Assembly: GCA_965208325.1 (NCBI GenBank) | Contig: OZ242326.1 | Span: 4,512,001 to 4,576,000, forward strand | DNA: 64,000 nt | Direction of reading: 5' to 3' | DNA from: Candidatus Poribacteria bacterium | GTDB taxonomy: Bacteria; Poribacteria; WGA-4E; PCPOR2b | Shown: positions 1 through 64,000 of the stretch, piece by piece | Numbering within the stretch: position 1 is the first letter of the stretch | Layout: every line of letters starts with the position of its first letter | Notes under the pieces: model-generated | Seen by the model: only the letters and a program-made list of their open reading frames with translations | What the model was told of the DNA's origin: nothing | Databases searched by the model: none | Made by a program: the position numbers and the translations under genes

Positions 1-264
1 CTGGTCGAACACGTCGGTACCGGCAATTACCGGCGCAATCACGTTGTTCACATTATGGGTTGCCTGGAGCATTCCGCGGCCGCCGTACCTTGCCGGATCG
101 CCGTCTAACAAGGTTAAGGCTTCGTATCTCCCTGCTGAAGAACCGAACGGGACGGATGCGATTCCAGTGATTCCGCTTTCTAACGTCACAATAGTCTCAA
201 TCGTGGGGTTTGCGCCGCTGCTCAGAATCTCTCGTGCTCGAATGGTTTTAATTTTTGCGTTCAA
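1..264 (-). CDS. eno: Enolase-family protein, N-terminal part (runs off window start); divergent
   Basis: Not in the ORF track. Manual translation from TTG at 264: MNAKIKTIRAREILSSGANPTIETIVTLESGITGIASVPFGSSAGRYEALTLLDGDPARYGGRGMLQATHNVNNVIAP, colinear with the enolase N-terminus (EILDSRGNPTVE...PSGASTG..EA..LRDGD..RY.GKGV). Confidence 0.85.
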   Translation of the reverse strand, partial: MNAKIKTIRAREILSSGANPTIETIVTLESGITGIASVPFGSSAGRYEALTLLDGDPARYGGRGMLQATHNVNNVIAPVIAGTDVFDQ

Positions 265-365
265 CCGGGTAATCTGCCTTTCTGGATGTGTGGGGGTGTT
301 CAAGGTTAACCTCAGTATTATACCATTATTATGTATTTATAGTGGATTTTACTTACGCCTAATGT

Positions 366-923
366 AAGGTTACGGCACACGGCGTGTGCGAAATACGTTA
401 TCGCGGCTGGAAGCCGCTCCCACAGGGGAAGGTTAAAGTAAATTCATGTAAAGACTATCGCCTGCGCTATTCGGGGATTGGCTGTGCGGGGGTGGGGTCA
501 TTGGAAGGGAGGAAGGATGGAAGGGGTTGCGATTGGCGATGCTGTCTGAACTGTGATTAAATGATGGGGTATGATTAAGGGAGTGTATAAGTATTCGGAA
601 GTTGATTGGATTGAGGGCGGTTTTTAAGATTGAAGTCCGTTTAAGACTATCGCCCTCCCTATTCAGTCGGTTGATCGTTGGGTTTCGCTACATCTATTGG
701 ATCTTGTACATGGTTAGGTTGACAGTGTTATTCGTTTAAGTGTGCGGTTTTTGAATGGATCCGCTCTACCCAACCTACAAGAGCAAGATGAAGGGACGTT
801 ATTTGGATATTGCGGCGCGTATGGTGTGTGCATGGTATGTTGGGCGGAAATCGTTTGTAGAAAGGTTACGGCACACGGCGTGTGCGAAATACGTTATCGC
901 GGCTGGAAGCCGCTCCTACAGGG
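366..923. repeat. 62-bp direct repeat (366-427 and 862-923) made of two REP-like hairpins; partial third copy near 1005
   Basis: aaggttacggcacacggcgtgtgcgaaatacgttatcgcggctggaagccgctcc(c/t)acaggg occurs twice with one mismatch. Confidence 0.9.
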
Positions 924-1152
924 TTTACTTGCCCCCAATGTTTAGACAGCTATGGCGGTCTGTTAATGGGTAAATTGAGTTGGAGGTAATACGTTTTCAC
1001 GCAAAGGTTACGGCACACGGAGTGTGCCTACTACTATGTGCGGGGCAAGATGCCCCGCCTACGGGTGAAGAGAATGAAACAACCGAAAGTGATATACTTG
1101 GTTTGGACGACGAACCTACCGCCGCGTACGAATCAACATTGTTTTACTATGG

Positions 1153-1185
1153 CATAGAACTCGGAATCAATCTATGCTATAATAA
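1153..1185 (+). promoter_or_regulatory. Putative extended -10 promoter (TGcTATAAT) with an overlapping inverted repeat
   Basis: gcataga-N13-tctatgc then TATAAT at 1178-1183, about 80 bp upstream of the ATG at 1260. Confidence 0.5.
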
Positions 1186-1259
1186 AAATATCGTCCAGCA
1201 GCGTACTCCGAGCGAAATCTGCTGGAAATTGGCGCATATAATTCAAAGGGGACGAACGG

Positions 1260-2288
1260 ATGGCGACATCGCGGCGGATTCAGGCGGATAGACTTCGGGA
1301 CTTTTGCACACAACTCTTTAAGGCTGTGGGGACACCGTCAGACATTGCGGTGGTAGAGGCCCGAATTCTTGTCAATTCTGACCTCAAGGGACATCTCTCC
1401 CACGGTGTCTTTCAGATTCCCGGTTATATTCAATCAATAGAAGATAAGGGGTTAATACCTGACGGCACTCCCGAGATAGTACGACAGACAGCGAGCACAG
1501 CTTTTGTGGATTCTAAACTGTGTTGGGGGCACTATGCCGGCGAATGGTGTATGAACCTAGCGATTGAGAAAGCGCGCACTACAGGCATGGGGTCGGTCAG
1601 TATCACAAATTCTCATCATATCGGTAGATTGGGTGAATACGCGGAGCAAGCCGCCGCAGCGGGCTTTGCCTCCCTCCTTGTGACCGGCGGGAAATCAGCA
1701 GGCGGCGCAAGTCCGTTTGGCGGCGCTGAAGGTGCGTTGGGCACGAATCCCATTGCGTTCGGTTTTCCAAGTGCAGATGGGAGGCATTTCGTCTCGGATT
1801 TTGCCACTACCGCAATCGCGGGTGCAAAAATCCACATTGCACGTATTAAAGGGACGGAACTTCCTCCCGGGTCGATCATTGACAAGCATGGGCATCCGAG
1901 TGTTGATCCCGAAGACTTTTTCGCTGGCGGACGGCTTCTCGTCTTCGGCGGGTACAAGGGGTATGCCATTTCATTGGTGACATGCCTGCTCGGCGGTTTA
2001 GCCGGCGTGGTTCCGAATTCAGGCGACGTGGGGGGAACCTATTTTCAAGCGATTGACATCGGCGCTTTCCAGCCGCTTGAGGATTATCAATCGGCCGTGC
2101 AGTCATTCATGAATGATTTCCGAGCTATCCCGCCGGCGCCGGGATTCTCGGAAGTAATGGTGCCTGGCGACCCGGAACGGAACAAGGAAGCAGAACAATT
2201 GCGCGAAGGGATTGATCTGCCTGAGAAGATTTGCCAAGAATTGCTGGAATACGCCGAGAAATACAGCGTTACAGCTACTCTAGGATAG
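1260..2288 (+). CDS. Ldh_2 family (malate/L-lactate/sulfolactate dehydrogenase-like) oxidoreductase
   Basis: Motifs SHGV, HHIGRLG, GTNPIAFGFP, D.ATT, GGYKGY and PGDPE; 342 aa. Confidence 0.9.
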   Translation: MATSRRIQADRLRDFCTQLFKAVGTPSDIAVVEARILVNSDLKGHLSHGVFQIPGYIQSIEDKGLIPDGTPEIVRQTASTAFVDSKLCWGHYAGEWCMNLAIEKARTTGMGSVSITNSHHIGRLGEYAEQAAAAGFASLLVTGGKSAGGASPFGGAEGALGTNPIAFGFPSADGRHFVSDFATTAIAGAKIHIARIKGTELPPGSIIDKHGHPSVDPEDFFAGGRLLVFGGYKGYAISLVTCLLGGLAGVVPNSGDVGGTYFQAIDIGAFQPLEDYQSAVQSFMNDFRAIPPAPGFSEVMVPGDPERNKEAEQLREGIDLPEKICQELLEYAEKYSVTATLG

Positions 2289-2482
2289 AACAGCACCCTC
2301 GGCGCTATATCCTTGAGCTGGAGCATTCGAAGAAATTTGAAGCGTTACGGATGCGAAGGATTTGAGCGAAGAATGGCGCCGCACAGCGCTAGTTCAGTAG
2401 GTTTAATCGAGCACGCAGTAGTATAGGCGGCATCATTATCAAGCTAAGCCGATTCTTAAAAAAAACCTAGGGGAGTAACCTC

Positions 2483-3274
2483 ATGACAGAAGAACAGGTC
2501 AACTATTTTCGGACATTTGGGTTTATCCAATTCAAAGATTTTCTTGAGCCGGAAGAGGTAGAAACGCTGTCGGAGGCTTTTGAGGAAGCCATGTTAAAGG
2601 GACGCAACGGTGCACCGCCGCCGAAGCCGAATGAGCCGAGGCAACAGATAAATAATAGTATTCCACCGCATATCTCATTCTTCGACCTCAACCCTGACGT
2701 GTTTTATCCGTTATTGGTCGATGAACGGTTCGTCGATGTGTTCCGAAACTTGCTTGGCGACGACTTTATCCTTCCTATTAGTGAGGGGATTCTCCATACC
2801 GCCGGATCCGACTGGCACCACGACAACGTTGCCGAACCGCCTTACTTTACGATGCGTGCGCATATCTATTTGGATCACCTTGGTCCGGAGGATGGTTGCC
2901 TCAATGTTATACCGGGCAGCCATTTTAGTGAGTTCCGGGAAGCGCTTGCCGAGAATATTGGCGGGTTGGGGGTAGGTGCAAAGGACGTGCCGGGCCGGTT
3001 TGCCCTCGTGAACGAGCCGAGGGATGTTATTTTTCTGAATCATAAGACGCACCATTCTGCTTTGAGCGACAGACCCTACCGCCGGTGTATCCATATTAAC
3101 GCTATCAAGCCTAGGCATACGGAATCGGTGCCCGAACAGATTGAGACATTGAAAAACAGCTTGCATGCAAAATATGCGGAAACACGGATTACGGCTGCTG
3201 CCGCGTTGAAGCGGATTGGCACCCCCGAAGCGTTGGCGGCGCTTGAAGCTCACGAAACGTCGAGTCTGGATTGA
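2483..3274 (+). CDS. Phytanoyl-CoA dioxygenase (PhyH) family protein with a C-terminal HEAT-like helix pair
   Basis: F..FGF start, WHHD, GCLNVIPGSH, HHSA; tail RITAAAALKRIGTPEALAAL. Confidence 0.85.
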   Translation: MTEEQVNYFRTFGFIQFKDFLEPEEVETLSEAFEEAMLKGRNGAPPPKPNEPRQQINNSIPPHISFFDLNPDVFYPLLVDERFVDVFRNLLGDDFILPISEGILHTAGSDWHHDNVAEPPYFTMRAHIYLDHLGPEDGCLNVIPGSHFSEFREALAENIGGLGVGAKDVPGRFALVNEPRDVIFLNHKTHHSALSDRPYRRCIHINAIKPRHTESVPEQIETLKNSLHAKYAETRITAAAALKRIGTPEALAALEAHETSSLD

Positions 3275-3429
3275 GATTAGCGTGCCTCAATGTGTAGCTG
3301 CGTCGTCGGAAAGTTGGAAACAACGCGCCCGAGGCACGATTACGATTTGACCGCGTATACTCTACAGTATCGCGATGCGACACCTTCGCTAATGGACAAG
3401 GTACGAGTATTTCTGATTAACTGGAGATT

Positions 3430-4191
3430 GTGATGGCATCCTCCATACACATCACCGATGCGCAAAAACAGCAGTTTGAGGAAGACGGCTATTTCATTCT
3501 AAATAGCGTTATCCCGTCTCATTTTCTGAAATTGCTTCGAGGCGAATGCCAGACGTTCATTGATCAGGCGAACGCCGAAATGGATAAGCAAAACACGGAC
3601 AGCCTGGGCCTCAACCACCGGAACAAACGCTATTTTGTCGCCAACTGCTTTAGACAGCAGCCGAAGCTACGTACATTCCTTTTCAGCGATTTGATGGCGG
3701 AAGTCTGCCGTGCGACGCTCGGGGATACGGCATACCTTTTCTGGGAACAGTATGTCGTGAAAGGTGCAGACGGCGGCATGAAGTTTGGCTGGCACCAGGA
3801 TTCAGGGTATGTTGGCTACCCGGACCACAAGCCTTATTTGACCTGCTGGTGTGCGTTGGACGATATGACGGAGGAAAACGGCACTGCTTACATCATGCCC
3901 TTTTCTCGGATCGGCATCCGCTCATGGGTGAAACATTTTCATGAAGAAGGCAGCAATGACCGAATCGGGTATTTCGGAGACGATCCCGGAATTCCGGTAA
4001 TTGCGCCGGCGGGGAGCATTGCGGTATTTACCAGTATTAACTTTCACCGCAGCGGGCCGAATCGGACTAGCCGATTGCGCCGCACATATTTGGCGCAATA
4101 TTCCGCCGAGCCGATTCTTTCTGCGGACGGCGCTAAATTGTGGGGAAACGCGGAGCCGTTGATGGTTGATGGGAATCGGTGCGCACCGTAA
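3430..4191 (+). CDS. PhyH family Fe(II)/2OG dioxygenase
   Basis: FEEDGY, WHQD, W.ALDD...ENG, HRSGPN.....RR. Confidence 0.9.
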   Translation: MMASSIHITDAQKQQFEEDGYFILNSVIPSHFLKLLRGECQTFIDQANAEMDKQNTDSLGLNHRNKRYFVANCFRQQPKLRTFLFSDLMAEVCRATLGDTAYLFWEQYVVKGADGGMKFGWHQDSGYVGYPDHKPYLTCWCALDDMTEENGTAYIMPFSRIGIRSWVKHFHEEGSNDRIGYFGDDPGIPVIAPAGSIAVFTSINFHRSGPNRTSRLRRTYLAQYSAEPILSADGAKLWGNAEPLMVDGNRCAP

Positions 4192-4232
4192 GCGGGGAAC
4201 ACAGGATTCTAACGCGACGAAAAGAGGGCGAT

Positions 4233-5156
4233 ATGGCGCCGGAACTTGAATTGAAAATTGATGTGCCGAAGGTGCTTGACGAGCGGATGGTCAATTCCTT
4301 CGTTGAGATGGGCTATCTCGCCGTTCCGGAATTGGTTTGCCCTGACGAAATCGAGGAGTTGCGCCGCGATGCCGCCAAATTAGCTCGCGGCGATTATCCA
4401 AACGAAGGTTCAGAATCCTTACCGGCTGGACTCAGCGATGAGGAGGCGTTGCAATACATCCTGTGTATTCATCAGCCGCACTTTGTCAGTCTCGTCATGC
4501 AGAGGTACGTGAAGCATCCGAGGATTTGCGGCGCGTTAAGCCAACTTGCGGCGGCGCATCTGCCGTATTGGGACGGCAGCGTGAAGTGCATGCAGTCGAT
4601 GCTATTCGTCAAACCGGCGGGGTTTCAAGGACAGGCGTGGCATCAGGACGAGATTTACATTCCGACGCGCGACCGCTCCTTGATTGGCGCATGGATTGCC
4701 ATGGATGATGCGACCGTCGAAAACGGATGCTTGTGGGTGCTTCCCGGCTCGCACCGCACGGGTTACCTATACCCGCAGCGGAACCACAACCGCCCCGACG
4801 AGTTCGATTTTTCCCAAGAGAGTTTCGGTTTCGATGATTCCGGCGAAATTCCGGTCGAGGTGCAGACAGGAACAGTCGTATTCTTCAACGGTTATCTGTT
4901 ACACCGTTCTCGAAAGAACCGCGGCGACGACTTTCGGCGCGTTCTGGTGAATCACTATTGCAATGCGTGGTCGCTGCTTCCGTGGGGTTTGCGAGATGGT
5001 GAACACCCCGCGAATGCAGATCGGCGCTGTATCGTACCGGTTGCGGGAATCGATCCCTATGCGTGGAAGGGTTACGAGGCGCCGCCGCAACGCTTTCATT
5101 TGCGTATGTGCAAAGCCGTCGAGGAACGGCGGGCGGAACTAGAAGCGACGAAGTAG
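4233..5156 (+). CDS. PhyH family Fe(II)/2OG dioxygenase
   Basis: WHQDE, WIAMDDATVENGCLWVLPGSH, LLHRS; ATG at 4233 after gaggg preferred over GTG at 4179. Confidence 0.9.
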   Translation: MAPELELKIDVPKVLDERMVNSFVEMGYLAVPELVCPDEIEELRRDAAKLARGDYPNEGSESLPAGLSDEEALQYILCIHQPHFVSLVMQRYVKHPRICGALSQLAAAHLPYWDGSVKCMQSMLFVKPAGFQGQAWHQDEIYIPTRDRSLIGAWIAMDDATVENGCLWVLPGSHRTGYLYPQRNHNRPDEFDFSQESFGFDDSGEIPVEVQTGTVVFFNGYLLHRSRKNRGDDFRRVLVNHYCNAWSLLPWGLRDGEHPANADRRCIVPVAGIDPYAWKGYEAPPQRFHLRMCKAVEERRAELEATK

Positions 5157-5262
5157 AGGTTTGAGAATCGATGCCGTCTGGAGCAGCATAACATGTACTT
5201 GGGTTTCTGACTAGGGTGAATTGCAAAAATTTGACAATTAGCGTTAAAATTTATGTGCGGAG

Positions 5263-5940
5263 GTGTTTTTCATGAAAATCCGGTTCGACAAACTGCTAAT
5301 TGGGTCAATTGTTGCCGCTCTGCTCATTGCGGGCGGTGCGTATTTCGGAGGACGCTGGATTTATCGAGATTTACCGGGTGATACGTCAAAACGCCCGACA
5401 CCGCCCACGATAGAGAAAGATTCCATAGGTGCCAGAGACGATGGAGGCAGGGTATCGGCGCCGAGTTTTCCGAGCCGCCGCAGCAGTGACGACGCTTCCG
5501 CAGATTCATCCGTGCTCAGCGGCGAAGCCGATCGAGTCACGGCGGACCTGGAGCAGACGAGGCGGCACCTGAAAGCGTGGGGCGATGATTATCTTAAACA
5601 ATTCCCGGATGTGCCTGCGGTCGAGGCAACTGTCAAAGGCCTTCAGGAACTACTGGTGCGGGTTGCCGACCGAAACCAGCAATTGAAGCAAGAAGGCGTT
5701 CCGATGGATGCGCGAATGAGGGAACTCGCCAAATTTGCCGAGAAAACCTCGGACGACATCGTAACGCGGAGACGTACCAAGGAACTTCACATCCAGTTGC
5801 TTCGTGAAAACACTGAGTTGAAGTTGAAAATTGACCGTTACATGCATAGCAATCAATATTTCCTACTTTTCCCACCTTACCTGCTGGGGTTGAGCGAGGA
5901 AGAATTACACGCGCTTCAGCATGAACATCATCACAACTAG
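5263..5940 (+). CDS. Hypothetical protein, N-terminal membrane anchor and helical C-terminal region
   Basis: 225-aa ORF with hydrophobic LLIGSIVAALLIAGGAYFGG and a GGAGG RBS; no family recognised. Confidence 0.65.
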   Translation: MFFMKIRFDKLLIGSIVAALLIAGGAYFGGRWIYRDLPGDTSKRPTPPTIEKDSIGARDDGGRVSAPSFPSRRSSDDASADSSVLSGEADRVTADLEQTRRHLKAWGDDYLKQFPDVPAVEATVKGLQELLVRVADRNQQLKQEGVPMDARMRELAKFAEKTSDDIVTRRRTKELHIQLLRENTELKLKIDRYMHSNQYFLLFPPYLLGLSEEELHALQHEHHHN

Positions 5941-6010
5941 CCTTAGCTGAGACAGGGGTAACCTAGTTCACCTAACATATCAAATAATAATTCGATAAGG
6001 AGACCGATAA

Positions 6011-6511
6011 ATGCGCATGCATAAAAACTCAATCCGCGCTTTAGTGATAGCAATTTTTTCTCTGACTACGGTGTTTGTGTTTTTTACAGTTGCCTCGTAC
6101 GCGATTTCTGTAGACAAGGGGTGCAATTCTAGTATTTGGACTCCGTGGTATTACTTTGGATCAACAGATGTTAAGTTAAAAACTCATGGTTACGCCGAAC
6201 ACCTTCGGGTATGGCTTTTCGACCACCAGATACACGTTCATATCGGCGGGGGTCGCGCTTATGCAAGCGCAGGATATGATCGGGAAGTGGCAGATCCGCC
6301 TCTGTCTGATGATGGCCCCCGTGAAAAAACATTCAATTTTTATATTTCCTCCACTAATTCCCCAAATGACCTCAGCGATCTCGCTAATTTCAAGGTTTCT
6401 GCGACAATTCGAGCGTATGCGACTGAAACCGCTTATACATACGGTTATGTAAGGGAAGGCAACCCTGGTGAGGAAGGCTACTCCGTCGCGTCCTCATGCA
6501 CAGGGCAATGA
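6011..6511 (+). CDS. Hypothetical secreted protein
   Basis: AAGGAG RBS; signal peptide ending ASYA; beta-rich mature region with Cys near both ends. Confidence 0.7.
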   Translation: MRMHKNSIRALVIAIFSLTTVFVFFTVASYAISVDKGCNSSIWTPWYYFGSTDVKLKTHGYAEHLRVWLFDHQIHVHIGGGRAYASAGYDREVADPPLSDDGPREKTFNFYISSTNSPNDLSDLANFKVSATIRAYATETAYTYGYVREGNPGEEGYSVASSCTGQ

Positions 6512-6527
6512 AAAGGAAAACTGATGA

Positions 6528-7622
6528 ATGAAATCCCTTAGAACATTGCTCTGTTTATGCGCCGTTGCCATTGTCGTGGCTTTAGGCGTTGCTATCGTGA
6601 TACTCAAGCAAGGTTCCCTTTCCAATCTAAGCGACACCGGGTCGAGGGAGTCTTTTAAGGACAATTTCACAACCAGCGAGGCTACTTTGTCCACGCCAAA
6701 AGCCGACGGTCGAACGAAGGGAGGCGGTTCCACCTCTGGTAACGGTGTTGCAGACCCGAAACCGGTTCATCAAGCGATGTCAGGCGGACACACAATGGCT
6801 GATTCGTCCCTCACCCCGGAGGTTCCGATTTGGTTTCCGGATGGGACGCTTGTGCCGCAACCTCCGCAGAGAACATTAGAAGAGGACGTAGCACTTGTAA
6901 AACGCTTTCTTGAGTTTTATGACAAAGATTCATCAACGATTGGCGTTGTTGACCGGGGAGGCGGCAAGTATTTCCCGCTATACCCAAACACAGTCTACCT
7001 TACACCCATAAAGCGTGTAAATGAACAGGGACAGGAGCATTGGATAGGGCAAACCGCTTTCGGTACGGCAGGGATACCCGATGATGCGCCAATCCCCGCG
7101 GGCGTAAGAGTTATAGAACTCAGCCCGCAGGGCGATCCGATTCGGGAGTACATTGCATCTGGTGATTGGCGGGAGTACCTATTAGAACAAGGTGTCGACC
7201 CGACTCAGCTTGAGGACATTCTTGCCGAATTGGAAAAGGTGGGTGATCCTACGAAAGGGGCTAACACTGCTGTCGTTGACGCGATGAACGACGAAGGGAT
7301 TGCCGACACGGTGACCTATCCCGATCAAACCGATGACTTCGCCGAGAATTACCCGCACGATGAAGTAGACGCGGAGTCGTCTGACCAGTCAACGCGGGCG
7401 GATAGAGAACAGCGATTGCGTTCGTTAATGCGTAAATTGGAACTTGAAGACGAAGAATACCGTCAGGAGAGGGAAAACGCTGAAACGGTAGAACGGCAAA
7501 TTCGACCGCAAGTGCGCGAAGAGCCCGATAACCCGGAAGAAATCCTCAAGCGAGGTAGGGTTGCGGGGAATGACAGGGAGACTGAAGAAGAATCTGGAAA
7601 GTATGCATCGCCACCAGATTAA
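6528..7622 (+). CDS. Hypothetical membrane-anchored protein with an acidic low-complexity tail
   Basis: N-terminal TM segment, central YFPLYPNTVY motif, E/R-rich C-terminus. Confidence 0.7.
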   Translation: MKSLRTLLCLCAVAIVVALGVAIVILKQGSLSNLSDTGSRESFKDNFTTSEATLSTPKADGRTKGGGSTSGNGVADPKPVHQAMSGGHTMADSSLTPEVPIWFPDGTLVPQPPQRTLEEDVALVKRFLEFYDKDSSTIGVVDRGGGKYFPLYPNTVYLTPIKRVNEQGQEHWIGQTAFGTAGIPDDAPIPAGVRVIELSPQGDPIREYIASGDWREYLLEQGVDPTQLEDILAELEKVGDPTKGANTAVVDAMNDEGIADTVTYPDQTDDFAENYPHDEVDAESSDQSTRADREQRLRSLMRKLELEDEEYRQERENAETVERQIRPQVREEPDNPEEILKRGRVAGNDRETEEESGKYASPPD

Positions 7623-7645
7623 TTTACCCTAATGAAGGCCAATGA

Positions 7646-7676
7646 AGCCCGAGGAATCGCACCTCGGGCTTTTTTT
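7646..7676 (+). terminator. Rho-independent terminator
   Basis: aagcccgagg-aatcgca-cctcgggctt hairpin followed by a T run, just after the stop at 7622. Confidence 0.85.
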
Positions 7677-7773
7677 GTGCATAGAAGTCATTTGGTTCCG
7701 CCGAAACAGAGTAAAAGTTGTGGACGCAAATCGCTCCCTTAACTGCGTTAGTTTAACTTGGTACGCATTTCAA

Positions 7774-8565
7774 TTAGGCTAGATAAATGGGCAAGCTGCT
7801 GTCGGCGCCGCGGTAATCATCATGCTTGCCGGACAGCCATAAGAATACTTCGGCGGTATCATTGAAAGCCCGGTGCGCCTCCCGTCCGTATGGGAAATGG
7901 CCTGACCGCATATTATAGAGGTCGTCCATGTTGAAATCCGGTTCGACAATCCAGTCGCGCTCCGGCGGCACGGTACGTACGTACCAGTATTTCAACATAT
8001 TGCGAACGCCGGTTGCAGTGGATGCTCCCTTTCGGTGCCACAATTGATAGATGGTAACGAAGATAGACCCTGCGGGCGCCGCCGTTGAAATGACGCCGCG
8101 AATCCCCGTGTAGTGCGCCATGTAACTCTGCAGTGCGAAGAAGTAATGCGAACCGGGCACCACGTCGGTCGGCCCCATTTCAACAGGGGTATCGTGCGGA
8201 TAATAAAAAACCTGTAACGCGTCTATTTTAGGACCGTAAATCGAGCCGCCATCACGGTGCCAATGCTGCGGCGGTGCAGGGCAATTCGCGCGATGGTTGC
8301 TCATGAAAATGGGCAGTTGGAAATTTCGACCCAATAACGTCCGGATGATTCCGGCCGCTTGGGGATTGAGAATCACATTGTCTACAAACCAATCATGCTG
8401 GAGGATACCGTCTGCGTCATCGGGCTGAATGTCTGCAAGAAAATCTACTGTTTTTCGGTTTATCTCGTCGGGAACAACTGCCTCCAGCATTAGAAACCCT
8501 TTTTGGCAGAAGTTGTACACCTGGGTGTCTGTCATTGTTGGTTCGCAATCAAAGGTTCGTTTCAT
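7774..8565 (-). CDS. PhyH family dioxygenase
   Basis: FCQKGF, WHRDG, GPTDVVPGSH, APAGS, LWHR; close paralog of 9156-10013. Confidence 0.9.
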   Translation of the reverse strand: MKRTFDCEPTMTDTQVYNFCQKGFLMLEAVVPDEINRKTVDFLADIQPDDADGILQHDWFVDNVILNPQAAGIIRTLLGRNFQLPIFMSNHRANCPAPPQHWHRDGGSIYGPKIDALQVFYYPHDTPVEMGPTDVVPGSHYFFALQSYMAHYTGIRGVISTAAPAGSIFVTIYQLWHRKGASTATGVRNMLKYWYVRTVPPERDWIVEPDFNMDDLYNMRSGHFPYGREAHRAFNDTAEVFLWLSGKHDDYRGADSSLPIYLA

Positions 8566-8566
8566 T

Positions 8567-8942
8567 ATAGATAGACTCCATTTTTTAAATTGATTTTGGA
8601 TTGTGGATAAAAAATCTGGATGTTAATCCTGACATGCTTTCAGTATTTCCGCGCTGTGTTACTGTGTTCGCTGTGAAATATGAAATGACGGGGTATGTTT
8701 CCTCTCAAGAAACCGACTGATTGAAAATCGAGGCTAGGAAGCCTCTCCCACAAAATAGATAGACTCCATATGTTGAATTGAATTTAGATTGTGGATAAAA
8801 AGTCTGGATGTCTATCCTGACATGCTTTCAGTATTTGCGTGCTGTGTTACTGTGTTCGCTGTGAAATATGAAATGACGGGGTATGTTTCCTCTTGAGAAG
8901 CTGACTGATTGAAAATCGAGGCTATGAAGCCTCTCCCACAAA
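8567..8942. repeat. Tandem duplication of a 188-bp non-coding unit (8567-8754, 8755-8942)
   Basis: Both units start atagatagactcca and end aatcgaggct..gaagcctctcccacaaa, with scattered substitutions. Confidence 0.9.
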
Positions 8943-9155
8943 TGAATAAGTATAGGAGTTACGCAGTTGAACGATTGGGTGTTGTAGTTTAATGCTTCAT
9001 CACCAATGCGGGGCATGGGGAAAACTATCGCATTCGCAATCCGCTCAATTGATCCCCGCTTACGGAGGGTAGTGGGGTACTATACACCTTCGGCCCTCTT
9101 GGCGCTGTATAAAATGCATTTTCGAACAAGTTCTAAGGTACGATTCGCTTGCAGG

Positions 9156-10013
9156 CTATCCGTCGGCTGGGAATTTGTGGAAACCTTCGGGCTTTCGGGA
9201 CGGTGAATAAGCCATTGGCCACCCGCCGCCGCCTACGAAAGCGGGGAACTCTTTTGCCTTCCCACAAACCCAGAAGAACATCTGGGCGGCATCATACCAG
9301 TCGCGATGTTGTTGCCGAGGCGGCGGAGAGGGCCACCCATCCCAACTGTACGGGGCAGTACCGAAATTAAAGTCGGGTTCGCAGATCCAATCCCGCTGCG
9401 GAGGTACAGTTCTCCAATAACAGTATTTTAACAGACTTCGGATGCCAGGGACAGTAGACGCGGTACGCCGATGCCATATCGAATAGACGGTAATGAAAAT
9501 AGTGCCCGCCGGGGCCGCCGTTTTGACGCCGCCGCGGATGCCATTGTAGTGGGACATCCAACTCTGCAAGGCAAAAAGGAAATGCGACCCGGGCAAAACC
9601 TCCGTTGGACCGAGCTCCAGCGGCGTGTCTTGGGGATAGTAAAACACCTGCAGGTGATTCAATTCTGAACCGTAGTGGGAGCCGCCGTCCCGGTGCCACT
9701 GTTGCGCCGGAGCGGGACACTGAACCCAATGGTTGCTTGGCCTGATGGGCAGGCCGAAATTATTGCCCAGCAATGACCGCACCGCGCCCGCGGCTTGTGG
9801 GTTAAGAAGTACGTTCTCGACAAACCAGTCCTCTTGACCGAGCGGGTTGTTGATAGTGGCTTGGAACGTCCGAAACTTATTCACATCTATGTATTCGCAC
9901 GTTCGCCGGTTGATTGTATCCGGAACTACACCTTCCAGCATTAGGTAGCCGCGTTTGCAGAATTCCAGTACCTGTGCATCTGTCAGTGTGGGTTCACAGT
10001 CATATGTTTGCAT
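9156..10013 (-). CDS. PhyH family dioxygenase
   Basis: MQTYDCEPTLTD aligns with MKRTFDCEPTMTD of 7774-8565; WHRDG, GPTEVLPGSH, IWHR. Confidence 0.9.
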   Translation of the reverse strand: MQTYDCEPTLTDAQVLEFCKRGYLMLEGVVPDTINRRTCEYIDVNKFRTFQATINNPLGQEDWFVENVLLNPQAAGAVRSLLGNNFGLPIRPSNHWVQCPAPAQQWHRDGGSHYGSELNHLQVFYYPQDTPLELGPTEVLPGSHFLFALQSWMSHYNGIRGGVKTAAPAGTIFITVYSIWHRRTASTVPGIRSLLKYCYWRTVPPQRDWICEPDFNFGTAPYSWDGWPSPPPRQQHRDWYDAAQMFFWVCGKAKEFPAFVGGGGWPMAYSPSRKPEGFHKFPADG

Positions 10014-10138
10014 TGGACAAGCTCCAATTTTCCCAAAGTGCGTTAGTTTTAAGATTTGCTGCAACTGCGGAATAACAGTTTAAAGCCTGATTGAAAAATA
10101 GGTGACCTAACCATTCGTCGGCGTTTAGTTTGCCTAAT

Positions 10139-10395
10139 CTGTCGCCCCGCTGGGGCTTTTAATGTAGGTGAATTGACGATTCTATATACCTGTCGTCCCG
10201 CTGGGGCTTTTGATGAAAGGTGAATTGACGAATCTATATACCTGTCGCCCCGCTGTGGCTTTTGATGTAAGGTGAAATGACGATTCTATATACCTGTCGC
10301 CCCGCTGGGGCTTTTGATGAAAGGTGAATTGACGATTCTATATACCTATCGCCCCGCTGGGGCTTTCGATTTATTGTGAATTAATGATTTTATAA
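10139..10395. repeat. Five tandem 51-52 bp repeats, each with a GCCCC-gct-GGGGC hairpin (REP/BIME-like)
   Basis: Units start at 10139, 10190, 10242, 10294 and 10346; the same core recurs twice at 49347-49420. Confidence 0.9.
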
Positions 10396-10629
10396 TCCTG
10401 ATAAACCCTATAGCACTCGCGAATCGCTCGCTTAATCCTAGGCTGGGGGCTTTGACAGAAGATAACTGGTGCTGTAAACACTGAATTTCTGAACAGGTTC
10501 TTTAATGGCGTCGCCGGATTTCGCAGCGTCTCAATATTCCCCACGATTGGTTAAGAACGGAATCATCAGTGATATTTGAATCCACCCTGTGCCGCTCCCA
10601 TAGGAGAGTCGGCAGCACTGCGGATGCCG

Positions 10630-11631
10630 TTATTGGTCACGTTCGATTTGCTTTAACCAACCCCAAGTCAAGGTTTTTTTGTTGTCGGGCGCAACTGAGA
10701 ACGCCACGACAAATCTAGGATCGAACCAGGACGGAGCGCGGTTGACACCGCCCACGTCGGGCGCTTCAAAGCGATTCTCCCCGTCGGGATCGGTGATGTA
10801 CAAAGAGCTAACTCCACCCATGAACGCGATGTGGGCGAGTTTCTTGCCGCTCGGCGCCCAAGTAAGGTCGCTTTCTTCCCACTGTCCCTCTAGTCCGGCT
10901 GCGAAGCCAGTGAGTTGAATCACATTTTCTCCGTTCGAATCCATCACGAAGATGTCCCCGTTTCCGTGCCGGGACGAGGACCAAGCAATTTTCGAATCAT
11001 CGGGGGACCATGTAGGTTCGAAGTCTCCGCCCTTATGGTTCGTCAGGTTCACGAGACTGCCGCCGTTCGGGGCCATCAAGTAGACGTCAGAAATCGTTCT
11101 GCCCCGTTTGGAAGAAAAGGCGATTGTTCTTCCGTCGTGAGACCAATCGGGTTGCACGTCCTTAGCTGGATCTTTTGTGATGTTTCTCAAGGCTCTGCCT
11201 AAAACTATCATCTCATAGATTTCAAAATTGCCGTCGCGATCGGTCCCGAAAGCGAGGCGTTGGCCGTTCGGGTGCCAACTAGGATAGCTATCCTCCGACT
11301 CACTGTCGGTGAGTCTCTGCAGGTTCTTACCTTCTGAATCTACCATATAAATGTCAACGTTTCCTTTTGCTTCCGTGTGAAAGGCGATGCGGTTTCCGTC
11401 CGGGGACCAGACCAGTCCGAGCGGCAGCGGATTCGCATCAATAAACAATAACGGACGCGGGTCGTGTCCGTTATCATCGGTCAACCAGATGTTTGATTCA
11501 CCTCCATCGGCGGAGAGGACAAACGTCCCCTTGTTAGGCGGTCTTGCCTCTGAATTCATGGCCGTCGCGATTGAAATTAACACCGTTATTGCCGCAAATG
11601 CGGTTGACAGCGTCAAATTGCCGATTCTCAT
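10630..11631 (-). CDS. Secreted TolB-like beta-propeller (PD40 repeats)
   Basis: Signal peptide; repeated P.WSPDG..IAF.S.R.GN.DIY.M units. Confidence 0.9.
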   Translation of the reverse strand: MRIGNLTLSTAFAAITVLISIATAMNSEARPPNKGTFVLSADGGESNIWLTDDNGHDPRPLLFIDANPLPLGLVWSPDGNRIAFHTEAKGNVDIYMVDSEGKNLQRLTDSESEDSYPSWHPNGQRLAFGTDRDGNFEIYEMIVLGRALRNITKDPAKDVQPDWSHDGRTIAFSSKRGRTISDVYLMAPNGGSLVNLTNHKGGDFEPTWSPDDSKIAWSSSRHGNGDIFVMDSNGENVIQLTGFAAGLEGQWEESDLTWAPSGKKLAHIAFMGGVSSLYITDPDGENRFEAPDVGGVNRAPSWFDPRFVVAFSVAPDNKKTLTWGWLKQIERDQ

Positions 11632-11731
11632 GGTTCGTACCCTCCTTTGCAGTGATTTTGCAATACAAGCGACGCGGTTTTGATCATGGTTTTACGGAAT
11701 GGACTGTTGGTGAAACACTTTACAGGCTATG

Positions 11732-12469
11732 TTAAACCCTCTCTGCCCAAAATACCAGCATATTTTTTCGCTGCGGCGGGGCATCCTCGTAGAGCTCGGG
11801 CGTATACCAGCCGCCCTGACCGCCGACGTCCCAGACGTACCGAATGTCGGCCTCCGTTTGTGGTTTCTGCATGAAATTGAGGTACAACCCGCGGCGGGAT
11901 CCATCGGGAAATGCACCGTGGTACGTCTTTACATTAAAAACGATTACATCGCCCGGTTCCGTCTCGCACGGGTGGGCGCCGGGAACATCTTTGCCTTGCG
12001 GCAAAATTTCGTTGCCGTATGTCTGCATACGCTCTCGATATGGGAGGAATTGGCTGCCGGGCAAGAGGTAGAGGCAACCGGTGTCCACTGTTGTCGGATC
12101 CAGAAACAGCAATACCTTCAGGTGTGTATGGGTTTCGGCAGAGACGGCGTCGTGGTGCCACGCAGTTCCGGTCCAGTGTTTGATAGCTTCGGAGACTGTA
12201 AACACAAATCCTTCACCGATTAGGTCCTCAAGCACTGCGATTATGCGGTTATCGTCGAGCAGGCGGTTATAGACGTCGGGATTATGCCTGAAGAATGGCA
12301 ATACCTGATGGCGCACAGGGGCCCGCGACCACGGCTCACCGCCGTTGGCTCTGACAAGCGTGTCTTCGAACGCGTCGGCGTACAGCTTTACCTCATCGCG
12401 CGGCAGGAAGTCTCTCAAAATGATGAATCCGAGCGTTTCAAAATGGTGTTTCTGAGCTTCACTGAGCAT
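11732..12469 (-). CDS. PhyH family dioxygenase
   Basis: FETLGF, WHHD, GCLYLLPGS, PGDVIVFN..TYHG; paralog of 2483-3274. Confidence 0.9.
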   Translation of the reverse strand: MLSEAQKHHFETLGFIILRDFLPRDEVKLYADAFEDTLVRANGGEPWSRAPVRHQVLPFFRHNPDVYNRLLDDNRIIAVLEDLIGEGFVFTVSEAIKHWTGTAWHHDAVSAETHTHLKVLLFLDPTTVDTGCLYLLPGSQFLPYRERMQTYGNEILPQGKDVPGAHPCETEPGDVIVFNVKTYHGAFPDGSRRGLYLNFMQKPQTEADIRYVWDVGGQGGWYTPELYEDAPPQRKNMLVFWAERV

Positions 12470-12540
12470 ATTTGACTCCTTGCGGTTAGGGTCCGATTAT
12501 CAAATTCAACCCTAAGCCGATTCAGGCGACTCAAAAACGA

Positions 12541-13401
12541 CTACAACATTTCTCGTGTAAAAGTGTATGCTTCCCTCAACCACGATGCGTAATAGAGTCC
12601 GTTGGCATAGAGGAAATACAGCGATTTCAAACAGATAACGCTCAACAAACATGCCAAAAGGAGTACCATTAAGCTTCCATCGCGCCGACCCATCTTTAAG
12701 GCACGCAGGGAAGTGCGATTTCCCGCGGCAACTTCCGGAGAAAAGCCGCGGCTTTCAACGGCTTCGCCAAGTTGAGTTGCGCGGCGAACATTGTTCATTA
12801 AAATCGGACGCAGACTGTTTAAGATTCCGCTAAAGGTGCGGATTGGATTCAACCGCAAAAAACGAAACCCGCGCAGCCGCTGCAATCTGACGACTGTGAC
12901 AGCTTCCGAGCCGATGAGTGGAATGTAACGCAAGGCGGTGGTTACCATAAACGCCAAGCTATAGGGGACACCTAGTTGAACCAATGCAACGAGCAGATCT
13001 CGCGGCGGTGTTGTCCACACAATAAAACAGCCGATCGCCAGCGTTGTGTTGAACCGCAGGGATTGAACTGCGCCATACAATAACCCCTCGCGGTAAAACC
13101 GGATGCCGCCCGTAACTTCGCCTATAACGGGGAAATCCTGGTCAATAAGCGTGAAAATCGGAGTACGCGGGAATTCACTGTAGAAAATTGCTTGGCTGTA
13201 CACCAAGCCCCATGTCCCGAGTAGCACAACCAATATCAGCAGACGAATCTGATGCCACGATGCTCTGGAGCGTGCAACTAAACAGGTGCTAGTAAGAAAA
13301 CAGACAGCAAGTGATATTGGGCTGTCGAGCAAAACCACGAGACAGCCGACGACTGCGAGGATAACGATTTTCGTACGAGGATGGAGATGTATGATTGACA
13401 C
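12541..13401 (-). CDS. ecfT: ECF transporter transmembrane component T
   Basis: LHPRTK start, multiple TM segments, ALRYIP, QRLRG and ESRGF Arg motifs. Confidence 0.9.
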   Translation of the reverse strand: MSIIHLHPRTKIVILAVVGCLVVLLDSPISLAVCFLTSTCLVARSRASWHQIRLLILVVLLGTWGLVYSQAIFYSEFPRTPIFTLIDQDFPVIGEVTGGIRFYREGLLYGAVQSLRFNTTLAIGCFIVWTTPPRDLLVALVQLGVPYSLAFMVTTALRYIPLIGSEAVTVVRLQRLRGFRFLRLNPIRTFSGILNSLRPILMNNVRRATQLGEAVESRGFSPEVAAGNRTSLRALKMGRRDGSLMVLLLACLLSVICLKSLYFLYANGLYYASWLREAYTFTREML

Positions 13402-13415
13402 ACCACCTCAATTGG

Positions 13416-14399
13416 TCAGTTGAGACTTGTATCTTCTGAAAATCCCAGCATTAGGTTCATATTCTGAATCGCGGCGCCGGACGCACCTTTTCCCAAGTTG
13501 TCCAACCGCGAACACAGGTTCACGTGCGTGTCATTACCGCCACACACAATTATTTCCAACCGGTTGCTATCATTGCAGCTCACGGCGTCTAGATAGGTGT
13601 AAGGAAGTTGGGGATGATTGCGCAGCGGCGTCTCTGTCCATTTGGACACCGAAACATATTTTTCCCCACGATAATAGTCGTTCAGACATTGGAAAACGTC
13701 ATCGAAACCAGTCTGGTATGCCTCCAGGTATTTTCGATGGATGGGAATATTGACAAGCATTCCCTGTTTCGAATAATCGACCGCGGGCAGCAACAACGGC
13801 GGTTGCGTCAACCCGGATATCACCGTCATTTCTTTTAGGTGTTTATGATTGAGACTTAGCCCGTACTGCAAGAAATGGTATAATTCATGCGGCTCGCCGA
13901 ACCCCTTTTCCGAGAACACTTCTATCATTTTCCTACCGCCGCCCGAATGGCCGGATACGGCGTTTACAACAAAAGCGTGGTCTCGCGGGAAAAGATTCGA
14001 GTCGATTAACGGCTTTACCGGTGCGATAAATCCTGACGCATAACAGCCTACATTGGCGACTCGGCGACTTGCGGCGATTCTCTCACGAAAATCGGGCCTT
14101 AATTCCGGAAAGCCGTATGTCCATCCCGGTGCGGTTCGATGGGCCGTACTTGCGTCAATGATTTTCGCCGTTATGTTTTCGGCTTCGATTAGCGACACTG
14201 TTTCCTTTGCAGAATCGTCTGGCAAACACAAGAAAACGAGGTCAGATTGGCGGATGCAATCTAGCTTTGCGGCATTGTCCTTTCGTTTCGCCTCGGGAAT
14301 GTGGATAACTTCGACATCGCTTCTCGCCTTAATTCTATCGTAAATTTGAAGCCCCGTAGTACCCGATTGCCCATCGACAAAAATCTTTGGTTTGTGCAC
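13416..14399 (-). CDS. argC: N-acetyl-gamma-glutamyl-phosphate reductase (type 2)
   Basis: KIFVDGQSGTTGL, IIDASTAHR, GCYASG, SGHSGGG, LDNLGKGASGAAIQNMNLM; GTG at 14399 after GGAGG. Confidence 0.95.
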   Translation of the reverse strand: MHKPKIFVDGQSGTTGLQIYDRIKARSDVEVIHIPEAKRKDNAAKLDCIRQSDLVFLCLPDDSAKETVSLIEAENITAKIIDASTAHRTAPGWTYGFPELRPDFRERIAASRRVANVGCYASGFIAPVKPLIDSNLFPRDHAFVVNAVSGHSGGGRKMIEVFSEKGFGEPHELYHFLQYGLSLNHKHLKEMTVISGLTQPPLLLPAVDYSKQGMLVNIPIHRKYLEAYQTGFDDVFQCLNDYYRGEKYVSVSKWTETPLRNHPQLPYTYLDAVSCNDSNRLEIIVCGGNDTHVNLCSRLDNLGKGASGAAIQNMNLMLGFSEDTSLN

Positions 14400-14480
14400 T
14401 TCTATTCCTCCCACACTCTGCACTCTCAAACTCAATTATGCGCGTGCCGATAATTCACGACGACTATTCATTATGCCGCC

Positions 14481-16196
14481 TTACCGGCTGTTAAGTGCAT
14501 ACCCCAATTGCATCCCCAGCGGCGGAATGAGCGATGCCCGTTCTACGCAATCCGGGTCGGCGAAAGCGGTGTCGGGAGATCCATCAAAGATTAGTTCACC
14601 GCGGTCAAGCAGCAGCACTCGATTGGCGTACTTTAACGTGAGATGAGCGTCGTGGGTCGAGAAAATTACGGTTCTGTTCCGCTTTGCCATTGCGTCATTC
14701 AGCACACTCATGAGTTTTTGCAGATGATAGCGATCTTGGCCGGTTGTAGGTTCATCAAGAAGGAGGAGTTGCGGATGGAGCGAAAATACCGTAGCGACCG
14801 CCGTGCGTTGACGCTGCCCTTGCGAGAGTGCATACGGCGTTTGCGAGCGAAGGTTCATGAGATTGAACATCTGCAGCGTGTTCTCAATTCGATCTGCGAG
14901 GTTTTGAGAGGTTAGCTTGAGATTTTTCGGTCCGAAGGCGACCTCATCGGATACCGTCGCGGCTTGCAGGAGCAGGTCCGGATTTTGAAAAGCTAACCCC
15001 GCCAAACCCGCAAGCTGATGAGGTTTGTAACGCACAGCATCTCGTCCGTCGAGAATCACGCGGCCTTCGGACGGAGTGAGAAGCCCAATCATCAACATGA
15101 GCAAGGTTGTTTTACCGCATCCATTTTCCCCCATAATTGCTATGGTTTCACCGCGACCGACTTGAAACGAGATGCGCATCAGTACGTCCGGTGATGCCCG
15201 ATGATAACGAAACGTGAGATTTTGAACGTCAATCAGCGGATTGCCATTAAAATTAGACCCGCGTCCGGTTGGGTACTCGTCTGGTATATTTGAGCACGGA
15301 CCGTTTCGCATTTCGTCCGCCGCTGTCCGATTTTCAACCTTCGTAATGAAGGGCGGTTGCATTCCACCTGTGTCACGCCGAAAACAGTACAGCGCATCTT
15401 CAAGCGTTAACGGCCGATCAGCGAGTCCGTTCTCCTCCGCGATCTGCGCGAGTGCAGGCGCGGCAATCCCCAGTTGCCGAAACTGATCCAGTCGCTGGAA
15501 AGCTCGGTCTTTTGGCAGATCAGACACAATTTCGCCACTATGCATCAACCAAACGCGATTGCACAACGGGGCAACTTCATCGACCTGATGCCCAGCGATA
15601 ATCACGGTGGTGCCTGCGGTTTCGTTCAGTTGGCGAACGAGTTCGAGCAGATTGGACGCTCCCTTTGAATCCAGATAACTGGTCGGTTCATCGAGCAGAA
15701 GAATCTGCGGCTGCATGGTTAACAGACTGGCAAGGGCGATTCGCTGTTTTTGTCCACTGGAGAGTGAAGCAATCACCCGTCCCCGGAATCCGGTTAGCCC
15801 AACCTGCGATAGGGCGGCATCAATTCGACGATTTACCTCATCCGGCGGCATGGCGAGGTTTTCCAACCCAAATGCGACTTCATCTTCTACAACGACGGAA
15901 AAAAGTTGATCTTCGGGATTTTGGAATAAAAACCCGACCTGTTTTGACGTGGCGCTTAGCGGCTGTTCTGCGACGTTTGCCTCGTTGATACGCACGCGAC
16001 CGGAAATCAACCCGCCCGAAGTGTGGGGAATTAAGCCGTTTATGGATCGCAGCAGCGTAGATTTACCGCACCCTGTGGGGCCTAACAGCAGAACGAAGTC
16101 TCCAGAATTGACGCGCGCATTGATTTTCCGCAGTGTCGGTTCGCTGCGCCCCGCGTAGGTAAAACTGAGAGATTCGATCGCAATATTTTGTGACAT
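14481..16196 (-). CDS. ECF transporter ATPase, fused double NBD (EcfA-EcfA')
   Basis: Two Walker A motifs (GPTGCGKST, GENGCGKTT), FQNP, LSSGQKQR/LSQGQRQR and LLLDEPT twice. Confidence 0.92.
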   Translation of the reverse strand: MSQNIAIESLSFTYAGRSEPTLRKINARVNSGDFVLLLGPTGCGKSTLLRSINGLIPHTSGGLISGRVRINEANVAEQPLSATSKQVGFLFQNPEDQLFSVVVEDEVAFGLENLAMPPDEVNRRIDAALSQVGLTGFRGRVIASLSSGQKQRIALASLLTMQPQILLLDEPTSYLDSKGASNLLELVRQLNETAGTTVIIAGHQVDEVAPLCNRVWLMHSGEIVSDLPKDRAFQRLDQFRQLGIAAPALAQIAEENGLADRPLTLEDALYCFRRDTGGMQPPFITKVENRTAADEMRNGPCSNIPDEYPTGRGSNFNGNPLIDVQNLTFRYHRASPDVLMRISFQVGRGETIAIMGENGCGKTTLLMLMIGLLTPSEGRVILDGRDAVRYKPHQLAGLAGLAFQNPDLLLQAATVSDEVAFGPKNLKLTSQNLADRIENTLQMFNLMNLRSQTPYALSQGQRQRTAVATVFSLHPQLLLLDEPTTGQDRYHLQKLMSVLNDAMAKRNRTVIFSTHDAHLTLKYANRVLLLDRGELIFDGSPDTAFADPDCVERASLIPPLGMQLGYALNSR

Positions 16197-16360
16197 TAAC
16201 GGCTCGAAATGGTGATACCCTGAGTGCCTGGCGCTATACGATCGGAGAGGGATTTGTGTCTTTTTGATAAGATGATTGATAATCTGACATCGGGGGTATG
16301 TAAACCGCGGCCTGGCTAAACGATGGTATTAGGGCATGGATGTCCAAGGGGGATGGTACA

Positions 16361-18328
16361 TTAGGCCTTAATTGCGACCGGTACGCCAACCTGGTCCAAA
16401 TGCGACTTCACAGACAGTTTGAAGGCTTCAAGCGTGTCTTCTAAATTGTCTCTGAAATCGTGGTGTACGCGGTCATATTGCGCCTCTACCCGTGCGAGCA
16501 GTTCTTGTGTACGGGCTCCAATTGTCTCGATTCGATTACTTTGTGTTTTTGCAAATCGAGAAACGGTTTCCTTAAACACGCGCATTTCAGCGTCAAGATA
16601 CTGCCTGAAAACTGATGTCTGGAAGGAAACAAGCGTGTCATGAACGCTGTGCCTGAAATCGCCGTGAATCTGCTCATACTGAACCTGTACCCGCGCAAAA
16701 AGTGCTTGCGCATAGGTGCCAACGGCTGCGATTCGGTCGCCTTGGGTTCTGCGCGACACCGTTTCTTTGAAGGCTTCAGATTCGGATTCGAGGGACTGTT
16801 TGAAGTTGTCGACCGCAACCGTCTGGCTCGTTATCTTCTCGAAATGATACCCATGAATTGCCAGCGTAACTGCGGGTACAAACATTTTCGGGTGATCTGC
16901 AATCACTTTCATCAGATACCGGAAATACGCGGGACCCTGTTTCGAGAAGAGCTGCCTCTTTATAGACTTGACTAAAGCCATCAACTCTTTTAAACCGAGG
17001 CTGCGGGTACCGTGTTGCACCGGTTTTAGGTGCTTGAACATTGATAGGCACCGCTCAAAATAGTTCTTCAGCGTCGGATCATAGAGCGTTGACAGTACGC
17101 GCTTGTATCCATCAATGAGTACCTGCCGATCCATCTCCGTCTTAAAATTCAAGCTGTCGAGACCGACATTGTTGCCATCAGACTCTCCCAGCAACCTGCC
17201 TTCTTTCTGCAGGCGGAAGAAAAGATCAGTATTTTTCAGAACAGTTAAAAGCCCAACCATTGCGCGCGGGATGCCGACAGTTTGGATGAAATCAATTTGT
17301 GTATCAAAAGCGTCTTCCGTATCGTCGTCCAATCCCAGGATAAATCCAGCCATCACTTCCATGCCTTTTTCCTGAATGCTCCGCACCGCTTTTACCAGAT
17401 AGTTATCTTCACCTTTTTTCGTGTTCTGTTTCTTCTTCATCTTTACTAACGCATCGGGATTAGGTGTTTCAATCCCTAAAAACACCTCACTCAAGCCGGC
17501 TGAAACCATTGCGTCCATTAGTGGTTCCATGTCGGCGAGGTTTACGCTTGCCTCGGTGTACAGGTCGAACGGAAAGTCTCTGTCGTTTTGCCACTGCGCG
17601 ACTTCCGGCAATAGGCGCATAGCGTCCCGTTTATTTCCGATGAAGTTATCATCGACGAGGAAGAGCGATCCGCGCCAACCGAGATCGTGCAGCAATTGAA
17701 ACTCACTTAACATTTGTTCATTGGATTTGGTGCGCGGTACGCGCCCGAACAGCTTGGTGATATCGCAAAACTCGCAGTCGAACGGGCAACCTCGAGAGAA
17801 CTGAAGCGCCATGGAACCGTAATTTTGAAGATTGATTAGATCGAACCGCGGTATTGGGGTCTGCGTTACATCTGGTTTTCTCGTCTCTGCATACACCTCT
17901 TTGGCGACACCGCTCTTGAGATCGGTGAGAAAATCGCCAAAGACCTCCTCGACCTCTCCATAAAGAAAGTGGTTGACCGTTCCATCAGCTTCCTCTTTGA
18001 TATTGTCGTGATAAGAGGTCGGATGCGGACCGCCGGCGATAATGGGTACGTCTGCGCGGTTGCATCGCCGCACAACGTCGTATAGCGACTCTTTCTGAAC
18101 AATCATTGTGGAGGTTAAGACGAGATCAGCCCACTCGAGATCCGCGTCCGATAAAGTATCCACATTCATGTCAACTACTTTGAGTTGGTAATCTTTTGGG
18201 AACAAACCCGCAACCGTTAGCAAGCCAAGCGGCGGCATTGAGGCTTTTTTTCCAATAAACTCTAAGGCGAACTGATAACCCCAGTAGGATGGGGGAAATT
18301 CTGGGTAAACTAACAACGCATTCGGCAC
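16361..18328 (-). CDS. B12-binding radical SAM protein (DUF4070-type) with a duplicated C-terminal helical module
   Basis: PPLGLLTVA, AGGPHPT, SRGCPFDCEFC (CxxxCxxC), VDDNFIGN, GIETP, GFILGLD; GTG at 18328 after GGAGG. Confidence 0.9.
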   Translation of the reverse strand: MPNALLVYPEFPPSYWGYQFALEFIGKKASMPPLGLLTVAGLFPKDYQLKVVDMNVDTLSDADLEWADLVLTSTMIVQKESLYDVVRRCNRADVPIIAGGPHPTSYHDNIKEEADGTVNHFLYGEVEEVFGDFLTDLKSGVAKEVYAETRKPDVTQTPIPRFDLINLQNYGSMALQFSRGCPFDCEFCDITKLFGRVPRTKSNEQMLSEFQLLHDLGWRGSLFLVDDNFIGNKRDAMRLLPEVAQWQNDRDFPFDLYTEASVNLADMEPLMDAMVSAGLSEVFLGIETPNPDALVKMKKKQNTKKGEDNYLVKAVRSIQEKGMEVMAGFILGLDDDTEDAFDTQIDFIQTVGIPRAMVGLLTVLKNTDLFFRLQKEGRLLGESDGNNVGLDSLNFKTEMDRQVLIDGYKRVLSTLYDPTLKNYFERCLSMFKHLKPVQHGTRSLGLKELMALVKSIKRQLFSKQGPAYFRYLMKVIADHPKMFVPAVTLAIHGYHFEKITSQTVAVDNFKQSLESESEAFKETVSRRTQGDRIAAVGTYAQALFARVQVQYEQIHGDFRHSVHDTLVSFQTSVFRQYLDAEMRVFKETVSRFAKTQSNRIETIGARTQELLARVEAQYDRVHHDFRDNLEDTLEAFKLSVKSHLDQVGVPVAIKA

Positions 18329-18553
18329 AATAACCCTCCAACTTATCGTTTGCAGCAATGTGGTGAGAGGGATTATATCACAACTTTATGAATAATCTCA
18401 ACCTTTTTCTTGCGGGTGTTCATCCGAAGTGTTAGAATTACCGCGCAACCTCACCGTATAGTACACCCAACCGTAGATGGAATCGAAGATTCGAAGACCG
18501 CGAAGAACCCCAAGGCAACGACAGACCTGGAGTTCATTAGCACGCGAAACCCA

Positions 18554-20464
18554 ATGCAGACAAAAATGCGCCGGCGCATGATAATCCATTTCAAAACAGA
18601 AACCGAGTTTTTGCCAAAAACTCGGTTTCTATTCGCGCTTATCCTCATTTTATCGCTTTTGACAATCCCACTTACCGCGCTCAGCGATGCGGATGATACA
18701 GCTATCCCCACTCCAATCAACCCCGATCTGACTTTCCTGATTCGGCAAATTACGTTTGAAGGCAACGACTTTCTCAATCGGAAAGCGTTGGCGCAGCACA
18801 TCGGTGTTGGCGCCGGACAACCATATGACAAAGGAGAGATTCTTGAGGGACTAAACCGCATTGCCGCAGAATACAGAAAAAACGGGTTTATTTCCGTGGT
18901 GCTTCACCCGGAGGTTACCGAGATTTCGGCTGATCAGGTGCGTATACGCGTTCACATTGACGAAGGAAAGCGAGTTCGGACGGGTGAAATTACGATTGAC
19001 GGCGCCCAACTGTTTTCTGTACGCGAGCTGAGGCGAGAACTTCGTCTGCATAGAGGCGCACCATTTAGCCATACGGCGCTAGAACGAGGAATTGCACGCA
19101 TCCTCGCCCTGTACAGCGAACGCGGTTATCCGAAAGTAGAGATTCAACCGGGAGATTTTCGACTATCGCCCGAAGAGGATTTGGTCGATTTTCACCTCCA
19201 AATCGATGAAGGTAATCTGATCCGCATCGGAGGGGTGAAATTGACCGGTTTGAAGAAAACAAAAGCAGATGTCGTCTCCCGCGAGTTGCCGATTCAATCC
19301 GGCGACGTGTTTAATCAGCGCAAAATCGATCAGAGTTTTCACCGGCTGGTAAATCTCGGCTACTTTTATGAGGTGAATCCTGATGTGCTGGAGCCGGGGA
19401 ACGCGCCGGACGAGGTCATATTTAACGCACTGGTCACAGAAGCGCGGACAGGCAGATTTAGCGGTGTGATTGGTTACGCCCCGCCGACATCCGGCCTTGA
19501 AAACGCCCCCCAACTCACCGGAGTGATTGAAGCCAGCGAATCAAATCTGCTCGGCACGGGCCGGCAGGCAAACTTTTTTTGGAAATCCGGTTTGATTTCG
19601 ACGCTGCAGGTCGGGTATGAAGAACCTTGGCCCTTCGGTAAACCGCTCAAAATCGGCGTCGAATACAGCCGGTTGACGCAGCGGAACCAATTTACGGACG
19701 CAGAATCTAAAGAGCAATCCACCCGCTTAATCGTTGGGACGCGTTTTCGCAGTTTATTTGAAGGGTCTCTGGCGCTCTCGTACAAACGGATTGAACTGCC
19801 AACCATTGCCGCACCCTTCACTTCTTTGGACGCAACCGATCCATTTTTCCGAGGGGGTTCACAGCGCCAGCCGCGTGACATCTCGGATTCAGATGGAGCG
19901 GGCGCGTATATCGGTGAGAACGGCGTAAAGTACGGGGTAACTTTGAGCATTGCGCGCGACAGCAGGGATTCCTTCCTGAATCCGACCCGCGGCCGGCGCG
20001 ATCACATCGCTTTTGAATTTTCGCGCGGCGATTTCAAGCTTCGCAAATTGTGGTTAGATTTCCAACAGTATTTTCCGACGTGGCGCAGGCAGGTTATCGC
20101 TATCGGCGTGCATGGGGCGGCGGCTTGGGGGGCGAATATCCCGCCGACAGAACTTTTCTATTTGGGCGGCGCAAACACGCTGCGCGGTTACGATGAGGAT
20201 TGGTTCTCCGGTCCTCGCCGTGTGCACGGCAATTTCGAGTATCGATTTCTGACCGGGCGAACCTCGCAAATCTTCGCGTTTGTCGATCTCGGGTCGGTGA
20301 CGGCAATTGACGAGCCGACGCGGCTGGACCCGCTTCGCGTCGGCTACGGTTTCGGCATGCGGCTCGAATCAAAAGGCGGCGCACTGCGTATGGACTACGG
20401 ACTGGCTGAGGGAAGTTCGGCGCTGCAAGGGAAGATTCATGTGAACTTGGGAACTGCATTCTAA
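18554..20464 (+). CDS. Omp85 (BamA/TamA) family outer membrane protein with POTRA domains
   Basis: About three POTRA units (I.F.GN..., Y...GY/F), FYLGGANTLRGY, C-terminal Phe; exact start uncertain (18554, 18578 or 18611). Confidence 0.88.
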   Translation: MQTKMRRRMIIHFKTETEFLPKTRFLFALILILSLLTIPLTALSDADDTAIPTPINPDLTFLIRQITFEGNDFLNRKALAQHIGVGAGQPYDKGEILEGLNRIAAEYRKNGFISVVLHPEVTEISADQVRIRVHIDEGKRVRTGEITIDGAQLFSVRELRRELRLHRGAPFSHTALERGIARILALYSERGYPKVEIQPGDFRLSPEEDLVDFHLQIDEGNLIRIGGVKLTGLKKTKADVVSRELPIQSGDVFNQRKIDQSFHRLVNLGYFYEVNPDVLEPGNAPDEVIFNALVTEARTGRFSGVIGYAPPTSGLENAPQLTGVIEASESNLLGTGRQANFFWKSGLISTLQVGYEEPWPFGKPLKIGVEYSRLTQRNQFTDAESKEQSTRLIVGTRFRSLFEGSLALSYKRIELPTIAAPFTSLDATDPFFRGGSQRQPRDISDSDGAGAYIGENGVKYGVTLSIARDSRDSFLNPTRGRRDHIAFEFSRGDFKLRKLWLDFQQYFPTWRRQVIAIGVHGAAAWGANIPPTELFYLGGANTLRGYDEDWFSGPRRVHGNFEYRFLTGRTSQIFAFVDLGSVTAIDEPTRLDPLRVGYGFGMRLESKGGALRMDYGLAEGSSALQGKIHVNLGTAF

Positions 20465-20468
20465 GGTC

Positions 20469-20585
20469 TATAGTCATTTAGGTTCATATTTACACAAGGC
20501 GAGATTGACTGATTGTTAATCGAGGCTGGGAAGCCTCTCCCACCAACCAATGAGTAAATGTATAATTTTTAGTTGCAATGACTAT
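20469..20585. mobile_element. MITE-like element of about 117 bp with terminal inverted repeats (T)ATAGTCATT...AATGACTAT(A)
   Basis: Similar copies at 30707-30824 and, right end degraded, 42790-42890; internal hairpin gaggct.ggaagcctc. Confidence 0.65.
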
Positions 20586-20635
20586 TGGTGCCGGCGGACG
20601 GACGAAATGATTCCCGTAAAATACCGATTAATACT

Positions 20636-21544
20636 TCAACGCGCAATGCGAAATCCGATTATGAACTCGGTGTAGTCGGGACTGAAATAGTCAAAACTGG
20701 TGCAGGTACTTGCCTCGTGATTGTAGTACCACGCACCGCCGCACACGACTCGAAATTGCGGGTCTTGCTCGTCGTACCAAGTGTTCGTCCATTCCCATAC
20801 GTTGCCCATCATATCATAGCACCCTAAGGGGCTAACACCGCCGGGGAACGCGCCAACAGGCGTTGTGCCGCCTGCACCGAGTTCTGCGGTGTTACAACGC
20901 GGTCTATCAATCTCGTTTCCCCACGGAAAGCGGCGCCCGTCGTCTCCGCGGGCGGCTCGTGTCCACTCCTCAAATGTCGGCAACCGACAGCCACACCATT
21001 CGGCATAAGCCGCCGTATCGTCTGAATTTACCCAGACAACCGGATGATCGCCCTTCTTATCGGGATAGGCATCACCCTCCCACGATTGCGGGGAGGGATG
21101 TCCCGTGCCCCGAATAAACCGCTGGTATTGGGCGTTGGTGACGGGGTAACGGCCAATCTGAAATGCCTCCACCCGTAACGGCGTCAATTCATCGCCGATG
21201 TGGACACATCCGGCGGGTACCTCGGCGATTGCGTCCAACACTTGAAGCGCCGATTGGCGTATAAGTTCGTCACTCGAATCGAGCGCGATTCCCAACGGCG
21301 AAATAACCTCTCCGACGGGCGGGGTTGTGAGTTCCCGGTTTTTGCCCCAGCCCAGATCCGCCGCCAAAAGCGTCCGAACCGCGTTGAACAGGGAGGCGTC
21401 GAAATGCCATCGCCAATACCGCTTAATGAGGAGGTCTAACGCCGCCGGATCGCCACACTCAACGAGCGATTTTCTGTTTTGATCGAAGTCATCCTGTTGA
21501 GCGCCGTCCGGCAATTTGAGTTTTATTAGCGTCTCGTCCGCCAA
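20636..21544 (-). CDS. FGE-sulfatase (SUMF1) domain protein, probably non-catalytic
   Basis: F.IGRYPVTNAQY..F, HPVVWV, RLPTFEEW..AARG, YDMMGNVWEW, GFR; lacks the FGE active-site Cys pair. Confidence 0.88.
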   Translation of the reverse strand: MADETLIKLKLPDGAQQDDFDQNRKSLVECGDPAALDLLIKRYWRWHFDASLFNAVRTLLAADLGWGKNRELTTPPVGEVISPLGIALDSSDELIRQSALQVLDAIAEVPAGCVHIGDELTPLRVEAFQIGRYPVTNAQYQRFIRGTGHPSPQSWEGDAYPDKKGDHPVVWVNSDDTAAYAEWCGCRLPTFEEWTRAARGDDGRRFPWGNEIDRPRCNTAELGAGGTTPVGAFPGGVSPLGCYDMMGNVWEWTNTWYDEQDPQFRVVCGGAWYYNHEASTCTSFDYFSPDYTEFIIGFRIAR

Positions 21545-21747
21545 AATTGGTTAACCTTTTGAAGAATTCTCATGGTCCAGTTGTCAAGCGTTCTTAACCT
21601 CCCCTAACCCATCCTTGTTAAGGAGGGGGATGCTACTTCAGTTCCATTCACATGCAAGCTGCCGCCGGAGAATTCATCCGGATCTTCCACCTCGCCAAAG
21701 AGAGCGGGAACGGCGTCGGGTGATTTGTGATAGTGGAAAACCACGGC

Positions 21748-23430
21748 TTAACCCGCTGCGTCTTGATGCCGATGGCGAGGTCCATTTAGCAACGTGCCGA
21801 CCGGTGTATAGCGCACCAAGTATTCGTAAGTCACCAACAGCACCGCTGTGGTAACGACACATATCAGACTGAACTTTAGCAGCGCCGGAAGCTGCCAAGA
21901 CCTTATTAGCCATTGCGCGATGACGATTAGTGGGAGGTGCGCCAGATAAATCCAGTAAGATGCATCCGAGACATACCGCCACACTCTGCTGCCTTTAACT
22001 ACCAGCCGACGAAACGCACCCATCAAGGAAAACACCATCATCCAAGCGAACAGTGCCTGCGCGGTGACCGAGACGATATGATTTGGCACTGCCGGATCCG
22101 CCGACCAGCCGAGCGTTAAGCCGATGGGGGAGACAATTAGCAAGGTTACGGGCAGGGTGAAGATCCACCGTTTGCCGACTTTTCCAGTCTCGTCATTGGA
22201 ATCGTAGTAGAGCGCGCCGAAGAAAAAGAAGATGGCGTAATAAAAGAGCATGTGCGGTTTAGGTAAAAAATTGGCTGAAAGGTCTGGACCAAAATGCGGG
22301 ATTTTGCCTTGGGCGCCCATAAACCATTGCGGCAGCATCGTGAGCGGAATGAGCCACAGGCAGCGGCTCCACGGGAGTGCGAACCTATGAAGACGACGCG
22401 ACCAACCGGTTCGATCGTCGATGGCGGCATATAATGCGAAGGCAGCCACAAACCAGCATAGATACCAGAGGAACCAGAGGTGTGTGAGTATCTCGCCTCC
22501 GGTAAGGAAATTCCAAATGCGGCTCAAAATCTCGTAACTGGCGTACGCATCTTTGCTATCCGTTATTAACTCGTGATGCCCTTCTTGCGCCATGCGATCA
22601 CGGAGTATTTCAATTACCTCCGACCTGCCGGCTTTCACATTTTTCGAGTCAAATGAAATTTGCAAATAATTTGCGATTGCTCGTGTGTACGTCCAATTTG
22701 CTTGTGCGGTGTCCAGCGGCGTTTCACCGTTTAGGGTTTTGGCGGTGACATCTGCGCCGTAGTCCAGAAGCAGTTTTACAATCTCAAGCTGTCCCATGAA
22801 TGCTGCGGCGTGCAATGGCGTCGCCCCGTCCAAGTTTTTCGCGCCGATGTCAGCCCCTGCTTCAATGAGAAGTTCCGCTATTTCATCCTTTCCCTCAAGG
22901 GCTGCCCATGACAGCGCCGTAACGCCGAATTCAGAATCTGCGGCATTGGGATCGGCGCCATCCGACAAGTGAAGTTTGAGCGCTTCAACGTCTCCAGTTT
23001 TTGCTGCCGAGTAGACATCGCGGCGCCGAATTTCTGACGGTGAACTCGATTTGCCCTTGTCAGGCGTGACTGAAAAAGTGAAATTCGTCGCGGCAGCGAA
23101 GTAGCTAAAATGGGTAATAGGGACGATGGTAAACAGCCCCAAAATAAACGGGAGCAAGATGCGGCGAAACCGATGCCGCAAGAGCGACGCCAACCCTCGT
23201 TTGCGCCACAACATCGCCGTGAAAAAACCGCTCATGACAAAGAATACCGGCATTCGAAATCCGTGAATCAGCGCAAAAACGATACCGAGTCCGTCGGTTC
23301 GTTGCGTGTCTTGAACGGGCCAAATTGGCATATAAAAATATGCCATTGAAGCGTGCAATACGATGCCTAGCAGCATGGCGGCGGCACGCAAGGCATCGAG
23401 GTCGTGCCGCCGATTGGGAGGGGTGTTCAT
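21748..23430 (-). CDS. Acyltransferase-3 (OpgC/MdoC-like) membrane protein with inserted ankyrin repeats
   Basis: RRHDLDALRA..MLLGIVLH, HGFRMPVFF.MSGFF, HLWFLWYL, ASYWIYLAH; ankyrin units G.TALSWAA and GATPLHAAA. Confidence 0.9.
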   Translation of the reverse strand: MNTPPNRRHDLDALRAAAMLLGIVLHASMAYFYMPIWPVQDTQRTDGLGIVFALIHGFRMPVFFVMSGFFTAMLWRKRGLASLLRHRFRRILLPFILGLFTIVPITHFSYFAAATNFTFSVTPDKGKSSSPSEIRRRDVYSAAKTGDVEALKLHLSDGADPNAADSEFGVTALSWAALEGKDEIAELLIEAGADIGAKNLDGATPLHAAAFMGQLEIVKLLLDYGADVTAKTLNGETPLDTAQANWTYTRAIANYLQISFDSKNVKAGRSEVIEILRDRMAQEGHHELITDSKDAYASYEILSRIWNFLTGGEILTHLWFLWYLCWFVAAFALYAAIDDRTGWSRRLHRFALPWSRCLWLIPLTMLPQWFMGAQGKIPHFGPDLSANFLPKPHMLFYYAIFFFFGALYYDSNDETGKVGKRWIFTLPVTLLIVSPIGLTLGWSADPAVPNHIVSVTAQALFAWMMVFSLMGAFRRLVVKGSRVWRYVSDASYWIYLAHLPLIVIAQWLIRSWQLPALLKFSLICVVTTAVLLVTYEYLVRYTPVGTLLNGPRHRHQDAAG

Positions 23431-23484
23431 TTAATGAAATCCTTTCAGTCCAGGGATTTTGCGTGGGGGTTTTTGAATATGGAA

Positions 23485-23563
23485 AAGACTATCGCCTTCG
23501 CTATTCGCTCAGTTGATCCTTCGCTGTTCGTTCAGTTGATCCCTCCTTATTAAGGCGGGGAAT
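23485..23563 (+). repeat. Dispersed repeat aagactatcgccttcgctattcgctcagttgatcc followed by a CCTT.TTAAGG hairpin
   Basis: Related copies near 451, 643, 9021, 43059, 49524, 49675 and 50364. Confidence 0.85.
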
Positions 23564-26500
23564 GATGATTTTGTTCGGTTTCAAGGTTTTCAATCACCAG
23601 CCATGTGACGAGTTCGAAGTCTGTTGCGCCGCTAACCTGATCGGTTACAAGGGGCAGGGCGCCGCCGCGGCCTGATGTGAGGTTGTCGAATGCGCGTTTT
23701 CTGTAGGTCTGGGCGATAGATTTTACGGTCTTGTCAAGAAGGTCGTCGTATTGGGACATGTCTGCGCCGTTAGCCGTGCGTTCGTCGAACAGCGCACAGA
23801 GTTCGTCATAGGGTCTATTATTGCCAGAGCAGAGTTGGCGGTACATTTCCAGAATTTGTTTGGGATAGGCGAAGGAAAAACGCACAACCCCATCGTTCCG
23901 AACATAGACGAGGAAATAGGGTTGGGTGGGATTCAGGTTCCGGTTTTCATCCGACTCGGTTTTCTGGCGCAAGCAGAAGATGACACCGGGTTGAATTATC
24001 GGGTCATTTGGAGGCGGCGGCACGACGGCATAGAGCCCAAAAGGCGATTCCTCAAGTTTTTTTCGGTTACTTTCAATGTATTTGATGAGTTCCATACGGA
24101 AATCGTCAAGCGTGAACTCGTTAAGGGCAACACTTTCGGTAAACTCTTCAAGGTCAAGGACTTCATCCTTGAGCCGAAGCAGTTGTTGGTCACGGTATCG
24201 GAGATCGCCTTCGATAACGTCGTGAAGTGCATCGGGATCGAGCAGGTTATCTCCCTGTGTGGCGGTGACATCCACGAGGGCCATCCGTGCTTCAACCCGG
24301 TTTTTGAGGTTAATGTAACGATTCAGATCTTCGGTGGGCCAGAAATTCACCAAATGCACACTGTTATTGACGCTTCCAATTCTATCAATCCGTCCGAACC
24401 GTTGGATGATGCGCACCGGATTCCAGTGGATGTCGTAATTGATTAGGTAGTCGCAGTCTTGGAGGTTTTGTCCTTCCGAGATGCAGTCGGTGCCGATCAG
24501 CAGATCAATCTCCTCGTTCTGCGGCATTGAGGCGATGCCGGCGCGGTTCTTCGCAATCGGGGAGAAGTTGGTGAGAATGTCGATGAAGTTGGTCCTGCCA
24601 AGCGTGGTTTTGTTCGCGCCTGCGCCGGTCACCATCCCGGTGTGGATATTCAGTTTTGCCGCAGCCCATTCATGGAGTGCGCCGTAGAGGTAGTCGGCGG
24701 TGTCGGCAAATGCAGTGAATACAAGCACCTTGCGATTCGGTTTATTTTCCTTCGTGGTAGTCGGATTGTTGACCTTCGCCTGAATCAGTTCTTTGAGTTT
24801 AGCGAGTTTGGCATCGCGGTGCATGTTGATTTTTTTTGCCGAACGGTAGGGGCCTTCAAGTTGGTCTCGGTCATGTTGTAAATCCTCGAGCCACCGCTCA
24901 ACGTCAAGGTGCGCCATCTTGAACTTTAGGCTTTTACCAACCTGCATTGCCGCTTGCAACTCTTCATCTTCGAGAGCATCAATATCCACGTCGCCTAAGT
25001 CCGCATCCGGGTTTTCGCCGCGGTATTCCTGAAACCGCCGGATTCGACCTTCCAAATCGTCAATTTTTTCAAGCGTACGTTCCAGCGTAATCTTAAAGGA
25101 GTGAACAGAACTCTCCAAGCGTTTAAGAAAATTCACTTTCATCATGCCGATTAGGTAGTATTCGCGGTCACTCTGCGTAAAGTGATTGATGTGCCCTAGG
25201 TCGTATTCGGAATGGTGTTCGGGGCGGAGATATTTGGTCGGATTGTAGAGGGAGAGCTGATACTGCGAAATTTCCGCGTTTAGCTCGTCGTAAGACATGA
25301 ATTGACCGCGTGTATCAATGTCCGGATAAACGGGTTCGGGTTTACTACGCTCCGGGAACCCGCCCAATTCCTTCAGTGAGCTAGGATAGTATTTTTCAAT
25401 CTGTTTCCGGGAACGGGCGATTGTCAACCCGTCAAGCAATCTGAAGAAGGAGGTGCTTAGTATTTCAAGCAACCCTTGACTGCTTCGCGCTCCATCCTGT
25501 TTTGCCCACCTGTTGAAGGCGGTTTGGGCGGTTGAGATGGTTTCTCTCAGATTAACGACACCGAGCGATTCCTCGAAAGCGTCGTCACGCTCTTCGGTGA
25601 GAAAGTAGAGTTGGTTGCGCAGATCCCTTAGGTCGTTGTTTACGGGCGTCGCGGACAGCAGCAACATCTTGGTCTTTACGCCGCTCTTGACGATGTCTTC
25701 CATCAGCCGCTCGTAGCGGGATCGGCTAATGGGAACGCCGTCCTCGTCCCGTTTTCCGCGGGTGTTGTTTCGGAAGTTGTGCGACTCGTCGATAACCACC
25801 AGCCCGTAGTTTCCCCAGTTAAACGATGCAAGGTTAATACTGTCCGACATACCGCTGCTCCGGCTCAGGTCGGTGTGCGACAGAACGGTGTAACCGAAGC
25901 GGTCGTTGGGGAACGGATTAAACTTGTTTCCGGTGTGCGCTTGGTAGAGCGTCCAGTTCTCGCGCAATTTCTTGGGGCACAGCACCAGCACGTTTTCGTT
26001 GCGGAGTTCGAAGTATTTTATCACCGCCAACGCCTCGAACGTCTTGCCCAAGCCGACGCTGTCAGCGATGATGCACCCGTTGTGCGTCAAGATTTTGTTG
26101 ATGGCGCCTTTCACGCCGTCCTTTTGAAATTCATAGAGAACTTTCCAGATTTGGGTATCAACCAGTTGCGGCGGTTCGTCCAGCAGACCCCAACCCTCCT
26201 GGTCGCCCAAATATTTTTCGAAAAGGTGAAATAGCGTCTTGTAGTATATGAATTCCGGATCGTGATTCTCATAGAGCTGGTTAAGGTAGGCCAATACCTC
26301 TTCCTTGACATCCTTCACGCGGCTCTTGTCATACCAGAGTTCATCAAACCACAATTTCAAGTCGTTCAGGTCGCGCCTGTCTTCCACCGTCAGATTGAGT
26401 TCAATATTACCCGCTGTTTGACTTAACCCTAAACCCCGAACGGTAAAATTTGAACTGCCGAGGATGGCGTTTTCAACGCCGTTCTTAGCGATGTGGTACA

Positions 26501-26882
26501 TCTTGCCGTGCAGCAAATTTGATTCACGGATTGACCGCACCTCTACTTTCTCCCCAATCCAGTCAGCGCATTCTCGCGCCACCTGCTTGAGTTGAAGTTG
26601 GTTCTTCAACTGCAAACCGTCAGCGTTTATGATGAATGATTTCTTCTCTGTTTTATCGGGATCAAGCCCTTGGATGAACCGGGGTTCGCCAAATAGGAAG
26701 CGAAGGTCATTGATTTGATACAGGGATGATTTCAGCGCCTCGAACGCGTAAATTGTAAAGTAAGCGGATACAACCGAGAGTGACGTACCGTTTTCGATTT
26801 GCGACTTCAGAAACTCACCGACCGTACCGCGCTCGCGGTTATCGCGGATGCCGGACGGGAATAGTGTCGTGTTTTCTGGCAT
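23550..26882 (-). CDS. PLD-nuclease / SNF2-type helicase fusion (restriction-associated)
   Basis: LHGKMY and GSSNFT (PLD); ADSVGLGKT, IDESHNFRN, LLSATPVNN, SEGQNLQD, QRFGRIDRIG (SF2 motifs). Confidence 0.92.
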   Translation of the reverse strand: MPENTTLFPSGIRDNRERGTVGEFLKSQIENGTSLSVVSAYFTIYAFEALKSSLYQINDLRFLFGEPRFIQGLDPDKTEKKSFIINADGLQLKNQLQLKQVARECADWIGEKVEVRSIRESNLLHGKMYHIAKNGVENAILGSSNFTVRGLGLSQTAGNIELNLTVEDRRDLNDLKLWFDELWYDKSRVKDVKEEVLAYLNQLYENHDPEFIYYKTLFHLFEKYLGDQEGWGLLDEPPQLVDTQIWKVLYEFQKDGVKGAINKILTHNGCIIADSVGLGKTFEALAVIKYFELRNENVLVLCPKKLRENWTLYQAHTGNKFNPFPNDRFGYTVLSHTDLSRSSGMSDSINLASFNWGNYGLVVIDESHNFRNNTRGKRDEDGVPISRSRYERLMEDIVKSGVKTKMLLLSATPVNNDLRDLRNQLYFLTEERDDAFEESLGVVNLRETISTAQTAFNRWAKQDGARSSQGLLEILSTSFFRLLDGLTIARSRKQIEKYYPSSLKELGGFPERSKPEPVYPDIDTRGQFMSYDELNAEISQYQLSLYNPTKYLRPEHHSEYDLGHINHFTQSDREYYLIGMMKVNFLKRLESSVHSFKITLERTLEKIDDLEGRIRRFQEYRGENPDADLGDVDIDALEDEELQAAMQVGKSLKFKMAHLDVERWLEDLQHDRDQLEGPYRSAKKINMHRDAKLAKLKELIQAKVNNPTTTKENKPNRKVLVFTAFADTADYLYGALHEWAAAKLNIHTGMVTGAGANKTTLGRTNFIDILTNFSPIAKNRAGIASMPQNEEIDLLIGTDCISEGQNLQDCDYLINYDIHWNPVRIIQRFGRIDRIGSVNNSVHLVNFWPTEDLNRYINLKNRVEARMALVDVTATQGDNLLDPDALHDVIEGDLRYRDQQLLRLKDEVLDLEEFTESVALNEFTLDDFRMELIKYIESNRKKLEESPFGLYAVVPPPPNDPIIQPGVIFCLRQKTESDENRNLNPTQPYFLVYVRNDGVVRFSFAYPKQILEMYRQLCSGNNRPYDELCALFDERTANGADMSQYDDLLDKTVKSIAQTYRKRAFDNLTSGRGGALPLVTDQVSGATDFELVTWLVIENLETEQNHHSPP

Positions 26883-27009
26883 ATTCTTCTCCTATGGGGC
26901 GGAGTTGGCTATTTTGGAGTTTGGGTTTTTAAGTTGTCTGAATCGCGGATTGCCACTAGGTAAATGATGGATGCAGATACAATGTGCCGAATCCATATCA
27001 TATGCTTAA

Positions 27010-27285
27010 TTACGGACGATATGCTCTGCCACGCCGATAAATGCCTTTGATGGTGCACACCCGACGTTGCGTGTCCAAACTGTAGACAATTCGGTAACTT
27101 CCGACACGGTATCTGTACTGTCCAGCATATTCTCCCTTCAACTTGACAATTTTCCGCCCAAAGAACGGATTTTGGGCTATCCGCTCAATCGCTTCATTTA
27201 CTCGCCGCGTCATGTTGGCATCAAGTACGTTGTAGTGTGTCACTGCCTCATCAGTGAGTCGTACATCAAACGTCGCGTCTAACAT
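27010..27285 (-). CDS. RelE/ParE family toxin
   Basis: 91 aa; KLKG....YRYRVGSYRIVY.......I..R..AY; overlaps the upstream small acidic gene. Confidence 0.88.
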   Translation of the reverse strand: MLDATFDVRLTDEAVTHYNVLDANMTRRVNEAIERIAQNPFFGRKIVKLKGEYAGQYRYRVGSYRIVYSLDTQRRVCTIKGIYRRGRAYRP

Positions 27286-27496
27286 CGGTCCAACGCTTTA
27301 GCCTCCCTGCCTGCACATCCGTTTCTGAACGTTCTAAACTTTTAACGATTTCCGGATTACTCGCCAATTCGTGGGTCGCTTCCCACGCTTCTTTATCTTG
27401 CAGATAGCGCAGATAGTCAATAACCGTCTTCAGCTTTTCTGTCGAAAGCTGCTCTATTAGCTCAACTGCTTGTTGTTGCAAAGATGCTTTTCGCAT
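27266..27496 (-). CDS. Cognate antitoxin
   Basis: Small gene directly upstream of the toxin; WEATHEL.SNP....SL..S..D...GR...W is typical of RelE-partner antitoxin C-termini. Confidence 0.75.
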   Translation of the reverse strand: MRKASLQQQAVELIEQLSTEKLKTVIDYLRYLQDKEAWEATHELASNPEIVKSLERSETDVQAGRLKRWTDVRRDV

Positions 27497-27998
27497 AGTG
27501 CCCCCTTTCAATCAAGATTTCATATCAGTATATAAAAAAATAAGAAATGAAGCTTTGATCAGCCCTCCGTATTTAGCCACCCTCTGTCTGAATCGCGGAT
27601 TTCCGCGGATTGAGGGATTACACGGATTGAGAAGTCCACGCTGTCGGCCCTGCTAGCGGCGGGAGGGCCTCCCCCGTTAAGATTACCGATGAATCGGGAC
27701 GACCCTCTCGATTGCATCGGGGCACTTGTGCTTGCCCAAAGACAATGATGTTCAACACCAATCATGAGCAAGGCAACCACAAGTCTCTTTATCCCGATTT
27801 ATCGCGGGGTTACCCCGATAAAAATTAACCATTTGCAGAAATCGTTCACATCGCTTTGCACCCACTTTTTTACATGCGGCGAAATATGGTGAATCTTAGA
27901 ATTAATGAGACGCTCCAAAACGGTGCCGTTCGGAAACCGCGCCTACCGCGGCGGACGATAGTGTATATTCATTTGGTGGTAACCATAATTCAAGGTAC

Positions 27999-28766
27999 TC
28001 ATGTGACATCAAGGACCAGTTTACGCCCATTTAACGGCTGTACCGGCCGGTTGTTGCCGTGGATAATCGCTTTAAATGCCGCAATTTGCGATACAGACAT
28101 CTCAGCGGGCGTTGTGAGCACAATCCATTTGACTCCCTCTAAACAGGGCGGGGTGGTCAGTGAACCGTCGTATCGGTAGGTGCTGGGAAAAGCCGCTCCG
28201 GCTTGATCACGCATCTGTCCATTGGGCGACAGCATCAAATCAAGATCTAGTACGACATTCTCAATGCGCCGCGTTTCGAGCGGGGCGGCCGGTAAATCGG
28301 CCCAGATTGGATCAAATGCAGGGTGGTGACGACCACTCTCGATTAACAAACCCACGACTGCTAATTCGCCCGCTTCACTTTGGTGAACGAGGTGCATTTC
28401 CATATCAAACGGTTTACCGGCTACCGTGTGTTCGCTAGGAGCATGGAAATGGAATTGGAGCAGTTGATAGTCGGTGCCATCGATCTGGATTCGGCTGTCT
28501 TCAGGATACGCCACTTCAATCGTGTGTCCATTATGGTGGATGTCCACACCCGTTGCAGGCTGGTATTCATAGGAGAAAACCGGGAGTTGGGTTTGCACCG
28601 GGTTCACAATGTCGATCGGTGATTGGTGCGTCCCCTCGCCGCAAAGGACATATTCCTGATTAAGCTGCCCCCAAACATCCGGCCCATTCTCTGCTGCATA
28701 ACCCCACTCCGCCTTGTGAGTATGGGCGGGAAATTTTTTTGTCCTACCACAACCTGTTATACACAT
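27999..28766 (-). CDS. cah: Alpha-class carbonic anhydrase
   Basis: WGY...GP..W, QSPIDI, NGHTI, QFHFH.PSEH, EMHLVH, Y.GSLTTPPC.EGV.W, NNRPVQPLNGR. Confidence 0.95.
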   Translation of the reverse strand: MCITGCGRTKKFPAHTHKAEWGYAAENGPDVWGQLNQEYVLCGEGTHQSPIDIVNPVQTQLPVFSYEYQPATGVDIHHNGHTIEVAYPEDSRIQIDGTDYQLLQFHFHAPSEHTVAGKPFDMEMHLVHQSEAGELAVVGLLIESGRHHPAFDPIWADLPAAPLETRRIENVVLDLDLMLSPNGQMRDQAGAAFPSTYRYDGSLTTPPCLEGVKWIVLTTPAEMSVSQIAAFKAIIHGNNRPVQPLNGRKLVLDVT

Positions 28767-28922
28767 AATAAATCAGATAACGATGGTAAATCTCTTTGCA
28801 ATACAAGGACTCTGGAAATCAAGCGCTGCCAGTAGTAAATAGACTTGGAATTGCGTCATCATCAATCACTTCGGGTTTTTTTATCGGCAACGTTCAGAAT
28901 TTGTTTGAGAGAAGATACGGAG

Positions 28923-29004
28923 GAAAACGGGAAAACGGGAAAACGGGAAAACGAGAAAACGTGAAACGGAAAACGAGAAAACGAGAAAACGAATAACGAG
29001 TAAC
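28923..29004. repeat. Degenerate 7-8 bp tandem repeat (gaaaacgg/gaaaacga), about 10 copies
   Basis: Directly visible in the sequence. Confidence 0.85.
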
Positions 29005-29153
29005 TCACAAAGATTTTGTTTGTCTGAATCACGGATTGGCGCGGATTTTACGGATTGAACAGATAGAAGAAATTCACAATGTTTGGGTTCGTATGGCAAA
29101 AATGGGTGTCATGTTTTCATGGTCAATGAGTCACAGTGGCCTGTCGTTTGCCA

Positions 29154-30625
29154 CTACTGCGGCGGCGTCAGCATGGCGGCGATGTCTGCAGGTAGTTTTA
29201 CGCCATTGCATTCCTCGAAGTCTGAGACGCTTTCGCAGAAGAAATGAAATGCGGTGATAATATCCATCCCCATGTCCTTGGCTTTTGTTAGGTCTGCCCT
29301 TGCTTTTTTCCATTCGCCTAGGTGTAACTGCGCTACTCCGCGTCCGGCATAAGGCTCAGCAAGGTCAGGTTTAAGTTCTATTGCTCTGTTGTAATCTTCA
29401 AGCGCAACGTCAATTCTGCCTCTTTTGGTGTAAGCATTACCACGATTGTTATAAGCCTCAACGAGATCACGTTTCAGTTCTATCGCCTTGGTATAACCTA
29501 CGATAGCACGGTCAAAATTGCCTTTTTTGATGTAGGCAATCCCACGGTTGTAATGCGCTTCGACAAAATCGGGCTTCAACTCTATCGCCTTGTTATAGTC
29601 TGCGATAGCGCGCTCCGCGTCGCCTTTTTCGCGATAAACGGCACCACGATTGCTATAAGGCTCAGCGTAGCTAGGATCCAGCTCAATCGCCCTATTACAG
29701 TCTTCAATCGCACGGTCATACTCGCCTAGGATGCGGTAAACCGAACCACGATTGTTGTAAGCGAAGACATCATCTGGTTTCAGTTTTATTGCCATGCTAA
29801 AATCTTGAATTGCAAGATCGTATTCACCTTTATCAGCATAAGCAATGCCGCGATTATTATAGGCGATGACAAATTTGGGCTTCAATTCTATTGCTTTGCT
29901 ATAGTGTGCAATTGCATTATCGTAATGCTCAAGATTCGCTTGTGAGTTCATTCTTCGGGTCTCCTGTTGGTTGCTGGGTTGAACCGACATAAAATTCAAT
30001 ACAGGCAATCTGGTGCAAGTCCTGTTTTCTAATGAACCCATGGAGGTCATTGTAAATGGTTTCTGTAGATATACCGTGATGTTTGTCCAAGTAGCTTAAT
30101 ATCGGTTGTTTGAGGTGTGCCGGAATGACGATTACTTCGTCCGGTTCAATAAATCCTGCGAGTGGTCGAACAAATATGCTCTTCTGGGCTATGATGCGAT
30201 TTCGTGGGTTCTGAGGTTTTCTCTTAACTCGATTCTCGTCCTGTGATTCCTCTCCCATAAGGATAACTCTGCCTGCTTTGTCAAAGAAGCGATCGCAAGC
30301 GAAGAATAGGGCTATGTGATTGTCGGTCGTAAAATCTATGAGATTGGTGTGCCCTCCATAGTGTTGAAGTTCTGCCCAGATTTCAATCTCCTCTTGTTCG
30401 GGGGTATAGTTTTTTGCCGAGTCCAGTATTAGTCCTTCGATCGCTTGTATATCGAAATCCTCGGTTCGCATTTTTTTCTTGCACTCACGCCAAAGACTTG
30501 ACGAAACTTTTCTATAGCGCCTCGGTTCACCGCGGTAGATATAGTTGCCTCTGGCTGTTTTTTCTGCTAACTCACGAAGGATTTCCAAAACAGCGTTTAA
30601 GCTATCTTGCGGATTGGTTTTCCAT
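29154..30625 (-). pseudogene. FRG-TPR fusion gene disrupted by apparent frameshifts (track ORFs 29929-30702 and 29154-30050)
   Basis: FRG part (YIYRGE, LQHYGG.TNLIDFT, NRIIAQKSIF, IYNDLHGFI) and TPR part are colinear with intact 37028-38752 but in different frames. Confidence 0.8.
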
Positions 30626-30706
30626 GCTGAAGATTTTTTCCCGAAAACGGATATTTCTTCATTGTCTGAATGGCTAATTGGCGCGGATTTGACGGATGAC
30701 ACAGAT

Positions 30707-30824
30707 TATAGTCATTTAGGTTCACATTTACACACAGAGTAATGAACTGATTTACAATCGAGGCTAGGAAGCCTCTCCCACAAACCAATGAGTAAATGTA
30801 TAATTTTTAGTCGAAATGACTATA
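30707..30824. mobile_element. MITE-like element, second copy
   Basis: TATAGTCATTT...AAATGACTATA termini; interior matches 20469-20585. Confidence 0.7.
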
Positions 30825-30908
30825 AAACAACACCGTAACATTTGGGTTCGTTTCGCGATATTGAGTGTCATGTTTTCATCGTAATTAGTCACAGTGGTCT
30901 GTCGTTTG

Positions 30909-31739
30909 TCACTCCTGCGGCGGTGTCAGCATGGCGGTGATGTCTGGCGGTAGCTTCACCTTATGTTTCTGCTCGAAGTCCGGGACGCTTTCGTAGTCGT
31001 TATGGAACGCGGCAATAACTATTAATCCCAAGTTCTCAGCGGTAATCAGGTCTGCTTTGGCTTTTTCCCATTCCGCCAGGATTAACCATGCTTCACCACG
31101 ATTGTAATAGGCATCGGCAAAATCGAGTTTGATTTGTACGGCTTTCGAATAATTTGCGATGGCACGCCCAACCTTCCTCTTTTTGACATAGGCTACGCCG
31201 CGGTTGCTATAGGCTTCGGTTAACTTGGTATCTAGTTCTAATGCCTTGTTAAAATCTACGATTGCGCGGTCATACTCTCCTTTTCTGAGGAAGGCTGTCC
31301 CCCGATTGTTATAAGGTTCAGCATAATCTGAATTCAACGCCAGTGCCTTGTTAAAGTCTTCAATGGCTCGGTCAAAATCTTTTTTGTTGCGGTAAGCGCT
31401 GCCGCGGTTGTTATAGGCTTGAGCGAACTCCGGTTTTAGCTGAATCGCCTTATTATAGTCTTCGATAGCCCGGTCAAACTTGCCCATCTCGTCCCGAACA
31501 ACGCCGCGGTTGTTGTAGGCTATAGCAAAATTAGGATTAATCTCTATTGCTTTGGTAAAGTGTTCAATGGCAAGTTTACAATCGCCTGCGTTGCGACAGT
31601 CAAGGCCGAGATTGTTTAAAATTGCGGCTTCGTGCCGCTTTTGACGTGCTTCCGGCCCACGAATTTCGCCTAGATCTGACGCGTATTCCTTCATGTACGT
31701 TTGATAATCAAATTCCACTTCTTCTTCTGTCGTATTCAT
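30909..31739 (-). CDS. TPR protein (about 6 repeats) with a short charged N-terminal leader and the shared C-terminal cap
   Basis: AYNNRG...AI.D.NKA units; ATG at 31739 after AAAGGAG. Confidence 0.9.
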   Translation of the reverse strand: MNTTEEEVEFDYQTYMKEYASDLGEIRGPEARQKRHEAAILNNLGLDCRNAGDCKLAIEHFTKAIEINPNFAIAYNNRGVVRDEMGKFDRAIEDYNKAIQLKPEFAQAYNNRGSAYRNKKDFDRAIEDFNKALALNSDYAEPYNNRGTAFLRKGEYDRAIVDFNKALELDTKLTEAYSNRGVAYVKKRKVGRAIANYSKAVQIKLDFADAYYNRGEAWLILAEWEKAKADLITAENLGLIVIAAFHNDYESVPDFEQKHKVKLPPDITAMLTPPQE

Positions 31740-32213
31740 TGAGTAATCTCCTTTCTGCATTAAATGAAGTGATTACATCATAAAACAAGCCACTGTGCTT
31801 CCGTAAATTTGTGTGTTTTCTAGGCTGAATCGTGGATTTTGCGGAAGACACGGAACTGTCTGAATCGCGGATTGCCACGGATTTTACGGATTACGCAGAT
31901 TGAAGAAATCCACGATTTTTAGGTTCGTTTCGCAAAGCTCGGTGTTGCAATTTCATTGTTGATATTCCAATAGAGATACATAACTGTCAGACACATCTCC
32001 GAAGTCGAAATTTGACAAAACTTGACAAAATTTGACAGATTTTATTTTTTTCCTCAGCAATGCTATCATCCATCGCCATTGAGCGTAATTGTCTGAATCG
32101 CGGATTGGCGCGGATTTAGCGGATAACACAGATAGAAGAAATTCACACTGTTTGGGTTGGTTTGGATTCGTTTCGCAGAATATGGGTTTTTCGGTGTAGA
32201 CCAGCCGGCCAAC

Positions 32214-33638
32214 TTATGAATTTCCCGATAATTTGGTTTTAAGTTTTTCCACGGCATCTATCGCATCGGAAATTTCCTTTTTGACCAAAGGGACAATGTG
32301 GGAATGGCTGAGCGGGTTAAGGATTATACTTCGGTACAGTTCGATGTCGTCAATGAGGGTTTGTTCTAAGAAGGGTGTACAATCGCTTGTACTTCCCTGT
32401 TTTATTGGATCCCAGAAATCTTCACTTTGCAATTTTTTCGGATTGTCACTGTATGTTACTCGGAGTTTATTCGTTGCGCAGAATTTCTTGATAGCAGTTT
32501 CAAAGGCGGTGCGCAGGTAGATTGCGCTGGCTTTGTAGTCGTTGTCGTCGAAATAGTCTTTCGCTTTCTCAAGATACGCTTTATCTTCTGCATAGACCGG
32601 AATCTCGTATTCATCGGTTTTCGAGGTATAAAATTCGGCGTATTTCCATTTCGCATCGGGCGTCCGCTGTTTGGCAATCTCATACCACGTTTTATCATAG
32701 GTCGTCAAAAAGATTTGGTGGTCTGGAAAATACTCGTTTAAGATATCAAGCACCGGCAGGCGGTTTGACGTATCCAAGCCGATTAACACATCGTCCAAGG
32801 CGAGAATCTTCAGGCGGCTTTCCGGTTGAATCAGGATTGACGAGAAATAGATTGCGATAGCAATCGCCGATAACCTCGCCTCGTTGAGGAAGCGGTGATG
32901 TTCGGGAATATTTTTATCAAAGAGCTCAATCGTTAACAGAATTTCCTGATTATCAAGCGTTTTGTTGTCACGGTTGTATTGAACGCCCGGAAAATCGAAG
33001 TTAAGGGCAACGTTGTGTCCAAACTTGCCAAGGATTTCAGATGCGATTGGCTGAAGTTCCGCTAATCTATTTGTTAATTCGGTATTGAAGGCTTCTGTCT
33101 GTTTTTCTAAATCTGAAATTTTGCCTGTAGCGTTTCGACGTGGATACGGCGGCTGAATTGCAGCCCAATCGTCGTCAAGGGTCCGATTCGTCAGGGTACT
33201 GACGGTGTTTGCCAAGAGCGTCTCAACCAGCAAATCGAACACATTAACTGTATCACTTTCACGATGGAGGTAGTGCGTGTCCAAAAGCGACTTATAATCG
33301 AGAAAACCCTTTGCCTTCGATGCCTCAATAATCAGTTCGTCGTCCGTTTCTCTAACGCTCTCCGACCATTCGTAGGTCTCCTGTTTTGACCAGCGATCAG
33401 CGCGGAGACACAGTTTTATATAGCCCGCATCCGTAGTAAAGATATTTTGATCGTTTTCAAATCTATGCGACGGATCATCGCCGGATTCCAAGAACAGTTT
33501 TAACGCAAAATACAGGGACGATTTTCCGCTCCCATTTTCACCGTAAACCAGCAAGTTCTTTCCTTTGTTGTGTAGGTTAATTCGGTATGTTCCGTAAAAG
33601 GCTTTGAAATTTTTGATTTCAATTTCGGTAATTCTCAC
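32214..33638 (-). CDS. ABC/SMC-like ATPase with a C-terminal HEPN-like domain (RloC/PrrC-like architecture)
   Basis: GENGSGKSS, FLNEARLS, ILALDDVLIGLD; C-terminal ASAIYLRTAFE...YRSIILNPLSH. Confidence 0.8.
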   Translation of the reverse strand: MRITEIEIKNFKAFYGTYRINLHNKGKNLLVYGENGSGKSSLYFALKLFLESGDDPSHRFENDQNIFTTDAGYIKLCLRADRWSKQETYEWSESVRETDDELIIEASKAKGFLDYKSLLDTHYLHRESDTVNVFDLLVETLLANTVSTLTNRTLDDDWAAIQPPYPRRNATGKISDLEKQTEAFNTELTNRLAELQPIASEILGKFGHNVALNFDFPGVQYNRDNKTLDNQEILLTIELFDKNIPEHHRFLNEARLSAIAIAIYFSSILIQPESRLKILALDDVLIGLDTSNRLPVLDILNEYFPDHQIFLTTYDKTWYEIAKQRTPDAKWKYAEFYTSKTDEYEIPVYAEDKAYLEKAKDYFDDNDYKASAIYLRTAFETAIKKFCATNKLRVTYSDNPKKLQSEDFWDPIKQGSTSDCTPFLEQTLIDDIELYRSIILNPLSHSHIVPLVKKEISDAIDAVEKLKTKLSGNS

Positions 33639-36600
33639 GCCTTATCCTCAATTATACGGATCGGTTCTACACTATCCAGAAAGAAAAGGTTGATCCGGAT
33701 CTGATGTGTTCTTTCATACAATCGCTCGAAGATTTCCTGTAACGATACCATTTTATCACCTCGAATTTCTTCAATCTCCGGCAACCCTTCGTCTAACAAT
33801 GGTTTGAAGAACTGTTTATCCCCGTGATGCAGTTCTTCACTCAGATAGGATTCATAAACCAGTCCGTCAACGATTCGTTCAAAATAGCCGAGCATTATGA
33901 AGTCGCGGGCGTGTGCCAAATCTTTGCCGCTCGTCGTCGGCTGTCCCTGAAGGTAAATGAGGTAATCGACAATTTTACCAATCAGTGATTTCTGCGTTGG
34001 TGTAAGATCGGGAACAGGGATTTCCTGCATATATCGGCTGCGCGCCCGAAGATAATCGCCAGTTAATTGATCTGACACTTGCGAATAGAACCACTCCACA
34101 ACACGGGAATTGAGGAGACCGCACAACCACGTCTCCTCAGTCGGGATAAGGTAGCATGTATCCCCGCAGAAAAGACCTTCCGTATCGACGGCGAAGGATT
34201 GACGGTCGTAGCTGTTTGGGCAAACCAACTTCGTTTGCGTAAAGCGTTCGGCGTCGCTTTTGGCGGCGGGTAATTCATACCATTTCTGTTTACCCGTTCT
34301 TTTGCTCAAGGGGGCTCTATATTTTTCCAAGTGTTTTCGGATGGCGGGATAACGGTCTATCTCTATGCGACGATAGGCAAAAATCAACCATGTATCCGGT
34401 TTTGCTACCCTCCAACGCCTGATATCCCGTCCGTGCAAAAACGGCTTCAAAACTTCAGTGGATGCAGGGTGCTCCGCAATGAGTCGATCTCGCGTCGCGC
34501 TATCTACGACAAAGGCTCCGCTGCTACCGGTCTTGATTCCGAAAGTAGGACGCGATTGGACGTATTGAGACAAAGGTGTGCCCGCGTTGCGTAGTTTCGC
34601 TAGGAGATTCAACACATCGGACGATTCAAGGGGCGTACCTTCGAAACTCGAGAATTTTTCCGTCTTTGGGAATCGACTCCGCCGCGGTTGCGACAGCATG
34701 TCAGCGATGTCCATCGGCAGATTCACACGATGTCTCTTCTCGAAGGCCTCAACGCTTTTGTAGTCGTTTTGGAATCCGGCGATGATATCCACACCGTTGT
34801 CTTTAGCAGTGTTCAAATCCTTGCGGGCATTTTCCCATTCTTTCAACCGTAACCACGCTTCACCGCGATTATAATAGGCGGCGACAAAAACCGGCTCCAA
34901 GTTTATCGCTTTGTTATAATTTTCAATGGCACGGTCAATCTCGCCTTTGCTATAGTAGGCTACTCCGCGATTGTTATAAACAATGGAAAGCCGCGGATTG
35001 AGTTCTATTACTTTGTTAAAGTCAACAATGGCACGGTCATGTTTGCCAATGGTGATATAGGCATTGCCCCGACCATTATAGGCTTCGACAAGATTCGGTT
35101 CGAGCTGTATCGCCTTGTCAAAGTCGGCGATGGCACGGACATAATCACCTTTGTTGCGGTATGCGGCACCGCGATTGCTATAAGGCTCGGCGTAATCGGG
35201 TTTGAGTTCTATCGCACGGTTACAGTCTACGATGGCAAGGTCAAAATCCCCCTTTCCCCGATAGACAGCACCGCGATTGTTGTAAGCTATGGCATAATCG
35301 GTTTTGAGTGCTATAGCCTGGTTAAAGTCTTTAAGGGCAAGGTTTACCTGATCTTTTTTGCCGTATGTGATACCACGACTGTTGTATGCCTCGGCAAAAT
35401 CTGGTTTCAGTTGTATTGCCACGTTAAAGTCTTCAACAGCACGGTTAAAATCACCCTGTTCGTCGTAGGCAATACCGCGATCGCTATATGCTATGGCAAA
35501 ATCGGGATTCAGCTCTATCGCTTTATTGAAGTCGTTGAGAGCAAATTGAACATTACCTTTGTTCTTAAAAGTAACGCCGCGATTGTAGTAGGCGTTCGCA
35601 TAACCGGGGTTGAGTTGAATTGCTTTATCAAAGTCTTTGATGGCACAATCGAAATCCTCTTTGTCATGGTAAGCCCCCCCACGATTATTATATAGCTCGG
35701 CGAGGTTTGGTTTCAATTGTATTGCCTTGTTAAAGTCTGTAATAGCACGATCATATTCCCCTTTTGCTTTATGAACATTACCACGACTATTGTAGGCGAT
35801 GGTACAATTAGGATTGAGTTCTATCGCCCTGTTAAAATCCTCAATAGCGTGGTCAATCGCACCTTTTTCATGAAAAGCATTTCCGCGATTGACATATTGA
35901 TCGGGAAACTTTGGACTCATTTTTATCGCTGTATCAAAATCTACGATAGCCCGGTCAAACTCGCGTTTCTTTTGGAAAGCAATACCGCGGTTGTTATAGA
36001 CATCAGCATGATTGCGTCCGCGTTGGATTGCCTTGTTAAAATCTGAGATGGCTCGGTTATAATCGCCTTTATTGTCGTAGGCAATGCCACGATTGTAAAA
36101 GGTTTCGGCATAATTGGGATTCACCTCTATTGCTCTGTTAAGGTCTTCGAGACCGCGGTCAAGTTCCCCTTTGTCAACGTAAGCAGCACCACGGTTGCTA
36201 TAGATAACCGCGTCATACGGGTTTATTGGTATCGCCGTGTTATAATCTTTAAAGGCGCGGTCAAAATTACCCAACTTTTGGTAAGCTACGCCGCGATTGT
36301 TGTAGGCATCGGTATCACGTGGATTGAGTTTAATTGCCTGTGAATAGGCTTCTATCGCCTTGTCTATTTCTCCGAACATCATGAAAACGTTGCCTTGTTG
36401 GAATGCCAATTCAGCAAGTAATTCATCGCCAAAAGCGCTGGAAGCTGAATCCGCGTGAGATAGCATTTTGTCGACGACTTTTCGGATACCCGTCACTACA
36501 TTTTGCCAACCTTTGCTCTGAGGCCTCCACTCGTTAATGGGCTTGACTTTGTGCGGCAGAACCTCAAACCGACTGAGTTGATGATGCTCCCAATCACAAG

Positions 36601-36892
36601 CCTCAAGGATGATAGAGATGACTCTTATGTTTGCGCGTAAGACGTCAGCTAATTCTTTATTACAGTTTTTCGACGCGAGACTCGCAGCGGAGGTAAGATA
36701 AAGTAAAATGTCCGATTCGGCAAGATTATCTGAAATATCTTTTTCCCACTCGTCGCCCGGAAGAATTTTGTTATCGTCCCACAACTCTATCTTGCCTTCA
36801 TCCGCCATTACAGCAAGGCGCGTTTGCAATTCGATGTTCTGCTGTAGGTCTTTATGTGAATATGTAATGAATACTTTTAGTGCGTTGTTCAT
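33635..36892 (-). CDS. TIR - 16xTPR - type IIG RM target-recognition (TaqI_C-like) fusion protein
   Basis: TIR: VFITYSHKD, W.D..I.PG.EW, S...LAS..CNKEL. Sixteen TPRs. C-terminal ~325 aa paralogous to the C-terminus of 38886-42605. ATG at 36892; the upstream extension in the track is translated repeat. Confidence 0.9.
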   Translation of the reverse strand: MNNALKVFITYSHKDLQQNIELQTRLAVMADEGKIELWDDNKILPGDEWEKDISDNLAESDILLYLTSAASLASKNCNKELADVLRANIRVISIILEACDWEHHQLSRFEVLPHKVKPINEWRPQSKGWQNVVTGIRKVVDKMLSHADSASSAFGDELLAELAFQQGNVFMMFGEIDKAIEAYSQAIKLNPRDTDAYNNRGVAYQKLGNFDRAFKDYNTAIPINPYDAVIYSNRGAAYVDKGELDRGLEDLNRAIEVNPNYAETFYNRGIAYDNKGDYNRAISDFNKAIQRGRNHADVYNNRGIAFQKKREFDRAIVDFDTAIKMSPKFPDQYVNRGNAFHEKGAIDHAIEDFNRAIELNPNCTIAYNSRGNVHKAKGEYDRAITDFNKAIQLKPNLAELYNNRGGAYHDKEDFDCAIKDFDKAIQLNPGYANAYYNRGVTFKNKGNVQFALNDFNKAIELNPDFAIAYSDRGIAYDEQGDFNRAVEDFNVAIQLKPDFAEAYNSRGITYGKKDQVNLALKDFNQAIALKTDYAIAYNNRGAVYRGKGDFDLAIVDCNRAIELKPDYAEPYSNRGAAYRNKGDYVRAIADFDKAIQLEPNLVEAYNGRGNAYITIGKHDRAIVDFNKVIELNPRLSIVYNNRGVAYYSKGEIDRAIENYNKAINLEPVFVAAYYNRGEAWLRLKEWENARKDLNTAKDNGVDIIAGFQNDYKSVEAFEKRHRVNLPMDIADMLSQPRRSRFPKTEKFSSFEGTPLESSDVLNLLAKLRNAGTPLSQYVQSRPTFGIKTGSSGAFVVDSATRDRLIAEHPASTEVLKPFLHGRDIRRWRVAKPDTWLIFAYRRIEIDRYPAIRKHLEKYRAPLSKRTGKQKWYELPAAKSDAERFTQTKLVCPNSYDRQSFAVDTEGLFCGDTCYLIPTEETWLCGLLNSRVVEWFYSQVSDQLTGDYLRARSRYMQEIPVPDLTPTQKSLIGKIVDYLIYLQGQPTTSGKDLAHARDFIMLGYFERIVDGLVYESYLSEELHHGDKQFFKPLLDEGLPEIEEIRGDKMVSLQEIFERLYERTHQIRINLFFLDSVEPIRIIEDKA

Positions 36893-36902
36893 TTTCTTTT
36901 TT

Positions 36903-36977
36903 CTGTCTGAATCGCGGATTGAGGAAAAACACGGATTGAAGAATCCGCGCAATCCGTTTCATACGTGATTCAGACAG
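36903..36977. repeat. Complete palindromic copy of the CTGTCTGAATCRCGGATT repeat
   Basis: ctgtctgaatcgcg...cgtgattcagacag. Related copies near 26935, 27584, 29020, 30663, 31823/31856, 32089 and 38792-38893. Confidence 0.9.
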
Positions 36978-37027
36978 TATTTTCCTCCTCAATCGCAATT
37001 ACCTCAGAGTCTGATGCCCGGCAAACT

Positions 37028-38752
37028 TTACACTCCCGGTGGCGAAAGCATTACGGCGATATCTTCCGGTAGTTCCACGTTATTCTTCTGCTCAAAATGC
37101 GCCACGCTTTCATAGTCTTTGCGAAACAAAGCGACAATATCCGCTCCCTTCTCTTTGCCAATTGACAGATCTTCTTTTGCGTTTTCAAATTCGCTCTGTT
37201 GTAACCAAAACACACCGCGACTGTAATACGCAGTAGTAAAGTTGAGTTCAATCGCCTTGTCATGATCTTTTATGGCTAAGTCATACCTTCCTGAATCTCC
37301 GTGAACTTTCGCGCGATAGTCGTAAGCTTCGGCAAGGTCCGGTTCAAGCCCTAACGCTCTGTCAAAGTCTTCAATGGCGTGATAATACTTGCCTTTTTTA
37401 GCATAAGCTATTCCTCGATTGTTGAAGGCATTAGCATAGTTGGGTTTCAGGTCTATCGCTTTAGTATAGTTCCCAATAGCACGATGTATCTTGCCTTTAC
37501 AAAGCCAAGCATTGCCACGATTGTTATAGGCCTCTGCATAATTTCCGTTCAGTTTTATCGCCGAATCATATTCTTGAATAGCCCGGCTATAATCACCTGT
37601 CGCGGCAAAAGAAACTCCGCGATTATTGAGGGCATTAGCATTATTAGGGTTAAGGTCTATTGCTTTGGTCAGGTCCTGGATAGCGCGGTCTATCCTGCCA
37701 TTGTGGAAGAACGCCTTGCCACGATTGATATAGGCGTCGGAATGGGATGGTTCAAGTCTTATCACGGAGTCATAGTCCCCTATAGCGGCGTCATAGTTGT
37801 TCTTACGACTATTTTCGCAGCCTCGATTGTAATAGGCATCAATATCTTTAGGATTCAGGTCTATTACTTTGGTATAGTCCTCAATAGCACGGTCAAAATC
37901 GCCTTCATCGCCGTAGGCACGTCCGCGATTGAAATAAGCGTCCGTAAAATCAGGTTTAACTCGGATTGCCTTTGTATAGTGTTCAATGGATTCGCCATAC
38001 TGACCTGAATGCTGACAGGCAACGCCTTTGAAAAACAGAGTGTATGCCCCTTCGTGTATTCCTTGATGGATAATATATCCATGTAGATCGTTGTAGATGG
38101 TTTCTTTGGAGATTCCGTGGTACCTTCGCAGATGCTGTAGGAGCGGATGTTTTAGTGTGGCCGGAATAAACACTATGTCCTTCTCATATGGATCAATAAA
38201 GCCCTTCGGTGGGCGAAGAAATACGCTTTTTTGGGCAATTACGCGGTGTCGTGGATTATTAGGATGTCTAATCATGTTTTTTATCGATTCGGTGTTTTGT
38301 ATGACAACTCGGCCCTCTTCCTGTGGAAATCCGTCGCATGCGAAGAAAAGAGCAATGAAATAGTCGGTTGTGAAGTCTATCAGGTTTGTGGCACCACCGT
38401 AATGTTGGATCTCCGTGAGAAGCTCAAAATTCGCGGCGTCTCTGGTAGATTCTTTGGACACATTCATAACTGCATTGAGATCTGATTGAATGTCCTGTGC
38501 TATATGCCCTAAATGCTTTTTGGCGCCATTCAGCATCTCGTTTTGGATTGCTTCTATATCGCAGTGTTTTGCCTCCTCGCGATACTTACGCCAGAGTGTT
38601 GAGGATACTTTTCCGTAGTAGGGATCGCCTTCATGCCGTTCAGGTTCTCCGCGGAATAAGTACGTACCGTCTACACATTTTTTCTCAATCACGTGGATAA
38701 CGTCCTGAACTGTTCGGAGTTTTTGATTTGCACCGTCGGATTGATTTGACAT
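37028..38752 (-). CDS. FRG domain - TPR (about 9 repeats) fusion protein
   Basis: YLFRGE, IQHYGGATNLIDFT, ALFFAC, RVIAQKSVF, then TPRs and the shared cap. Confidence 0.9.
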   Translation of the reverse strand: MSNQSDGANQKLRTVQDVIHVIEKKCVDGTYLFRGEPERHEGDPYYGKVSSTLWRKYREEAKHCDIEAIQNEMLNGAKKHLGHIAQDIQSDLNAVMNVSKESTRDAANFELLTEIQHYGGATNLIDFTTDYFIALFFACDGFPQEEGRVVIQNTESIKNMIRHPNNPRHRVIAQKSVFLRPPKGFIDPYEKDIVFIPATLKHPLLQHLRRYHGISKETIYNDLHGYIIHQGIHEGAYTLFFKGVACQHSGQYGESIEHYTKAIRVKPDFTDAYFNRGRAYGDEGDFDRAIEDYTKVIDLNPKDIDAYYNRGCENSRKNNYDAAIGDYDSVIRLEPSHSDAYINRGKAFFHNGRIDRAIQDLTKAIDLNPNNANALNNRGVSFAATGDYSRAIQEYDSAIKLNGNYAEAYNNRGNAWLCKGKIHRAIGNYTKAIDLKPNYANAFNNRGIAYAKKGKYYHAIEDFDRALGLEPDLAEAYDYRAKVHGDSGRYDLAIKDHDKAIELNFTTAYYSRGVFWLQQSEFENAKEDLSIGKEKGADIVALFRKDYESVAHFEQKNNVELPEDIAVMLSPPGV

Positions 38753-38885
38753 TTTTTTTTATTCCTCCAGAATTATATATTGTTTGTTGGCATCTGAATC
38801 GCGAATTGCCTACACCTCAAAGGATTTCAACAGATATAATCCGCGCCACGAAGTTGGACTATCTTCAATGTGCGTAATCCGTGAT

Positions 38886-41800
38886 TCAGACAGTATTTTT
38901 CTCCACGACCGCAATTTCTTCATCAGATAAATCGTACAATGAGTATACTATCTGATCAATCTCATTTTCAAGTTCGGATACATCGGCGTCCGGGTCAGCG
39001 CGTTTGGCAGCGAGGATTTGATTGACTATGTTGGTGATGGACGCTTTTTGCGCTGGTTTGATAGAGGGAATAGGAATCTGAGAAACATATTGAGCAATAA
39101 ATCTCACAAAGCCACCCCGAATCTGCGTGCTTGTCTTTGTATAGAACCAAAACACGGTTTTGCTATTGAGCAAACCTAGAAGCCACATTTCCTTAGTCGG
39201 TAGAAGGTACAACGTGTTACCCAAAAAATAACAGTCATCATCGAAGGCAAATTCGGCTCCTTGTGCGATATCAGGGTAGACAATTTTCGTTTTCTCAAAC
39301 TCTTTCCAATAAGCACACGCTCGCAACTCCCAGAAATACTTCCCCTGATCGTACCGCTCAATGAGTCGGTCTCGAAAGGTTTGTAGGCGGGCGTGGATTG
39401 CGGGATACGTATCGGCAAAAATCGCCTCCGCCTCTACGGCAGATTCCTCCGACCACGGATGCGTCCGATTTTCCGACGATTCAATTTTGATGAGGTACTG
39501 CTCGGCGAAATTCACACCCCAGCGTTTCACATCTCGTCCGCGCAATAACGGTTTTAACACTTCAGCCGATGATGGATGATCCGCAATGAGTTGATTCCGC
39601 GTCGCTAGGTCCACAACAAATGCTTCGTTCAAACCTGTTAGGACACCTCGATAAAACCTTCCTTTGACATATTCCCCTAACGGTTTACCCGTGTTTCGGA
39701 GTTTCTTCAGCAGGTCTAACATTATTGGGGTGGTGAGCCGCCAACCGTCAGCGGTCAAGGCGTTTTGCGGCATGGTGAACCCCCGTGTTCGAAACACCGT
39801 CCCGAATTCGTCAATAGAGGACCCCGGCTCCCAATTCAGGGCGCGGAGATGATTCCCTTGAGCGTGGGGTTTGGACGCTGTGATAATACTTGGATAAGCA
39901 ATTGACGTAAAAACGGGGGCATCACCAAAGTCGATGAGTTGAGATACAGTGGATTTACAGGCGAGGAAATCTCGAAGTTTCTTACCGTATGCAGCTCGGA
40001 AATACTTATTGGACGAGATGTAGGTCAGGACTCCATTATCCGGCAGTAATTGAAAACCGCGTTCATAAAAATAGACGTAGAGATCGGCTGTGCCGGTGTA
40101 ACAGTCGTACTGCGTTTTCAACGTCGGCTTGAGATCTTTAATTTTCTCTTGGCGAACATACGGCGGATTGCCAATCACCACATCAAACCCTTCGGCGATA
40201 CCAAACATCCATTCTGGGTCAAACCAATCTGCTTCTTTATTCTGATCGTAGGGCTTCCAACTTGCGATTTTGCTGGCGTCTTGAAAACTGGAATCAAATT
40301 GGTTCTTACGCGCCTTATACTTTTTTCGTTCCTCCTTTAGTAACTGTTGGCGATGTTCAGTTTTCGGAAGTTGTGCGACTTTTCGGTCTATTTCTCGTTT
40401 CTGACGCTCCATCCATGATGCTCTCCGGCTGTCCAGTTCTTCTTGCAACCGTTCGCGACTTTCGTCCTCCAGCTCTTCGAGGTGAAGCTTCTGTCGTCGA
40501 TTATTTGTTAGATAATACTTTTCACGAATTCCCTCTATTTCTTTTATTAATTGCCGTACAGCGTCCTCTTGGAGTAACAATCGGGTTTCGGCTAACTGCA
40601 AGCCAATCAGCGTATTCGCGGCAACGAAGCGAGTTTCTAGATTCGGCAGGGGCTTAATTCCGAAATTGGCAACGGTCTCATCTACGACCTGTTCAATAGC
40701 AAGCGAGACAAAGAATCGGAGTTTGGCGATCTGGCACGCCTCAGGTTGGATGTCGACGCCGAAGATGCTGTTTTGTATCAGATACAACTTCCGTCCAAAG
40801 TCTGAATCGCGGTAACGTTCAAACGTATCACTAATTTCCTTCAGTTCGTCATCGCGCGCCTGCTGGTTTGAGATTTTGAACGCCGCCTGCGCCCGACGCC
40901 CGGCGCGGTCGCGCTGTAACTGTTCCCAAAGCGTGTTATCCGGATCAAGCCGCCGCAGCGCAAGGGTCAATTTGTGCAGCACACCCATCGGAAACGCGCC
41001 GGAACCGACCGCAGGATCCAGTATCTTCAGATTTGAAATCGCCCGTACAAGCCCGTTTATCTCATCGTCATCAAACCATTCGCTCGCATCGTCGCAGACT
41101 TGGGCATAATCCAACAGATAGTGCAATCGTTCATTCCAGAGTTTCACATCATCGTCCGTTGGCGACACTTGTTCTCCCAGCGTTGCAATTAACGCTTCCT
41201 CTACCATGTAGTCTACAATAGGACGCGGGGTGTAGTAGGAACCAGTCTGTTTACGTTTAGTTTCCCCAGTTTCAGGATTGTATGCGGCAAGCAGGTTTTC
41301 GAACACCTTGCCGAGCAGTTCAGGATCCAGCGCAACCTCCTGCTCTATCGGCGTGCTTTCCTCAACGGTAAACTTGTAGTGCGTCAGCAAGGAAATCAGA
41401 CCATCGTCACCAAAGAACAGACGGTTGGGAAGGCTAAGTTTTCTGAAATGCTCATCGGAAAAACAGTCAATGCGGGAACCTCCCGCTCTCATGCCCTTGA
41501 AGTCGTCCAGACAATCGAACAACCCTCCGTTGATGAATGGTGTTTTGCCAAACAACGCTTCAAGCGAATCCGGGTCATTCATCTGATCTTTGTAGCGATA
41601 TACGGAGAAATTTCGATGGTCGGGTTTCCCTTTACTGAACCGACGCTCGTCAATCTCGGTGTTCAACGTGGCAAAGAACAAGTTCTGTAATACCGCACGG
41701 TAGTAGGAATCTCCATTGTCACGATTGTAGTCCTTTAGCAAGAGAGTAACTTCGCGTTCGTCGAATAGTTCCTCCGCAACCAACCCCTTCTCTTTAATAA

Positions 41801-42605
41801 ACCAGACGAAAAGCAGACGCGTGATTAAGCGGATGACGTGCTGCTCCGTTTTCAGATTTCGTTTTTCGTTCTCCGGGAATCTTGATTCACAAACTGCCAA
41901 TTTAAACCAATTGAACAGCTTAAGGTAGAACTCCCTGTTAAGTGCTTCGGTGTCCAACGTAATTTTCCACGCCTCATGGAGTTCTTCAAAATTCGAGAAC
42001 TGGCGTGTACGGTGTAGTTCCGAAATCGAGAGATCGAACAAGATGTTGATGTGGGCGCGGTGGGGTTTAGCGAAATCAATATCTTTAATGAGCGTCACTT
42101 TTTCAAGGACATCTTTGGATACGTTGCGCTTGTGCAACCGTCGGTCGATTACGGCGAGGGTGAGCGTTTCGCCGTACTGGAATAGGACCATTGCGGGTAT
42201 CATGAGCAGTCTGTTGATTTCGCGCACGATGTCCGATAGTTGGGTGCGGGTGTAGCCGCGATTTTGTAGTTTTAGGGCGAAAAAGAGGTAGGATTCATAG
42301 CGATTTTGGTCGAAAGCGTTGCGTTCGAATCCCAACGTGGTTTGAGCGCTCTGGACGATTTCCTCCTCCGTCAGTTGGAAGAGGAGGTCTATGGATTCCC
42401 ATTCATTCAACAACCCCCGCTCCCGGTTCAACGTGTTATGTGAATCGAAGTGATTAATGAATCCGTCGGCGGTGTTGGGTTCAAGGTCAATCCGTCGTTC
42501 GCTGTGATAACCGAGGACGGTGAGAAGGTTTCGGGCGTTGTCGTCGAGGTTACCGTCGGCGAAGTGTTGTAGGGCTGTTTTGATGTTTTCTTTGGATGTG
42601 GTCAT
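38886..42605 (-). CDS. Type IIG-like (Eco57I family) N6-adenine DNA methyltransferase / RM enzyme with C-terminal TRD
   Basis: NGGLF, DPELLGKVFENLL, TGSYYTPR, ILDPAVGSGAF (motif I), VIGNPPY (motif IV), TaqI_C-like C-terminus. Confidence 0.92.
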   Translation of the reverse strand: MTTSKENIKTALQHFADGNLDDNARNLLTVLGYHSERRIDLEPNTADGFINHFDSHNTLNRERGLLNEWESIDLLFQLTEEEIVQSAQTTLGFERNAFDQNRYESYLFFALKLQNRGYTRTQLSDIVREINRLLMIPAMVLFQYGETLTLAVIDRRLHKRNVSKDVLEKVTLIKDIDFAKPHRAHINILFDLSISELHRTRQFSNFEELHEAWKITLDTEALNREFYLKLFNWFKLAVCESRFPENEKRNLKTEQHVIRLITRLLFVWFIKEKGLVAEELFDEREVTLLLKDYNRDNGDSYYRAVLQNLFFATLNTEIDERRFSKGKPDHRNFSVYRYKDQMNDPDSLEALFGKTPFINGGLFDCLDDFKGMRAGGSRIDCFSDEHFRKLSLPNRLFFGDDGLISLLTHYKFTVEESTPIEQEVALDPELLGKVFENLLAAYNPETGETKRKQTGSYYTPRPIVDYMVEEALIATLGEQVSPTDDDVKLWNERLHYLLDYAQVCDDASEWFDDDEINGLVRAISNLKILDPAVGSGAFPMGVLHKLTLALRRLDPDNTLWEQLQRDRAGRRAQAAFKISNQQARDDELKEISDTFERYRDSDFGRKLYLIQNSIFGVDIQPEACQIAKLRFFVSLAIEQVVDETVANFGIKPLPNLETRFVAANTLIGLQLAETRLLLQEDAVRQLIKEIEGIREKYYLTNNRRQKLHLEELEDESRERLQEELDSRRASWMERQKREIDRKVAQLPKTEHRQQLLKEERKKYKARKNQFDSSFQDASKIASWKPYDQNKEADWFDPEWMFGIAEGFDVVIGNPPYVRQEKIKDLKPTLKTQYDCYTGTADLYVYFYERGFQLLPDNGVLTYISSNKYFRAAYGKKLRDFLACKSTVSQLIDFGDAPVFTSIAYPSIITASKPHAQGNHLRALNWEPGSSIDEFGTVFRTRGFTMPQNALTADGWRLTTPIMLDLLKKLRNTGKPLGEYVKGRFYRGVLTGLNEAFVVDLATRNQLIADHPSSAEVLKPLLRGRDVKRWGVNFAEQYLIKIESSENRTHPWSEESAVEAEAIFADTYPAIHARLQTFRDRLIERYDQGKYFWELRACAYWKEFEKTKIVYPDIAQGAEFAFDDDCYFLGNTLYLLPTKEMWLLGLLNSKTVFWFYTKTSTQIRGGFVRFIAQYVSQIPIPSIKPAQKASITNIVNQILAAKRADPDADVSELENEIDQIVYSLYDLSDEEIAVVEKNTV

Positions 42606-42639
42606 TTTTTAGGTTCTCTGTAGGGAATTCATGAGTCAA

Positions 42640-43114
42640 AGGGCAGGCACAAGACCTGCTCCTACATTTTCACTTGGTCAATTTCTGCGGGGGCAACGCT
42701 TTTGTTTGTCTTGCTGATGTCGGGAATCGGAATTCCCTCCTACAGGGAGCATTTTGTAGGAGCGATTTCCGAATCGCGACCGGGCATGTTATATTCATTT
42801 AGGTTCATATTTACACAAGAGGATTGACTGATTGATAATCGAGGCTAGGAAGTCTCTCCCACAAACCAATGAGCAAATGTATGATTTTTCCCGTTCAGGA
42901 GAAACTGCGTGTTTATGAACCTCCACCTCCTTGGTAAGGAGGGGAATGATACGTTTTTTCGGTTCTCATTCAACCGTTCGGCTGTGCGTGTCTTGATAAT
43001 CCTCCCCTTTACTAAGGGGGAGCTAGAGGGGGTTGGTTGCGTATGGTCGGGAATTGGGAAGACTATCGCCTTCGCTATTCGCTCAGTTGATCCCTCCTTG
43101 CTAAGGAGGGGAAT
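42640..43114. repeat. Cluster of REP-like hairpins, a degraded MITE copy and the aagactatcgcc repeat
   Basis: gggcaggcacaagacctgctcctac, gggaatcggaattccctcctac, MITE 42790-42890 and three cctt..taagg hairpins. Confidence 0.75.
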
Positions 43115-43192
43115 AAGGCTTGTGTTCAGTTCTTATTCAACCTCCCATTTTGTTAGGAGTAGAATGGAATTGAGGTTAATTCGGTTGCATAA

Positions 43193-44473
43193 TCACCTCG
43201 TGTCGAGATGGGTGGTGTACCAGAGGCTGCCTGTTGGAATCCCTTCTGAAGAATGGTTGCTTACGGCGGGATGGTCGCTGGCGCGACGGATTGTGGAGTA
43301 GCCGTCCTCGCCCTTGTCTAGGATCCAGACCTCGTTCGGCTCCAACAGATCGACAAAATACGGCTGGTGCGTCGTGATGAAGACTTGCGATCCGCCTCTG
43401 CGCCCGGTGACGTATTCACGGAACTGTTTGGCGAGCGACTCCAAGAGTTTGTGGTACAAACCGTTTTCGGGTTCTTCGATACAGAGGAACGGGGGCGGCG
43501 CCGGGTCTTTTAGCAGCAGCAGGTATGCGAATAGTTTTAGTGTTCCGTCGGACATCTGCTGGGCGTAAAACGGCGCGCGAAAGCCTTTGTCGTTGAACCT
43601 GAGGAGCAGACGCCCGTCACTGGTTCTTTCCGTGTCGATCTGATCTACGCCCGGGATCTTGTCGGCGATCTCTTTGAGAATCGCGCCGAATCGGCGCGGA
43701 TGTTCGCGTTCCATGAATTGGACGACGTTGCCGAGGTTATCGCCGTGGATGTTGAGATGCTGCTGGGGACCGGCGCGCGGCAGGCTGCGCGCCGCGTCCG
43801 GCGTGAAGTAGCTGAGATACCAGCCTTCAATGAATTGCCGGAAAGCCGAGATTCGCGGGTGTTGTTTCAGGGCGCCGAGCGTGGCGATGCCGAGTTTGCT
43901 CCGATCTTCCAATTCGATGATTTCGGTCTGGCTGGATTCGTCCGCAATAATCAGCTTGATGAGTTCCGGGAAATCGAGTTGCTCCATCTTTTCGTCAATC
44001 TGATGACCCGCCTGTTTGCCCTTCCACGCCACGCCTTTGCCGCCGTTCAGGAACAAGAACGAGAATGGGCGGCCGTATTTCTGGCCTTTGCGCCTCTGTC
44101 TGAGGCGCTCTTTCAAGACAAACGGGCGTCCGGTCTCCTCTACGGCGATGGCGATTTCGTAAGTCATGGGCCGGGCGTTTCCGTGCTCTCTATAGTACAC
44201 CTCAAACTCGATGGGATCGGACTCGCCTTGTGTACGGATTTGCTCGAACCCGCCGCGTCCGCGCGTACCGCACGCCTCCTCAACGCCGGTCTTTAGGGCG
44301 TCAGCGAGGAAACCGAACGCATCGAAAAGCGCGCTTTTGCCGACGCCGTTCTTGCCGATGACTGCGGTCATGAGCGTGAGCGGTTGTATTTCCCGTTGGT
44401 TCCAAAGGCGCCCCAATGTCACATCTTTGAGTACCTTGAAGTTTTTTACTCTGAAGCCTTCGATTTTTGCCAT
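43193..44473 (-). CDS. AAA_21-type ABC ATPase (defence-associated predicted ATPase)
   Basis: GKNGVGKS, MSDGT, IEEPENGL, TTHQP. Confidence 0.9.
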   Translation of the reverse strand: MAKIEGFRVKNFKVLKDVTLGRLWNQREIQPLTLMTAVIGKNGVGKSALFDAFGFLADALKTGVEEACGTRGRGGFEQIRTQGESDPIEFEVYYREHGNARPMTYEIAIAVEETGRPFVLKERLRQRRKGQKYGRPFSFLFLNGGKGVAWKGKQAGHQIDEKMEQLDFPELIKLIIADESSQTEIIELEDRSKLGIATLGALKQHPRISAFRQFIEGWYLSYFTPDAARSLPRAGPQQHLNIHGDNLGNVVQFMEREHPRRFGAILKEIADKIPGVDQIDTERTSDGRLLLRFNDKGFRAPFYAQQMSDGTLKLFAYLLLLKDPAPPPFLCIEEPENGLYHKLLESLAKQFREYVTGRRGGSQVFITTHQPYFVDLLEPNEVWILDKGEDGYSTIRRASDHPAVSNHSSEGIPTGSLWYTTHLDTR

Positions 44474-44520
44474 GATACTGTGTTGGTTGGCAGAACGCGA
44501 TCGGTTCCGCGGCTACAAAA

Positions 44521-45522
44521 CTACGCTGATGCCATCCGCGCCATTATCTTATCTGCTAATTCTTTGAAATCACGACGGGCGGCATTTGCCGCAACGGCAT
44601 GGCTTCCGATAGCTCCGTCAGCGGGAGTGAGGTGAAAGATGGGCTTTCGCGCTTCCTGCGCCATTGGCACCAAGCTCCGGTAGTGCTTAACAGTGGCGAG
44701 GGCATTTGCTTTATCCTGTTCCGGCGTCTGAGGGTAAGGTCCGTCGTTGTCATCGAGCAGATTTCGTGCATATTCCTCCGGCATGCGGTTGACCCATTTG
44801 TCATACGCCTTAACAGGCCGCCCCAAGCGGACGCTGTGCTGCTGTACCACATAGCCAATTGGTTGAATTAATCCGCTAGGTATAGGTAGGTCAGAGATAG
44901 GGTTGCGGTCGTATCTATCCAACCACCCATTGCGCCAATCGTGCAGCGTTGGACCGAGGTTCCGCAACCCTTGAAGCGAGAATAGATCTGCTCCAAGTGG
45001 AACGATAACGTAATCTGTCGCCACTAGCACTGCCCTATTCAAAGCGCCTAAATTAGGGCCGACATCTACTAAAACAATCTCGACCTGATTACTTTCCGCC
45101 GCGTTTTGCAAAATGCGCCATAGCGCCGAAATTACCCGGAAAGCACGAGGGCGCCTATCAAGGCACTCTGGCCATTGGCTGGAAAGTTCATCTTCTGTGG
45201 CTGATAAAGCGAGGTCCCCCACGATGAGACTCAATTGCGGCGTAAAAATCTCCAGATGAGGATTTTCAATGTCGCCAGTTCCGTCTAAAAGCGGTTCAAG
45301 TGCACTATAGATGGATTTTCGGGGCCCATTGTCGGGCCAGAGTATTTCTAGTTGGTCTTCATTGATAAACATGCTCGTTAGGTTTGCCTGCGGGTCGAGA
45401 TCACAGGCAAGGACGCGGTGACCGATGTCGGAAAGCATCCACGCTAGATGATAAACTAACGACGTTTTGCCAACACCGCCTTTGTTGTTAAAGAATGTTA
45501 AAACTGGAACCGGCATTGTCAT
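44521..45522 (-). CDS. ParA/Soj-like ATPase (orphan)
   Basis: FNNKGGVGKT, DLDPQANLT, DVGPNLGALNR; ATGA overlap with the upstream gene. Confidence 0.9.
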   Translation of the reverse strand: MTMPVPVLTFFNNKGGVGKTSLVYHLAWMLSDIGHRVLACDLDPQANLTSMFINEDQLEILWPDNGPRKSIYSALEPLLDGTGDIENPHLEIFTPQLSLIVGDLALSATEDELSSQWPECLDRRPRAFRVISALWRILQNAAESNQVEIVLVDVGPNLGALNRAVLVATDYVIVPLGADLFSLQGLRNLGPTLHDWRNGWLDRYDRNPISDLPIPSGLIQPIGYVVQQHSVRLGRPVKAYDKWVNRMPEEYARNLLDDNDGPYPQTPEQDKANALATVKHYRSLVPMAQEARKPIFHLTPADGAIGSHAVAANAARRDFKELADKIMARMASA

Positions 45523-46754
45523 GTCCTCACAGGATTTCTGGCGATTTTAATTGTAGTTAGCACGTAACTGCCATTTACCTTAAATTCGGGTTCCGGGTGT
45601 CCGGCTGCTTTGAGCGACATTCTAGCAATCGGTATTCCCATGCCGTACCGCTGCACAAAACCGAGGTTTTTCATGGCTTCCGCTAAATTGGGGTTACGAT
45701 AGTCGGTAAGACCGGGGTGACCGAAATTCTCGGTGGTCACAGCCCCGAAGGCGCCGCCAGGGCTCAACACCTCAATGCGGTCATTGAACCACGACACACG
45801 AATCGGCGCATTGGTTGCTTCGTAGCTCCTATGCATCACCGCATTCCGAGTAATCTGTTGCACCGCCATCATGGGATAAAGCGATGTTCGTTGTTCGACG
45901 TTACTCGTCGTAATATCGACAGCGATGCGGTTGTGCGCGTTTAGTTTATCGTCGAGACGGCGAAGAAGGTCCGGAATTGCGCCGCGAATCTCCTCACTGT
46001 CAACTATATCGTCGGTTAGCTCGCCGCCATCAATTTTGAGGAACTGGACGTAAGCGCCGGGAAGAAAATCTTGTGTATTCTTACCAAGCACCAGGATTCC
46101 GAGCACTGTTGCGATTCGTCCATCGCCTGGAGCGATCATTTTAGTTGCAGCCAATCGTTCCTCAGGAGTGCGTTCATTGGCTTCCAATATTTCCGTAGGG
46201 ACAACCTGCGGCAGATATTCATTCTCGAACTGCGCAAGGTTTAGGTCAGAGATGCCGGCTGTGGGGATAGGATTTATGTCGAAGGGGATATCTCCATATC
46301 GCCGCTTTTCGTTGAGAATGCTTTCCTCCTGCGCTGTCGCGATGCCGCGGCGCGGACCAATACGGATATGGATAACACCCTTGTACCGAACCGGCGGCGA
46401 GTTAGATGGTTGCACCGTGACCAATGCAATTTGCCTTCCGCCCAGCACACACTTTTCAACGGTTAGTGAAGGCGGCGGTACGATATTCCCGTCGGTTTTC
46501 ATATCAGCCAATTGGCGGAGCAATTCGTTCGTGACAGTTAACCCCGCGATAGATTTGTCGTTCCGTACCCCGACGAAAACAAAGCCTGGTTTTTCGCGGC
46601 GCGGCAAATCGTTGGCAAATGCACAGATGGCTTCCCTGATTTCTTTCGGGGCACTGCCGGATAGTGCCTCTTTGAACTCAACTCGGTCGGCTTCATCGTC
46701 TTCTATAATTTGCAGCAGTTCCTTATCTGTAAGATTCGGCATATCAATTCCCAC
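45519..46754 (-). CDS. AlbA_2 (Schlafen-like) plus HATPase_c_4/RecG_C domain protein
   Basis: E..RVEFKE, ICAFAN....G..FVGV, NAVMHRSY, DRIEVLSPGG, YRNP.LAE......VQRYGMGI. Confidence 0.88.
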   Translation of the reverse strand: MGIDMPNLTDKELLQIIEDDEADRVEFKEALSGSAPKEIREAICAFANDLPRREKPGFVFVGVRNDKSIAGLTVTNELLRQLADMKTDGNIVPPPSLTVEKCVLGGRQIALVTVQPSNSPPVRYKGVIHIRIGPRRGIATAQEESILNEKRRYGDIPFDINPIPTAGISDLNLAQFENEYLPQVVPTEILEANERTPEERLAATKMIAPGDGRIATVLGILVLGKNTQDFLPGAYVQFLKIDGGELTDDIVDSEEIRGAIPDLLRRLDDKLNAHNRIAVDITTSNVEQRTSLYPMMAVQQITRNAVMHRSYEATNAPIRVSWFNDRIEVLSPGGAFGAVTTENFGHPGLTDYRNPNLAEAMKNLGFVQRYGMGIPIARMSLKAAGHPEPEFKVNGSYVLTTIKIARNPVRT

Positions 46755-46882
46755 TCATTCTAAATCAAGGTTACCGACTGTGCTTTCCACTACAACCCGG
46801 TATGTGATGCCATGAATATTTTCCTATTGATGACTTTTTTGGTTGATTATGCTCGAATTGACCGTTGAATCTTGGAAATTCG

Positions 46883-47242
46883 TCAAGTTCTTTCTTCCCG
46901 CCCCAAGAGTGTTTCGACTCTCTGCAGAACTGCGTCTACCGTCTTTGCGGGCAAAGGACAAATCAACTCGGCGTTGCGCGCCCGCCAATCCGCGCTCTTG
47001 ACCTGATCCGCCAGTATAACGCCCGACACATCCAGCCCCGCGGGGATGGCGACCTCAAAGGGATAACCTTTTTCACGATTGGTTATTGGACACAGAATCG
47101 CCAAGCTGACCTTGCCGTTATAAGCCTTCGGTGAAAGCACAACGGCGGGACGGCGTCCGCTCGGCTCGCTGCCGGCGCGGGGATTTGGGTCAAGCCATAC
47201 TGCATCGCCGCGCTGTGGGACGTACTCGAATCGGGCTACCAT
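46883..47242 (-). CDS. mazF: MazF/PemK endoribonuclease toxin
   Basis: YVPQRGD.VWL..NP..G.E..GRRPAVVLSP..YN, CPIT...KGYPFEV, DQVKS.DW.AR. Confidence 0.95.
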   Translation of the reverse strand: MVARFEYVPQRGDAVWLDPNPRAGSEPSGRRPAVVLSPKAYNGKVSLAILCPITNREKGYPFEVAIPAGLDVSGVILADQVKSADWRARNAELICPLPAKTVDAVLQRVETLLGREERT

Positions 47243-47478
47243 GTTTCGCTGCCTACCGTGCCGACAGTGTCTACTTCACCGTGCAGGTTGTGGTCCGTTA
47301 CCTGTGCCAAAAGGTCATCTAGCGCAAGACTGGCGGGTCTCACCGGAACGATGACCAGATTTGTCCCGCTAAGCGATAAGTCTACGGTTGAGTTGGGTTC
47401 GAGTCCAATTTGGTTTGCCAGCGGCTTGGGAATCCGCAGTGCAAGGCTATTGCCCCATTTCTGTACACGGGTTTCCAT
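47236..47478 (-). CDS. mazE: MazE/AbrB antitoxin
   Basis: VQKWGNSLALRIP, L.DLLAQVT..NLHGEVD...VG.E.W. Confidence 0.95.
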   Translation of the reverse strand: METRVQKWGNSLALRIPKPLANQIGLEPNSTVDLSLSGTNLVIVPVRPASLALDDLLAQVTDHNLHGEVDTVGTVGSETW

Positions 47479-47497
47479 TTTATTTCTCCTCTGTGGC

Positions 47498-47538
47498 GTA
47501 GATACAATGAGTATACATCATGAATTTGACAATGTCAA
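47498..47538 (-). promoter_or_regulatory. mazEF promoter and operator
   Basis: Minus strand TTGACA (47538-47533)-N17-TATACT (47515-47510); palindromes ttgacattgtcaa and gtatactcattgtatctac overlap it. Confidence 0.8.
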
Positions 47539-47649
47539 GTCCGAATTAGGGCGCGGTGAGCGGACCGGGAGGTGCGTCAACGTCCCGATAGTCGGGGCTG
47601 GGAAGTCCCTCCTACAGGTATTGTCGAGATGTTGGGAATAGGTCTTTGT

Positions 47650-48111
47650 TCAAACGGTTTTAGAGGGGAGGGCGAGCAGTTCGCGCAGTTTTTCGGAGCG
47701 GTAGGCAAAGATTTTCGCTATGTCCGGGGCGACGAAGAGTTTTTGGATGAGCCATCCGCCGTAGACTGCGTATTCGACCTCATCTCTTACCAGTGTGCCG
47801 TCCGGGTTTGGGACGAAGGAGTGCTTGTGAATCCAGCGGCGGTAGGGGCCCCGGCGTTGCTCATCGACGAAGGAGTGCGGCGGATCCCACGCGGTAATCT
47901 CGCTTTGCCAACGGATGGGTACACCGCGAAGCTTCAGGCGGTAGTCGAGTAGCGTTCCGACCTTCATGTCAATGGGCGGGGGTGTCAATACGTTAAAATG
48001 CAGCCACGGGGGCGTGATTTTTGCAAGGTTGTGCGCATCTGAAAAGAAGCTGAATAGTTCGTCCTGCGGTTTGTCGATTTTCTGTTCGGTTTTTAGGTGG
48101 TAGGTTTTCAT
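47650..48111 (-). CDS. SRPBCC family protein
   Basis: F.FFSDA.NL..ITPP.L.F, W.SEIT...PP..FVDEQ..GPY..W.H.H.F. Confidence 0.9.
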   Translation of the reverse strand: MKTYHLKTEQKIDKPQDELFSFFSDAHNLAKITPPWLHFNVLTPPPIDMKVGTLLDYRLKLRGVPIRWQSEITAWDPPHSFVDEQRRGPYRRWIHKHSFVPNPDGTLVRDEVEYAVYGGWLIQKLFVAPDIAKIFAYRSEKLRELLALPSKTV

Positions 48112-48174
48112 TGATTTTGAGTTTGGCGCGCGACGCGGAGTTTTGGGAATTCTTTTGAATGGGATTAGTACACT

Positions 48175-49197
48175 TCAGGCAGTGGTAATGCCCGCCGAGC
48201 GTAGGGATTTGAGAAGTTTGGAGACGGGTCTGTTTTTCTTTTTGATTGCGAGGGCTGCCTCGCACGCCGCGATTGCGCGTAGTCCCATGGCGTTATCCTG
48301 TGTGGTACGAAATGCGGAGGCGCAGATTTTTGCCGCGGCGGTGTGATACTCCACGGGATCGATACCGTCTGGGTACTCGCTGGACCGGGTCTGGGGAGAT
48401 TCGCCGAGGTGATTGGCGATACGGTCTAACACGGCTAACCCCGCCTCCCACGCTTCAGATTTCGCTTCGCAGACGACCCTTCGGTAAAGCGGCTTTAGGG
48501 CGGCGTTGTCCAACCAGTATGCCTGTTCGCAGCATTCTGCCGCTTCGCCGTAGACCTCATTGTCCTGGTGCAACTTCGCCAATTCGCTATAAAACACATG
48601 TAGTCCGCTACGCGTAATGGTGTACCTATTATGCGCCGTGTTCGCAAGCCCATCCCTGTCCTCCAGGAATTCTATGGCGGAGTTTTTGTCATCTTCGGTA
48701 ATGATGATGTCGGTCAATAAGTGCATGGCAACAGCGGCGTTTGGGTAGATTTTTGTGCGGCTATTCAGCAAGGGATAAGCGTGCGCCGGTTTGTCCATCT
48801 GGAGCAGTTTTAGTCCTGTAGCGATTCGGAATAGCGAGACAATCTGGTCACTGTTTTTTCGTTCCCGCTCCGCAATCATCACGTCCTGATTTTCCGCGAT
48901 GCGGCGATTGAGATTGTGGTATTCCGTCCGGATTTTCGCATCTGCGGGATTCAACTGAAGTGCACGTCCGAGAAACCGCTGGGCGGCAAACACTTCGTTC
49001 CAAGTTTCGTAGATTTTAGCAAGATGGAAGTTGGCTTGGGCGCGGATATCGGGTACAGCCTCGACGGACAAAATTGTCTCCCACAACTGGATGGCTTTCG
49101 GGATGCCGCCCTGTTTTTCCAAGGATAGGGCGTATTCAACATGTTTGTTTATGTCCGATTGAACCTGATTTTGGGTGGGTAAAGCGTAATTTTGCAT
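48175..49197 (-). CDS. TPR-like helical protein
   Basis: ANFHLAKIY...A..FL.RALQLNP.D and further degenerate TPRs. Confidence 0.7.
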   Translation of the reverse strand: MQNYALPTQNQVQSDINKHVEYALSLEKQGGIPKAIQLWETILSVEAVPDIRAQANFHLAKIYETWNEVFAAQRFLGRALQLNPADAKIRTEYHNLNRRIAENQDVMIAERERKNSDQIVSLFRIATGLKLLQMDKPAHAYPLLNSRTKIYPNAAVAMHLLTDIIITEDDKNSAIEFLEDRDGLANTAHNRYTITRSGLHVFYSELAKLHQDNEVYGEAAECCEQAYWLDNAALKPLYRRVVCEAKSEAWEAGLAVLDRIANHLGESPQTRSSEYPDGIDPVEYHTAAAKICASAFRTTQDNAMGLRAIAACEAALAIKKKNRPVSKLLKSLRSAGITTA

Positions 49198-49556
49198 GGG
49201 GGTGAGGGGGTGATTAAATTATGTTTTGATTAATAATAGACATCTTTCCTAATTAACTCAATGTGGTTGACAAAACCGAAGCGTTAAGGGCAACCACAAG
49301 GGTTGCCCCTACAGCGTACTAGCCCAATTTGACGGTAGTCGTTTTTACCTGCCGCCCCGCTGGGGCTAGATGTTGATGTGTAACAATGATTTCTATATAC
49401 CTGTCGCCCCTCTGGGGCTATCGGGCGGTGGAATCATTTTGGAATGATGTCTAATGGCTTTTGCAAGCAAGAACTCCGCGTGTAAATCCGATTAAAAAAG
49501 GGTGTGAAACACCAAGGCTAGAGAAGACTATCGCCCTCGCAGTTCGCTCAATTGAT

Positions 49557-50420
49557 CGTTGGATTGGCTCCACGTAAATTGCTAGCCGCGTCGTACAGAA
49601 ATCAGAACGAATCTAGACTCAGGACAGCTCATGGTATTACCCGCTTAACCTAACCTACAAGAACTAAACAAGTGAAGACTATCGCCTTCGCTATTCGCTC
49701 AGTTGATCCCTCCCTATTCAGTCGGTTGATCCTTCGCTATTCGCTCAGTTGATCGGTCTGCCCTACCTACAGGGTACAAATCGGTCGGTCAATCTCTCTA
49801 CCATACCCGGAGTGATTACGGGCTTCGGAATCCCTTTATTATCCATAGAACTGCTCTGAAGACGATGTGCCCGACGACGAATGTAACGGCAAAGCATACA
49901 GTTGCCACCCAGATGCCTTCGCTGAACTCTTCAAGAACAGTAAAAAAAGCCAAAATCAGAAGACCAAGGATAATAGAGAAAAACAACCAAAGGCGGTTGA
50001 ATCCCTTCTTCCAATTTACTGCCAATTGAACGCCTCCTTTTATCGGGGAAGTGTCACCGACGACTCTGTGTTTATTCTAAGCTAGTGTGTAGGTTCGGTT
50101 GAGCGGTGTTAACGAGACAACGCCTGTATGCCGCGTGCATGTACGTGTTTTGATTACCCTCAACATGTCGGCTGATGAAGCGTAACCCAACGTTTTTTGT
50201 CGAATGCGAAGTGTATAGTTGAGCAGTGGTTTAAGAATTCGAAAAGCGTTGGGTTCGCTCCATGTGATTTGCTAGCCGCGTCGTATAGAAATCGGAACGA
50301 ATTTCGATTCAGGACAGCTCTTTGTATTACCCGCTTAACCCAACCTACAAGAACTACAAGAGAAGACTATCGCCCTCCCTATTCGGTCGGTTGATCCTTC
50401 GCTAATCGCTCAGTTGATCC
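49557..50420. repeat. Direct repeats of about 175-195 bp (49557-49753, 50247-50420) flanking a small gene
   Basis: Shared gctagccgcgtcgta.agaaatc.gaacgaat...caggacagctc...gtattacccgcttaacc.aacctacaagaacta...gaagactatcgcc. Confidence 0.85.
49816..50025 (-). CDS. Small two-TM membrane protein
   Basis: AAAGGAGG RBS before TTG; NWKKGFNRLW...TM...TM..WIIKGF. Confidence 0.7.
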   Translation of the reverse strand: MAVNWKKGFNRLWLFFSIILGLLILAFFTVLEEFSEGIWVATVCFAVTFVVGHIVFRAVLWIIKGFRSP

Positions 50421-50477
50421 CTTGGCAAGGGCGAGAACGTACTTGGTAAGGGGGAGAATGTAAGGTGCTCCATATAC

Positions 50478-50690
50478 CTACGGGACTTCTTCAGAACTCC
50501 AATTTTCCGTCTCGGTTGCGAAGGTGTCGGCGAGGTCTTCGGCGATGGTGTCCTTAATGAGACTGATGAGGTCTTCGCGGAATTTCATCCAATCTTGTCC
50601 GCGCCTCGTGAAACGATGGGGACCGTCAATTTCGACAAACATGGTGTCATTAGGTTGAGACAGCGATTCAAAGTAGCGAGTGACCTTCAA
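50478..50690 (-). CDS. Small acidic hypothetical protein (70 aa)
   Basis: AGGAGG RBS before TTG at 50690; directly downstream of the HAD gene. Confidence 0.65.
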   Translation of the reverse strand: MKVTRYFESLSQPNDTMFVEIDGPHRFTRRGQDWMKFREDLISLIKDTIAEDLADTFATETENWSSEEVP

Positions 50691-50737
50691 TACGTTTTTC
50701 CTCCTGATAACAGTTTGCAGATTGTGAAACGGCGGAT

Positions 50738-51439
50738 TTATGGATCGGGATTTAGCGTCCAATTTTGGATTTCCCAACTAGACTCAAGCGCAATTCGCCG
50801 AAATTTCTTGCCGGGATTGACGGCAACGGGATGATTTACGCATTGCAGCATCGGCAGGTCTGCACTGCTATCGCCGTATGCGTAGCTTGCGGTGAGATCG
50901 ATGCCGTGATGTTCGGCGAATTCTGTGACGGCGCGAGCTTTTTCCTCTCCGCTTAGCGGCGGTGTAGTGAGTTCACCTGTGAATTTGCCGCCCTCCTCAT
51001 GGATCTGCACGGTCAAAGCATGGTCGCATTCGAGAAAATCGGCGAGCGGCTGGATGATGAAATTGAGAGAACCGCTCACGAGAACGACCAAATCGCCGCG
51101 GCTTCGGTGTTCACTTATGCGATCTAATGCGGCGGGGAAGATTTTCGGGCGGAGATGCGTATCGAAATTTTCGTATGAATGATGTTGAAGCGTCTCAACA
51201 TCCAGACCTTTGTAGTTTCGGTAGAACACACTATTAAATTTTGTGCGGCTGGCTTTATCGAGAATGAGGTAGTATATCACTTTAGGGGCGAATTGAACCA
51301 TCCAGAACGGACGCAGCGCGGGAGGAAGCAGCGGAACGCGAAGCCAAACGAAATAGTGGACGATGGTGCTCTTGACTATGGTGCCATCGACATCGAAGAA
51401 TGCAGCCGTTTTTCGTTCAGCCGGCTGAGTTTTTGACAT
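50738..51439 (-). CDS. HAD-IB (SerB-like) phosphatase
   Basis: AAFFDVDGT, LVSGS, G.EK, AYGDS.ADLPML..V..PVAVNP. Confidence 0.93.
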   Translation of the reverse strand: MSKTQPAERKTAAFFDVDGTIVKSTIVHYFVWLRVPLLPPALRPFWMVQFAPKVIYYLILDKASRTKFNSVFYRNYKGLDVETLQHHSYENFDTHLRPKIFPAALDRISEHRSRGDLVVLVSGSLNFIIQPLADFLECDHALTVQIHEEGGKFTGELTTPPLSGEEKARAVTEFAEHHGIDLTASYAYGDSSADLPMLQCVNHPVAVNPGKKFRRIALESSWEIQNWTLNPDP

Positions 51440-51659
51440 CGATTATGAACTCCAATTTGAAATGTCCTGTGCGACACACGGACTACTTATACCATTTCTA
51501 TATATTGGCGGTGCATTAATAGCGTCAAACAAGTCTTTCCGAAGCGGGGCAAGATGCCCCGCCTACGGGGTTCGGCGGAAAGGGCAACAGTTAGTATGGG
51601 TCGCTTCATAGTAGTATAATTGAGAACACGATATGCACTATTATTCAAGCGAAATGGTA

Positions 51660-54600
51660 TTACACGTTACGTGCGCTTTCCCGCAACTGCTCGATTTTTT
51701 CTCGCACCTCATCAACAAAGGCTCTATAGACTTCATGATTGATTGCCGCGCCGTCCTCAGAAGCACGGAGGGTCATTGGCTCACCGAAAACCACCTTAAT
51801 TTGCTTCCTGCGCGGCAAGTTTTTGCCTTTGGGCAGCGCTTGGTATGCGCCGTCAATATATGTTGGGACAACCGGCGCCCCGGTTTCGTAGGCGAGCAAT
51901 CCCAGCCCGGCTTTGAATGGTTGGAGTTCGCCTGTGACTGATCGTGTACCTTCCGGATAGATGAGTAAGCAGCGGTTTTCAAGCATAATTTCGTGGGAAG
52001 TCCGTACATCCTGCAGAAACTGCGAAAAATTGTCTTTCCGTTCGAAAGGCAGAAACTTAAAAAGTTTGCCAAAGAACCATGCTTTGAAGCGGGTATTGAA
52101 GAAGTAGTCGCGTGCGGCTAGAATTTTGATGCCCCTCGCTGATTTACCGAGCGCAGTAACTACGGCGCCGGTATCAAGGTGACTTGTGTGGTTAGCGACA
52201 AAGATGCACGGTTGACCGTCCGGGATGTGCGATTTACCGTAAGTTTTGATGGAGAAATACCCGTGATAGGCGATTCGCATGCCGAGCCGCAAAAGGCGTG
52301 TTTTGATTGATAAGTGCGGCAGACCTATGTCAGCATAGGCCGGCGGTTCAGCGCGGGCAGAAATCGTCACGCTGCTCTCAACCTTGTGAATTGCAGGTTG
52401 GGCTTGCAGCGATTTGACGGATTGAATTACGTCGCCGACGGTGCGAATCTGCATGACCATCTCGTCAGGTATGGGATGTTGAATTTTGGCTTCCAGCAAT
52501 AGCAACAGTTCAACTCGCGCAAGCGAATCCAATCCGAGATCGGCGTCCAAGTGATCTTCCAAACGTATCTTTTCTAGCGGCATACGCGACAAACGGCTCA
52601 ATTCAGCAGCAATGGCACCCTCCCAACCGCCAGAAATCCAATCCGGTTGCGCTGAGGAAGTCGACTCATCAGAGGCGTCGTCGGCGCTCTCTCCCGTTGA
52701 AATATCGTCCTGTGTCACGCCAGACAGCCGATCCAATAGCATCTCTTTAACGCGCCGGCGGTGAATCTCAAAGGTTGGTAGTTTGGGCAGTTCCGATTCC
52801 CAAAAATGTAATTTGTGAAGATGTTGATAGCTGGGGAGATCGCGCGCGCAGTTTTGAAGATGTTGGCGAATTTTAGCTTCAACCTCCGCCGGATTGGGTT
52901 TACCCCTTCGATTGGGAACAATGACAGCGTGAACTTCTTCCCCGTGCGAATCGCCGATGTTCACACCGACAACACAGATTTCTGCGATGTCCGGGCTGTG
53001 TTGATACAGCTCTTCAAGTTCGACTGGATATATGTTTTTTCCCGCGCTCGATACGATGACATCCTTGAGACGTCCGGTGATATAGAGATAACCATCAGCA
53101 TCAATGTACCCGAGATCCCCTGTATGCAAGGTTCCACTCCGCATCATGTGTTCGGTCGCCCCCGGGTTCCGGTAGTAACCTGCCATTAGGCTAGGACCTT
53201 GCGCTACAATTTCGCCAATCCCGTCCGGGTTTGGATGATGGATTTGAATTTGTGTGCCTTGTACGGGAACGCCGACAGCCGCCCGCTTACTTTTGTGATG
53301 AGGATTCACGGTAAGCACGGGCGCGGTTTCGGTCAACCCGTAGCCCTGATAAATTGTTAACCCGAAACGCTGGTATGCGTCATAAATTTCGTTGGACAAC
53401 GCCGCACCGCCGCTCACTAGGACACGCATGTTACCACCTAACGCGGCGTGCAACGCTTCAATCGCCGATCGGTCAGGCGGAGCATCTTCCGCAGCGGCAG
53501 ATTTCAACACGTAGCGCATGATAGTGTCATAAATTAACTTAAACATTCGCGGCACGCCTATGACGACAGTTGTCTGTGTTGCCTGCATGGTTTCTAGAAC
53601 AACGGTCGGTTTGAGCGTGTTGGGATAAGTGACCGTGGCACCGCCGTAAATTGACATCAGAAAACAGCAGGTAAACTCCAGCGCGTGATGCAATGGCAAT
53701 ATCGACAAGAACTGGTCTGTATCGCGGGGCGGCAACGCTTGTGCAACAGCGTGGACGTTAGCAATGAAATTCTTGTGGGAGAGCATTACCCCTTTCGCCT
53801 CGACCGTGGTGCCCGCAGTGAAGATTATTGAGGCGATTGTGTCGGGTTGTATATCCACTTTGGGGAAGCCGTTGGTTGGATCGGACACATCACTCTCTTC
53901 GATTGAATCAGATTGGGATTCCAGCGTATGGCCGAACTCTAATGGTTCACAGAAACGATAGATGTTTAAGAGGTCTACCGTAAGTGTGCCGTCGTCGGAC
54001 TGAATTAGTGCACGGTGCAAATGCACAGCCAGCGAATCCGAGGTTAGAATGGCTTTCGCCTCGGTAAACTTGGCGAGTGCAAAGATTTCACGCTCCGAGG
54101 TTTGCCGGTCGACTGGAACAACTGTGATGCCGATGTGTATGGCACCCAAATAAGCGATAGCCCATTCCGGGCAGTTCTCAGCAAAGAGGATGAGGCGGTC
54201 GCCTGAGCGGTAGCCTCGATTCCAGAGGGAACAAGCGATTCGCCGGGAAATGTCATAGAGTTGGCTGTAGGAATACCGTACCCAATTGTCACCGGATTTC
54301 ATCTGAAGCGCCGTTTTATTCGGATGGGATTTGACACGTTCGGCAATCAGGTCTGGAATGGTACGATAAGGCAATTGTGAACTGCCGCCAGCTTCGTCAC
54401 CTCGGATGCTGTCCCCCTCTTCACTTTGTTCAGGTACGGGTTTTTGTCCTTTGCCGCTTTCGAGTTTGAGGATGTGACGCTTGATGCCGGGAATATGAAC
54501 CTCCTGGAGATAATGCCTCCAGTCAAAACGTAAGACATCAAAGTTGAACCGCCGTTGGTCGGACGGATCGAGAGAACGATACAACGCTTCAGTTTTGCCG

Positions 54601-56057
54601 GTTTCAAACTCAAAACTCAAGCGGGTGTATGTGCCGTATAGCCGAATATAATTCTGTAAGCCTTCAATCGCATTCTGAATCACGCCAATGCGGCGGTTGG
54701 CACCCGCCGCCGATTTCAGCGGCAACCGGCTGAGGATGGAACCGCCCAAACCTAGCATGAGATATTTAAGTCGAAGTTGACGTTGGAATTTCTCGAGGCT
54801 TGGATATTTCCACACAGGCACAGGAATCGGCTTCCCTTTGTCAAACATGGGGGATTGGACGAAGTAGTCGTGGGTTGCGGTTACGATACCGTGGAAGGAC
54901 AACGGGTTACGAGATCCAGTTGCGACATGATAGACCTCGATTCCGCGTTTGCAGTATGTCTGGAACGTTATTGCCAGGATAGCATTTACAACGAAGTCAA
55001 CTGGGATAATGTCGATGATGGCTTCCGGTTTTCCGGGAAAGTCCTGCAGCCGTCCTTTCGCAAACCCGATAATAATCGGGTCCGCCATACGGAAACCGTC
55101 AAGCCAACCGGGTTCCGGTTCCTCGAGGCTACTCTCGATTATTGAGGGGCGGACAATCGCGATGGGCAAATCGCCTTTTACAGTGGCAATCATTTGTTCG
55201 CCGAGTGATTTTGTGTAAGTGTACGTATCGTTCCATCCACGCGACTTTGCCCGATTCAAGCCCTCTTCCACCAAACGGGCTTCAATCCACCTATTCCGAA
55301 CCGTTTCGATCTGTGACTCGAGTTTCTGACTCGTCCTTTTCCCGCCCCCCAACTGGCGTTGGGCTTGTTTGCGGAATTGAACCGTCCGCGAGGAATGATG
55401 TGCTTCAGCGCGCACCTTCTCGCTCAAGTGCAAAATGTCCTCAATTTCCGCGTCGAGGTTGCTGGGCATGGTTTCACCGGTTTGTTCGCGATGTCCGTCT
55501 GCATAAGACTCATAGGGCTGATGGAGTGCTTCTGCAACTTTCCCGGGACGCATTCCACAGACGTAAGCCGTCGATACGTGAATTAGCACGGCGTCATTGC
55601 AACTCTTAGCGAACTCTACGGCATATTTTGCGCCGAGCGTGTTGCTTCGCAGGGAGGCATCAATGGCGGGATCGAATTTTACAAGGCCTCCGCTGTTGAT
55701 GAATACGCTCACTTCACTCGTCAGGCGTTCATAATCGCTATCCGATAGACCGAGCTGTTCTAACGAGAGGTCGCCGTCTACGGCGGAAACTTTTTCACGA
55801 ATCCATTCGTCAAAGCTTGAACCGTGAATACCCCTCAATTTGGAGAAGACGCTGGACGTGAATATTTCTTCCTGCAGGCGAGCTGCGGCTGAACAAACGT
55901 TGCCGTTGGGTTCTGCACGGGTGCGGATTAGCAGGTAAATCTTATGTATATCGGGAATGTCCGTAAGAATTTTTGCAACCAACGGTTTGCCGAGAAAACC
56001 TGTGGCGCCCGTGATCAGAATAACTTTACCGTGGAAAAATTCTGGAATTGTGTTCAT
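51660..56057 (-). CDS. elbD: Multifunctional fatty acyl reductase - AMP-binding - ACP - acyltransferase (ElbD-like ether-lipid enzyme)
   Basis: ITGATGFLG and YTYTK (FAR); GYGLTET and TGDLG (AMP-binding); DLGLDSL (ACP); NHTSHLD and YPEGTRS (LPLAT); 1465 aa. Confidence 0.85.
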   Translation of the reverse strand: MNTIPEFFHGKVILITGATGFLGKPLVAKILTDIPDIHKIYLLIRTRAEPNGNVCSAAARLQEEIFTSSVFSKLRGIHGSSFDEWIREKVSAVDGDLSLEQLGLSDSDYERLTSEVSVFINSGGLVKFDPAIDASLRSNTLGAKYAVEFAKSCNDAVLIHVSTAYVCGMRPGKVAEALHQPYESYADGHREQTGETMPSNLDAEIEDILHLSEKVRAEAHHSSRTVQFRKQAQRQLGGGKRTSQKLESQIETVRNRWIEARLVEEGLNRAKSRGWNDTYTYTKSLGEQMIATVKGDLPIAIVRPSIIESSLEEPEPGWLDGFRMADPIIIGFAKGRLQDFPGKPEAIIDIIPVDFVVNAILAITFQTYCKRGIEVYHVATGSRNPLSFHGIVTATHDYFVQSPMFDKGKPIPVPVWKYPSLEKFQRQLRLKYLMLGLGGSILSRLPLKSAAGANRRIGVIQNAIEGLQNYIRLYGTYTRLSFEFETGKTEALYRSLDPSDQRRFNFDVLRFDWRHYLQEVHIPGIKRHILKLESGKGQKPVPEQSEEGDSIRGDEAGGSSQLPYRTIPDLIAERVKSHPNKTALQMKSGDNWVRYSYSQLYDISRRIACSLWNRGYRSGDRLILFAENCPEWAIAYLGAIHIGITVVPVDRQTSEREIFALAKFTEAKAILTSDSLAVHLHRALIQSDDGTLTVDLLNIYRFCEPLEFGHTLESQSDSIEESDVSDPTNGFPKVDIQPDTIASIIFTAGTTVEAKGVMLSHKNFIANVHAVAQALPPRDTDQFLSILPLHHALEFTCCFLMSIYGGATVTYPNTLKPTVVLETMQATQTTVVIGVPRMFKLIYDTIMRYVLKSAAAEDAPPDRSAIEALHAALGGNMRVLVSGGAALSNEIYDAYQRFGLTIYQGYGLTETAPVLTVNPHHKSKRAAVGVPVQGTQIQIHHPNPDGIGEIVAQGPSLMAGYYRNPGATEHMMRSGTLHTGDLGYIDADGYLYITGRLKDVIVSSAGKNIYPVELEELYQHSPDIAEICVVGVNIGDSHGEEVHAVIVPNRRGKPNPAEVEAKIRQHLQNCARDLPSYQHLHKLHFWESELPKLPTFEIHRRRVKEMLLDRLSGVTQDDISTGESADDASDESTSSAQPDWISGGWEGAIAAELSRLSRMPLEKIRLEDHLDADLGLDSLARVELLLLLEAKIQHPIPDEMVMQIRTVGDVIQSVKSLQAQPAIHKVESSVTISARAEPPAYADIGLPHLSIKTRLLRLGMRIAYHGYFSIKTYGKSHIPDGQPCIFVANHTSHLDTGAVVTALGKSARGIKILAARDYFFNTRFKAWFFGKLFKFLPFERKDNFSQFLQDVRTSHEIMLENRCLLIYPEGTRSVTGELQPFKAGLGLLAYETGAPVVPTYIDGAYQALPKGKNLPRRKQIKVVFGEPMTLRASEDGAAINHEVYRAFVDEVREKIEQLRESARNV

Positions 56058-56384
56058 TTCGCCTTGGTATTTTCAAAAAAGATAGTCCATCGACCAACGT
56101 CACGGAAAGGTGAGATGCGCGGCAGCATAAACGAGTGACGTTCGGTGAGTTGCACACGTTAGCTTTAGTATAAAGGAAAGAGTGGGTTTGTGTCAATGCA
56201 AAACCCAATGCTCAGAGACGTGCTATGAAAATACGGAAAATCACAAGAAATGCGCAAGCGATTTGAGTCTCCACGGGTAGCATGAAACTTCTTACAATTC
56301 GCCGTTTCAAATTAAGGAAGAACCGTAATTTTTCCGGGGCGTTGCGGGATAGCGAAATGCGCACACTGCATCTGAAAATTATAT

Positions 56385-56418
56385 CATAGAATTGCGCGAT
56401 TAACCTATGCTATAATAA
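56385..56418 (+). promoter_or_regulatory. Putative extended -10 promoter of folB
   Basis: TGcTATAAT at 56408-56416; same architecture as 1153-1185. Confidence 0.5.
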
Positions 56419-56497
56419 CAACCTTAATCGCCTAGAGGTTGTGGAAATAGCGAATGTTCTCTTGGAGATTGGAAAACCTTCCGCAAGTTCAGGAAAA

Positions 56498-56866
56498 ATG
56501 GATAGACTTATCATCAAGGGTGTTCGATTTCACGGATATCACGGGGTATCGGAATCAGAACGCCAGGTTGGCCAGGAGTATGAAATTGACGCGGATTTGA
56601 CGTGTGATTTGTCCCTGGCGGGAGCGGCCGACGAGCTTGCACACACAATTGACTATGGAGAAGTCGTAAGTGTGATTGTTGAAATTGGCACGCGGCAATC
56701 ATTTCAACTCATTGAGGCGTTCGCCGAAACCGTTGCGTCAGCGATTTTGGATGAGTTTCCAGTCGAGGAAGTGCGGATAACCGTTAAAAAGCTGTCGCCG
56801 CCGATTGAACATCGACTCAATTATGCAGGCGTTAGGATTCGGCGCAAGAGGAACTCTCACGCGTGA
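56498..56866 (+). CDS. folB: Dihydroneopterin aldolase
   Basis: MDRLIIKG..FHGYHGV..ER..GQ....D, D.L..TIDY, LIEA.AE.VA, V.K..PPI. Confidence 0.95.
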   Translation: MDRLIIKGVRFHGYHGVSESERQVGQEYEIDADLTCDLSLAGAADELAHTIDYGEVVSVIVEIGTRQSFQLIEAFAETVASAILDEFPVEEVRITVKKLSPPIEHRLNYAGVRIRRKRNSHA

Positions 56867-56894
56867 AGGGGCGAAGGAGGTTTTTGTTACTCTA

Positions 56895-57182
56895 CCCCCT
56901 CTCGCTCCCCTTTGTTAAGGGGGAGAATATTTGTGGCGCCTTGTTACGGGGAGGACGTCTGTGGCGCCTTGTTAAAGGGGGAGAACGTCTGTGACGACTT
57001 GTTAAAGAGGGAGGATATTTGCGGCGCCTTGTTAAAGAGGCAGAAATTTGTGGTGACTTGTTAAAGAGGAAGACACTTGCGGCGACTGTTTAAGGGGTTG
57101 GATAATCGGGAAAGTTTGCCAAGAGGGAAAACGTCGGTGGTGACTTCTCAAAGGGACGGACATATGCGGCGACTTGGTAAAT
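56895..57182. repeat. Degenerate tandem repeat of about 28-30 bp (cttgttaaag.gggag.a..t.tg.ggcg.), about 9-10 copies decaying rightwards
   Basis: Starts from the hairpin ctcccctttgttaagggggag just after folB. Confidence 0.8.
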
Positions 57183-57400
57183 GCCGGGTGGAGGTATCAG
57201 GTTGGCAAAAGGAAGACATTTTGAGAGCGATCAACAAAAACCGACGTTTGTACTGGTCTCATTATCTTCCGAACAGGGACAGCGGACGATCAAGGCTTCC
57301 ATGAAAATCTGCTTGAAAATTCAATACCGATCAAGTATTATTTTGGCGTTCTAAAAACATTGACGCACGCCGAAAAGGATTTGTTAGGAGAAATTTAGAT

Positions 57401-59401
57401 ATGATAGTTTTTCTGCGGGAAAAATTTATTGCACAGATATTTATGTGGATTATTGCGATTGTTTTTGTGATTGGTTCTTTTTTACTGTATACCACGATGT
57501 CGGGCAATTCGAGTGCTGGTCCCGGTGATGATGACGTTGTGCTCAAGATTAATGGCGCGAAGGTGCGGCGCGGTGAATTTGAACGGCTCGTTAGTAACCT
57601 CCTGCAGAGACAACAACAGCAGGGACAAGCTGGTTTAACAACTGAGCGAGATGAGATTGAACAGCAGGTGATTGAACAGATAATTCAGGAGCAAATTTAC
57701 TTGAACAACACCCAGATTAGCGATGCTGAGATTGAGGCGAGTATTCGCGGGGACTATTCTCACCTGTTGGCTGCATACAACGCATCTAACCCGCAAGAGA
57801 GAAACTACTTCCGCCAAATCGTCCGTTTGCAGATGAGTTTTGAAGCCTTGCGCAGCCAGTTTGAGGGGCTTGACTTAATCACGGATACAGAGATTGAAAA
57901 TGAGTATCGTATCCAGAATGACAAGGCGAAGTTGAAATACATTCAATTCCAACACACGTCATATACCAGCGCTGTAAATGTTGAAGACGCCGACACCGCC
58001 GCGTATTTTGAAGAACACAAAGAAGATTATAAAATTGACGATCGGATTAATTTACGGGTTATCAAGCTTGATCCAAGGGATTTTGTGACAGACGAATCGG
58101 TACGGGCGTACTATGATGAACGTAAAGGTGAGTTTACAACGCCTGAAGCGGTTAAGGCGCGCCATATTCTCTTAAAATTTCCGGATAGCGCATCGGATGA
58201 ACAGAAGGCTGAAGTCAAAGCCAGAGCGGAAGAACTCCTTGAAAAAGTGAAGACTGAAATCGACGCAGGAGCGGATTTTGCCGACCTCGCTAAAGAGCAT
58301 TCGGAAGACGCCGGCTCGGCTCCATCAGGAGGTGCGTTGAGGGGACGCCACCCGAAACTACCGCCGGGAGATTATTTTGCCCGGGGCGATATGGTTGCCC
58401 CCTTTGAAAAGGCATGTTTTGAGGAATTACAGCCGGGTGAGGTGAGTAGCCTTGTTGAGTCACGTTTCGGGTATCACATTATCAAATTGGAAGAGAGAAA
58501 ACCGGAGGAGATTCAGACGTTCGATGCTGCGGAGCGCGAGATTCGGGATAAGTTAATCCAAATTGATGGTGTCGATGAAGCGAAGACTGTCGCAGAATAT
58601 CTGCTTTTCGACGTGGAATATCAAGATTTTGAAGCGGCCGCCAAAGGGGAAAGATATAGTGACTTATCAGTTTTGGTTCAAGACACGGGTTGGTTTTCTG
58701 AAGATGCTACCAACATCCCGCAAGTTGGATCGAAATGGACGTACCGCAGTTTCATTGACCAGGTGTTCAACATGGAAGTGGGAGTAAGCGATATCATTGA
58801 AGCGAAGAAGGGGAACGGGGACATCGAGGCTTATTTTGTGGCGAGGGTGCTTGAGAAAAAAATTGGAGGCATCCCCGCGCTTGAGGACACCTGGACAGCG
58901 AGTCCGAAGCGTACGGTTAAAGAGCAGGTAGTTGAGGATATAAAAAAAGAGAGAGCGAAACAGATGGCGCGCGAAGACGCGCGGAGACTGTTGAGTCTTC
59001 GGAGCGGCGGCGAATCGCTCGAAGATTTACTAAAAAAGTATGAGTCGCCTGAGGGAGTTACCAAGAAAGAACAGTCGGTAAAAGAGAGTAGATTGTTTGC
59101 CATATCTCCAACCAGCGATTTTGTTTCAGGGCTAGGTTCGTCGCGCGAGGTTATGTTTGCCGCTTTTAATATGAACATTGATGCCGTTAGCGGGCCTTTT
59201 GCGGGAAATGACAGCGAATACCTAATTCAACTTGTTGAGCGTCAGGAACCGGATATGGAAAAATTTGAAAACGACCCCGCCGAGAAAACCAAGATTCGGC
59301 GATCATTGCTACAGTCGAAGAAGAACCAGGTATTCAACAGCTGGTACAATACGCTGAAAAAACAGGCGCAGATAACGGATAACCGTTCTGAATCGAGTTA
59401 A
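57401..59401 (+). CDS. PpiD/SurA-like membrane-anchored parvulin PPIase chaperone
   Basis: N-terminal TM segment, SurA_N region, VKARHIL, FADLAKEHSED..SA..GG.L, MVAPFEKA.F, VS..VES.FGYHIIKL. Confidence 0.9.
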   Translation: MIVFLREKFIAQIFMWIIAIVFVIGSFLLYTTMSGNSSAGPGDDDVVLKINGAKVRRGEFERLVSNLLQRQQQQGQAGLTTERDEIEQQVIEQIIQEQIYLNNTQISDAEIEASIRGDYSHLLAAYNASNPQERNYFRQIVRLQMSFEALRSQFEGLDLITDTEIENEYRIQNDKAKLKYIQFQHTSYTSAVNVEDADTAAYFEEHKEDYKIDDRINLRVIKLDPRDFVTDESVRAYYDERKGEFTTPEAVKARHILLKFPDSASDEQKAEVKARAEELLEKVKTEIDAGADFADLAKEHSEDAGSAPSGGALRGRHPKLPPGDYFARGDMVAPFEKACFEELQPGEVSSLVESRFGYHIIKLEERKPEEIQTFDAAEREIRDKLIQIDGVDEAKTVAEYLLFDVEYQDFEAAAKGERYSDLSVLVQDTGWFSEDATNIPQVGSKWTYRSFIDQVFNMEVGVSDIIEAKKGNGDIEAYFVARVLEKKIGGIPALEDTWTASPKRTVKEQVVEDIKKERAKQMAREDARRLLSLRSGGESLEDLLKKYESPEGVTKKEQSVKESRLFAISPTSDFVSGLGSSREVMFAAFNMNIDAVSGPFAGNDSEYLIQLVERQEPDMEKFENDPAEKTKIRRSLLQSKKNQVFNSWYNTLKKQAQITDNRSESS

Positions 59402-59460
59402 TTATCTAGTCGATAAAGGTTGATGACTTTCTGTCAGTTTGGAAGACTGAATACTTTAAA

Positions 59461-60318
59461 ATGCCAGCCGCTACCACGAGCGATAATCTCTTCATGAGCC
59501 GCCCCTTTACAGCCCCCGGTGGTTTCACTGCGGGCATTGAGGGGCCCGCCTGCGACGACGAAGGCAACCTGTATGCTGTCAACTATGCCCATCAAGGTAC
59601 AATCGGGAAAGTCACTCCCGATGGCGAGTGCAGCGTATTCCTCGAATTACCGAACGGCAGCATCGGCAACGGCATTCGTTTTAATCGCGCCGGCTTCATG
59701 TTTATCGCTGATTATATCAACCACAATGTCCTCAAAGTCGACATGGACACGCGAGAAGTCAGCGTTCACGCGCATTCGCTGGCGCTGAACCAACCGAATG
59801 ACCTTGCCATCGGTGCGAACGACATTATCTACGCCAGCGATCCGAACTGGGCGGACTCCACAGGACGGATTTGGCGGATTGGTTCGAATGGTGCGGTTTC
59901 TTGCCTTGAATCCAGAATGGGAACTACCAATGGAATTGAGGTCAGTGCCGATGAGCGGAAGCTATACGTCAATGAAAGCGACCAACGCAACATTTGGGAA
60001 TATGACCTCTCTTCAGACGGCGAAATTAGGAATAAACGCCCCCTTATCCAGTTCGCTGATTATGGAATGGACGGCATGCGCTGCGATGTTCGGGGCAATC
60101 TGTATGTAACGCGCTGGGGGAAAGGCACGGTTGCGAAAATTTCTCCACGGGGCGAATTGCTTATGGAAATCGAACTCGCCGGGAAAAATTGCACGAATCT
60201 GGCTTTCGGCGGCGCCGACGGATGTTTGTGTTACGTCACTGTCGCGGATCGGGGGAACGTCGAGTATTTCCGCACTGACGTTCCGGGGAGGAGTTGGCTC
60301 CTCAAGAGAAGGGGTTAG
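59461..60318 (+). CDS. SMP-30/gluconolactonase family protein
   Basis: EGP, GNG, QPNDL, NGIEVS, DGMRCD..GNLYV, TNLAFGG. Confidence 0.92.
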   Translation: MPAATTSDNLFMSRPFTAPGGFTAGIEGPACDDEGNLYAVNYAHQGTIGKVTPDGECSVFLELPNGSIGNGIRFNRAGFMFIADYINHNVLKVDMDTREVSVHAHSLALNQPNDLAIGANDIIYASDPNWADSTGRIWRIGSNGAVSCLESRMGTTNGIEVSADERKLYVNESDQRNIWEYDLSSDGEIRNKRPLIQFADYGMDGMRCDVRGNLYVTRWGKGTVAKISPRGELLMEIELAGKNCTNLAFGGADGCLCYVTVADRGNVEYFRTDVPGRSWLLKRRG

Positions 60319-60347
60319 ACAGACGTCGTATTGGTTGACGCATAATA

Positions 60348-61577
60348 ATGCAAGCCATTCAATTCAGGAAAAGTGTGCCGCGCTATTTAATCGCGCGACT
60401 CTTGGGGAACCGTTGGAACTGGCTCTACACTTCATGGCTGTCGTGCGCTCGTTTGGTCGATATCGAAAGCCCCCATCTCCCGTCGCACGATTGGGTAAAA
60501 ATTAGAACGCGCCTGAGCGGTATTTGCGGCTCTGATCTCGCAACAATCACTGCCAAGGGGAGTCCATATTTTTCGCCGTTTACCTCGTGTCCGTTTGTGT
60601 TTGGCCACGAAGTTGCGGGAGAAATTGCGGAGATTGGACCGCAGGTTGAAGGGTATGATGTTGGCGACCGCGTCGTCATCGAACCGGTTTTGCCGTGCGA
60701 GATTAGGGGCATCGTACAAAAATGCCATCAATGCCAACGAGGTCATTATGCCGGTTGCGAAAATATTGCACGGGGTGAAATTTCTGCGGGCGTTCAAACC
60801 GGGTATTGCCGGGACACTGGCGGCGGGTGGAGTAAGTATTTTGTGGCTCACAAGAATCAGTTACATCGTGTGCCGGATGATGTCCCTGACGAAATCGCCG
60901 TGTTGATTGAACCGTTCGCATGTGCATTGCATGGGGTGCTGCAAGCTAACCTGAAAGACGCGGATGAAATTCTGATTCTGGGCGCGGGGACGATTGGACT
61001 GCTCACGCTCGCGGCGATTCGGAATCTCGGAAGGACGAACCGAATCTACGTGGTTGGGAAGCACCAGCATCAACAGAAACTCGCCCGTGAACTCGGCGCC
61101 GATGTGGTTTTTGCCCCTGGTAAAGCGATATACCGTGATTTTTGCCGATTGACTCAGGCAGAAAGTTTTCGACCGGAACTTGGCAAACCGGTTATTCTTG
61201 GCGGTGTAGATGTCACGTTCGACTGTGTGGCGTCCGCCGACACTATCGACGATGCACTCCGCATGACCCGTGCGGGCGGGCAAGTGATGCTAGTCGGTAT
61301 GCCCGCTATTCCAAAAAACATCGATTGGACGGCGCTCTGGCACAAGGCGCTGAATGTTCGGGGTGTGTATGCTTATGGCTTGGAAAGCTACGATGGCAAG
61401 CGGATTCGCACTTTTTCGTTAGGAATTCAACTTTTGCAACAGATGGGAAGCGAACTGTTACCGTTAGTCGGGGGGTTATTTTCTTTGGATAATTATCAGA
61501 AAGCCGTTCAAACCGCGCTGCACACCGGGAAATTCGGTTCCGTGAAAACCGTATTCGATCTGCGTTCATCGTACTGA
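60348..61577 (+). CDS. Zinc-binding alcohol dehydrogenase (MDR)
   Basis: GICGSDL, GHEVAG, structural-Zn Cys cluster C..CHQC..G....C, GAGTIG. Confidence 0.92.
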   Translation: MQAIQFRKSVPRYLIARLLGNRWNWLYTSWLSCARLVDIESPHLPSHDWVKIRTRLSGICGSDLATITAKGSPYFSPFTSCPFVFGHEVAGEIAEIGPQVEGYDVGDRVVIEPVLPCEIRGIVQKCHQCQRGHYAGCENIARGEISAGVQTGYCRDTGGGWSKYFVAHKNQLHRVPDDVPDEIAVLIEPFACALHGVLQANLKDADEILILGAGTIGLLTLAAIRNLGRTNRIYVVGKHQHQQKLARELGADVVFAPGKAIYRDFCRLTQAESFRPELGKPVILGGVDVTFDCVASADTIDDALRMTRAGGQVMLVGMPAIPKNIDWTALWHKALNVRGVYAYGLESYDGKRIRTFSLGIQLLQQMGSELLPLVGGLFSLDNYQKAVQTALHTGKFGSVKTVFDLRSSY

Positions 61578-61615
61578 GCAATTTCTAAGGAATTGGGGGC
61601 AAAAGGGAAAAATCT

Positions 61616-63214
61616 ATGGGAAACGACAGTGACAGAAGTGACCTTATCACACACGTAGAGGATCCCGAGCAAAAATATCTATTCCACTATGGGGATGGTT
61701 TCCTCTATGACCGCCTTCCGAAGGGGACTCGCGTAATCTATCCGCCGAAACCTCTCACGCCGATTGCTGATGACGCAACTGCAATTAAAAACGCTATTGA
61801 GAATCCCTTGGGTGCGTCGCCGCTGTCAGCCCAGCTTCGGGCCGGCATGAAGGTCACGATTGCGTTCGACGATCTTTCGCTGCCGCTGCCGCCGATGGAG
61901 ACGCCGGATGTGCGGCAACGCATCATTGAAATCGTCCTTGAGGAACTGGCTGGCGCCGGTATCGACGATATTCATCTGATAGCTGCACTGGGTCTTCACC
62001 GGCGAATGACGCCCGCTGAACTAAAGCGGTGCGTCGGCGCAAAGGTTTTTAATCAGTTCCATCCAGAGCGATTGTATAATCACGATGCTGAAGACAATGA
62101 TAACCTGTCTTACCTTGGAAAAACGGAGATTGGAGAAGAGGTCGAAATCAATCGCCGGATTGCGGAATCCGACCTCTTGATCTATGTAAATATCAACTTG
62201 GTTGCCATGGATGGCGGTTACAAATCGTTGCCGACCGGTATATGCAGTTATCGAAGCATTCGCCACCACCACAACACGCACACGTTGATGCATTCTCTGT
62301 CGTATATGCACCCTCCAAAATCTGCATTACACCACTCCTGCCAACGGATTTGGAAGGTGATAACGGAACATATCAATTTCTTTACGATTGAAACCACGCT
62401 TAACAGCGCTACCTTCCCGAAACTGTTCCCTTACTTAGAAAAGCGCGAGAAGAACTTCAATCTGTTCGATCGACTCAATTTCCATATTAATAAAACTAGC
62501 CTGGATATTATGCCGCGTGCTATGGCTCGCGCCGTGATGCAGAGCATGCGCGCGCCTTACGGGTTAACCGGGGTGCACGCGGGGCACACCGAACCGGTGC
62601 ATGAGAAGACGCTTGAAAATGTCTATAAACAGCAGTTGGTGCCTGTCAAAGGCCAGGCGGATATTTTGGTTACGGGCGTTCCATATATTGGCCCTTACAA
62701 CGTCGATTCAATCATGAATCCAATTCTGGTCATGTGCATGACGCTAGGATATGCCTTTAATTTTTACCACAACCTGCCTTTGGTACGCCAAGGGGGTGCG
62801 GCGATTTTCACTCACCCTGTCGATTACGATTTTCATAAAATCCATCACCCCTCATACATTGACTTTTTCGAAGAGGTGCTTACAGAGACAACTGAACCTG
62901 GCGAAATCGAAAAGAAGTACGAAGAGTCATTCGCCAATAACCCTAGGTACATTGACCTCTACCGAAATTCCTACGCCTATCACGGTGTACATCCCTTTTA
63001 CATGTGGTATTGGGGCTGTTATGCGCTAGGCTATTTGGGGAAGGTGATATTCGTCAAACCGAGGAGCGTTGAAGCGGTACGCCGTATGGGTTTTGACTAC
63101 GCGAAAAACCTCACGGAAGCGATCGAGATGGCACAGAGTTTCGTAGGGGGTTCAACGCCGGAAATTACCTACTATCACTACCCGCCAATTTTCATGTGCG
63201 ATGTATCAGCGTAG
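61616..63214 (+). CDS. Lactate racemase (LarA/DUF2088) domain protein
   Basis: AIENPLG..PL, TIAFDDLS.P, ALGLHRRMT..E, NHDA, GGYKS. Confidence 0.8.
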   Translation: MGNDSDRSDLITHVEDPEQKYLFHYGDGFLYDRLPKGTRVIYPPKPLTPIADDATAIKNAIENPLGASPLSAQLRAGMKVTIAFDDLSLPLPPMETPDVRQRIIEIVLEELAGAGIDDIHLIAALGLHRRMTPAELKRCVGAKVFNQFHPERLYNHDAEDNDNLSYLGKTEIGEEVEINRRIAESDLLIYVNINLVAMDGGYKSLPTGICSYRSIRHHHNTHTLMHSLSYMHPPKSALHHSCQRIWKVITEHINFFTIETTLNSATFPKLFPYLEKREKNFNLFDRLNFHINKTSLDIMPRAMARAVMQSMRAPYGLTGVHAGHTEPVHEKTLENVYKQQLVPVKGQADILVTGVPYIGPYNVDSIMNPILVMCMTLGYAFNFYHNLPLVRQGGAAIFTHPVDYDFHKIHHPSYIDFFEEVLTETTEPGEIEKKYEESFANNPRYIDLYRNSYAYHGVHPFYMWYWGCYALGYLGKVIFVKPRSVEAVRRMGFDYAKNLTEAIEMAQSFVGGSTPEITYYHYPPIFMCDVSA

Positions 63215-63230
63215 CGGAGAACACCCGGCT

Positions 63231-64000
63231 ATGGAGATTATAAAACCCGTCCAACAAGGAATGGCCGCTATAACTACGAGGAAAATATATCGCATTAGCA
63301 TTCAGATTTTCTTGGCGTGCGGGCTCTTTTCTTTACACGCGTTGACTTCGGCTGCGCAGTCGACGAGCCCTTCGGACGTTATTGAATCCGCGATACGCCA
63401 CCAAAACCTCGGACTTGCTTACCTGGAAGAGTCTCAACCGAGCAAAGCCATTTCGGAATTTGAGGCTTTAGTGGAGATAATTCCCCAAGAACCGATTGGT
63501 TACGGGAATCTTGCGGTTGCGTATCTTCGCCTGCAAAAAAGCGATGAAGCCGAAACGTGGGTGACACGCGGCCTCGAAGTTGCGCCGATGGACAGCCAGT
63601 TGCGTTTTATCCTCGCAGAGGTCTGTCAATGGCAGGGCAAGACGGAGGAGATGGTCGCGGAAATTCAGGAAGCTGTAAAACTCGCACCGGAAAACTTGGA
63701 GATGCGGTATAAGCTGGCGCGCCACTATTTGGGTCAACGGAACGACCCACAGGCGATTTTACAGGCGATTGACCACTTACGGATACTGCGGGAGGGCGCT
63801 CCAACAAATATCGTGGTGCTGCTTCAGTTGGCGCAAGCGCTTCTGCAGCAAGAGCAGATTGAAGAGGCGAAACGGATTTGTACGGAATTACATGCGCTGT
63901 TGTGGGATGTCGATGAAAAGTTCCTTAAGTTCCTAAAACAGGGATTGCTCCTGCTCGACCAAGGTGACATCAAGGGGGCATCTCGAAACGTTCGGATATT
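63231..64000 (+). CDS. Exported TPR protein, partial (runs off window end)
   Basis: Not in the track. Open frame from ATG 63231/63261: signal-like IFLACGLFSLHALTSAA, then HQNLGLAYLEE....KAISEF and GYGNLAVAYLRL TPRs. Confidence 0.8.
   Translation, partial: MEIIKPVQQGMAAITTRKIYRISIQIFLACGLFSLHALTSAAQSTSPSDVIESAIRHQNLGLAYLEESQPSKAISEFEALVEIIPQEPIGYGNLAVAYLRLQKSDEAETWVTRGLEVAPMDSQLRFILAEVCQWQGKTEEMVAEIQEAVKLAPENLEMRYKLARHYLGQRNDPQAILQAIDHLRILREGAPTNIVVLLQLAQALLQQEQIEEAKRICTELHALLWDVDEKFLKFLKQGLLLLDQGDIKGASRNVRI

What the first reader, a model, noticed from the sequence alone, without database searches (positions are those of the whole stretch)
29154..38752. Family of four swappable-effector TPR proteins sharing one ~55-aa C-terminal cap
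Seen: four genes have different N-termini (FRG, TIR, short charged leader, FRG), different TPR counts (about 9, 16, 6 and 6-7) and the same cap. The caps are EFENAKEDLSIGKEKGADIVALFRKDYESVAHFEQKNNVELPEDIAVML, EWENARKDLNTAKDNGVDIIAGFQNDYKSVEAFEKRHRVNLPMDIADML, EWEKAKADLITAENLGLIVIAAFHNDYESVPDFEQKHKVKLPPDITAML and EWKKARADLTKAKDMGMDIITAFHFFCESVSDFEECNGVKLPADIAAML. FE....V.LP.D resembles the start of SMI1/KNR4 (SUKH) domains. Inference: a modular effector-sensor-cap immune receptor family without an NTPase, diversified in place. The cap may autoinhibit or mediate assembly.
Basis: partly seen in the sequence, partly recalled or inferred. Interest (0 to 1): 0.75.

Follow-up and report, generated by a model that had tools for sequence, protein, structure and literature searches.

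The report
Capped TPR proteins with NADase-like heads
Four neighbouring genes in a sponge-symbiont-like genome belong to a large family of repeat proteins that share one conserved tail piece, carry enzyme heads of kinds linked to anti-phage defence, and sit beside a restriction enzyme gene.

Summary
The four cap copies are real: 48-60% identical, tblastn E 1e-13 to 1e-19, and there is no fifth copy in the window. Three details of the finding need correcting.

- Gene 4 is two coupled ORFs, one FRG-only and one TPR-cap. The same split form recurs in 22 pairs in other genomes.
- In gene 2 the cap is internal. A 348-aa TaqI_C-like domain follows it, and an SMC-like ATPase gene overlaps the gene's end by 4 nt.
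- The first 14 residues of the "cap" are helix B of the last TPR. Three short helices follow (AF2, pLDDT about 97).

The cap defines a large family: 635 clusters at 50% identity. All 75 genome loci fetched carry Candidatus Poribacteria or unclassified-bacterium MAG titles. Long N-terminal heads are FRG in 48 of 69, TIR in 16 and other in 5. A type IIG restriction gene lies upstream on the same strand in 34 of 75 loci.

The modular, defence-linked reading is supported. Three claims are not: "diversified in place", "no NTPase", and SUKH membership. The cap's role was not tested; a structural end-cap and fixed junction is my best inference. This is a new variant of a known kind, of moderate interest.

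The parts
38886..42605 (-). Type IIG restriction-modification enzyme (Eco57I-type methylase plus TaqI_C specificity domain), directly upstream of the cap genes
   Evidence: Pfam Eco57I E 1e-42 and TaqI_C E 8e-20. PADLOC REase_MTase_IIG E 2e-115. A homologue lies upstream and co-oriented in 34 of 75 related loci.
37028..38752 (-). Gene 1: FRG head, 8+1 TPRs and cap (cap at 37031-37192), 574 aa
   Evidence: Pfam FRG E 8e-12 and TPR_1 with 8 stretches. PADLOC PDC-S15 E 6e-15. Cap located by tblastn.
33635..36952 (-). Gene 2: TIR head, 15+1 TPRs, internal cap (34685-34840) and a TaqI_C-like tail (33635-34684). The likely true start is the ATG at about 36892.
   Evidence: Pfam TIR_2 E 1.3e-12 and TaqI_C E 6e-15 at aa 836-980. 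PADLOC ThsB1 E 3e-22 and IIG models E 1e-25 over aa 777-996. The tail is 38% identical to the IIG C-terminus. The same fusion occurs in 8 database representatives (56-83% identity) and in 10 genome loci.
32214..33638 (-). SMC/RecF-like ABC ATPase, overlapping the end of gene 2 by 4 nt
   Evidence: Pfam SMC_N E 2e-12 and AAA_15, AAA_23. The best PADLOC hit is weak: mad3 E 1.4e-11. A homologue follows the tail-bearing cap gene in 8 of 10 loci.
30909..31760 (-). Gene 3: short acidic leader, 5+1 TPRs and cap (30912-31073), 283 aa, no enzyme head
   Evidence: Pfam finds TPR families only. AF2 model pLDDT 92.7. An orthologue with 88% identity over the last 120 aa is in syntenic L001.
29929..30702 (-). 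Gene 4a: FRG-only ORF (257 aa as listed; start uncertain)
   Evidence: Pfam FRG E 1.5e-14. PADLOC PDC-S15 E 2e-19. A stand-alone FRG family occurs in 26 of 75 loci, always co-oriented. AF2 pLDDT 84.7.
29154..29951 (-). Gene 4b: TPR-cap ORF (6+1 TPRs; cap 29157-29315), starting at ATG 29951 and overlapping 4a by 23 nt
   Evidence: Sequence read. The same overlap is in L067 9046-9747 / 9725-10624, and 22 coupled FRG-only/TPR-cap pairs were found.
23550..26882 (-). PLD (HKD) plus SNF2 helicase, the other boundary of the variable region
   Evidence: Pfam PLDc_2, SNF2-rel_dom and Helicase_C. PADLOC C3a139 'HKD+Snf2' E 1e-126. A homologue occurs in 13 of 75 loci.
27010..27511 (-). ParE-type toxin (27010-27285) and an upstream small antitoxin-like ORF (27266-27511), cargo of the same region
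   Evidence: Pfam ParE_toxin E 1e-7. An antitoxin-like sequence follows the cap in frame in representatives P0098 and P0139.
26935..38892 (.). Island-specific intergenic repeat (core TGTCTGAATCGCGGATTG followed by CGCGGATT-like units) at 26935, 27585, 29021, 30663, 31857, 32090, 36904 and, inverted, 38875. Each copy lies upstream of a transcription unit.
   Evidence: 10 matches with up to 3 mismatches against 0.09 expected, all between 26935 and 38892. Repeat families D4, D6, D7, D8. Alignment. The same repeats occur at cassette borders of L001.

Best explanation
The four genes belong to a large family, seen so far only in Poribacteria-titled and unclassified MAGs, of cytoplasmic TPR-solenoid proteins. 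The repeat array ends in a specialised last TPR plus three short helices, which together are the 'cap'. The TPR-cap block is the constant part.

Its partner is a head of a kind reported to use NAD+: FRG, which the literature places in the ADP-ribosyltransferase superfamily, or TIR. The head is either fused in front or encoded as a translationally coupled upstream ORF. In a minority of members, further modules are joined directly behind the cap. One such module is a TaqI_C-like DNA-specificity domain that comes with an SMC-like ATPase gene.

The genes sit as exchangeable cassettes directly downstream of a type IIG restriction-modification gene, often with a PLD-SNF2 helicase gene nearby.

Inferred mechanism, not shown: these are abortive-infection-type sensors. 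The TPR array binds a phage-derived or restriction-status signal, and the head then consumes or transfers from NAD+. The cap seals the hydrophobic end of the solenoid and serves as the fixed junction or docking end of the module.
For: Shown:
- Cap recurrence. 635 cluster representatives at E <= 1e-3 and 404 at E <= 1e-10. 1329 proteins at E <= 1e-5.
- Cap position. Of 190 proteins examined, 155 have a single cap within 15 aa of the C-terminus, 3 end in a cap and also carry internal copies, and 32 have longer tails.
- Taxonomy. All 75 genome loci are titled Candidatus Poribacteria, uncultured Poribacteria, or unclassified bacterium MAGs.
- Heads. 33 FRG, 2 TIR and 5 none among 40 proteins. 48 FRG, 16 TIR, 1 DUF2971 and 4 none among 69 long N-termini.
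- Split form. 22 FRG-only/TPR-cap pairs have Shine-Dalgarno-like sequences and stop/start coupling.
- Fold of the cap. In the AF2 model of gene 3 (pLDDT 92.7), the cap helices are 231-243, 248-255, 259-266 and 272-278, at a block pLDDT of about 97.
- Conservation. The cap is more conserved than the two preceding TPRs. Top-residue frequency is 0.76 (helix B) and 0.68 (extension) against 0.60 and 0.62.
- Context. IIG is present in 34 of 75 loci, upstream of the first cap gene in 34 of 34 and directly adjacent in 21. Any defence-type neighbour occurs in 49 of 75. All 130 cap ORFs share the orientation of the match, and 39 of 75 loci hold two to four.
- Cassette turnover. The window and syntenic L001 share flanks at 90-94% identity but carry different cassettes.
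- FRG as an effector. PADLOC PDC-S15 E 2e-19. Passages of PMC9503650 call Frg an ART-superfamily domain and a potential NADase anti-viral effector. The PDB fold hits are nearly all ADP-ribosyltransferases.
Against: - No experiment or binding prediction bears on any step of the mechanism.
- The FRG fold matches are weak: best E 0.014, none at E <= 0.001, query TM <= 0.30.
- 26 of 75 loci show no defence-type neighbour within 10 kb. Many neighbours there are metabolic genes such as GFO oxidoreductases, sulfatases and PhyH.
- The 34 IIG-linked loci may be one inherited syntenic position, not independent associations.
- 27 of 117 tree rows are TPR-cap proteins with no recognisable head and no FRG-only gene directly upstream.
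- The cap is only moderately more conserved than the TPRs.
- The cap is kept in proteins with only 1-2 TPRs (for example L011, and the 415-aa group). That hints at a role beyond ending an array.
- TPR proteins of Poribacteria have been read as host-interaction proteins (PMC3909097 passages).
Confidence: 0.55

Rival explanations
1. The cap is an active regulatory or assembly module. It either docks the head of another molecule or pairs with other caps. Under this view the several cap proteins encoded in one locus form hetero-oligomers, and activity depends on that assembly.
For: - The cap is the best-conserved part of the module.
- It is retained when the array shrinks to 1-2 TPRs.
- 39 of 75 loci encode two to four cap proteins, all co-oriented.
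- The split FRG-only/TPR-cap pairs imply that head and TPR-cap meet in trans.
- Conserved acidic positions (E230, E232, D237, E263, D273 in gene 3 numbering) are not part of the usual TPR core pattern. That judgement rests on my recall.
Against: - TPR number ranges from 0 to 31, so a fixed cis contact between head and cap is geometrically unlikely.
- The cap can be internal, followed by other domains or by a whole second module. A free C-terminus is therefore not needed.
- Two unrelated folds (FRG and TIR) would both have to dock on the same cap.
Confidence: 0.25
2. The cap proteins are accessory or guard components of the neighbouring type IIG / PLD-SNF2 restriction system. The tail-bearing form carries a decoy DNA-specificity domain. 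Together with the SMC-like ATPase it senses attack on, or failure of, the restriction enzyme and then fires the NADase-like head.
For: - IIG lies upstream and co-oriented in 34 of 75 loci and is directly adjacent in 21.
- The tail is a full TaqI_C-type domain, joined at what corresponds to the methylase/specificity-domain boundary of the IIG enzyme.
- The fusion is kept in frame with TIR, FRG or short heads in 10 loci.
- An ATPase follows in 8 of 10.
Against: - 41 of 75 loci have no IIG gene within 10 kb. Sixteen of the 75 loci are shorter than 15 kb, so some flanks are incomplete.
- Most cap proteins lack the tail: 10 of 130 ORFs have it.
- Adjacency is equally explained by an insertion hotspot.
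- No interaction was tested.
Confidence: 0.12
3. They are eukaryote-like repeat proteins used by the sponge symbiont to act on its host, with TIR or ART-like heads interfering with host signalling. On this view they are not phage defence.
For: - The family is seen only in sponge-symbiont-type MAG titles.
- TPRs are the most frequent repeat domain in Poribacteria and have been discussed as host-interaction proteins (PMC3909097 passages).
Against: - The genes lie inside restriction, toxin-antitoxin and ATPase neighbourhoods.
- By eye, the window proteins show no N-terminal signal-like sequence. No predictor was run.
- The FRG region matches a phage-defence candidate family in PADLOC.
Confidence: 0.08

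Closest known systems
PADLOC candidate PDC-S15 (FRG-domain proteins), with the FRG/Frg domain as described by the Aravind group
   Same: The heads of gene 1 and gene 4a match PDC-S15 models (E 6e-15 and 2e-19) and Pfam FRG. Passages of PMC9503650 call Frg an ART-superfamily domain and a potential NADase anti-viral effector.
   Different: PDC-S15 is a single-gene candidate. Here FRG is joined, in cis or as a coupled separate ORF, to a TPR array with a family-specific cap and sits beside a type IIG gene. The primary paper (Burroughs and Aravind 2020) could not be read.
Bacterial TIR-domain defence proteins (Thoeris ThsB-like)
   Same: The TIR head of gene 2 matches ThsB1 (E 3e-22) and Pfam TIR_2.
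   Different: No ThsA-type partner was seen among the ORFs scanned. The TIR is fused to 16 TPRs, the cap and a TaqI_C-like domain, and is coupled to an SMC-like ATPase.
STAND/Avs-type immune receptors with repeat sensors
   Same: The layout is effector head followed by a repeat array. Pfam TPR-S gives weak hits of 21.5-33.4 bits; only two of the three scanned proteins exceed its 27.6-bit cutoff, with no domain passing on its own.
   Different: None of the four proteins has a STAND NTPase domain. The only NTPase is a separate SMC-like ABC ATPase next to gene 2.
C-terminal capping ('solvating') helix of natural and designed consensus TPR proteins (recalled knowledge)
   Same: The gene 3 array superposes on consensus TPR crystal structures at 35-45% identity. 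It ends in extra helices after the last repeat.
   Different: There are three short helices where the known cases have one. Their sequence is family-specific and more conserved than the repeats. No PDB sequence matches it; the best E is 0.026, at chance level.
SMI1/KNR4 (SUKH-1) domain
   Same: The motif FE..LGV.LP.DIAA.L at the end of the cap resembles the first helix-turn-helix of the profile. Two relatives score 28.2 and 25.5 bits against a cutoff of 25.4.
   Different: Only positions 5-48 or 3-26 of 125 are covered. None of the 4 window caps hit, and 9 of 88 caps hit only below threshold. The extension is about 38 aa and all-helical.
Restriction-linked guard systems such as PrrC with EcoprrI, or PARIS (recalled knowledge)
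   Same: A suicide-type effector is encoded inside or next to a restriction-modification operon. The ATPase has weak N-terminal hits to AriA and similar ABC ATPases.
   Different: No homology to PrrC or AriB was found. The link here rests only on gene order and on the TaqI_C-like tail.

Membership tests
Tetratricopeptide repeat proteins | Tandem 34-residue helix-turn-helix repeats matching TPR profiles | tested here: met
   TPR_1 E 1e-52 to 5e-143 with 5-15 stretches in the four proteins. The AF2 model is a regular helical solenoid. Its best PDB matches are consensus TPR proteins.
FRG domain (PF08867) | Match to the Pfam profile above its gathering score | tested here: met
   Gene 1 scores 46.3 bits and gene 4a 55.1 bits against a cutoff of 25. 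48 of 69 N-termini in related loci also match.
ADP-ribosyltransferase superfamily (for the FRG head) | ART fold with NAD+-binding core | tested here: inconclusive
   The AF2 model of gene 4a (pLDDT 84.7) gives PDB hits that are nearly all ART enzymes. The best E is 0.014, none reach E <= 0.001, and query TM is <= 0.30. Assignment to the superfamily is taken from passages of PMC9503650.
TIR domain NADases | TIR fold plus the catalytic glutamate | tested here: inconclusive
   TIR_2 scores 48.7 bits against a cutoff of 28. A glutamate sits in the motif NCNKEL, which by my recall is the usual position. It was not aligned to a characterised enzyme here.
Thoeris | ThsB TIR protein together with a ThsA (SIR2 or SLOG) effector | tested here: not met
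   ThsB1 model E 3e-22 for gene 2. No SIR2 or SLOG protein is among the ORFs scanned between 16361 and 56057.
STAND / NLR-like receptors | Central NACHT / NB-ARC-type NTPase | tested here: not met
   No such Pfam family occurs in any of the four proteins at E <= 0.01.
SMI1/KNR4 (SUKH) | Full-length match to the ~125-position profile | tested here: not met
   0 of 4 window caps hit at E <= 10. 9 of 88 caps hit with a best E of 0.054. The two relatives above cutoff cover at most 44 of 125 positions.
Type IIG restriction-modification enzymes (for the tail of gene 2) | Methylase catalytic domain plus TaqI_C specificity domain | tested here: not met
   TaqI_C is present (E 6e-15), but gene 2 has no Eco57I or N6_Mtase match. 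PADLOC IIG models align only to its aa 777-996.
PADLOC PDC-S15 | Match to the PDC-S15 models; anti-phage activity | tested here: inconclusive
   The models match. Activity is not testable with these tools, and the family is itself only a candidate.

The most novel reading that the evidence does not exclude
The region between the type IIG gene and the PLD-SNF2 helicase gene is a dedicated cassette site. Each transcription unit carries the same island-specific 5' repeat. The head-TPR-cap-TaqI_C protein with its SMC-like ATPase acts as a restriction guard: a decoy specificity domain reports interference with the restriction enzyme and releases an NAD+-directed head. The shared cap lets the separately encoded TPR-cap and FRG subunits join the same complex.
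Probability: 0.1. Interest if true: 0.8.

Novelty: new variant of a known kind. Interest (0 to 1): 0.5.

Why it matters
TPR proteins are the most abundant repeat proteins of Poribacteria and have mostly been discussed as tools for dealing with the sponge host (PMC3909097 passages).

This family suggests another use for a sizeable subset. At least 635 clusters at 50% identity carry the cap. Those with a recognisable head carry FRG or TIR, and many sit in a restriction-linked variable region. That fits phage defence better than host interaction.

The family also offers natural series that would be useful for working out how repeat sensors control such enzymes. The same head occurs fused or split. 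Array length runs from 1 to 31 repeats. Members exist with and without a DNA-specificity tail and ATPase. FRG itself is a defence-linked domain for which I found no biochemical report in the passages read.

Tried and rejected
Tools that gave no answer:
- Complex prediction for gene 4a with gene 4b was not available, so no binding test of any kind was made.
- Burroughs and Aravind 2020, the primary source for Frg, is not held.

Searches that led nowhere:
- The ESM Atlas search with the cap gave only unnamed short clusters at 0.89-0.91.
- The word-indexed search with the divergent cap of gene 1 found only the window's own protein.
- PDB sequence searches with the cap profile and the FRG profile gave chance-level hits only.
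- The PDB fold search with gene 3 returned generic TPR proteins and nothing about the cap.
- The cap is absent from the phage and plasmid collections.
- No Rfam family occurs in the window.
- NCBIfam TPR_END_plus matches ordinary repeats, not the cap.

Readings considered and rejected:
- Gene 4 as a frameshifted pseudogene. The split form, with the same junction, is conserved.
- The tail of gene 2 as accidental read-through into a gene remnant. The fusion is kept in frame at 56-83% identity in 8 representatives and in 10 loci.
- The caps as recombination sites. No long identical DNA was seen; the repeat finder reports only the 102-nt TPR periodicity within the genes.

Full report
**The observation.** ORF listing and tblastn of each cap against the window confirm four copies of a 52-54 aa segment. 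All are on the minus strand, at 37031-37192, 34685-34840, 30918-31073 and 29160-29315. They are 48-60% identical, with E 1e-13 to 1e-19. Every other hit has E >= 0.6, so there are exactly four.

Pfam confirms FRG plus TPR in 37028-38752, TIR plus TPR in 33635-36952, and TPR only in 30909-31760. TPR_1 counts 8, 15, 5 and 6 repeats. The AF2 model of gene 3 shows one further specialised repeat that runs into the cap.

**Three corrections.**

First, 'gene 4' is two ORFs in different frames. One is an FRG-only ORF (29929-30702). The other is a TPR-cap ORF whose likely ATG at 29951 overlaps the FRG stop by 23 nt. I first took this for a frameshift. However, a stand-alone FRG family occurs in 26 of 75 related loci. 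In 22 cases it is directly followed by a TPR-cap ORF across an ordinary coupled junction. These junctions are of the types AGGAGA..TAAAACATG and ATGA overlap, and L067 has the same -23 overlap. The split form is therefore conserved.

Second, the cap of gene 2 is internal. 348 residues follow it. They match TaqI_C (E 6e-15) and type IIG models. They are 38% identical to the C-terminus of the neighbouring type IIG enzyme (E 9e-56). The same fusion recurs at 56-83% identity in 8 of the 32 tail-bearing database proteins and in 10 of 130 cap ORFs in genomes. Its heads are TIR in 3, FRG in 4 and short in 3. It is thus a maintained architecture. An SMC/RecF-like ATPase gene overlaps gene 2 by 4 nt. 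A homologue follows the tail-bearing gene in 8 of those 10 loci.

Third, the first ~14 residues of the cap are helix B of the last TPR. The unique part is three short helices: 248-255, 259-266 and 272-278 of gene 3, with a block pLDDT of about 97.

**How widespread it is.** A word-indexed search with the gene 3 cap found 40 proteins of 155-496 aa. Of these, 33 have FRG, 2 have TIR and 5 have TPR only, and every one ends with the cap.

A profile of 16 caps (A1) was run against 1.84 billion cluster representatives. It found 635 at E <= 1e-3 and 404 at E <= 1e-10. The word-indexed database gave 1329 at E <= 1e-5. The few names given are 'tetratricopeptide repeat protein [Candidatus Poribacteria bacterium]'.

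Of the 190 proteins in hand, 155 have a single cap within 15 aa of the C-terminus. Three end in a cap and also carry internal copies. Thirty-two have longer tails. Those tails include the TaqI_C-like domain, DUF4268, a Toprim-like stretch, a TIR, and fused antitoxin sequences that look like gene run-ons.

The genome scan returned 187 confirmed stretches. The best 75 loci are all titled Candidatus or uncultured Poribacteria, or unclassified bacterium MAGs. The scan used one peptide pattern, so more divergent caps and other taxa may have been missed. The cap is absent from the phage and plasmid collections.

**Genes and neighbours in the 75 loci.** There are 130 cap ORFs, and all share the orientation of the match. 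The counts per locus are 36 loci with one, 27 with two, 8 with three and 4 with four. TPR number runs from 0 (fragments) to 31.

Of 69 ORFs with 100 or more residues before the first TPR, 48 are FRG, 16 TIR, 1 DUF2971 and 4 unassigned.

I called genes greedily, which gave 1024 ORFs. I clustered the non-TPR ones and annotated representatives of the first 32 clusters. The most frequent neighbour is a type IIG enzyme, present in 34 of 75 loci. It is always upstream of the first cap gene and co-oriented, and it is directly adjacent in 21. The next most frequent are stand-alone FRG (26), PLD-SNF2 helicase (13), a 405-aa TIR protein (11), the SMC-like ATPase (8), AAA_21-DUF4435 (6), and several toxin-antitoxin, methylase, PD-(D/E)XK and Schlafen-AlbA_2 families. 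In all, 49 of 75 loci have at least one of these.

Two cautions apply. Sixteen loci are shorter than 15 kb. No genome-wide background was computed. That a 20-kb window rarely holds a type IIG gene is my general expectation and was not measured. Many of the 34 loci may also be one inherited position.

**The window itself.** From 23.5 to 46.8 kb the genes are:
- a PLD-SNF2 helicase;
- a ParE toxin with its antitoxin;
- an alpha carbonic anhydrase;
- genes 4b, 4a and 3;
- the SMC-like ATPase;
- genes 2 and 1;
- the type IIG enzyme;
- an AAA_21 ATPase;
- a ParA-like ATPase;
- a Schlafen-AlbA_2 protein.

L001 is syntenic. Its flanks are 90-94% identical to the window, but the type IIG gene matches only in patches at 73-78%. 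L001 lacks gene 2, the ATPase, genes 4a/4b and the ParE pair. In their place it carries an 800-aa FRG-TPR14-cap gene, BrnT and PD-(D/E)XK genes. The region between the two restriction-type genes therefore turns over quickly.

**Are the four copies local duplicates?** No. Over the last two TPRs plus cap, each window copy has closer relatives elsewhere:
- gene 3: 88% to L001;
- gene 4b: 70% to L020 and L067;
- gene 2: 59-61% to L004, L066 and L067;
- gene 1: 58% to L029.

The in-window paralogues rank 8th to 115th of 116.

The tree has 117 rows. Seventeen short or weak cap ORFs were left out. It uses 121 columns and a quick search, and 52 of its 114 branches are unresolved. It places the four copies in different lineages. 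The head label needs 41 changes against 61.6 in shuffles (0 of 200 as low). Heads are therefore partly lineage-bound, yet exchanged many times. TIR needs 14 changes for 17 rows.

**What the parts are.** The gene 3 array superposes on designed consensus TPR proteins at 35-45% identity.

The cap has no Pfam or NCBIfam family and no PDB sequence relative. It is somewhat better conserved than the repeats before it. Top-residue frequency is 0.76 and 0.68 in the cap against 0.60 and 0.62 in the repeats.

Two relatives reach 28.2 and 25.5 bits on SMI1_KNR4, over positions 5-48 and 3-26 of 125. Of 88 isolated caps, 9 hit SMI1_KNR4 and all fall below threshold, while 14 hit an unrelated model at similar scores. 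None of the four window caps hit.

The FRG head matches PADLOC PDC-S15. Passages of PMC9503650 describe Frg as an ART-superfamily domain and a potential NADase effector of prokaryotic immunity. The primary paper was not available. An AF2 model of gene 4a (pLDDT 84.7) gives weak PDB matches (best E 0.014). Nearly all of them are ADP-ribosyltransferases. This agrees with that assignment but does not prove it.

**Mechanism.** The following is shown:
- a constant TPR-cap block;
- heads of two reported NAD+-using kinds, in cis or as a coupled separate ORF;
- optional modules joined behind the cap;
- placement as cassettes beside a type IIG gene.

The following is inferred. The array senses a phage or restriction-status signal and releases the head. 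The cap mainly seals the solenoid end and serves as the fixed joint. I give this 0.55.

Three observations favour it: the cap's conservation, its retention with only 1-2 repeats, and the several cap proteins per locus. Two count against a fixed cis contact or a needed free end: the 0-31 range of repeat number, and caps that lie inside proteins.

A restriction-guard role, suggested by the tail and the gene order, gets 0.12. A host-interaction role (PMC3909097 passages) gets 0.08.

**Not done.** No taxonomy was obtained for the database representatives. The closed viral and metagenome contig collections were not searched. No genome-wide background was computed.

Noticed in passing
window 26935-38892 (copies at 26935, 27585, 29021, 30663, 31857, 32090, 36904 on +; 38875 on -; weaker at 38791 and 28082): An island-specific repeat has the core TGTCTGAATCGCGGATTG followed by CGCGGATT-like units. 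It gives 10 matches with up to 3 mismatches against 0.09 expected, and none lies outside the region between the PLD-SNF2 and type IIG genes. On the coding strand, each good copy lies roughly 10-260 nt upstream of a transcription unit: helicase, antitoxin, carbonic anhydrase, and genes 3, 2 and 1. At gene 4a it overlaps the listed GTG start. The same repeats occur at cassette borders of L001. No Rfam family matches. It could be a shared promoter or operator, or a recombination site.
   Followed up: partly
window 27999-28766 (-): A eukaryotic-type alpha carbonic anhydrase gene (Pfam Carb_anhydrase E 8e-40) sits in the middle of the defence-type cassettes. It is conserved at 90% identity at the same place in L001.
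   Followed up: no
window 28914-28997: A run of 8-nt units (GGAAAACG-like) forms a short tandem array between the carbonic anhydrase gene and gene 4b (family D5).
   Followed up: no
L009, L014, L018, L023, L033, L037, L039, L062: A 405-aa protein with an N-terminal TIR domain and an unassigned C-terminal part (Pfam TIR_2 E 7e-19 for the representative) usually lies directly upstream of a cap gene. In six of the eight loci that gene is a short FRG-TPR(2-3)-cap gene of about 415 aa. This looks like a separate conserved two-gene unit.
   Followed up: no
L002, L005, L006, L008, L016, L024: A ~99-aa ORF with no Pfam family (cluster c14) lies between two cap genes in the same order in six loci. In five of them the two are FRG-TPR-cap genes of different FRG lengths; in L006 the upstream one is a 131-aa cap fragment.
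   Followed up: no
L042 8057-10213, L055 7049-11206, L068 8480-11386, L075 7046-11206; proteins P0041, P0042: Some proteins hold two or three caps, each followed by further TPRs or a whole FRG module, as if tandem cap genes had fused.
   Followed up: partly
window 21748-23430 (-): An acyltransferase_3 membrane protein has an inserted ankyrin-repeat block (Pfam Acyl_transf_3 E 4e-37, Ank E 2e-21). This is an unusual combination, and it lies just outside the island.
   Followed up: no
window 42806-42889 and 30725-30808; 23485-23591 and 42926-43142: Further intergenic repeats of 38-84 nt at 82-97% identity link the two outer borders of the island and the spacer upstream of gene 4a (families D10-D13).
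   Followed up: no

Follow-up and report, generated by a model that had tools for sequence, protein, structure and literature searches.

A TIR-TPR protein ending in a restriction-enzyme target-recognition domain, and its ABC ATPase partner, in a Poribacteria defence island: a candidate phage-defence module

Described systems closest to the locus

ABC-HEPN proteins are common in restriction-modification operons, and the concept of a latent, second-line suicide nuclease has been set out for PrrC (PMC3710099, excerpt). PrrC carries an Arg320-Glu324-His356 triad and is held latent on a restriction enzyme (PMC1484252, excerpt). Here we describe a locus from Candidatus Poribacteria for which we propose, from sequence and by analogy, a comparable role. 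It lies in a stretch of 64,000 nucleotides from contig OZ242326.1, which we call the window, and consists of a gene for a TIR-TPR protein (P0001) that ends in a type IIG target-recognition domain (TRD), followed by a gene for an ABC ATPase (P0004).

P0004 resembles PrrC, which is paired with the type Ic enzyme EcoprrI, and RloC, in joining an ABC/Rad50-like ATPase to a predicted C-terminal RNase-type domain with an R-x3-E...H set. As with PrrC, the gene directly before it encodes the part of a restriction enzyme that bears specificity. That said, the differences are considerable. The partner here is the C-terminus of a type IIG enzyme, where PrrC has a type I complex; Glu and His are spaced 65 residues apart in P0004 and 32 in PrrC; and the Pfam matches of P0004 at E<=0.01 do not include AAA_13, which we take to be the PrrC/RloC family model. 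In the Poribacteria, furthermore, the body of the restriction enzyme is gone, with TPRs and NADase heads in its place.

The last ~335 residues of P0001 are homologous, end to end, to those of type IIG enzymes of the Eco57I/MmeI kind. Unlike these enzymes, P0001 has no methylase domain or nuclease region, and the TRD segments that vary among them are frozen. In PARIS, which pairs the ABC ATPase AriA with the TOPRIM protein AriB, an ABC ATPase sensor scaffold reacts to anti-restriction proteins (PMC11464382 and PMC12707154, excerpts). P0004 shares the ATPase but matches AriA at residues 3-64 only, and its partner is a TRD instead; Pfam and PADLOC found no TOPRIM gene in the operon.

The TIR of P0001 is of the Thoeris ThsB type and keeps the conserved Glu, yet a Pfam and PADLOC scan of 11 neighbours, covering 20 to 56 kb, found no ThsA-type gene (SIR2 or Macro/SLOG). 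TIR and TPR proteins are associated in phage defence in the two-gene BcTir/BcTpr system (10.1101/2023.05.26.542521, excerpt). In contrast to that system and to ThsB, the TIR and TPRs are here in one chain, which ends in a restriction-enzyme TRD and is coupled to an ABC ATPase, and FRG, HNH or no head at all can stand in for the TIR. The layout of an effector head on a repeat sensor recalls both Avs/STAND proteins and plant NLRs with integrated domains. However, Pfam found no P-loop or STAND NTPase domain (NACHT/NB-ARC) in P0001, the NTPase being the separate ABC protein, and, unlike in the plant receptors, the integrated TRD does not track a neighbouring 'guardee'. The initial annotation of this DNA knew of no named system with a TIR-TPR-TRD architecture, and neither a full-text literature search nor PADLOC turned one up.

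The TIR-TPR-TRD protein and its conserved module

The architecture reported in the initial annotation, a TIR domain with its Glu retained, a TPR array and a TRD with no methylase motifs, is borne out by Pfam and by reading the sequence (Table 1). The ORF spans 33635-36952 on the reverse strand and encodes 1105 aa counted from a TTG. The start is likely the ATG at 36892, giving 1085 aa, since the database copy P0005 also has 1085 aa and the homologues begin likewise. Residue numbers are those of P0001, which begins at the TTG, 20 codons upstream of this ATG.

Table 1. Features of the locus and its surroundings, in window coordinates
Feature	Position	Strand	Basis or remark
TIR-TPR-TRD protein gene (P0001)	33635..36892	-	ORF list, Pfam, database copy P0005
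TIR domain	36452..36877	-	P0001 residues 26-167; catalytic-type Glu in CNKEL
15 TPRs, capping repeat and end-of-array cap	34682..36412	-	P0001 residues 181-757
13-residue linker from the cap to the restriction-enzyme-derived part	34643..34681	-	P0001 residues 758-770
TaqI_C-type TRD	33983..34642	-	P0001 residues 771-990
C-terminal helical tail	33638..33982	-	P0001 residues 991-1105
P0004, Rad50/SMC-like ABC ATPase, 474 aa	32214..33638	-	GTG start overlaps the TIR-TPR-TRD stop
Probable HEPN/DUF4145-like domain, C-terminal 145 aa of P0004	32217-32651	-	Weak profile matches
P0002, type IIG RM enzyme, Eco57I-type methylase and TaqI_C, short tail	38886..42605	-	Pfam, PADLOC
P0003, FRG-TPR-cap protein, TRD-less paralogue of the head-TPR part	37028..38752	-	Pfam, PADLOC
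Orphan copy of the final ~40 nt of the type IIG gene, including the stop codon	36961..37006	-	
P0275, headless TPR-cap protein downstream of the ATPase	30909..31760	-	

The TIR domain matches Pfam TIR_2 (residues 27-129, E 1.3e-12) and groups with ThsB-type TIRs (PADLOC ThsB1, E 3e-22). The Glu of CNKEL is invariant in all 35 aligned TIR heads of the module family, and by its residues the domain looks catalytically competent. Fifteen stretches match TPR_1 in Pfam; by reading the sequence we count 15 TPRs and a capping 16th. The cap that closes the array is common to the TRD-less P0003 and P0275, both of which end directly after it. Homology to type IIG C-termini starts at residue 771, with a TaqI_C match at 836-980 (E 6.2e-15) and a PADLOC REase_MTase_IIG match confined to residues 777-996. 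The profile of the module family matches the TRD of M.BseCI (7qw5 residues 334-573, E 2e-14). The helical tail that follows is common to one type IIG subfamily, and the neighbouring enzyme P0002 is without it.

Neither Eco57I nor N6_Mtase is among the best 25 of 33 Pfam families for P0001, and its N-terminal 757 residues are, by Pfam, TIR and TPR, with no type IIG nuclease or helical spacer. The Pfam matches listed include no secretion-related domain, and promoter and terminator scans gave counts no higher than those of shuffles. An AlphaFold2 model of the module, built with 37 close sequences, was poor (mean pLDDT 55.8), with residues 221-330 in module numbering, where the helical tail lies, at about 60-93.

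The TRD and tail together form a 348-aa module that is present in 90 of the 159 genomes of the order. Its 123 copies at >=47% identity are all open, in frames of 249-1765 aa, these counts being drawn from related genomes and not from independent samples. The 120 database matches listed, at 79-100% identity, all carry TPRs and PF12950. The initial annotation had raised the possibility of a fusion peculiar to this assembly or poorly supported by reads. With open copies in 89 genomes, and with position 34684 bridged by error-free contigs from two runs on different samples (X1, 34355-34991, a run that may itself be the source sample, and X4, 34621-34991), the junction is not an assembly artefact. 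Nor is the TRD evolving neutrally: dN/dS is 0.14-0.19 at dS 0.5-0.7 in 12 distinct within-family comparisons, evidence of purifying selection. Conservation per 12-residue window is 0.66-0.93 throughout the module, and the windows that are most variable among type IIG C-termini (0.25-0.45) are conserved as well.

The front of the protein behaves differently from the module. N-terminal heads are exchangeable, being TIR, FRG, HNH or none, and the number of TPRs varies; FRG is a putative NADase of the ART superfamily (PMC9503650, excerpt). Among 13 pairs of loci with modules of 90% identity or more, 6 differ in the class of head; heads and TPRs turn over rapidly while the module is constant. An enzymatic head is missing from 26 of 75 complete loci, about one third of the family, so the NADase is optional. 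As to the module itself, its fold homology and mildly basic pI (8.3 vs 6.7) are what suggests that it may bind DNA.

A Pfam and PADLOC scan of the neighbours identifies the window as a defence island. It includes an ankyrin-repeat (Ank) gene at 21748-23430, and a homologue of P0275 occupies the same place in one other locus (L032). The type IIG enzyme P0002 (Eco57I, 1e-42 in Pfam) is the gene whose TRD was thought to have been copied into P0001. The similarity is real and far above chance: residues 771-999 of P0001 align with 953-1198 of P0002 at 40% identity over 246 aa (BLASTP, E 1e-51). However, the module is nearer to an unrelated type IIG enzyme, P0137, with 45% identity over 336 aa, end to end and tail included, so the likeness to P0002 is ordinary family similarity and not the mark of a special copy. 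In a tree of modules and type IIG C-termini, made by a quick search, the module family forms one clade (SH-aLRT 99) and the C-terminus of P0002 is placed elsewhere. Seven other loci also hold a type IIG gene or a fragment of one; module and adjacent TRD are 27-46% identical in these, and in two more loci (L048 and L049) tblastn found no match between them; across the loci compared, modules are 52-84% identical to that of the window. We considered whether the type IIG enzymes of L048 and L049 might be TRD-less and served in trans, and ruled this out, since both have an ORF of full length (1268 and 1239 aa).

Type IIG genes are numerous in these genomes, with 444 matches in 133 genomes and up to 8 per genome. 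The initial annotation suggested a test of co-occurrence with such genes. Of 20 loci, 9 have a co-directional type IIG gene upstream at a distance of up to 13 kb (6/7 in family f1, 1/2 in f2 and 2/11 in f4), and the other 11 loci have none nearby. In the window, and likewise in 2 of 8 relatives, the inserted genes are flanked by short orphan copies of type IIG 3′ ends; P0003, for example, is bracketed by such a copy and by the real end of the type IIG gene. Because of these orphan copies, the adjacency looks like an insertion hotspot, and P0002 is probably an insertion-site neighbour rather than an obligate partner.

Partner ATPase and origin of the TRD-tail

The constant partner of the module, overlooked by the initial annotation, is the downstream ATPase gene. 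For 104 of the 123 modules the next gene downstream is an ATPase, in 96 cases with 0-6 nt between the two; the remaining 19 have none there, so the module may also act alone. P0004 matches SMC_N, AAA_23 and AAA_15 in Pfam, and its head matches that of Rad50 (3qku, E 2e-8). All 63 ATPase sequences compared share the same residues at Walker A, Walker B, the D-loop and the Q-loop. The named Atlas clusters nearest to P0004 carry AAA_13 (scores 0.82-0.84), which we treat as a lead only. Among phage records, no relative of P0004 was found at E<=1e-8.

The C-terminal domain of the ATPase is probably HEPN/DUF4145-like, judging from its profiles and conserved residues. R376, E380 and H445 are invariant in the 63 sequences, and N441 and E455 are conserved at 97%; the Arg that is canonical in Rx4-6H varies in this family. 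Among 53 of these domains, DUF4145 matches 14 (best 6.5e-5) and HEPN 9 (best 5.4e-5), and any other family matches at most two. P0004 itself matches profiles of this type weakly (E 0.03-0.07). An hhalign comparison with real DUF4145 domains aligned both motifs at E 6e-4, with a probability of only 28.5%, and a search of PDB profiles gave nothing meaningful (best E 0.079).

How did a restriction-enzyme tail come to stand before an ATPase? The ATPase has 317 relatives in metagenomes. In 51 of the 63 loci examined, an ORF with the TRD-tail as its C-terminus ends at the ATPase start; in 8 of the remaining 12 such an ORF is one gene further upstream, and within 5 kb it is found in 59 of the 63. Ten of these upstream ORFs were scanned: eight are full enzymes with an Eco57I methylase and TaqI_C, one is a bare TRD (347 aa) and one is truncated. 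A Nostoc plasmid (NZ_AP025734.1) carries a minimal form of the pair, with no type IIG gene near it, in which a bare TRD protein of 338 aa overlaps an ATPase 48% identical to P0004.

The genetic link between module and ATPase is thus seen in three contexts, namely the full type IIG enzyme, the bare TRD and the TPR fusion. The best non-TPR relatives align with the module end to end, and 10 of the 11 scanned have an Eco57I methylase domain. This supports a derivation of the TRD-tail from the C-terminus of a type IIG enzyme. Two type IIG genes with module-like C-termini on plasmids, one from Bradyrhizobium and one from Nostoc UHCC 0926, are followed by other genes and lack the ATPase, and in one of the two the match ends ahead of the helical tail. 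From gene order, we infer that TRD-tail and ATPase may touch; two uncontrolled predictions of their complex, both scoring 0.00, weigh neither for nor against it. We found no description of a type IIG/TRD and ATPase pair in the full-text literature or in PADLOC, although classifications of ABC ATPases and tables of ABC-HEPN proteins may name it.

Readings of the locus and their significance

The explanation we favour, with a probability of roughly 55%, is that P0001 and P0004 are a two-gene defence module descended from an operon of a type IIG enzyme and an ABC-HEPN ATPase, forming a PrrC-like latent suicide system. In the Poribacteria lineage, a TPR array, a cap and an exchangeable head (TIR, FRG, HNH or none) would have taken the place of the enzyme's nuclease-methylase body. 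The last ~335 residues, i.e. the TRD and helical tail, would have been retained whole and translationally coupled to the ATPase, serving as a platform that docks or regulates it, and they may still read DNA. As in PrrC/EcoprrI, the system would stay latent until a phage cue arrives, perhaps DNA or an anti-restriction protein at the TRD, or a phage protein at the TPR array. An ATP-dependent rearrangement would then activate both the NADase of the TIR and the HEPN-type RNase, and the infection would be aborted. P0002 would be the marker of an insertion hotspot, not a guarded client.

The initial annotation read the TRD as an integrated decoy or guard, a copy of the neighbouring type IIG TRD that would sense anti-restriction DNA mimics or unmodified target DNA and fire the TIR. 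Restriction guards do exist, PrrC and PARIS having been termed 'RM guardian systems' (PMC12707154, excerpt). The homology to the neighbour is in line with this, as is a frequency of upstream type IIG genes for which, given the 444 matches in 133 genomes, we estimate a chance expectation below 1%, and a constant module would fit a bait for inhibitors of the common TRD fold. Against it, the module clade stands apart from the neighbour's C-terminus, does not co-vary with the TRDs adjacent to it, and often has no type IIG gene nearby, the Nostoc pair included. Adjacency depends on the family, inserted genes are bracketed by orphan type IIG 3′ ends, and the ancestral context is a complete enzyme that bears the same TRD-tail. 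What stands of the earlier interpretation is the architecture, the apparent competence of the TIR, the type IIG origin of the TRD and its conservation; that the TRD is a copy, decoy or guard of the neighbour's seems quite unlikely. By analogy with PrrC, a guard-like mechanism in another form is possible. We also entertain, with some doubt, the idea that the TRD-tail is the catalytically dead 'ghost' of a restriction enzyme, acting as bait for anti-restriction proteins or DNA and leading to NAD+ depletion by TIR or FRG and to RNA cleavage by HEPN. The adjoining tandem head-TPR-cap genes would then be a store of cassettes that recombine new fronts onto a constant TRD-ATPase anchor. If true, this would be a bacterial counterpart of integrated-decoy receptors with swappable modules, and every type IIG enzyme of the subfamily would carry a PrrC-like guardian.

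Three further readings give the TRD another role, or none. It might bind specific DNA while the Rad50-like ATPase senses DNA or its ends, so that clustering oligomerises the TPR-TIR part into an active NADase, while the C-domain of the ATPase would have a regulatory role rather than that of a nuclease. Oligomerisation is how TIR NADases are activated, and the match to M.BseCI, the Rad50-like head, the mildly basic pI and the freezing of segments that vary among type IIG enzymes, as expected for one fixed target, agree with such an anchor. Yet a TRD without its methylase partner domain is normally a poor DNA binder; there is no TIR to switch on in headless members or in the bare Nostoc TRD; the invariant R, E, N and H set of the C-domain looks catalytic; and no mark of self and non-self is evident, since the specificity of the module is unmatched to any adjacent methylase. 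We regard this reading as unlikely. Separate specificity subunits are known in type I and IIB systems, and with type IIG paralogues this numerous the TPR-TRD protein could lend its TRD to such an enzyme, or compete with the enzyme's own, and so alter specificity. This is very improbable given that each of the eight complete type IIG genes examined next to a module, those of L048 and L049 included, has a TRD region of its own, that the module is constant where type IIG TRDs vary, and that many copies have no type IIG gene nearby. Equally hard to credit is the absence of any function of its own, with the gene a relic of defence-gene insertion at a type IIG 3′ end, or else a eukaryote-like TIR/TPR effector aimed at the sponge host. 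The hotspot marked by orphan 3′ ends speaks for the relic. For the host effector there is the abundance of TPR and ankyrin proteins in sponge symbionts, and the window has its own Ank gene. Both have against them the 123 open copies out of 123, the low dN/dS, the invariant catalytic Glu and the coupling of the gene to an ATPase inside a defence island, and the host effector also the want of a secretion-related domain among the Pfam matches listed.

To return to the PrrC-like latent system, the sequence of the locus points to a phage-defence module, so far undescribed, with its ancestry in restriction enzymes. If this is true, type IIG enzymes would come under the guardian principle that PrrC exemplifies for type I enzymes. 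A restriction enzyme would have been dismantled, its DNA-reading tail and ATPase kept and its body replaced by a repeat sensor and NAD-consuming heads. The full enzyme, the bare TRD and the TPR fusion form a natural series on what the TRD-tail does for the ATPase. Furthermore, ordinary laboratory hosts would suffice to put the idea to the test, by way of the minimal Nostoc pair and the type IIG pairs from metagenomes. For this uncultured lineage of sponge symbionts, a constant anchor with fast-changing heads and repeats would be a clear case of modular evolution in an immune protein.

Architecture of the TIR-TPR-TRD protein

The initial annotation described P0001 as a TIR-TPR protein that ends in a target-recognition domain (TRD) and has no methyltransferase motifs. 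Both points are borne out by Pfam, which recognises TIR_2, TPR_1 and TaqI_C (PF12950) and places no methylase family among the matches listed for this protein. The TIR domain is similar to ThsB in PADLOC, and its Glu is indeed retained, being invariant in 35/35 heads of the family described below. Counted by eye on the sequence, there are 15 TPRs and a capping sixteenth, the cap lying at about residues 700-757. Two TRD-less neighbours, P0003 (FRG-TPR) and P0275 (TPR only), stop within a few residues of a cap like that of P0001, and in P0001 the type IIG homology begins 13 residues after the cap and reaches the last residue. P0001 thus consists of an entire head-TPR-cap protein, a short linker and an entire type IIG C-terminal TRD and tail. 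Translation probably begins at the ATG at 36892, the coordinate originally proposed, which gives a product of 1085 aa, the same as the database copy P0005. The fusion also stands up to checking: the TPR/TRD junction is crossed without difference by contigs from two sequencing runs on different samples, and the fusion recurs in many independent assemblies.

Features of the P0001 region and of other defence genes in the window
Feature	Position	Strand	Remark
P0001 ORF	33635-36952	-	translated from the window
TIR_2 in P0001	residues 27-129		Pfam
TPR_1 in P0001	fifteen stretches		Pfam
TaqI_C in P0001	residues 836-980		Pfam
P0004, partner ABC ATPase	32214-33638		GTG start overlaps P0001 stop
P0002, type IIG enzyme	38886-42605
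P0002 3' end	38877-38922
Orphan copy of P0002 end	36961-37006		stop codon included; directly after P0003
P0003, FRG-TPR protein	37028-38752	-
Hairpin and T run, terminator-like	36929-36950	-	between orphan copy and P0001 ATG
FRG ORF	29929-30702	-
TPR-cap ORF	29154-30050	-
HKD (PLD) nuclease-Snf2 helicase	23550-26882	-	1110 aa; PADLOC C3a139, E 1e-126
ABC ATPase	43193-44473	-	PADLOC HEC-01A, E 2e-185
ParA-like ATPase, then Schlafen/AlbA_2-HATPase_c_4 protein	44521-46754	-	stop/start overlapping

Counts of promoter- and terminator-type sites in the P0001 region were not above those of shuffled controls. The orphan copy matches the end of P0002 over 46 nt (85% identical; 96% in a 25-nt core), so that the FRG-TPR gene is bracketed by direct repeats. 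Similar copies of type IIG ends are found at two related loci, one of 64 nt (94%) lying some 10.9 kb downstream of the stop codon of the type IIG gene, past the TPR-TRD gene and ATPase (L035), and one of 28 nt directly after the ATPase (L033). No such copy of at least 25 nt is present in 6/8 relatives examined. The copies suggest that the type IIG 3' end may be a hotspot at which defence genes insert.

Of the other defence genes in the window, the one for the HKD-Snf2 protein has a homologue in locus L036, next to the type IIG gene on its upstream side. A TOPRIM partner is expected for HEC-01. This system gave no protection in the assays described in the HEC preprint. The ParA-like and Schlafen/AlbA_2-HATPase_c_4 architecture is described as common around BREX-type systems (PMC12839542).

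A conserved module with exchangeable heads

At least 120 proteins match the last 348 residues of P0001, the TRD and helical tail that we call the module; all those listed carry TPR families and PF12950, with 79-100% identity and lengths of 624-1156 aa. The module occurs in 90/159 genomes of the window's order (its own genome included among the 159). The 123 modules with at least 47% identity, between one and four in each genome, all lie in open reading frames (249-1765 aa). By database label, 80 related loci comprise 76 from Candidatus or uncultured Poribacteria, two from Latescibacterota, one on a 2.7-kb 'Curvivirga' contig and one from an 'uncultured bacterium'. The two Latescibacterota MAGs hold both a module at 67-70% identity and the ATPase, and in one of them (L076) only cap and module are left (424 aa); this could reflect either transfer between phyla or mis-binning. 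The selection analysis suggested at the outset gave a module dN/dS of 0.14-0.19 at dS 0.5-0.7 (measured against 12 distinct orthologues from within its taxonomic family), and every 12-residue window is conserved at 0.66-0.93, even where type IIG C-termini vary most.

The module is far more stable than the front end attached to it. The heads of the 80 loci are TIR (34), a second TIR type (3), FRG (11), HNH-like (1), and none or other (31, including four truncated and one with an N run), and among 13 pairs of loci with modules at least 90% identical, six differ in head class. FRG belongs to the ART superfamily and is a proposed NADase (PMC9503650). Head-TPR-cap genes stand in tandem in the window and in three further loci (L034, L036 and L047), with the TRD-tail only on the ATPase-adjacent one; in such an arrangement, recombination within the repeats or cap could exchange cassettes. 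The overlapping FRG and TPR-cap ORFs at 29154-30702 are in different frames and look like a single FRG-TPR gene split by a frameshift.

The partner ATPase

A homologue of P0004 lies directly downstream of 104 of the 123 modules, in 96 with a gap of 0-6 nt, and 64 of the 80 loci have it at full length, regardless of head. Sequence profiles identify it as a Rad50/SMC-type ABC ATPase. Within its C-terminal 145 residues R376, E380 and H445 are invariant in 63 sequences (down to 28% identity), and N441 and E455 are conserved at 97%. Scanned singly, 14/53 of these C-terminal domains matched DUF4145 and 9/53 HEPN, with other families at two or fewer each; an hhalign comparison with four genuine DUF4145 domains brought both motifs into line (E 6e-4, probability 28.5%). 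The DUF4145 domains are a HEPN family, frequently linked with restriction systems (PMC3710099). Some metagenomic homologues extend 100-150 residues or more past the HEPN-like domain (L166, L167, L169, L174, L178, L196, L198 and L203), and may have a further C-terminal domain.

Searching metagenomes with the ATPase alignment gave 317 relatives. We kept 80 loci and examined 63, sixteen having been left out beforehand and one by a 700-nt rule. An ORF with a TRD-tail C-terminus ends at the ATPase start in 51/63, and in eight of the other 12 it lies one gene further upstream. Ten such ORFs were scanned: eight are full type IIG-type enzymes (1113-1371 aa), one is a bare TRD and one is truncated. On a Nostoc plasmid, a bare 338-aa TRD protein overlaps an ATPase 48% identical to P0004; TPRs are absent, and no type IIG gene is annotated within 12 kb. 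TRD-tail and ATPase are thus found side by side in three architectures (type IIG, bare TRD and TPR fusion), which is our main argument that they are putative working partners.

A proposed latent PrrC-like module and its rivals

Our best reading is that P0001 and P0004 form a PrrC-like latent module, in which the TRD-tail would be a platform for the candidate ABC-HEPN protein. PrrC and RloC are Rad50-like ABC plus HEPN proteins (PMC3710099); PrrC has an Arg320-Glu324-His356 triad and stays latent on EcoprrI as long as no phage inhibitor acts (PMC1484252). Candidate triggers would act at one of two places: the TRD, for DNA or an anti-restriction protein, or the TPR array, for a phage protein.

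One rival is that P0001 guards its neighbour through a copy of the enzyme's TRD. The similarity first noted is real (40% over 246 residues, E 1e-51 against P0002), but the idea of a copy did not survive. A quick IQ-TREE search on 61 rows unites the module family in a single clade (SH-aLRT 99), and the P0002 C-terminus groups elsewhere. The best-matching non-TPR relatives align with the module end to end, including the tail missing from P0002, and 10/11 scanned have an Eco57I methylase domain; one of these relatives, P0137, is 45% identical over 336 aa. Of 20 loci of 20 kb, nine have a type IIG gene or fragment upstream in the same orientation (6/7, 1/2 and 2/11 in families f1, f2 and f4), and adjacent TRDs are 27-46% identical to the module or unmatched, whereas the same modules are 52-84% identical to that of the window. 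Paralogues of the P0002 kind occur in 133/159 genomes of the order, with up to eight matches per genome. Many align over the first ~724 residues only, at about 60-70% identity; what follows varies, as though specificity parts had been swapped behind an unchanging front. A second copy in the window's genome (G000:C1:440684-442852) is 72% identical over residues 1-724.

P0001 might instead be a DNA-anchored effector, a reading that the headless loci and the bare Nostoc TRD speak against; a specificity subunit acting in trans, which fits poorly with the many copies that have no type IIG gene nearby; or a relic or host effector, which fits poorly with the low dN/dS, the invariant TIR Glu and the adjoining ATPase. 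The latent PrrC-like module remains the best reading.

The initial annotation knew of no named system with this architecture, and our search agrees: PADLOC models match only parts of P0001 and P0004, and we found no description of a TPR-TaqI_C fusion or a type IIG and ABC-HEPN pair in the main texts of the literature searched. We file P0001/P0004 as kin of a restriction-linked ABC-HEPN guardian, with an architecture undescribed in the literature searched. In Poribacteria, the type IIG enzymatic body would have been swapped for TPRs serving as sensor or scaffold, with or without a NADase head.
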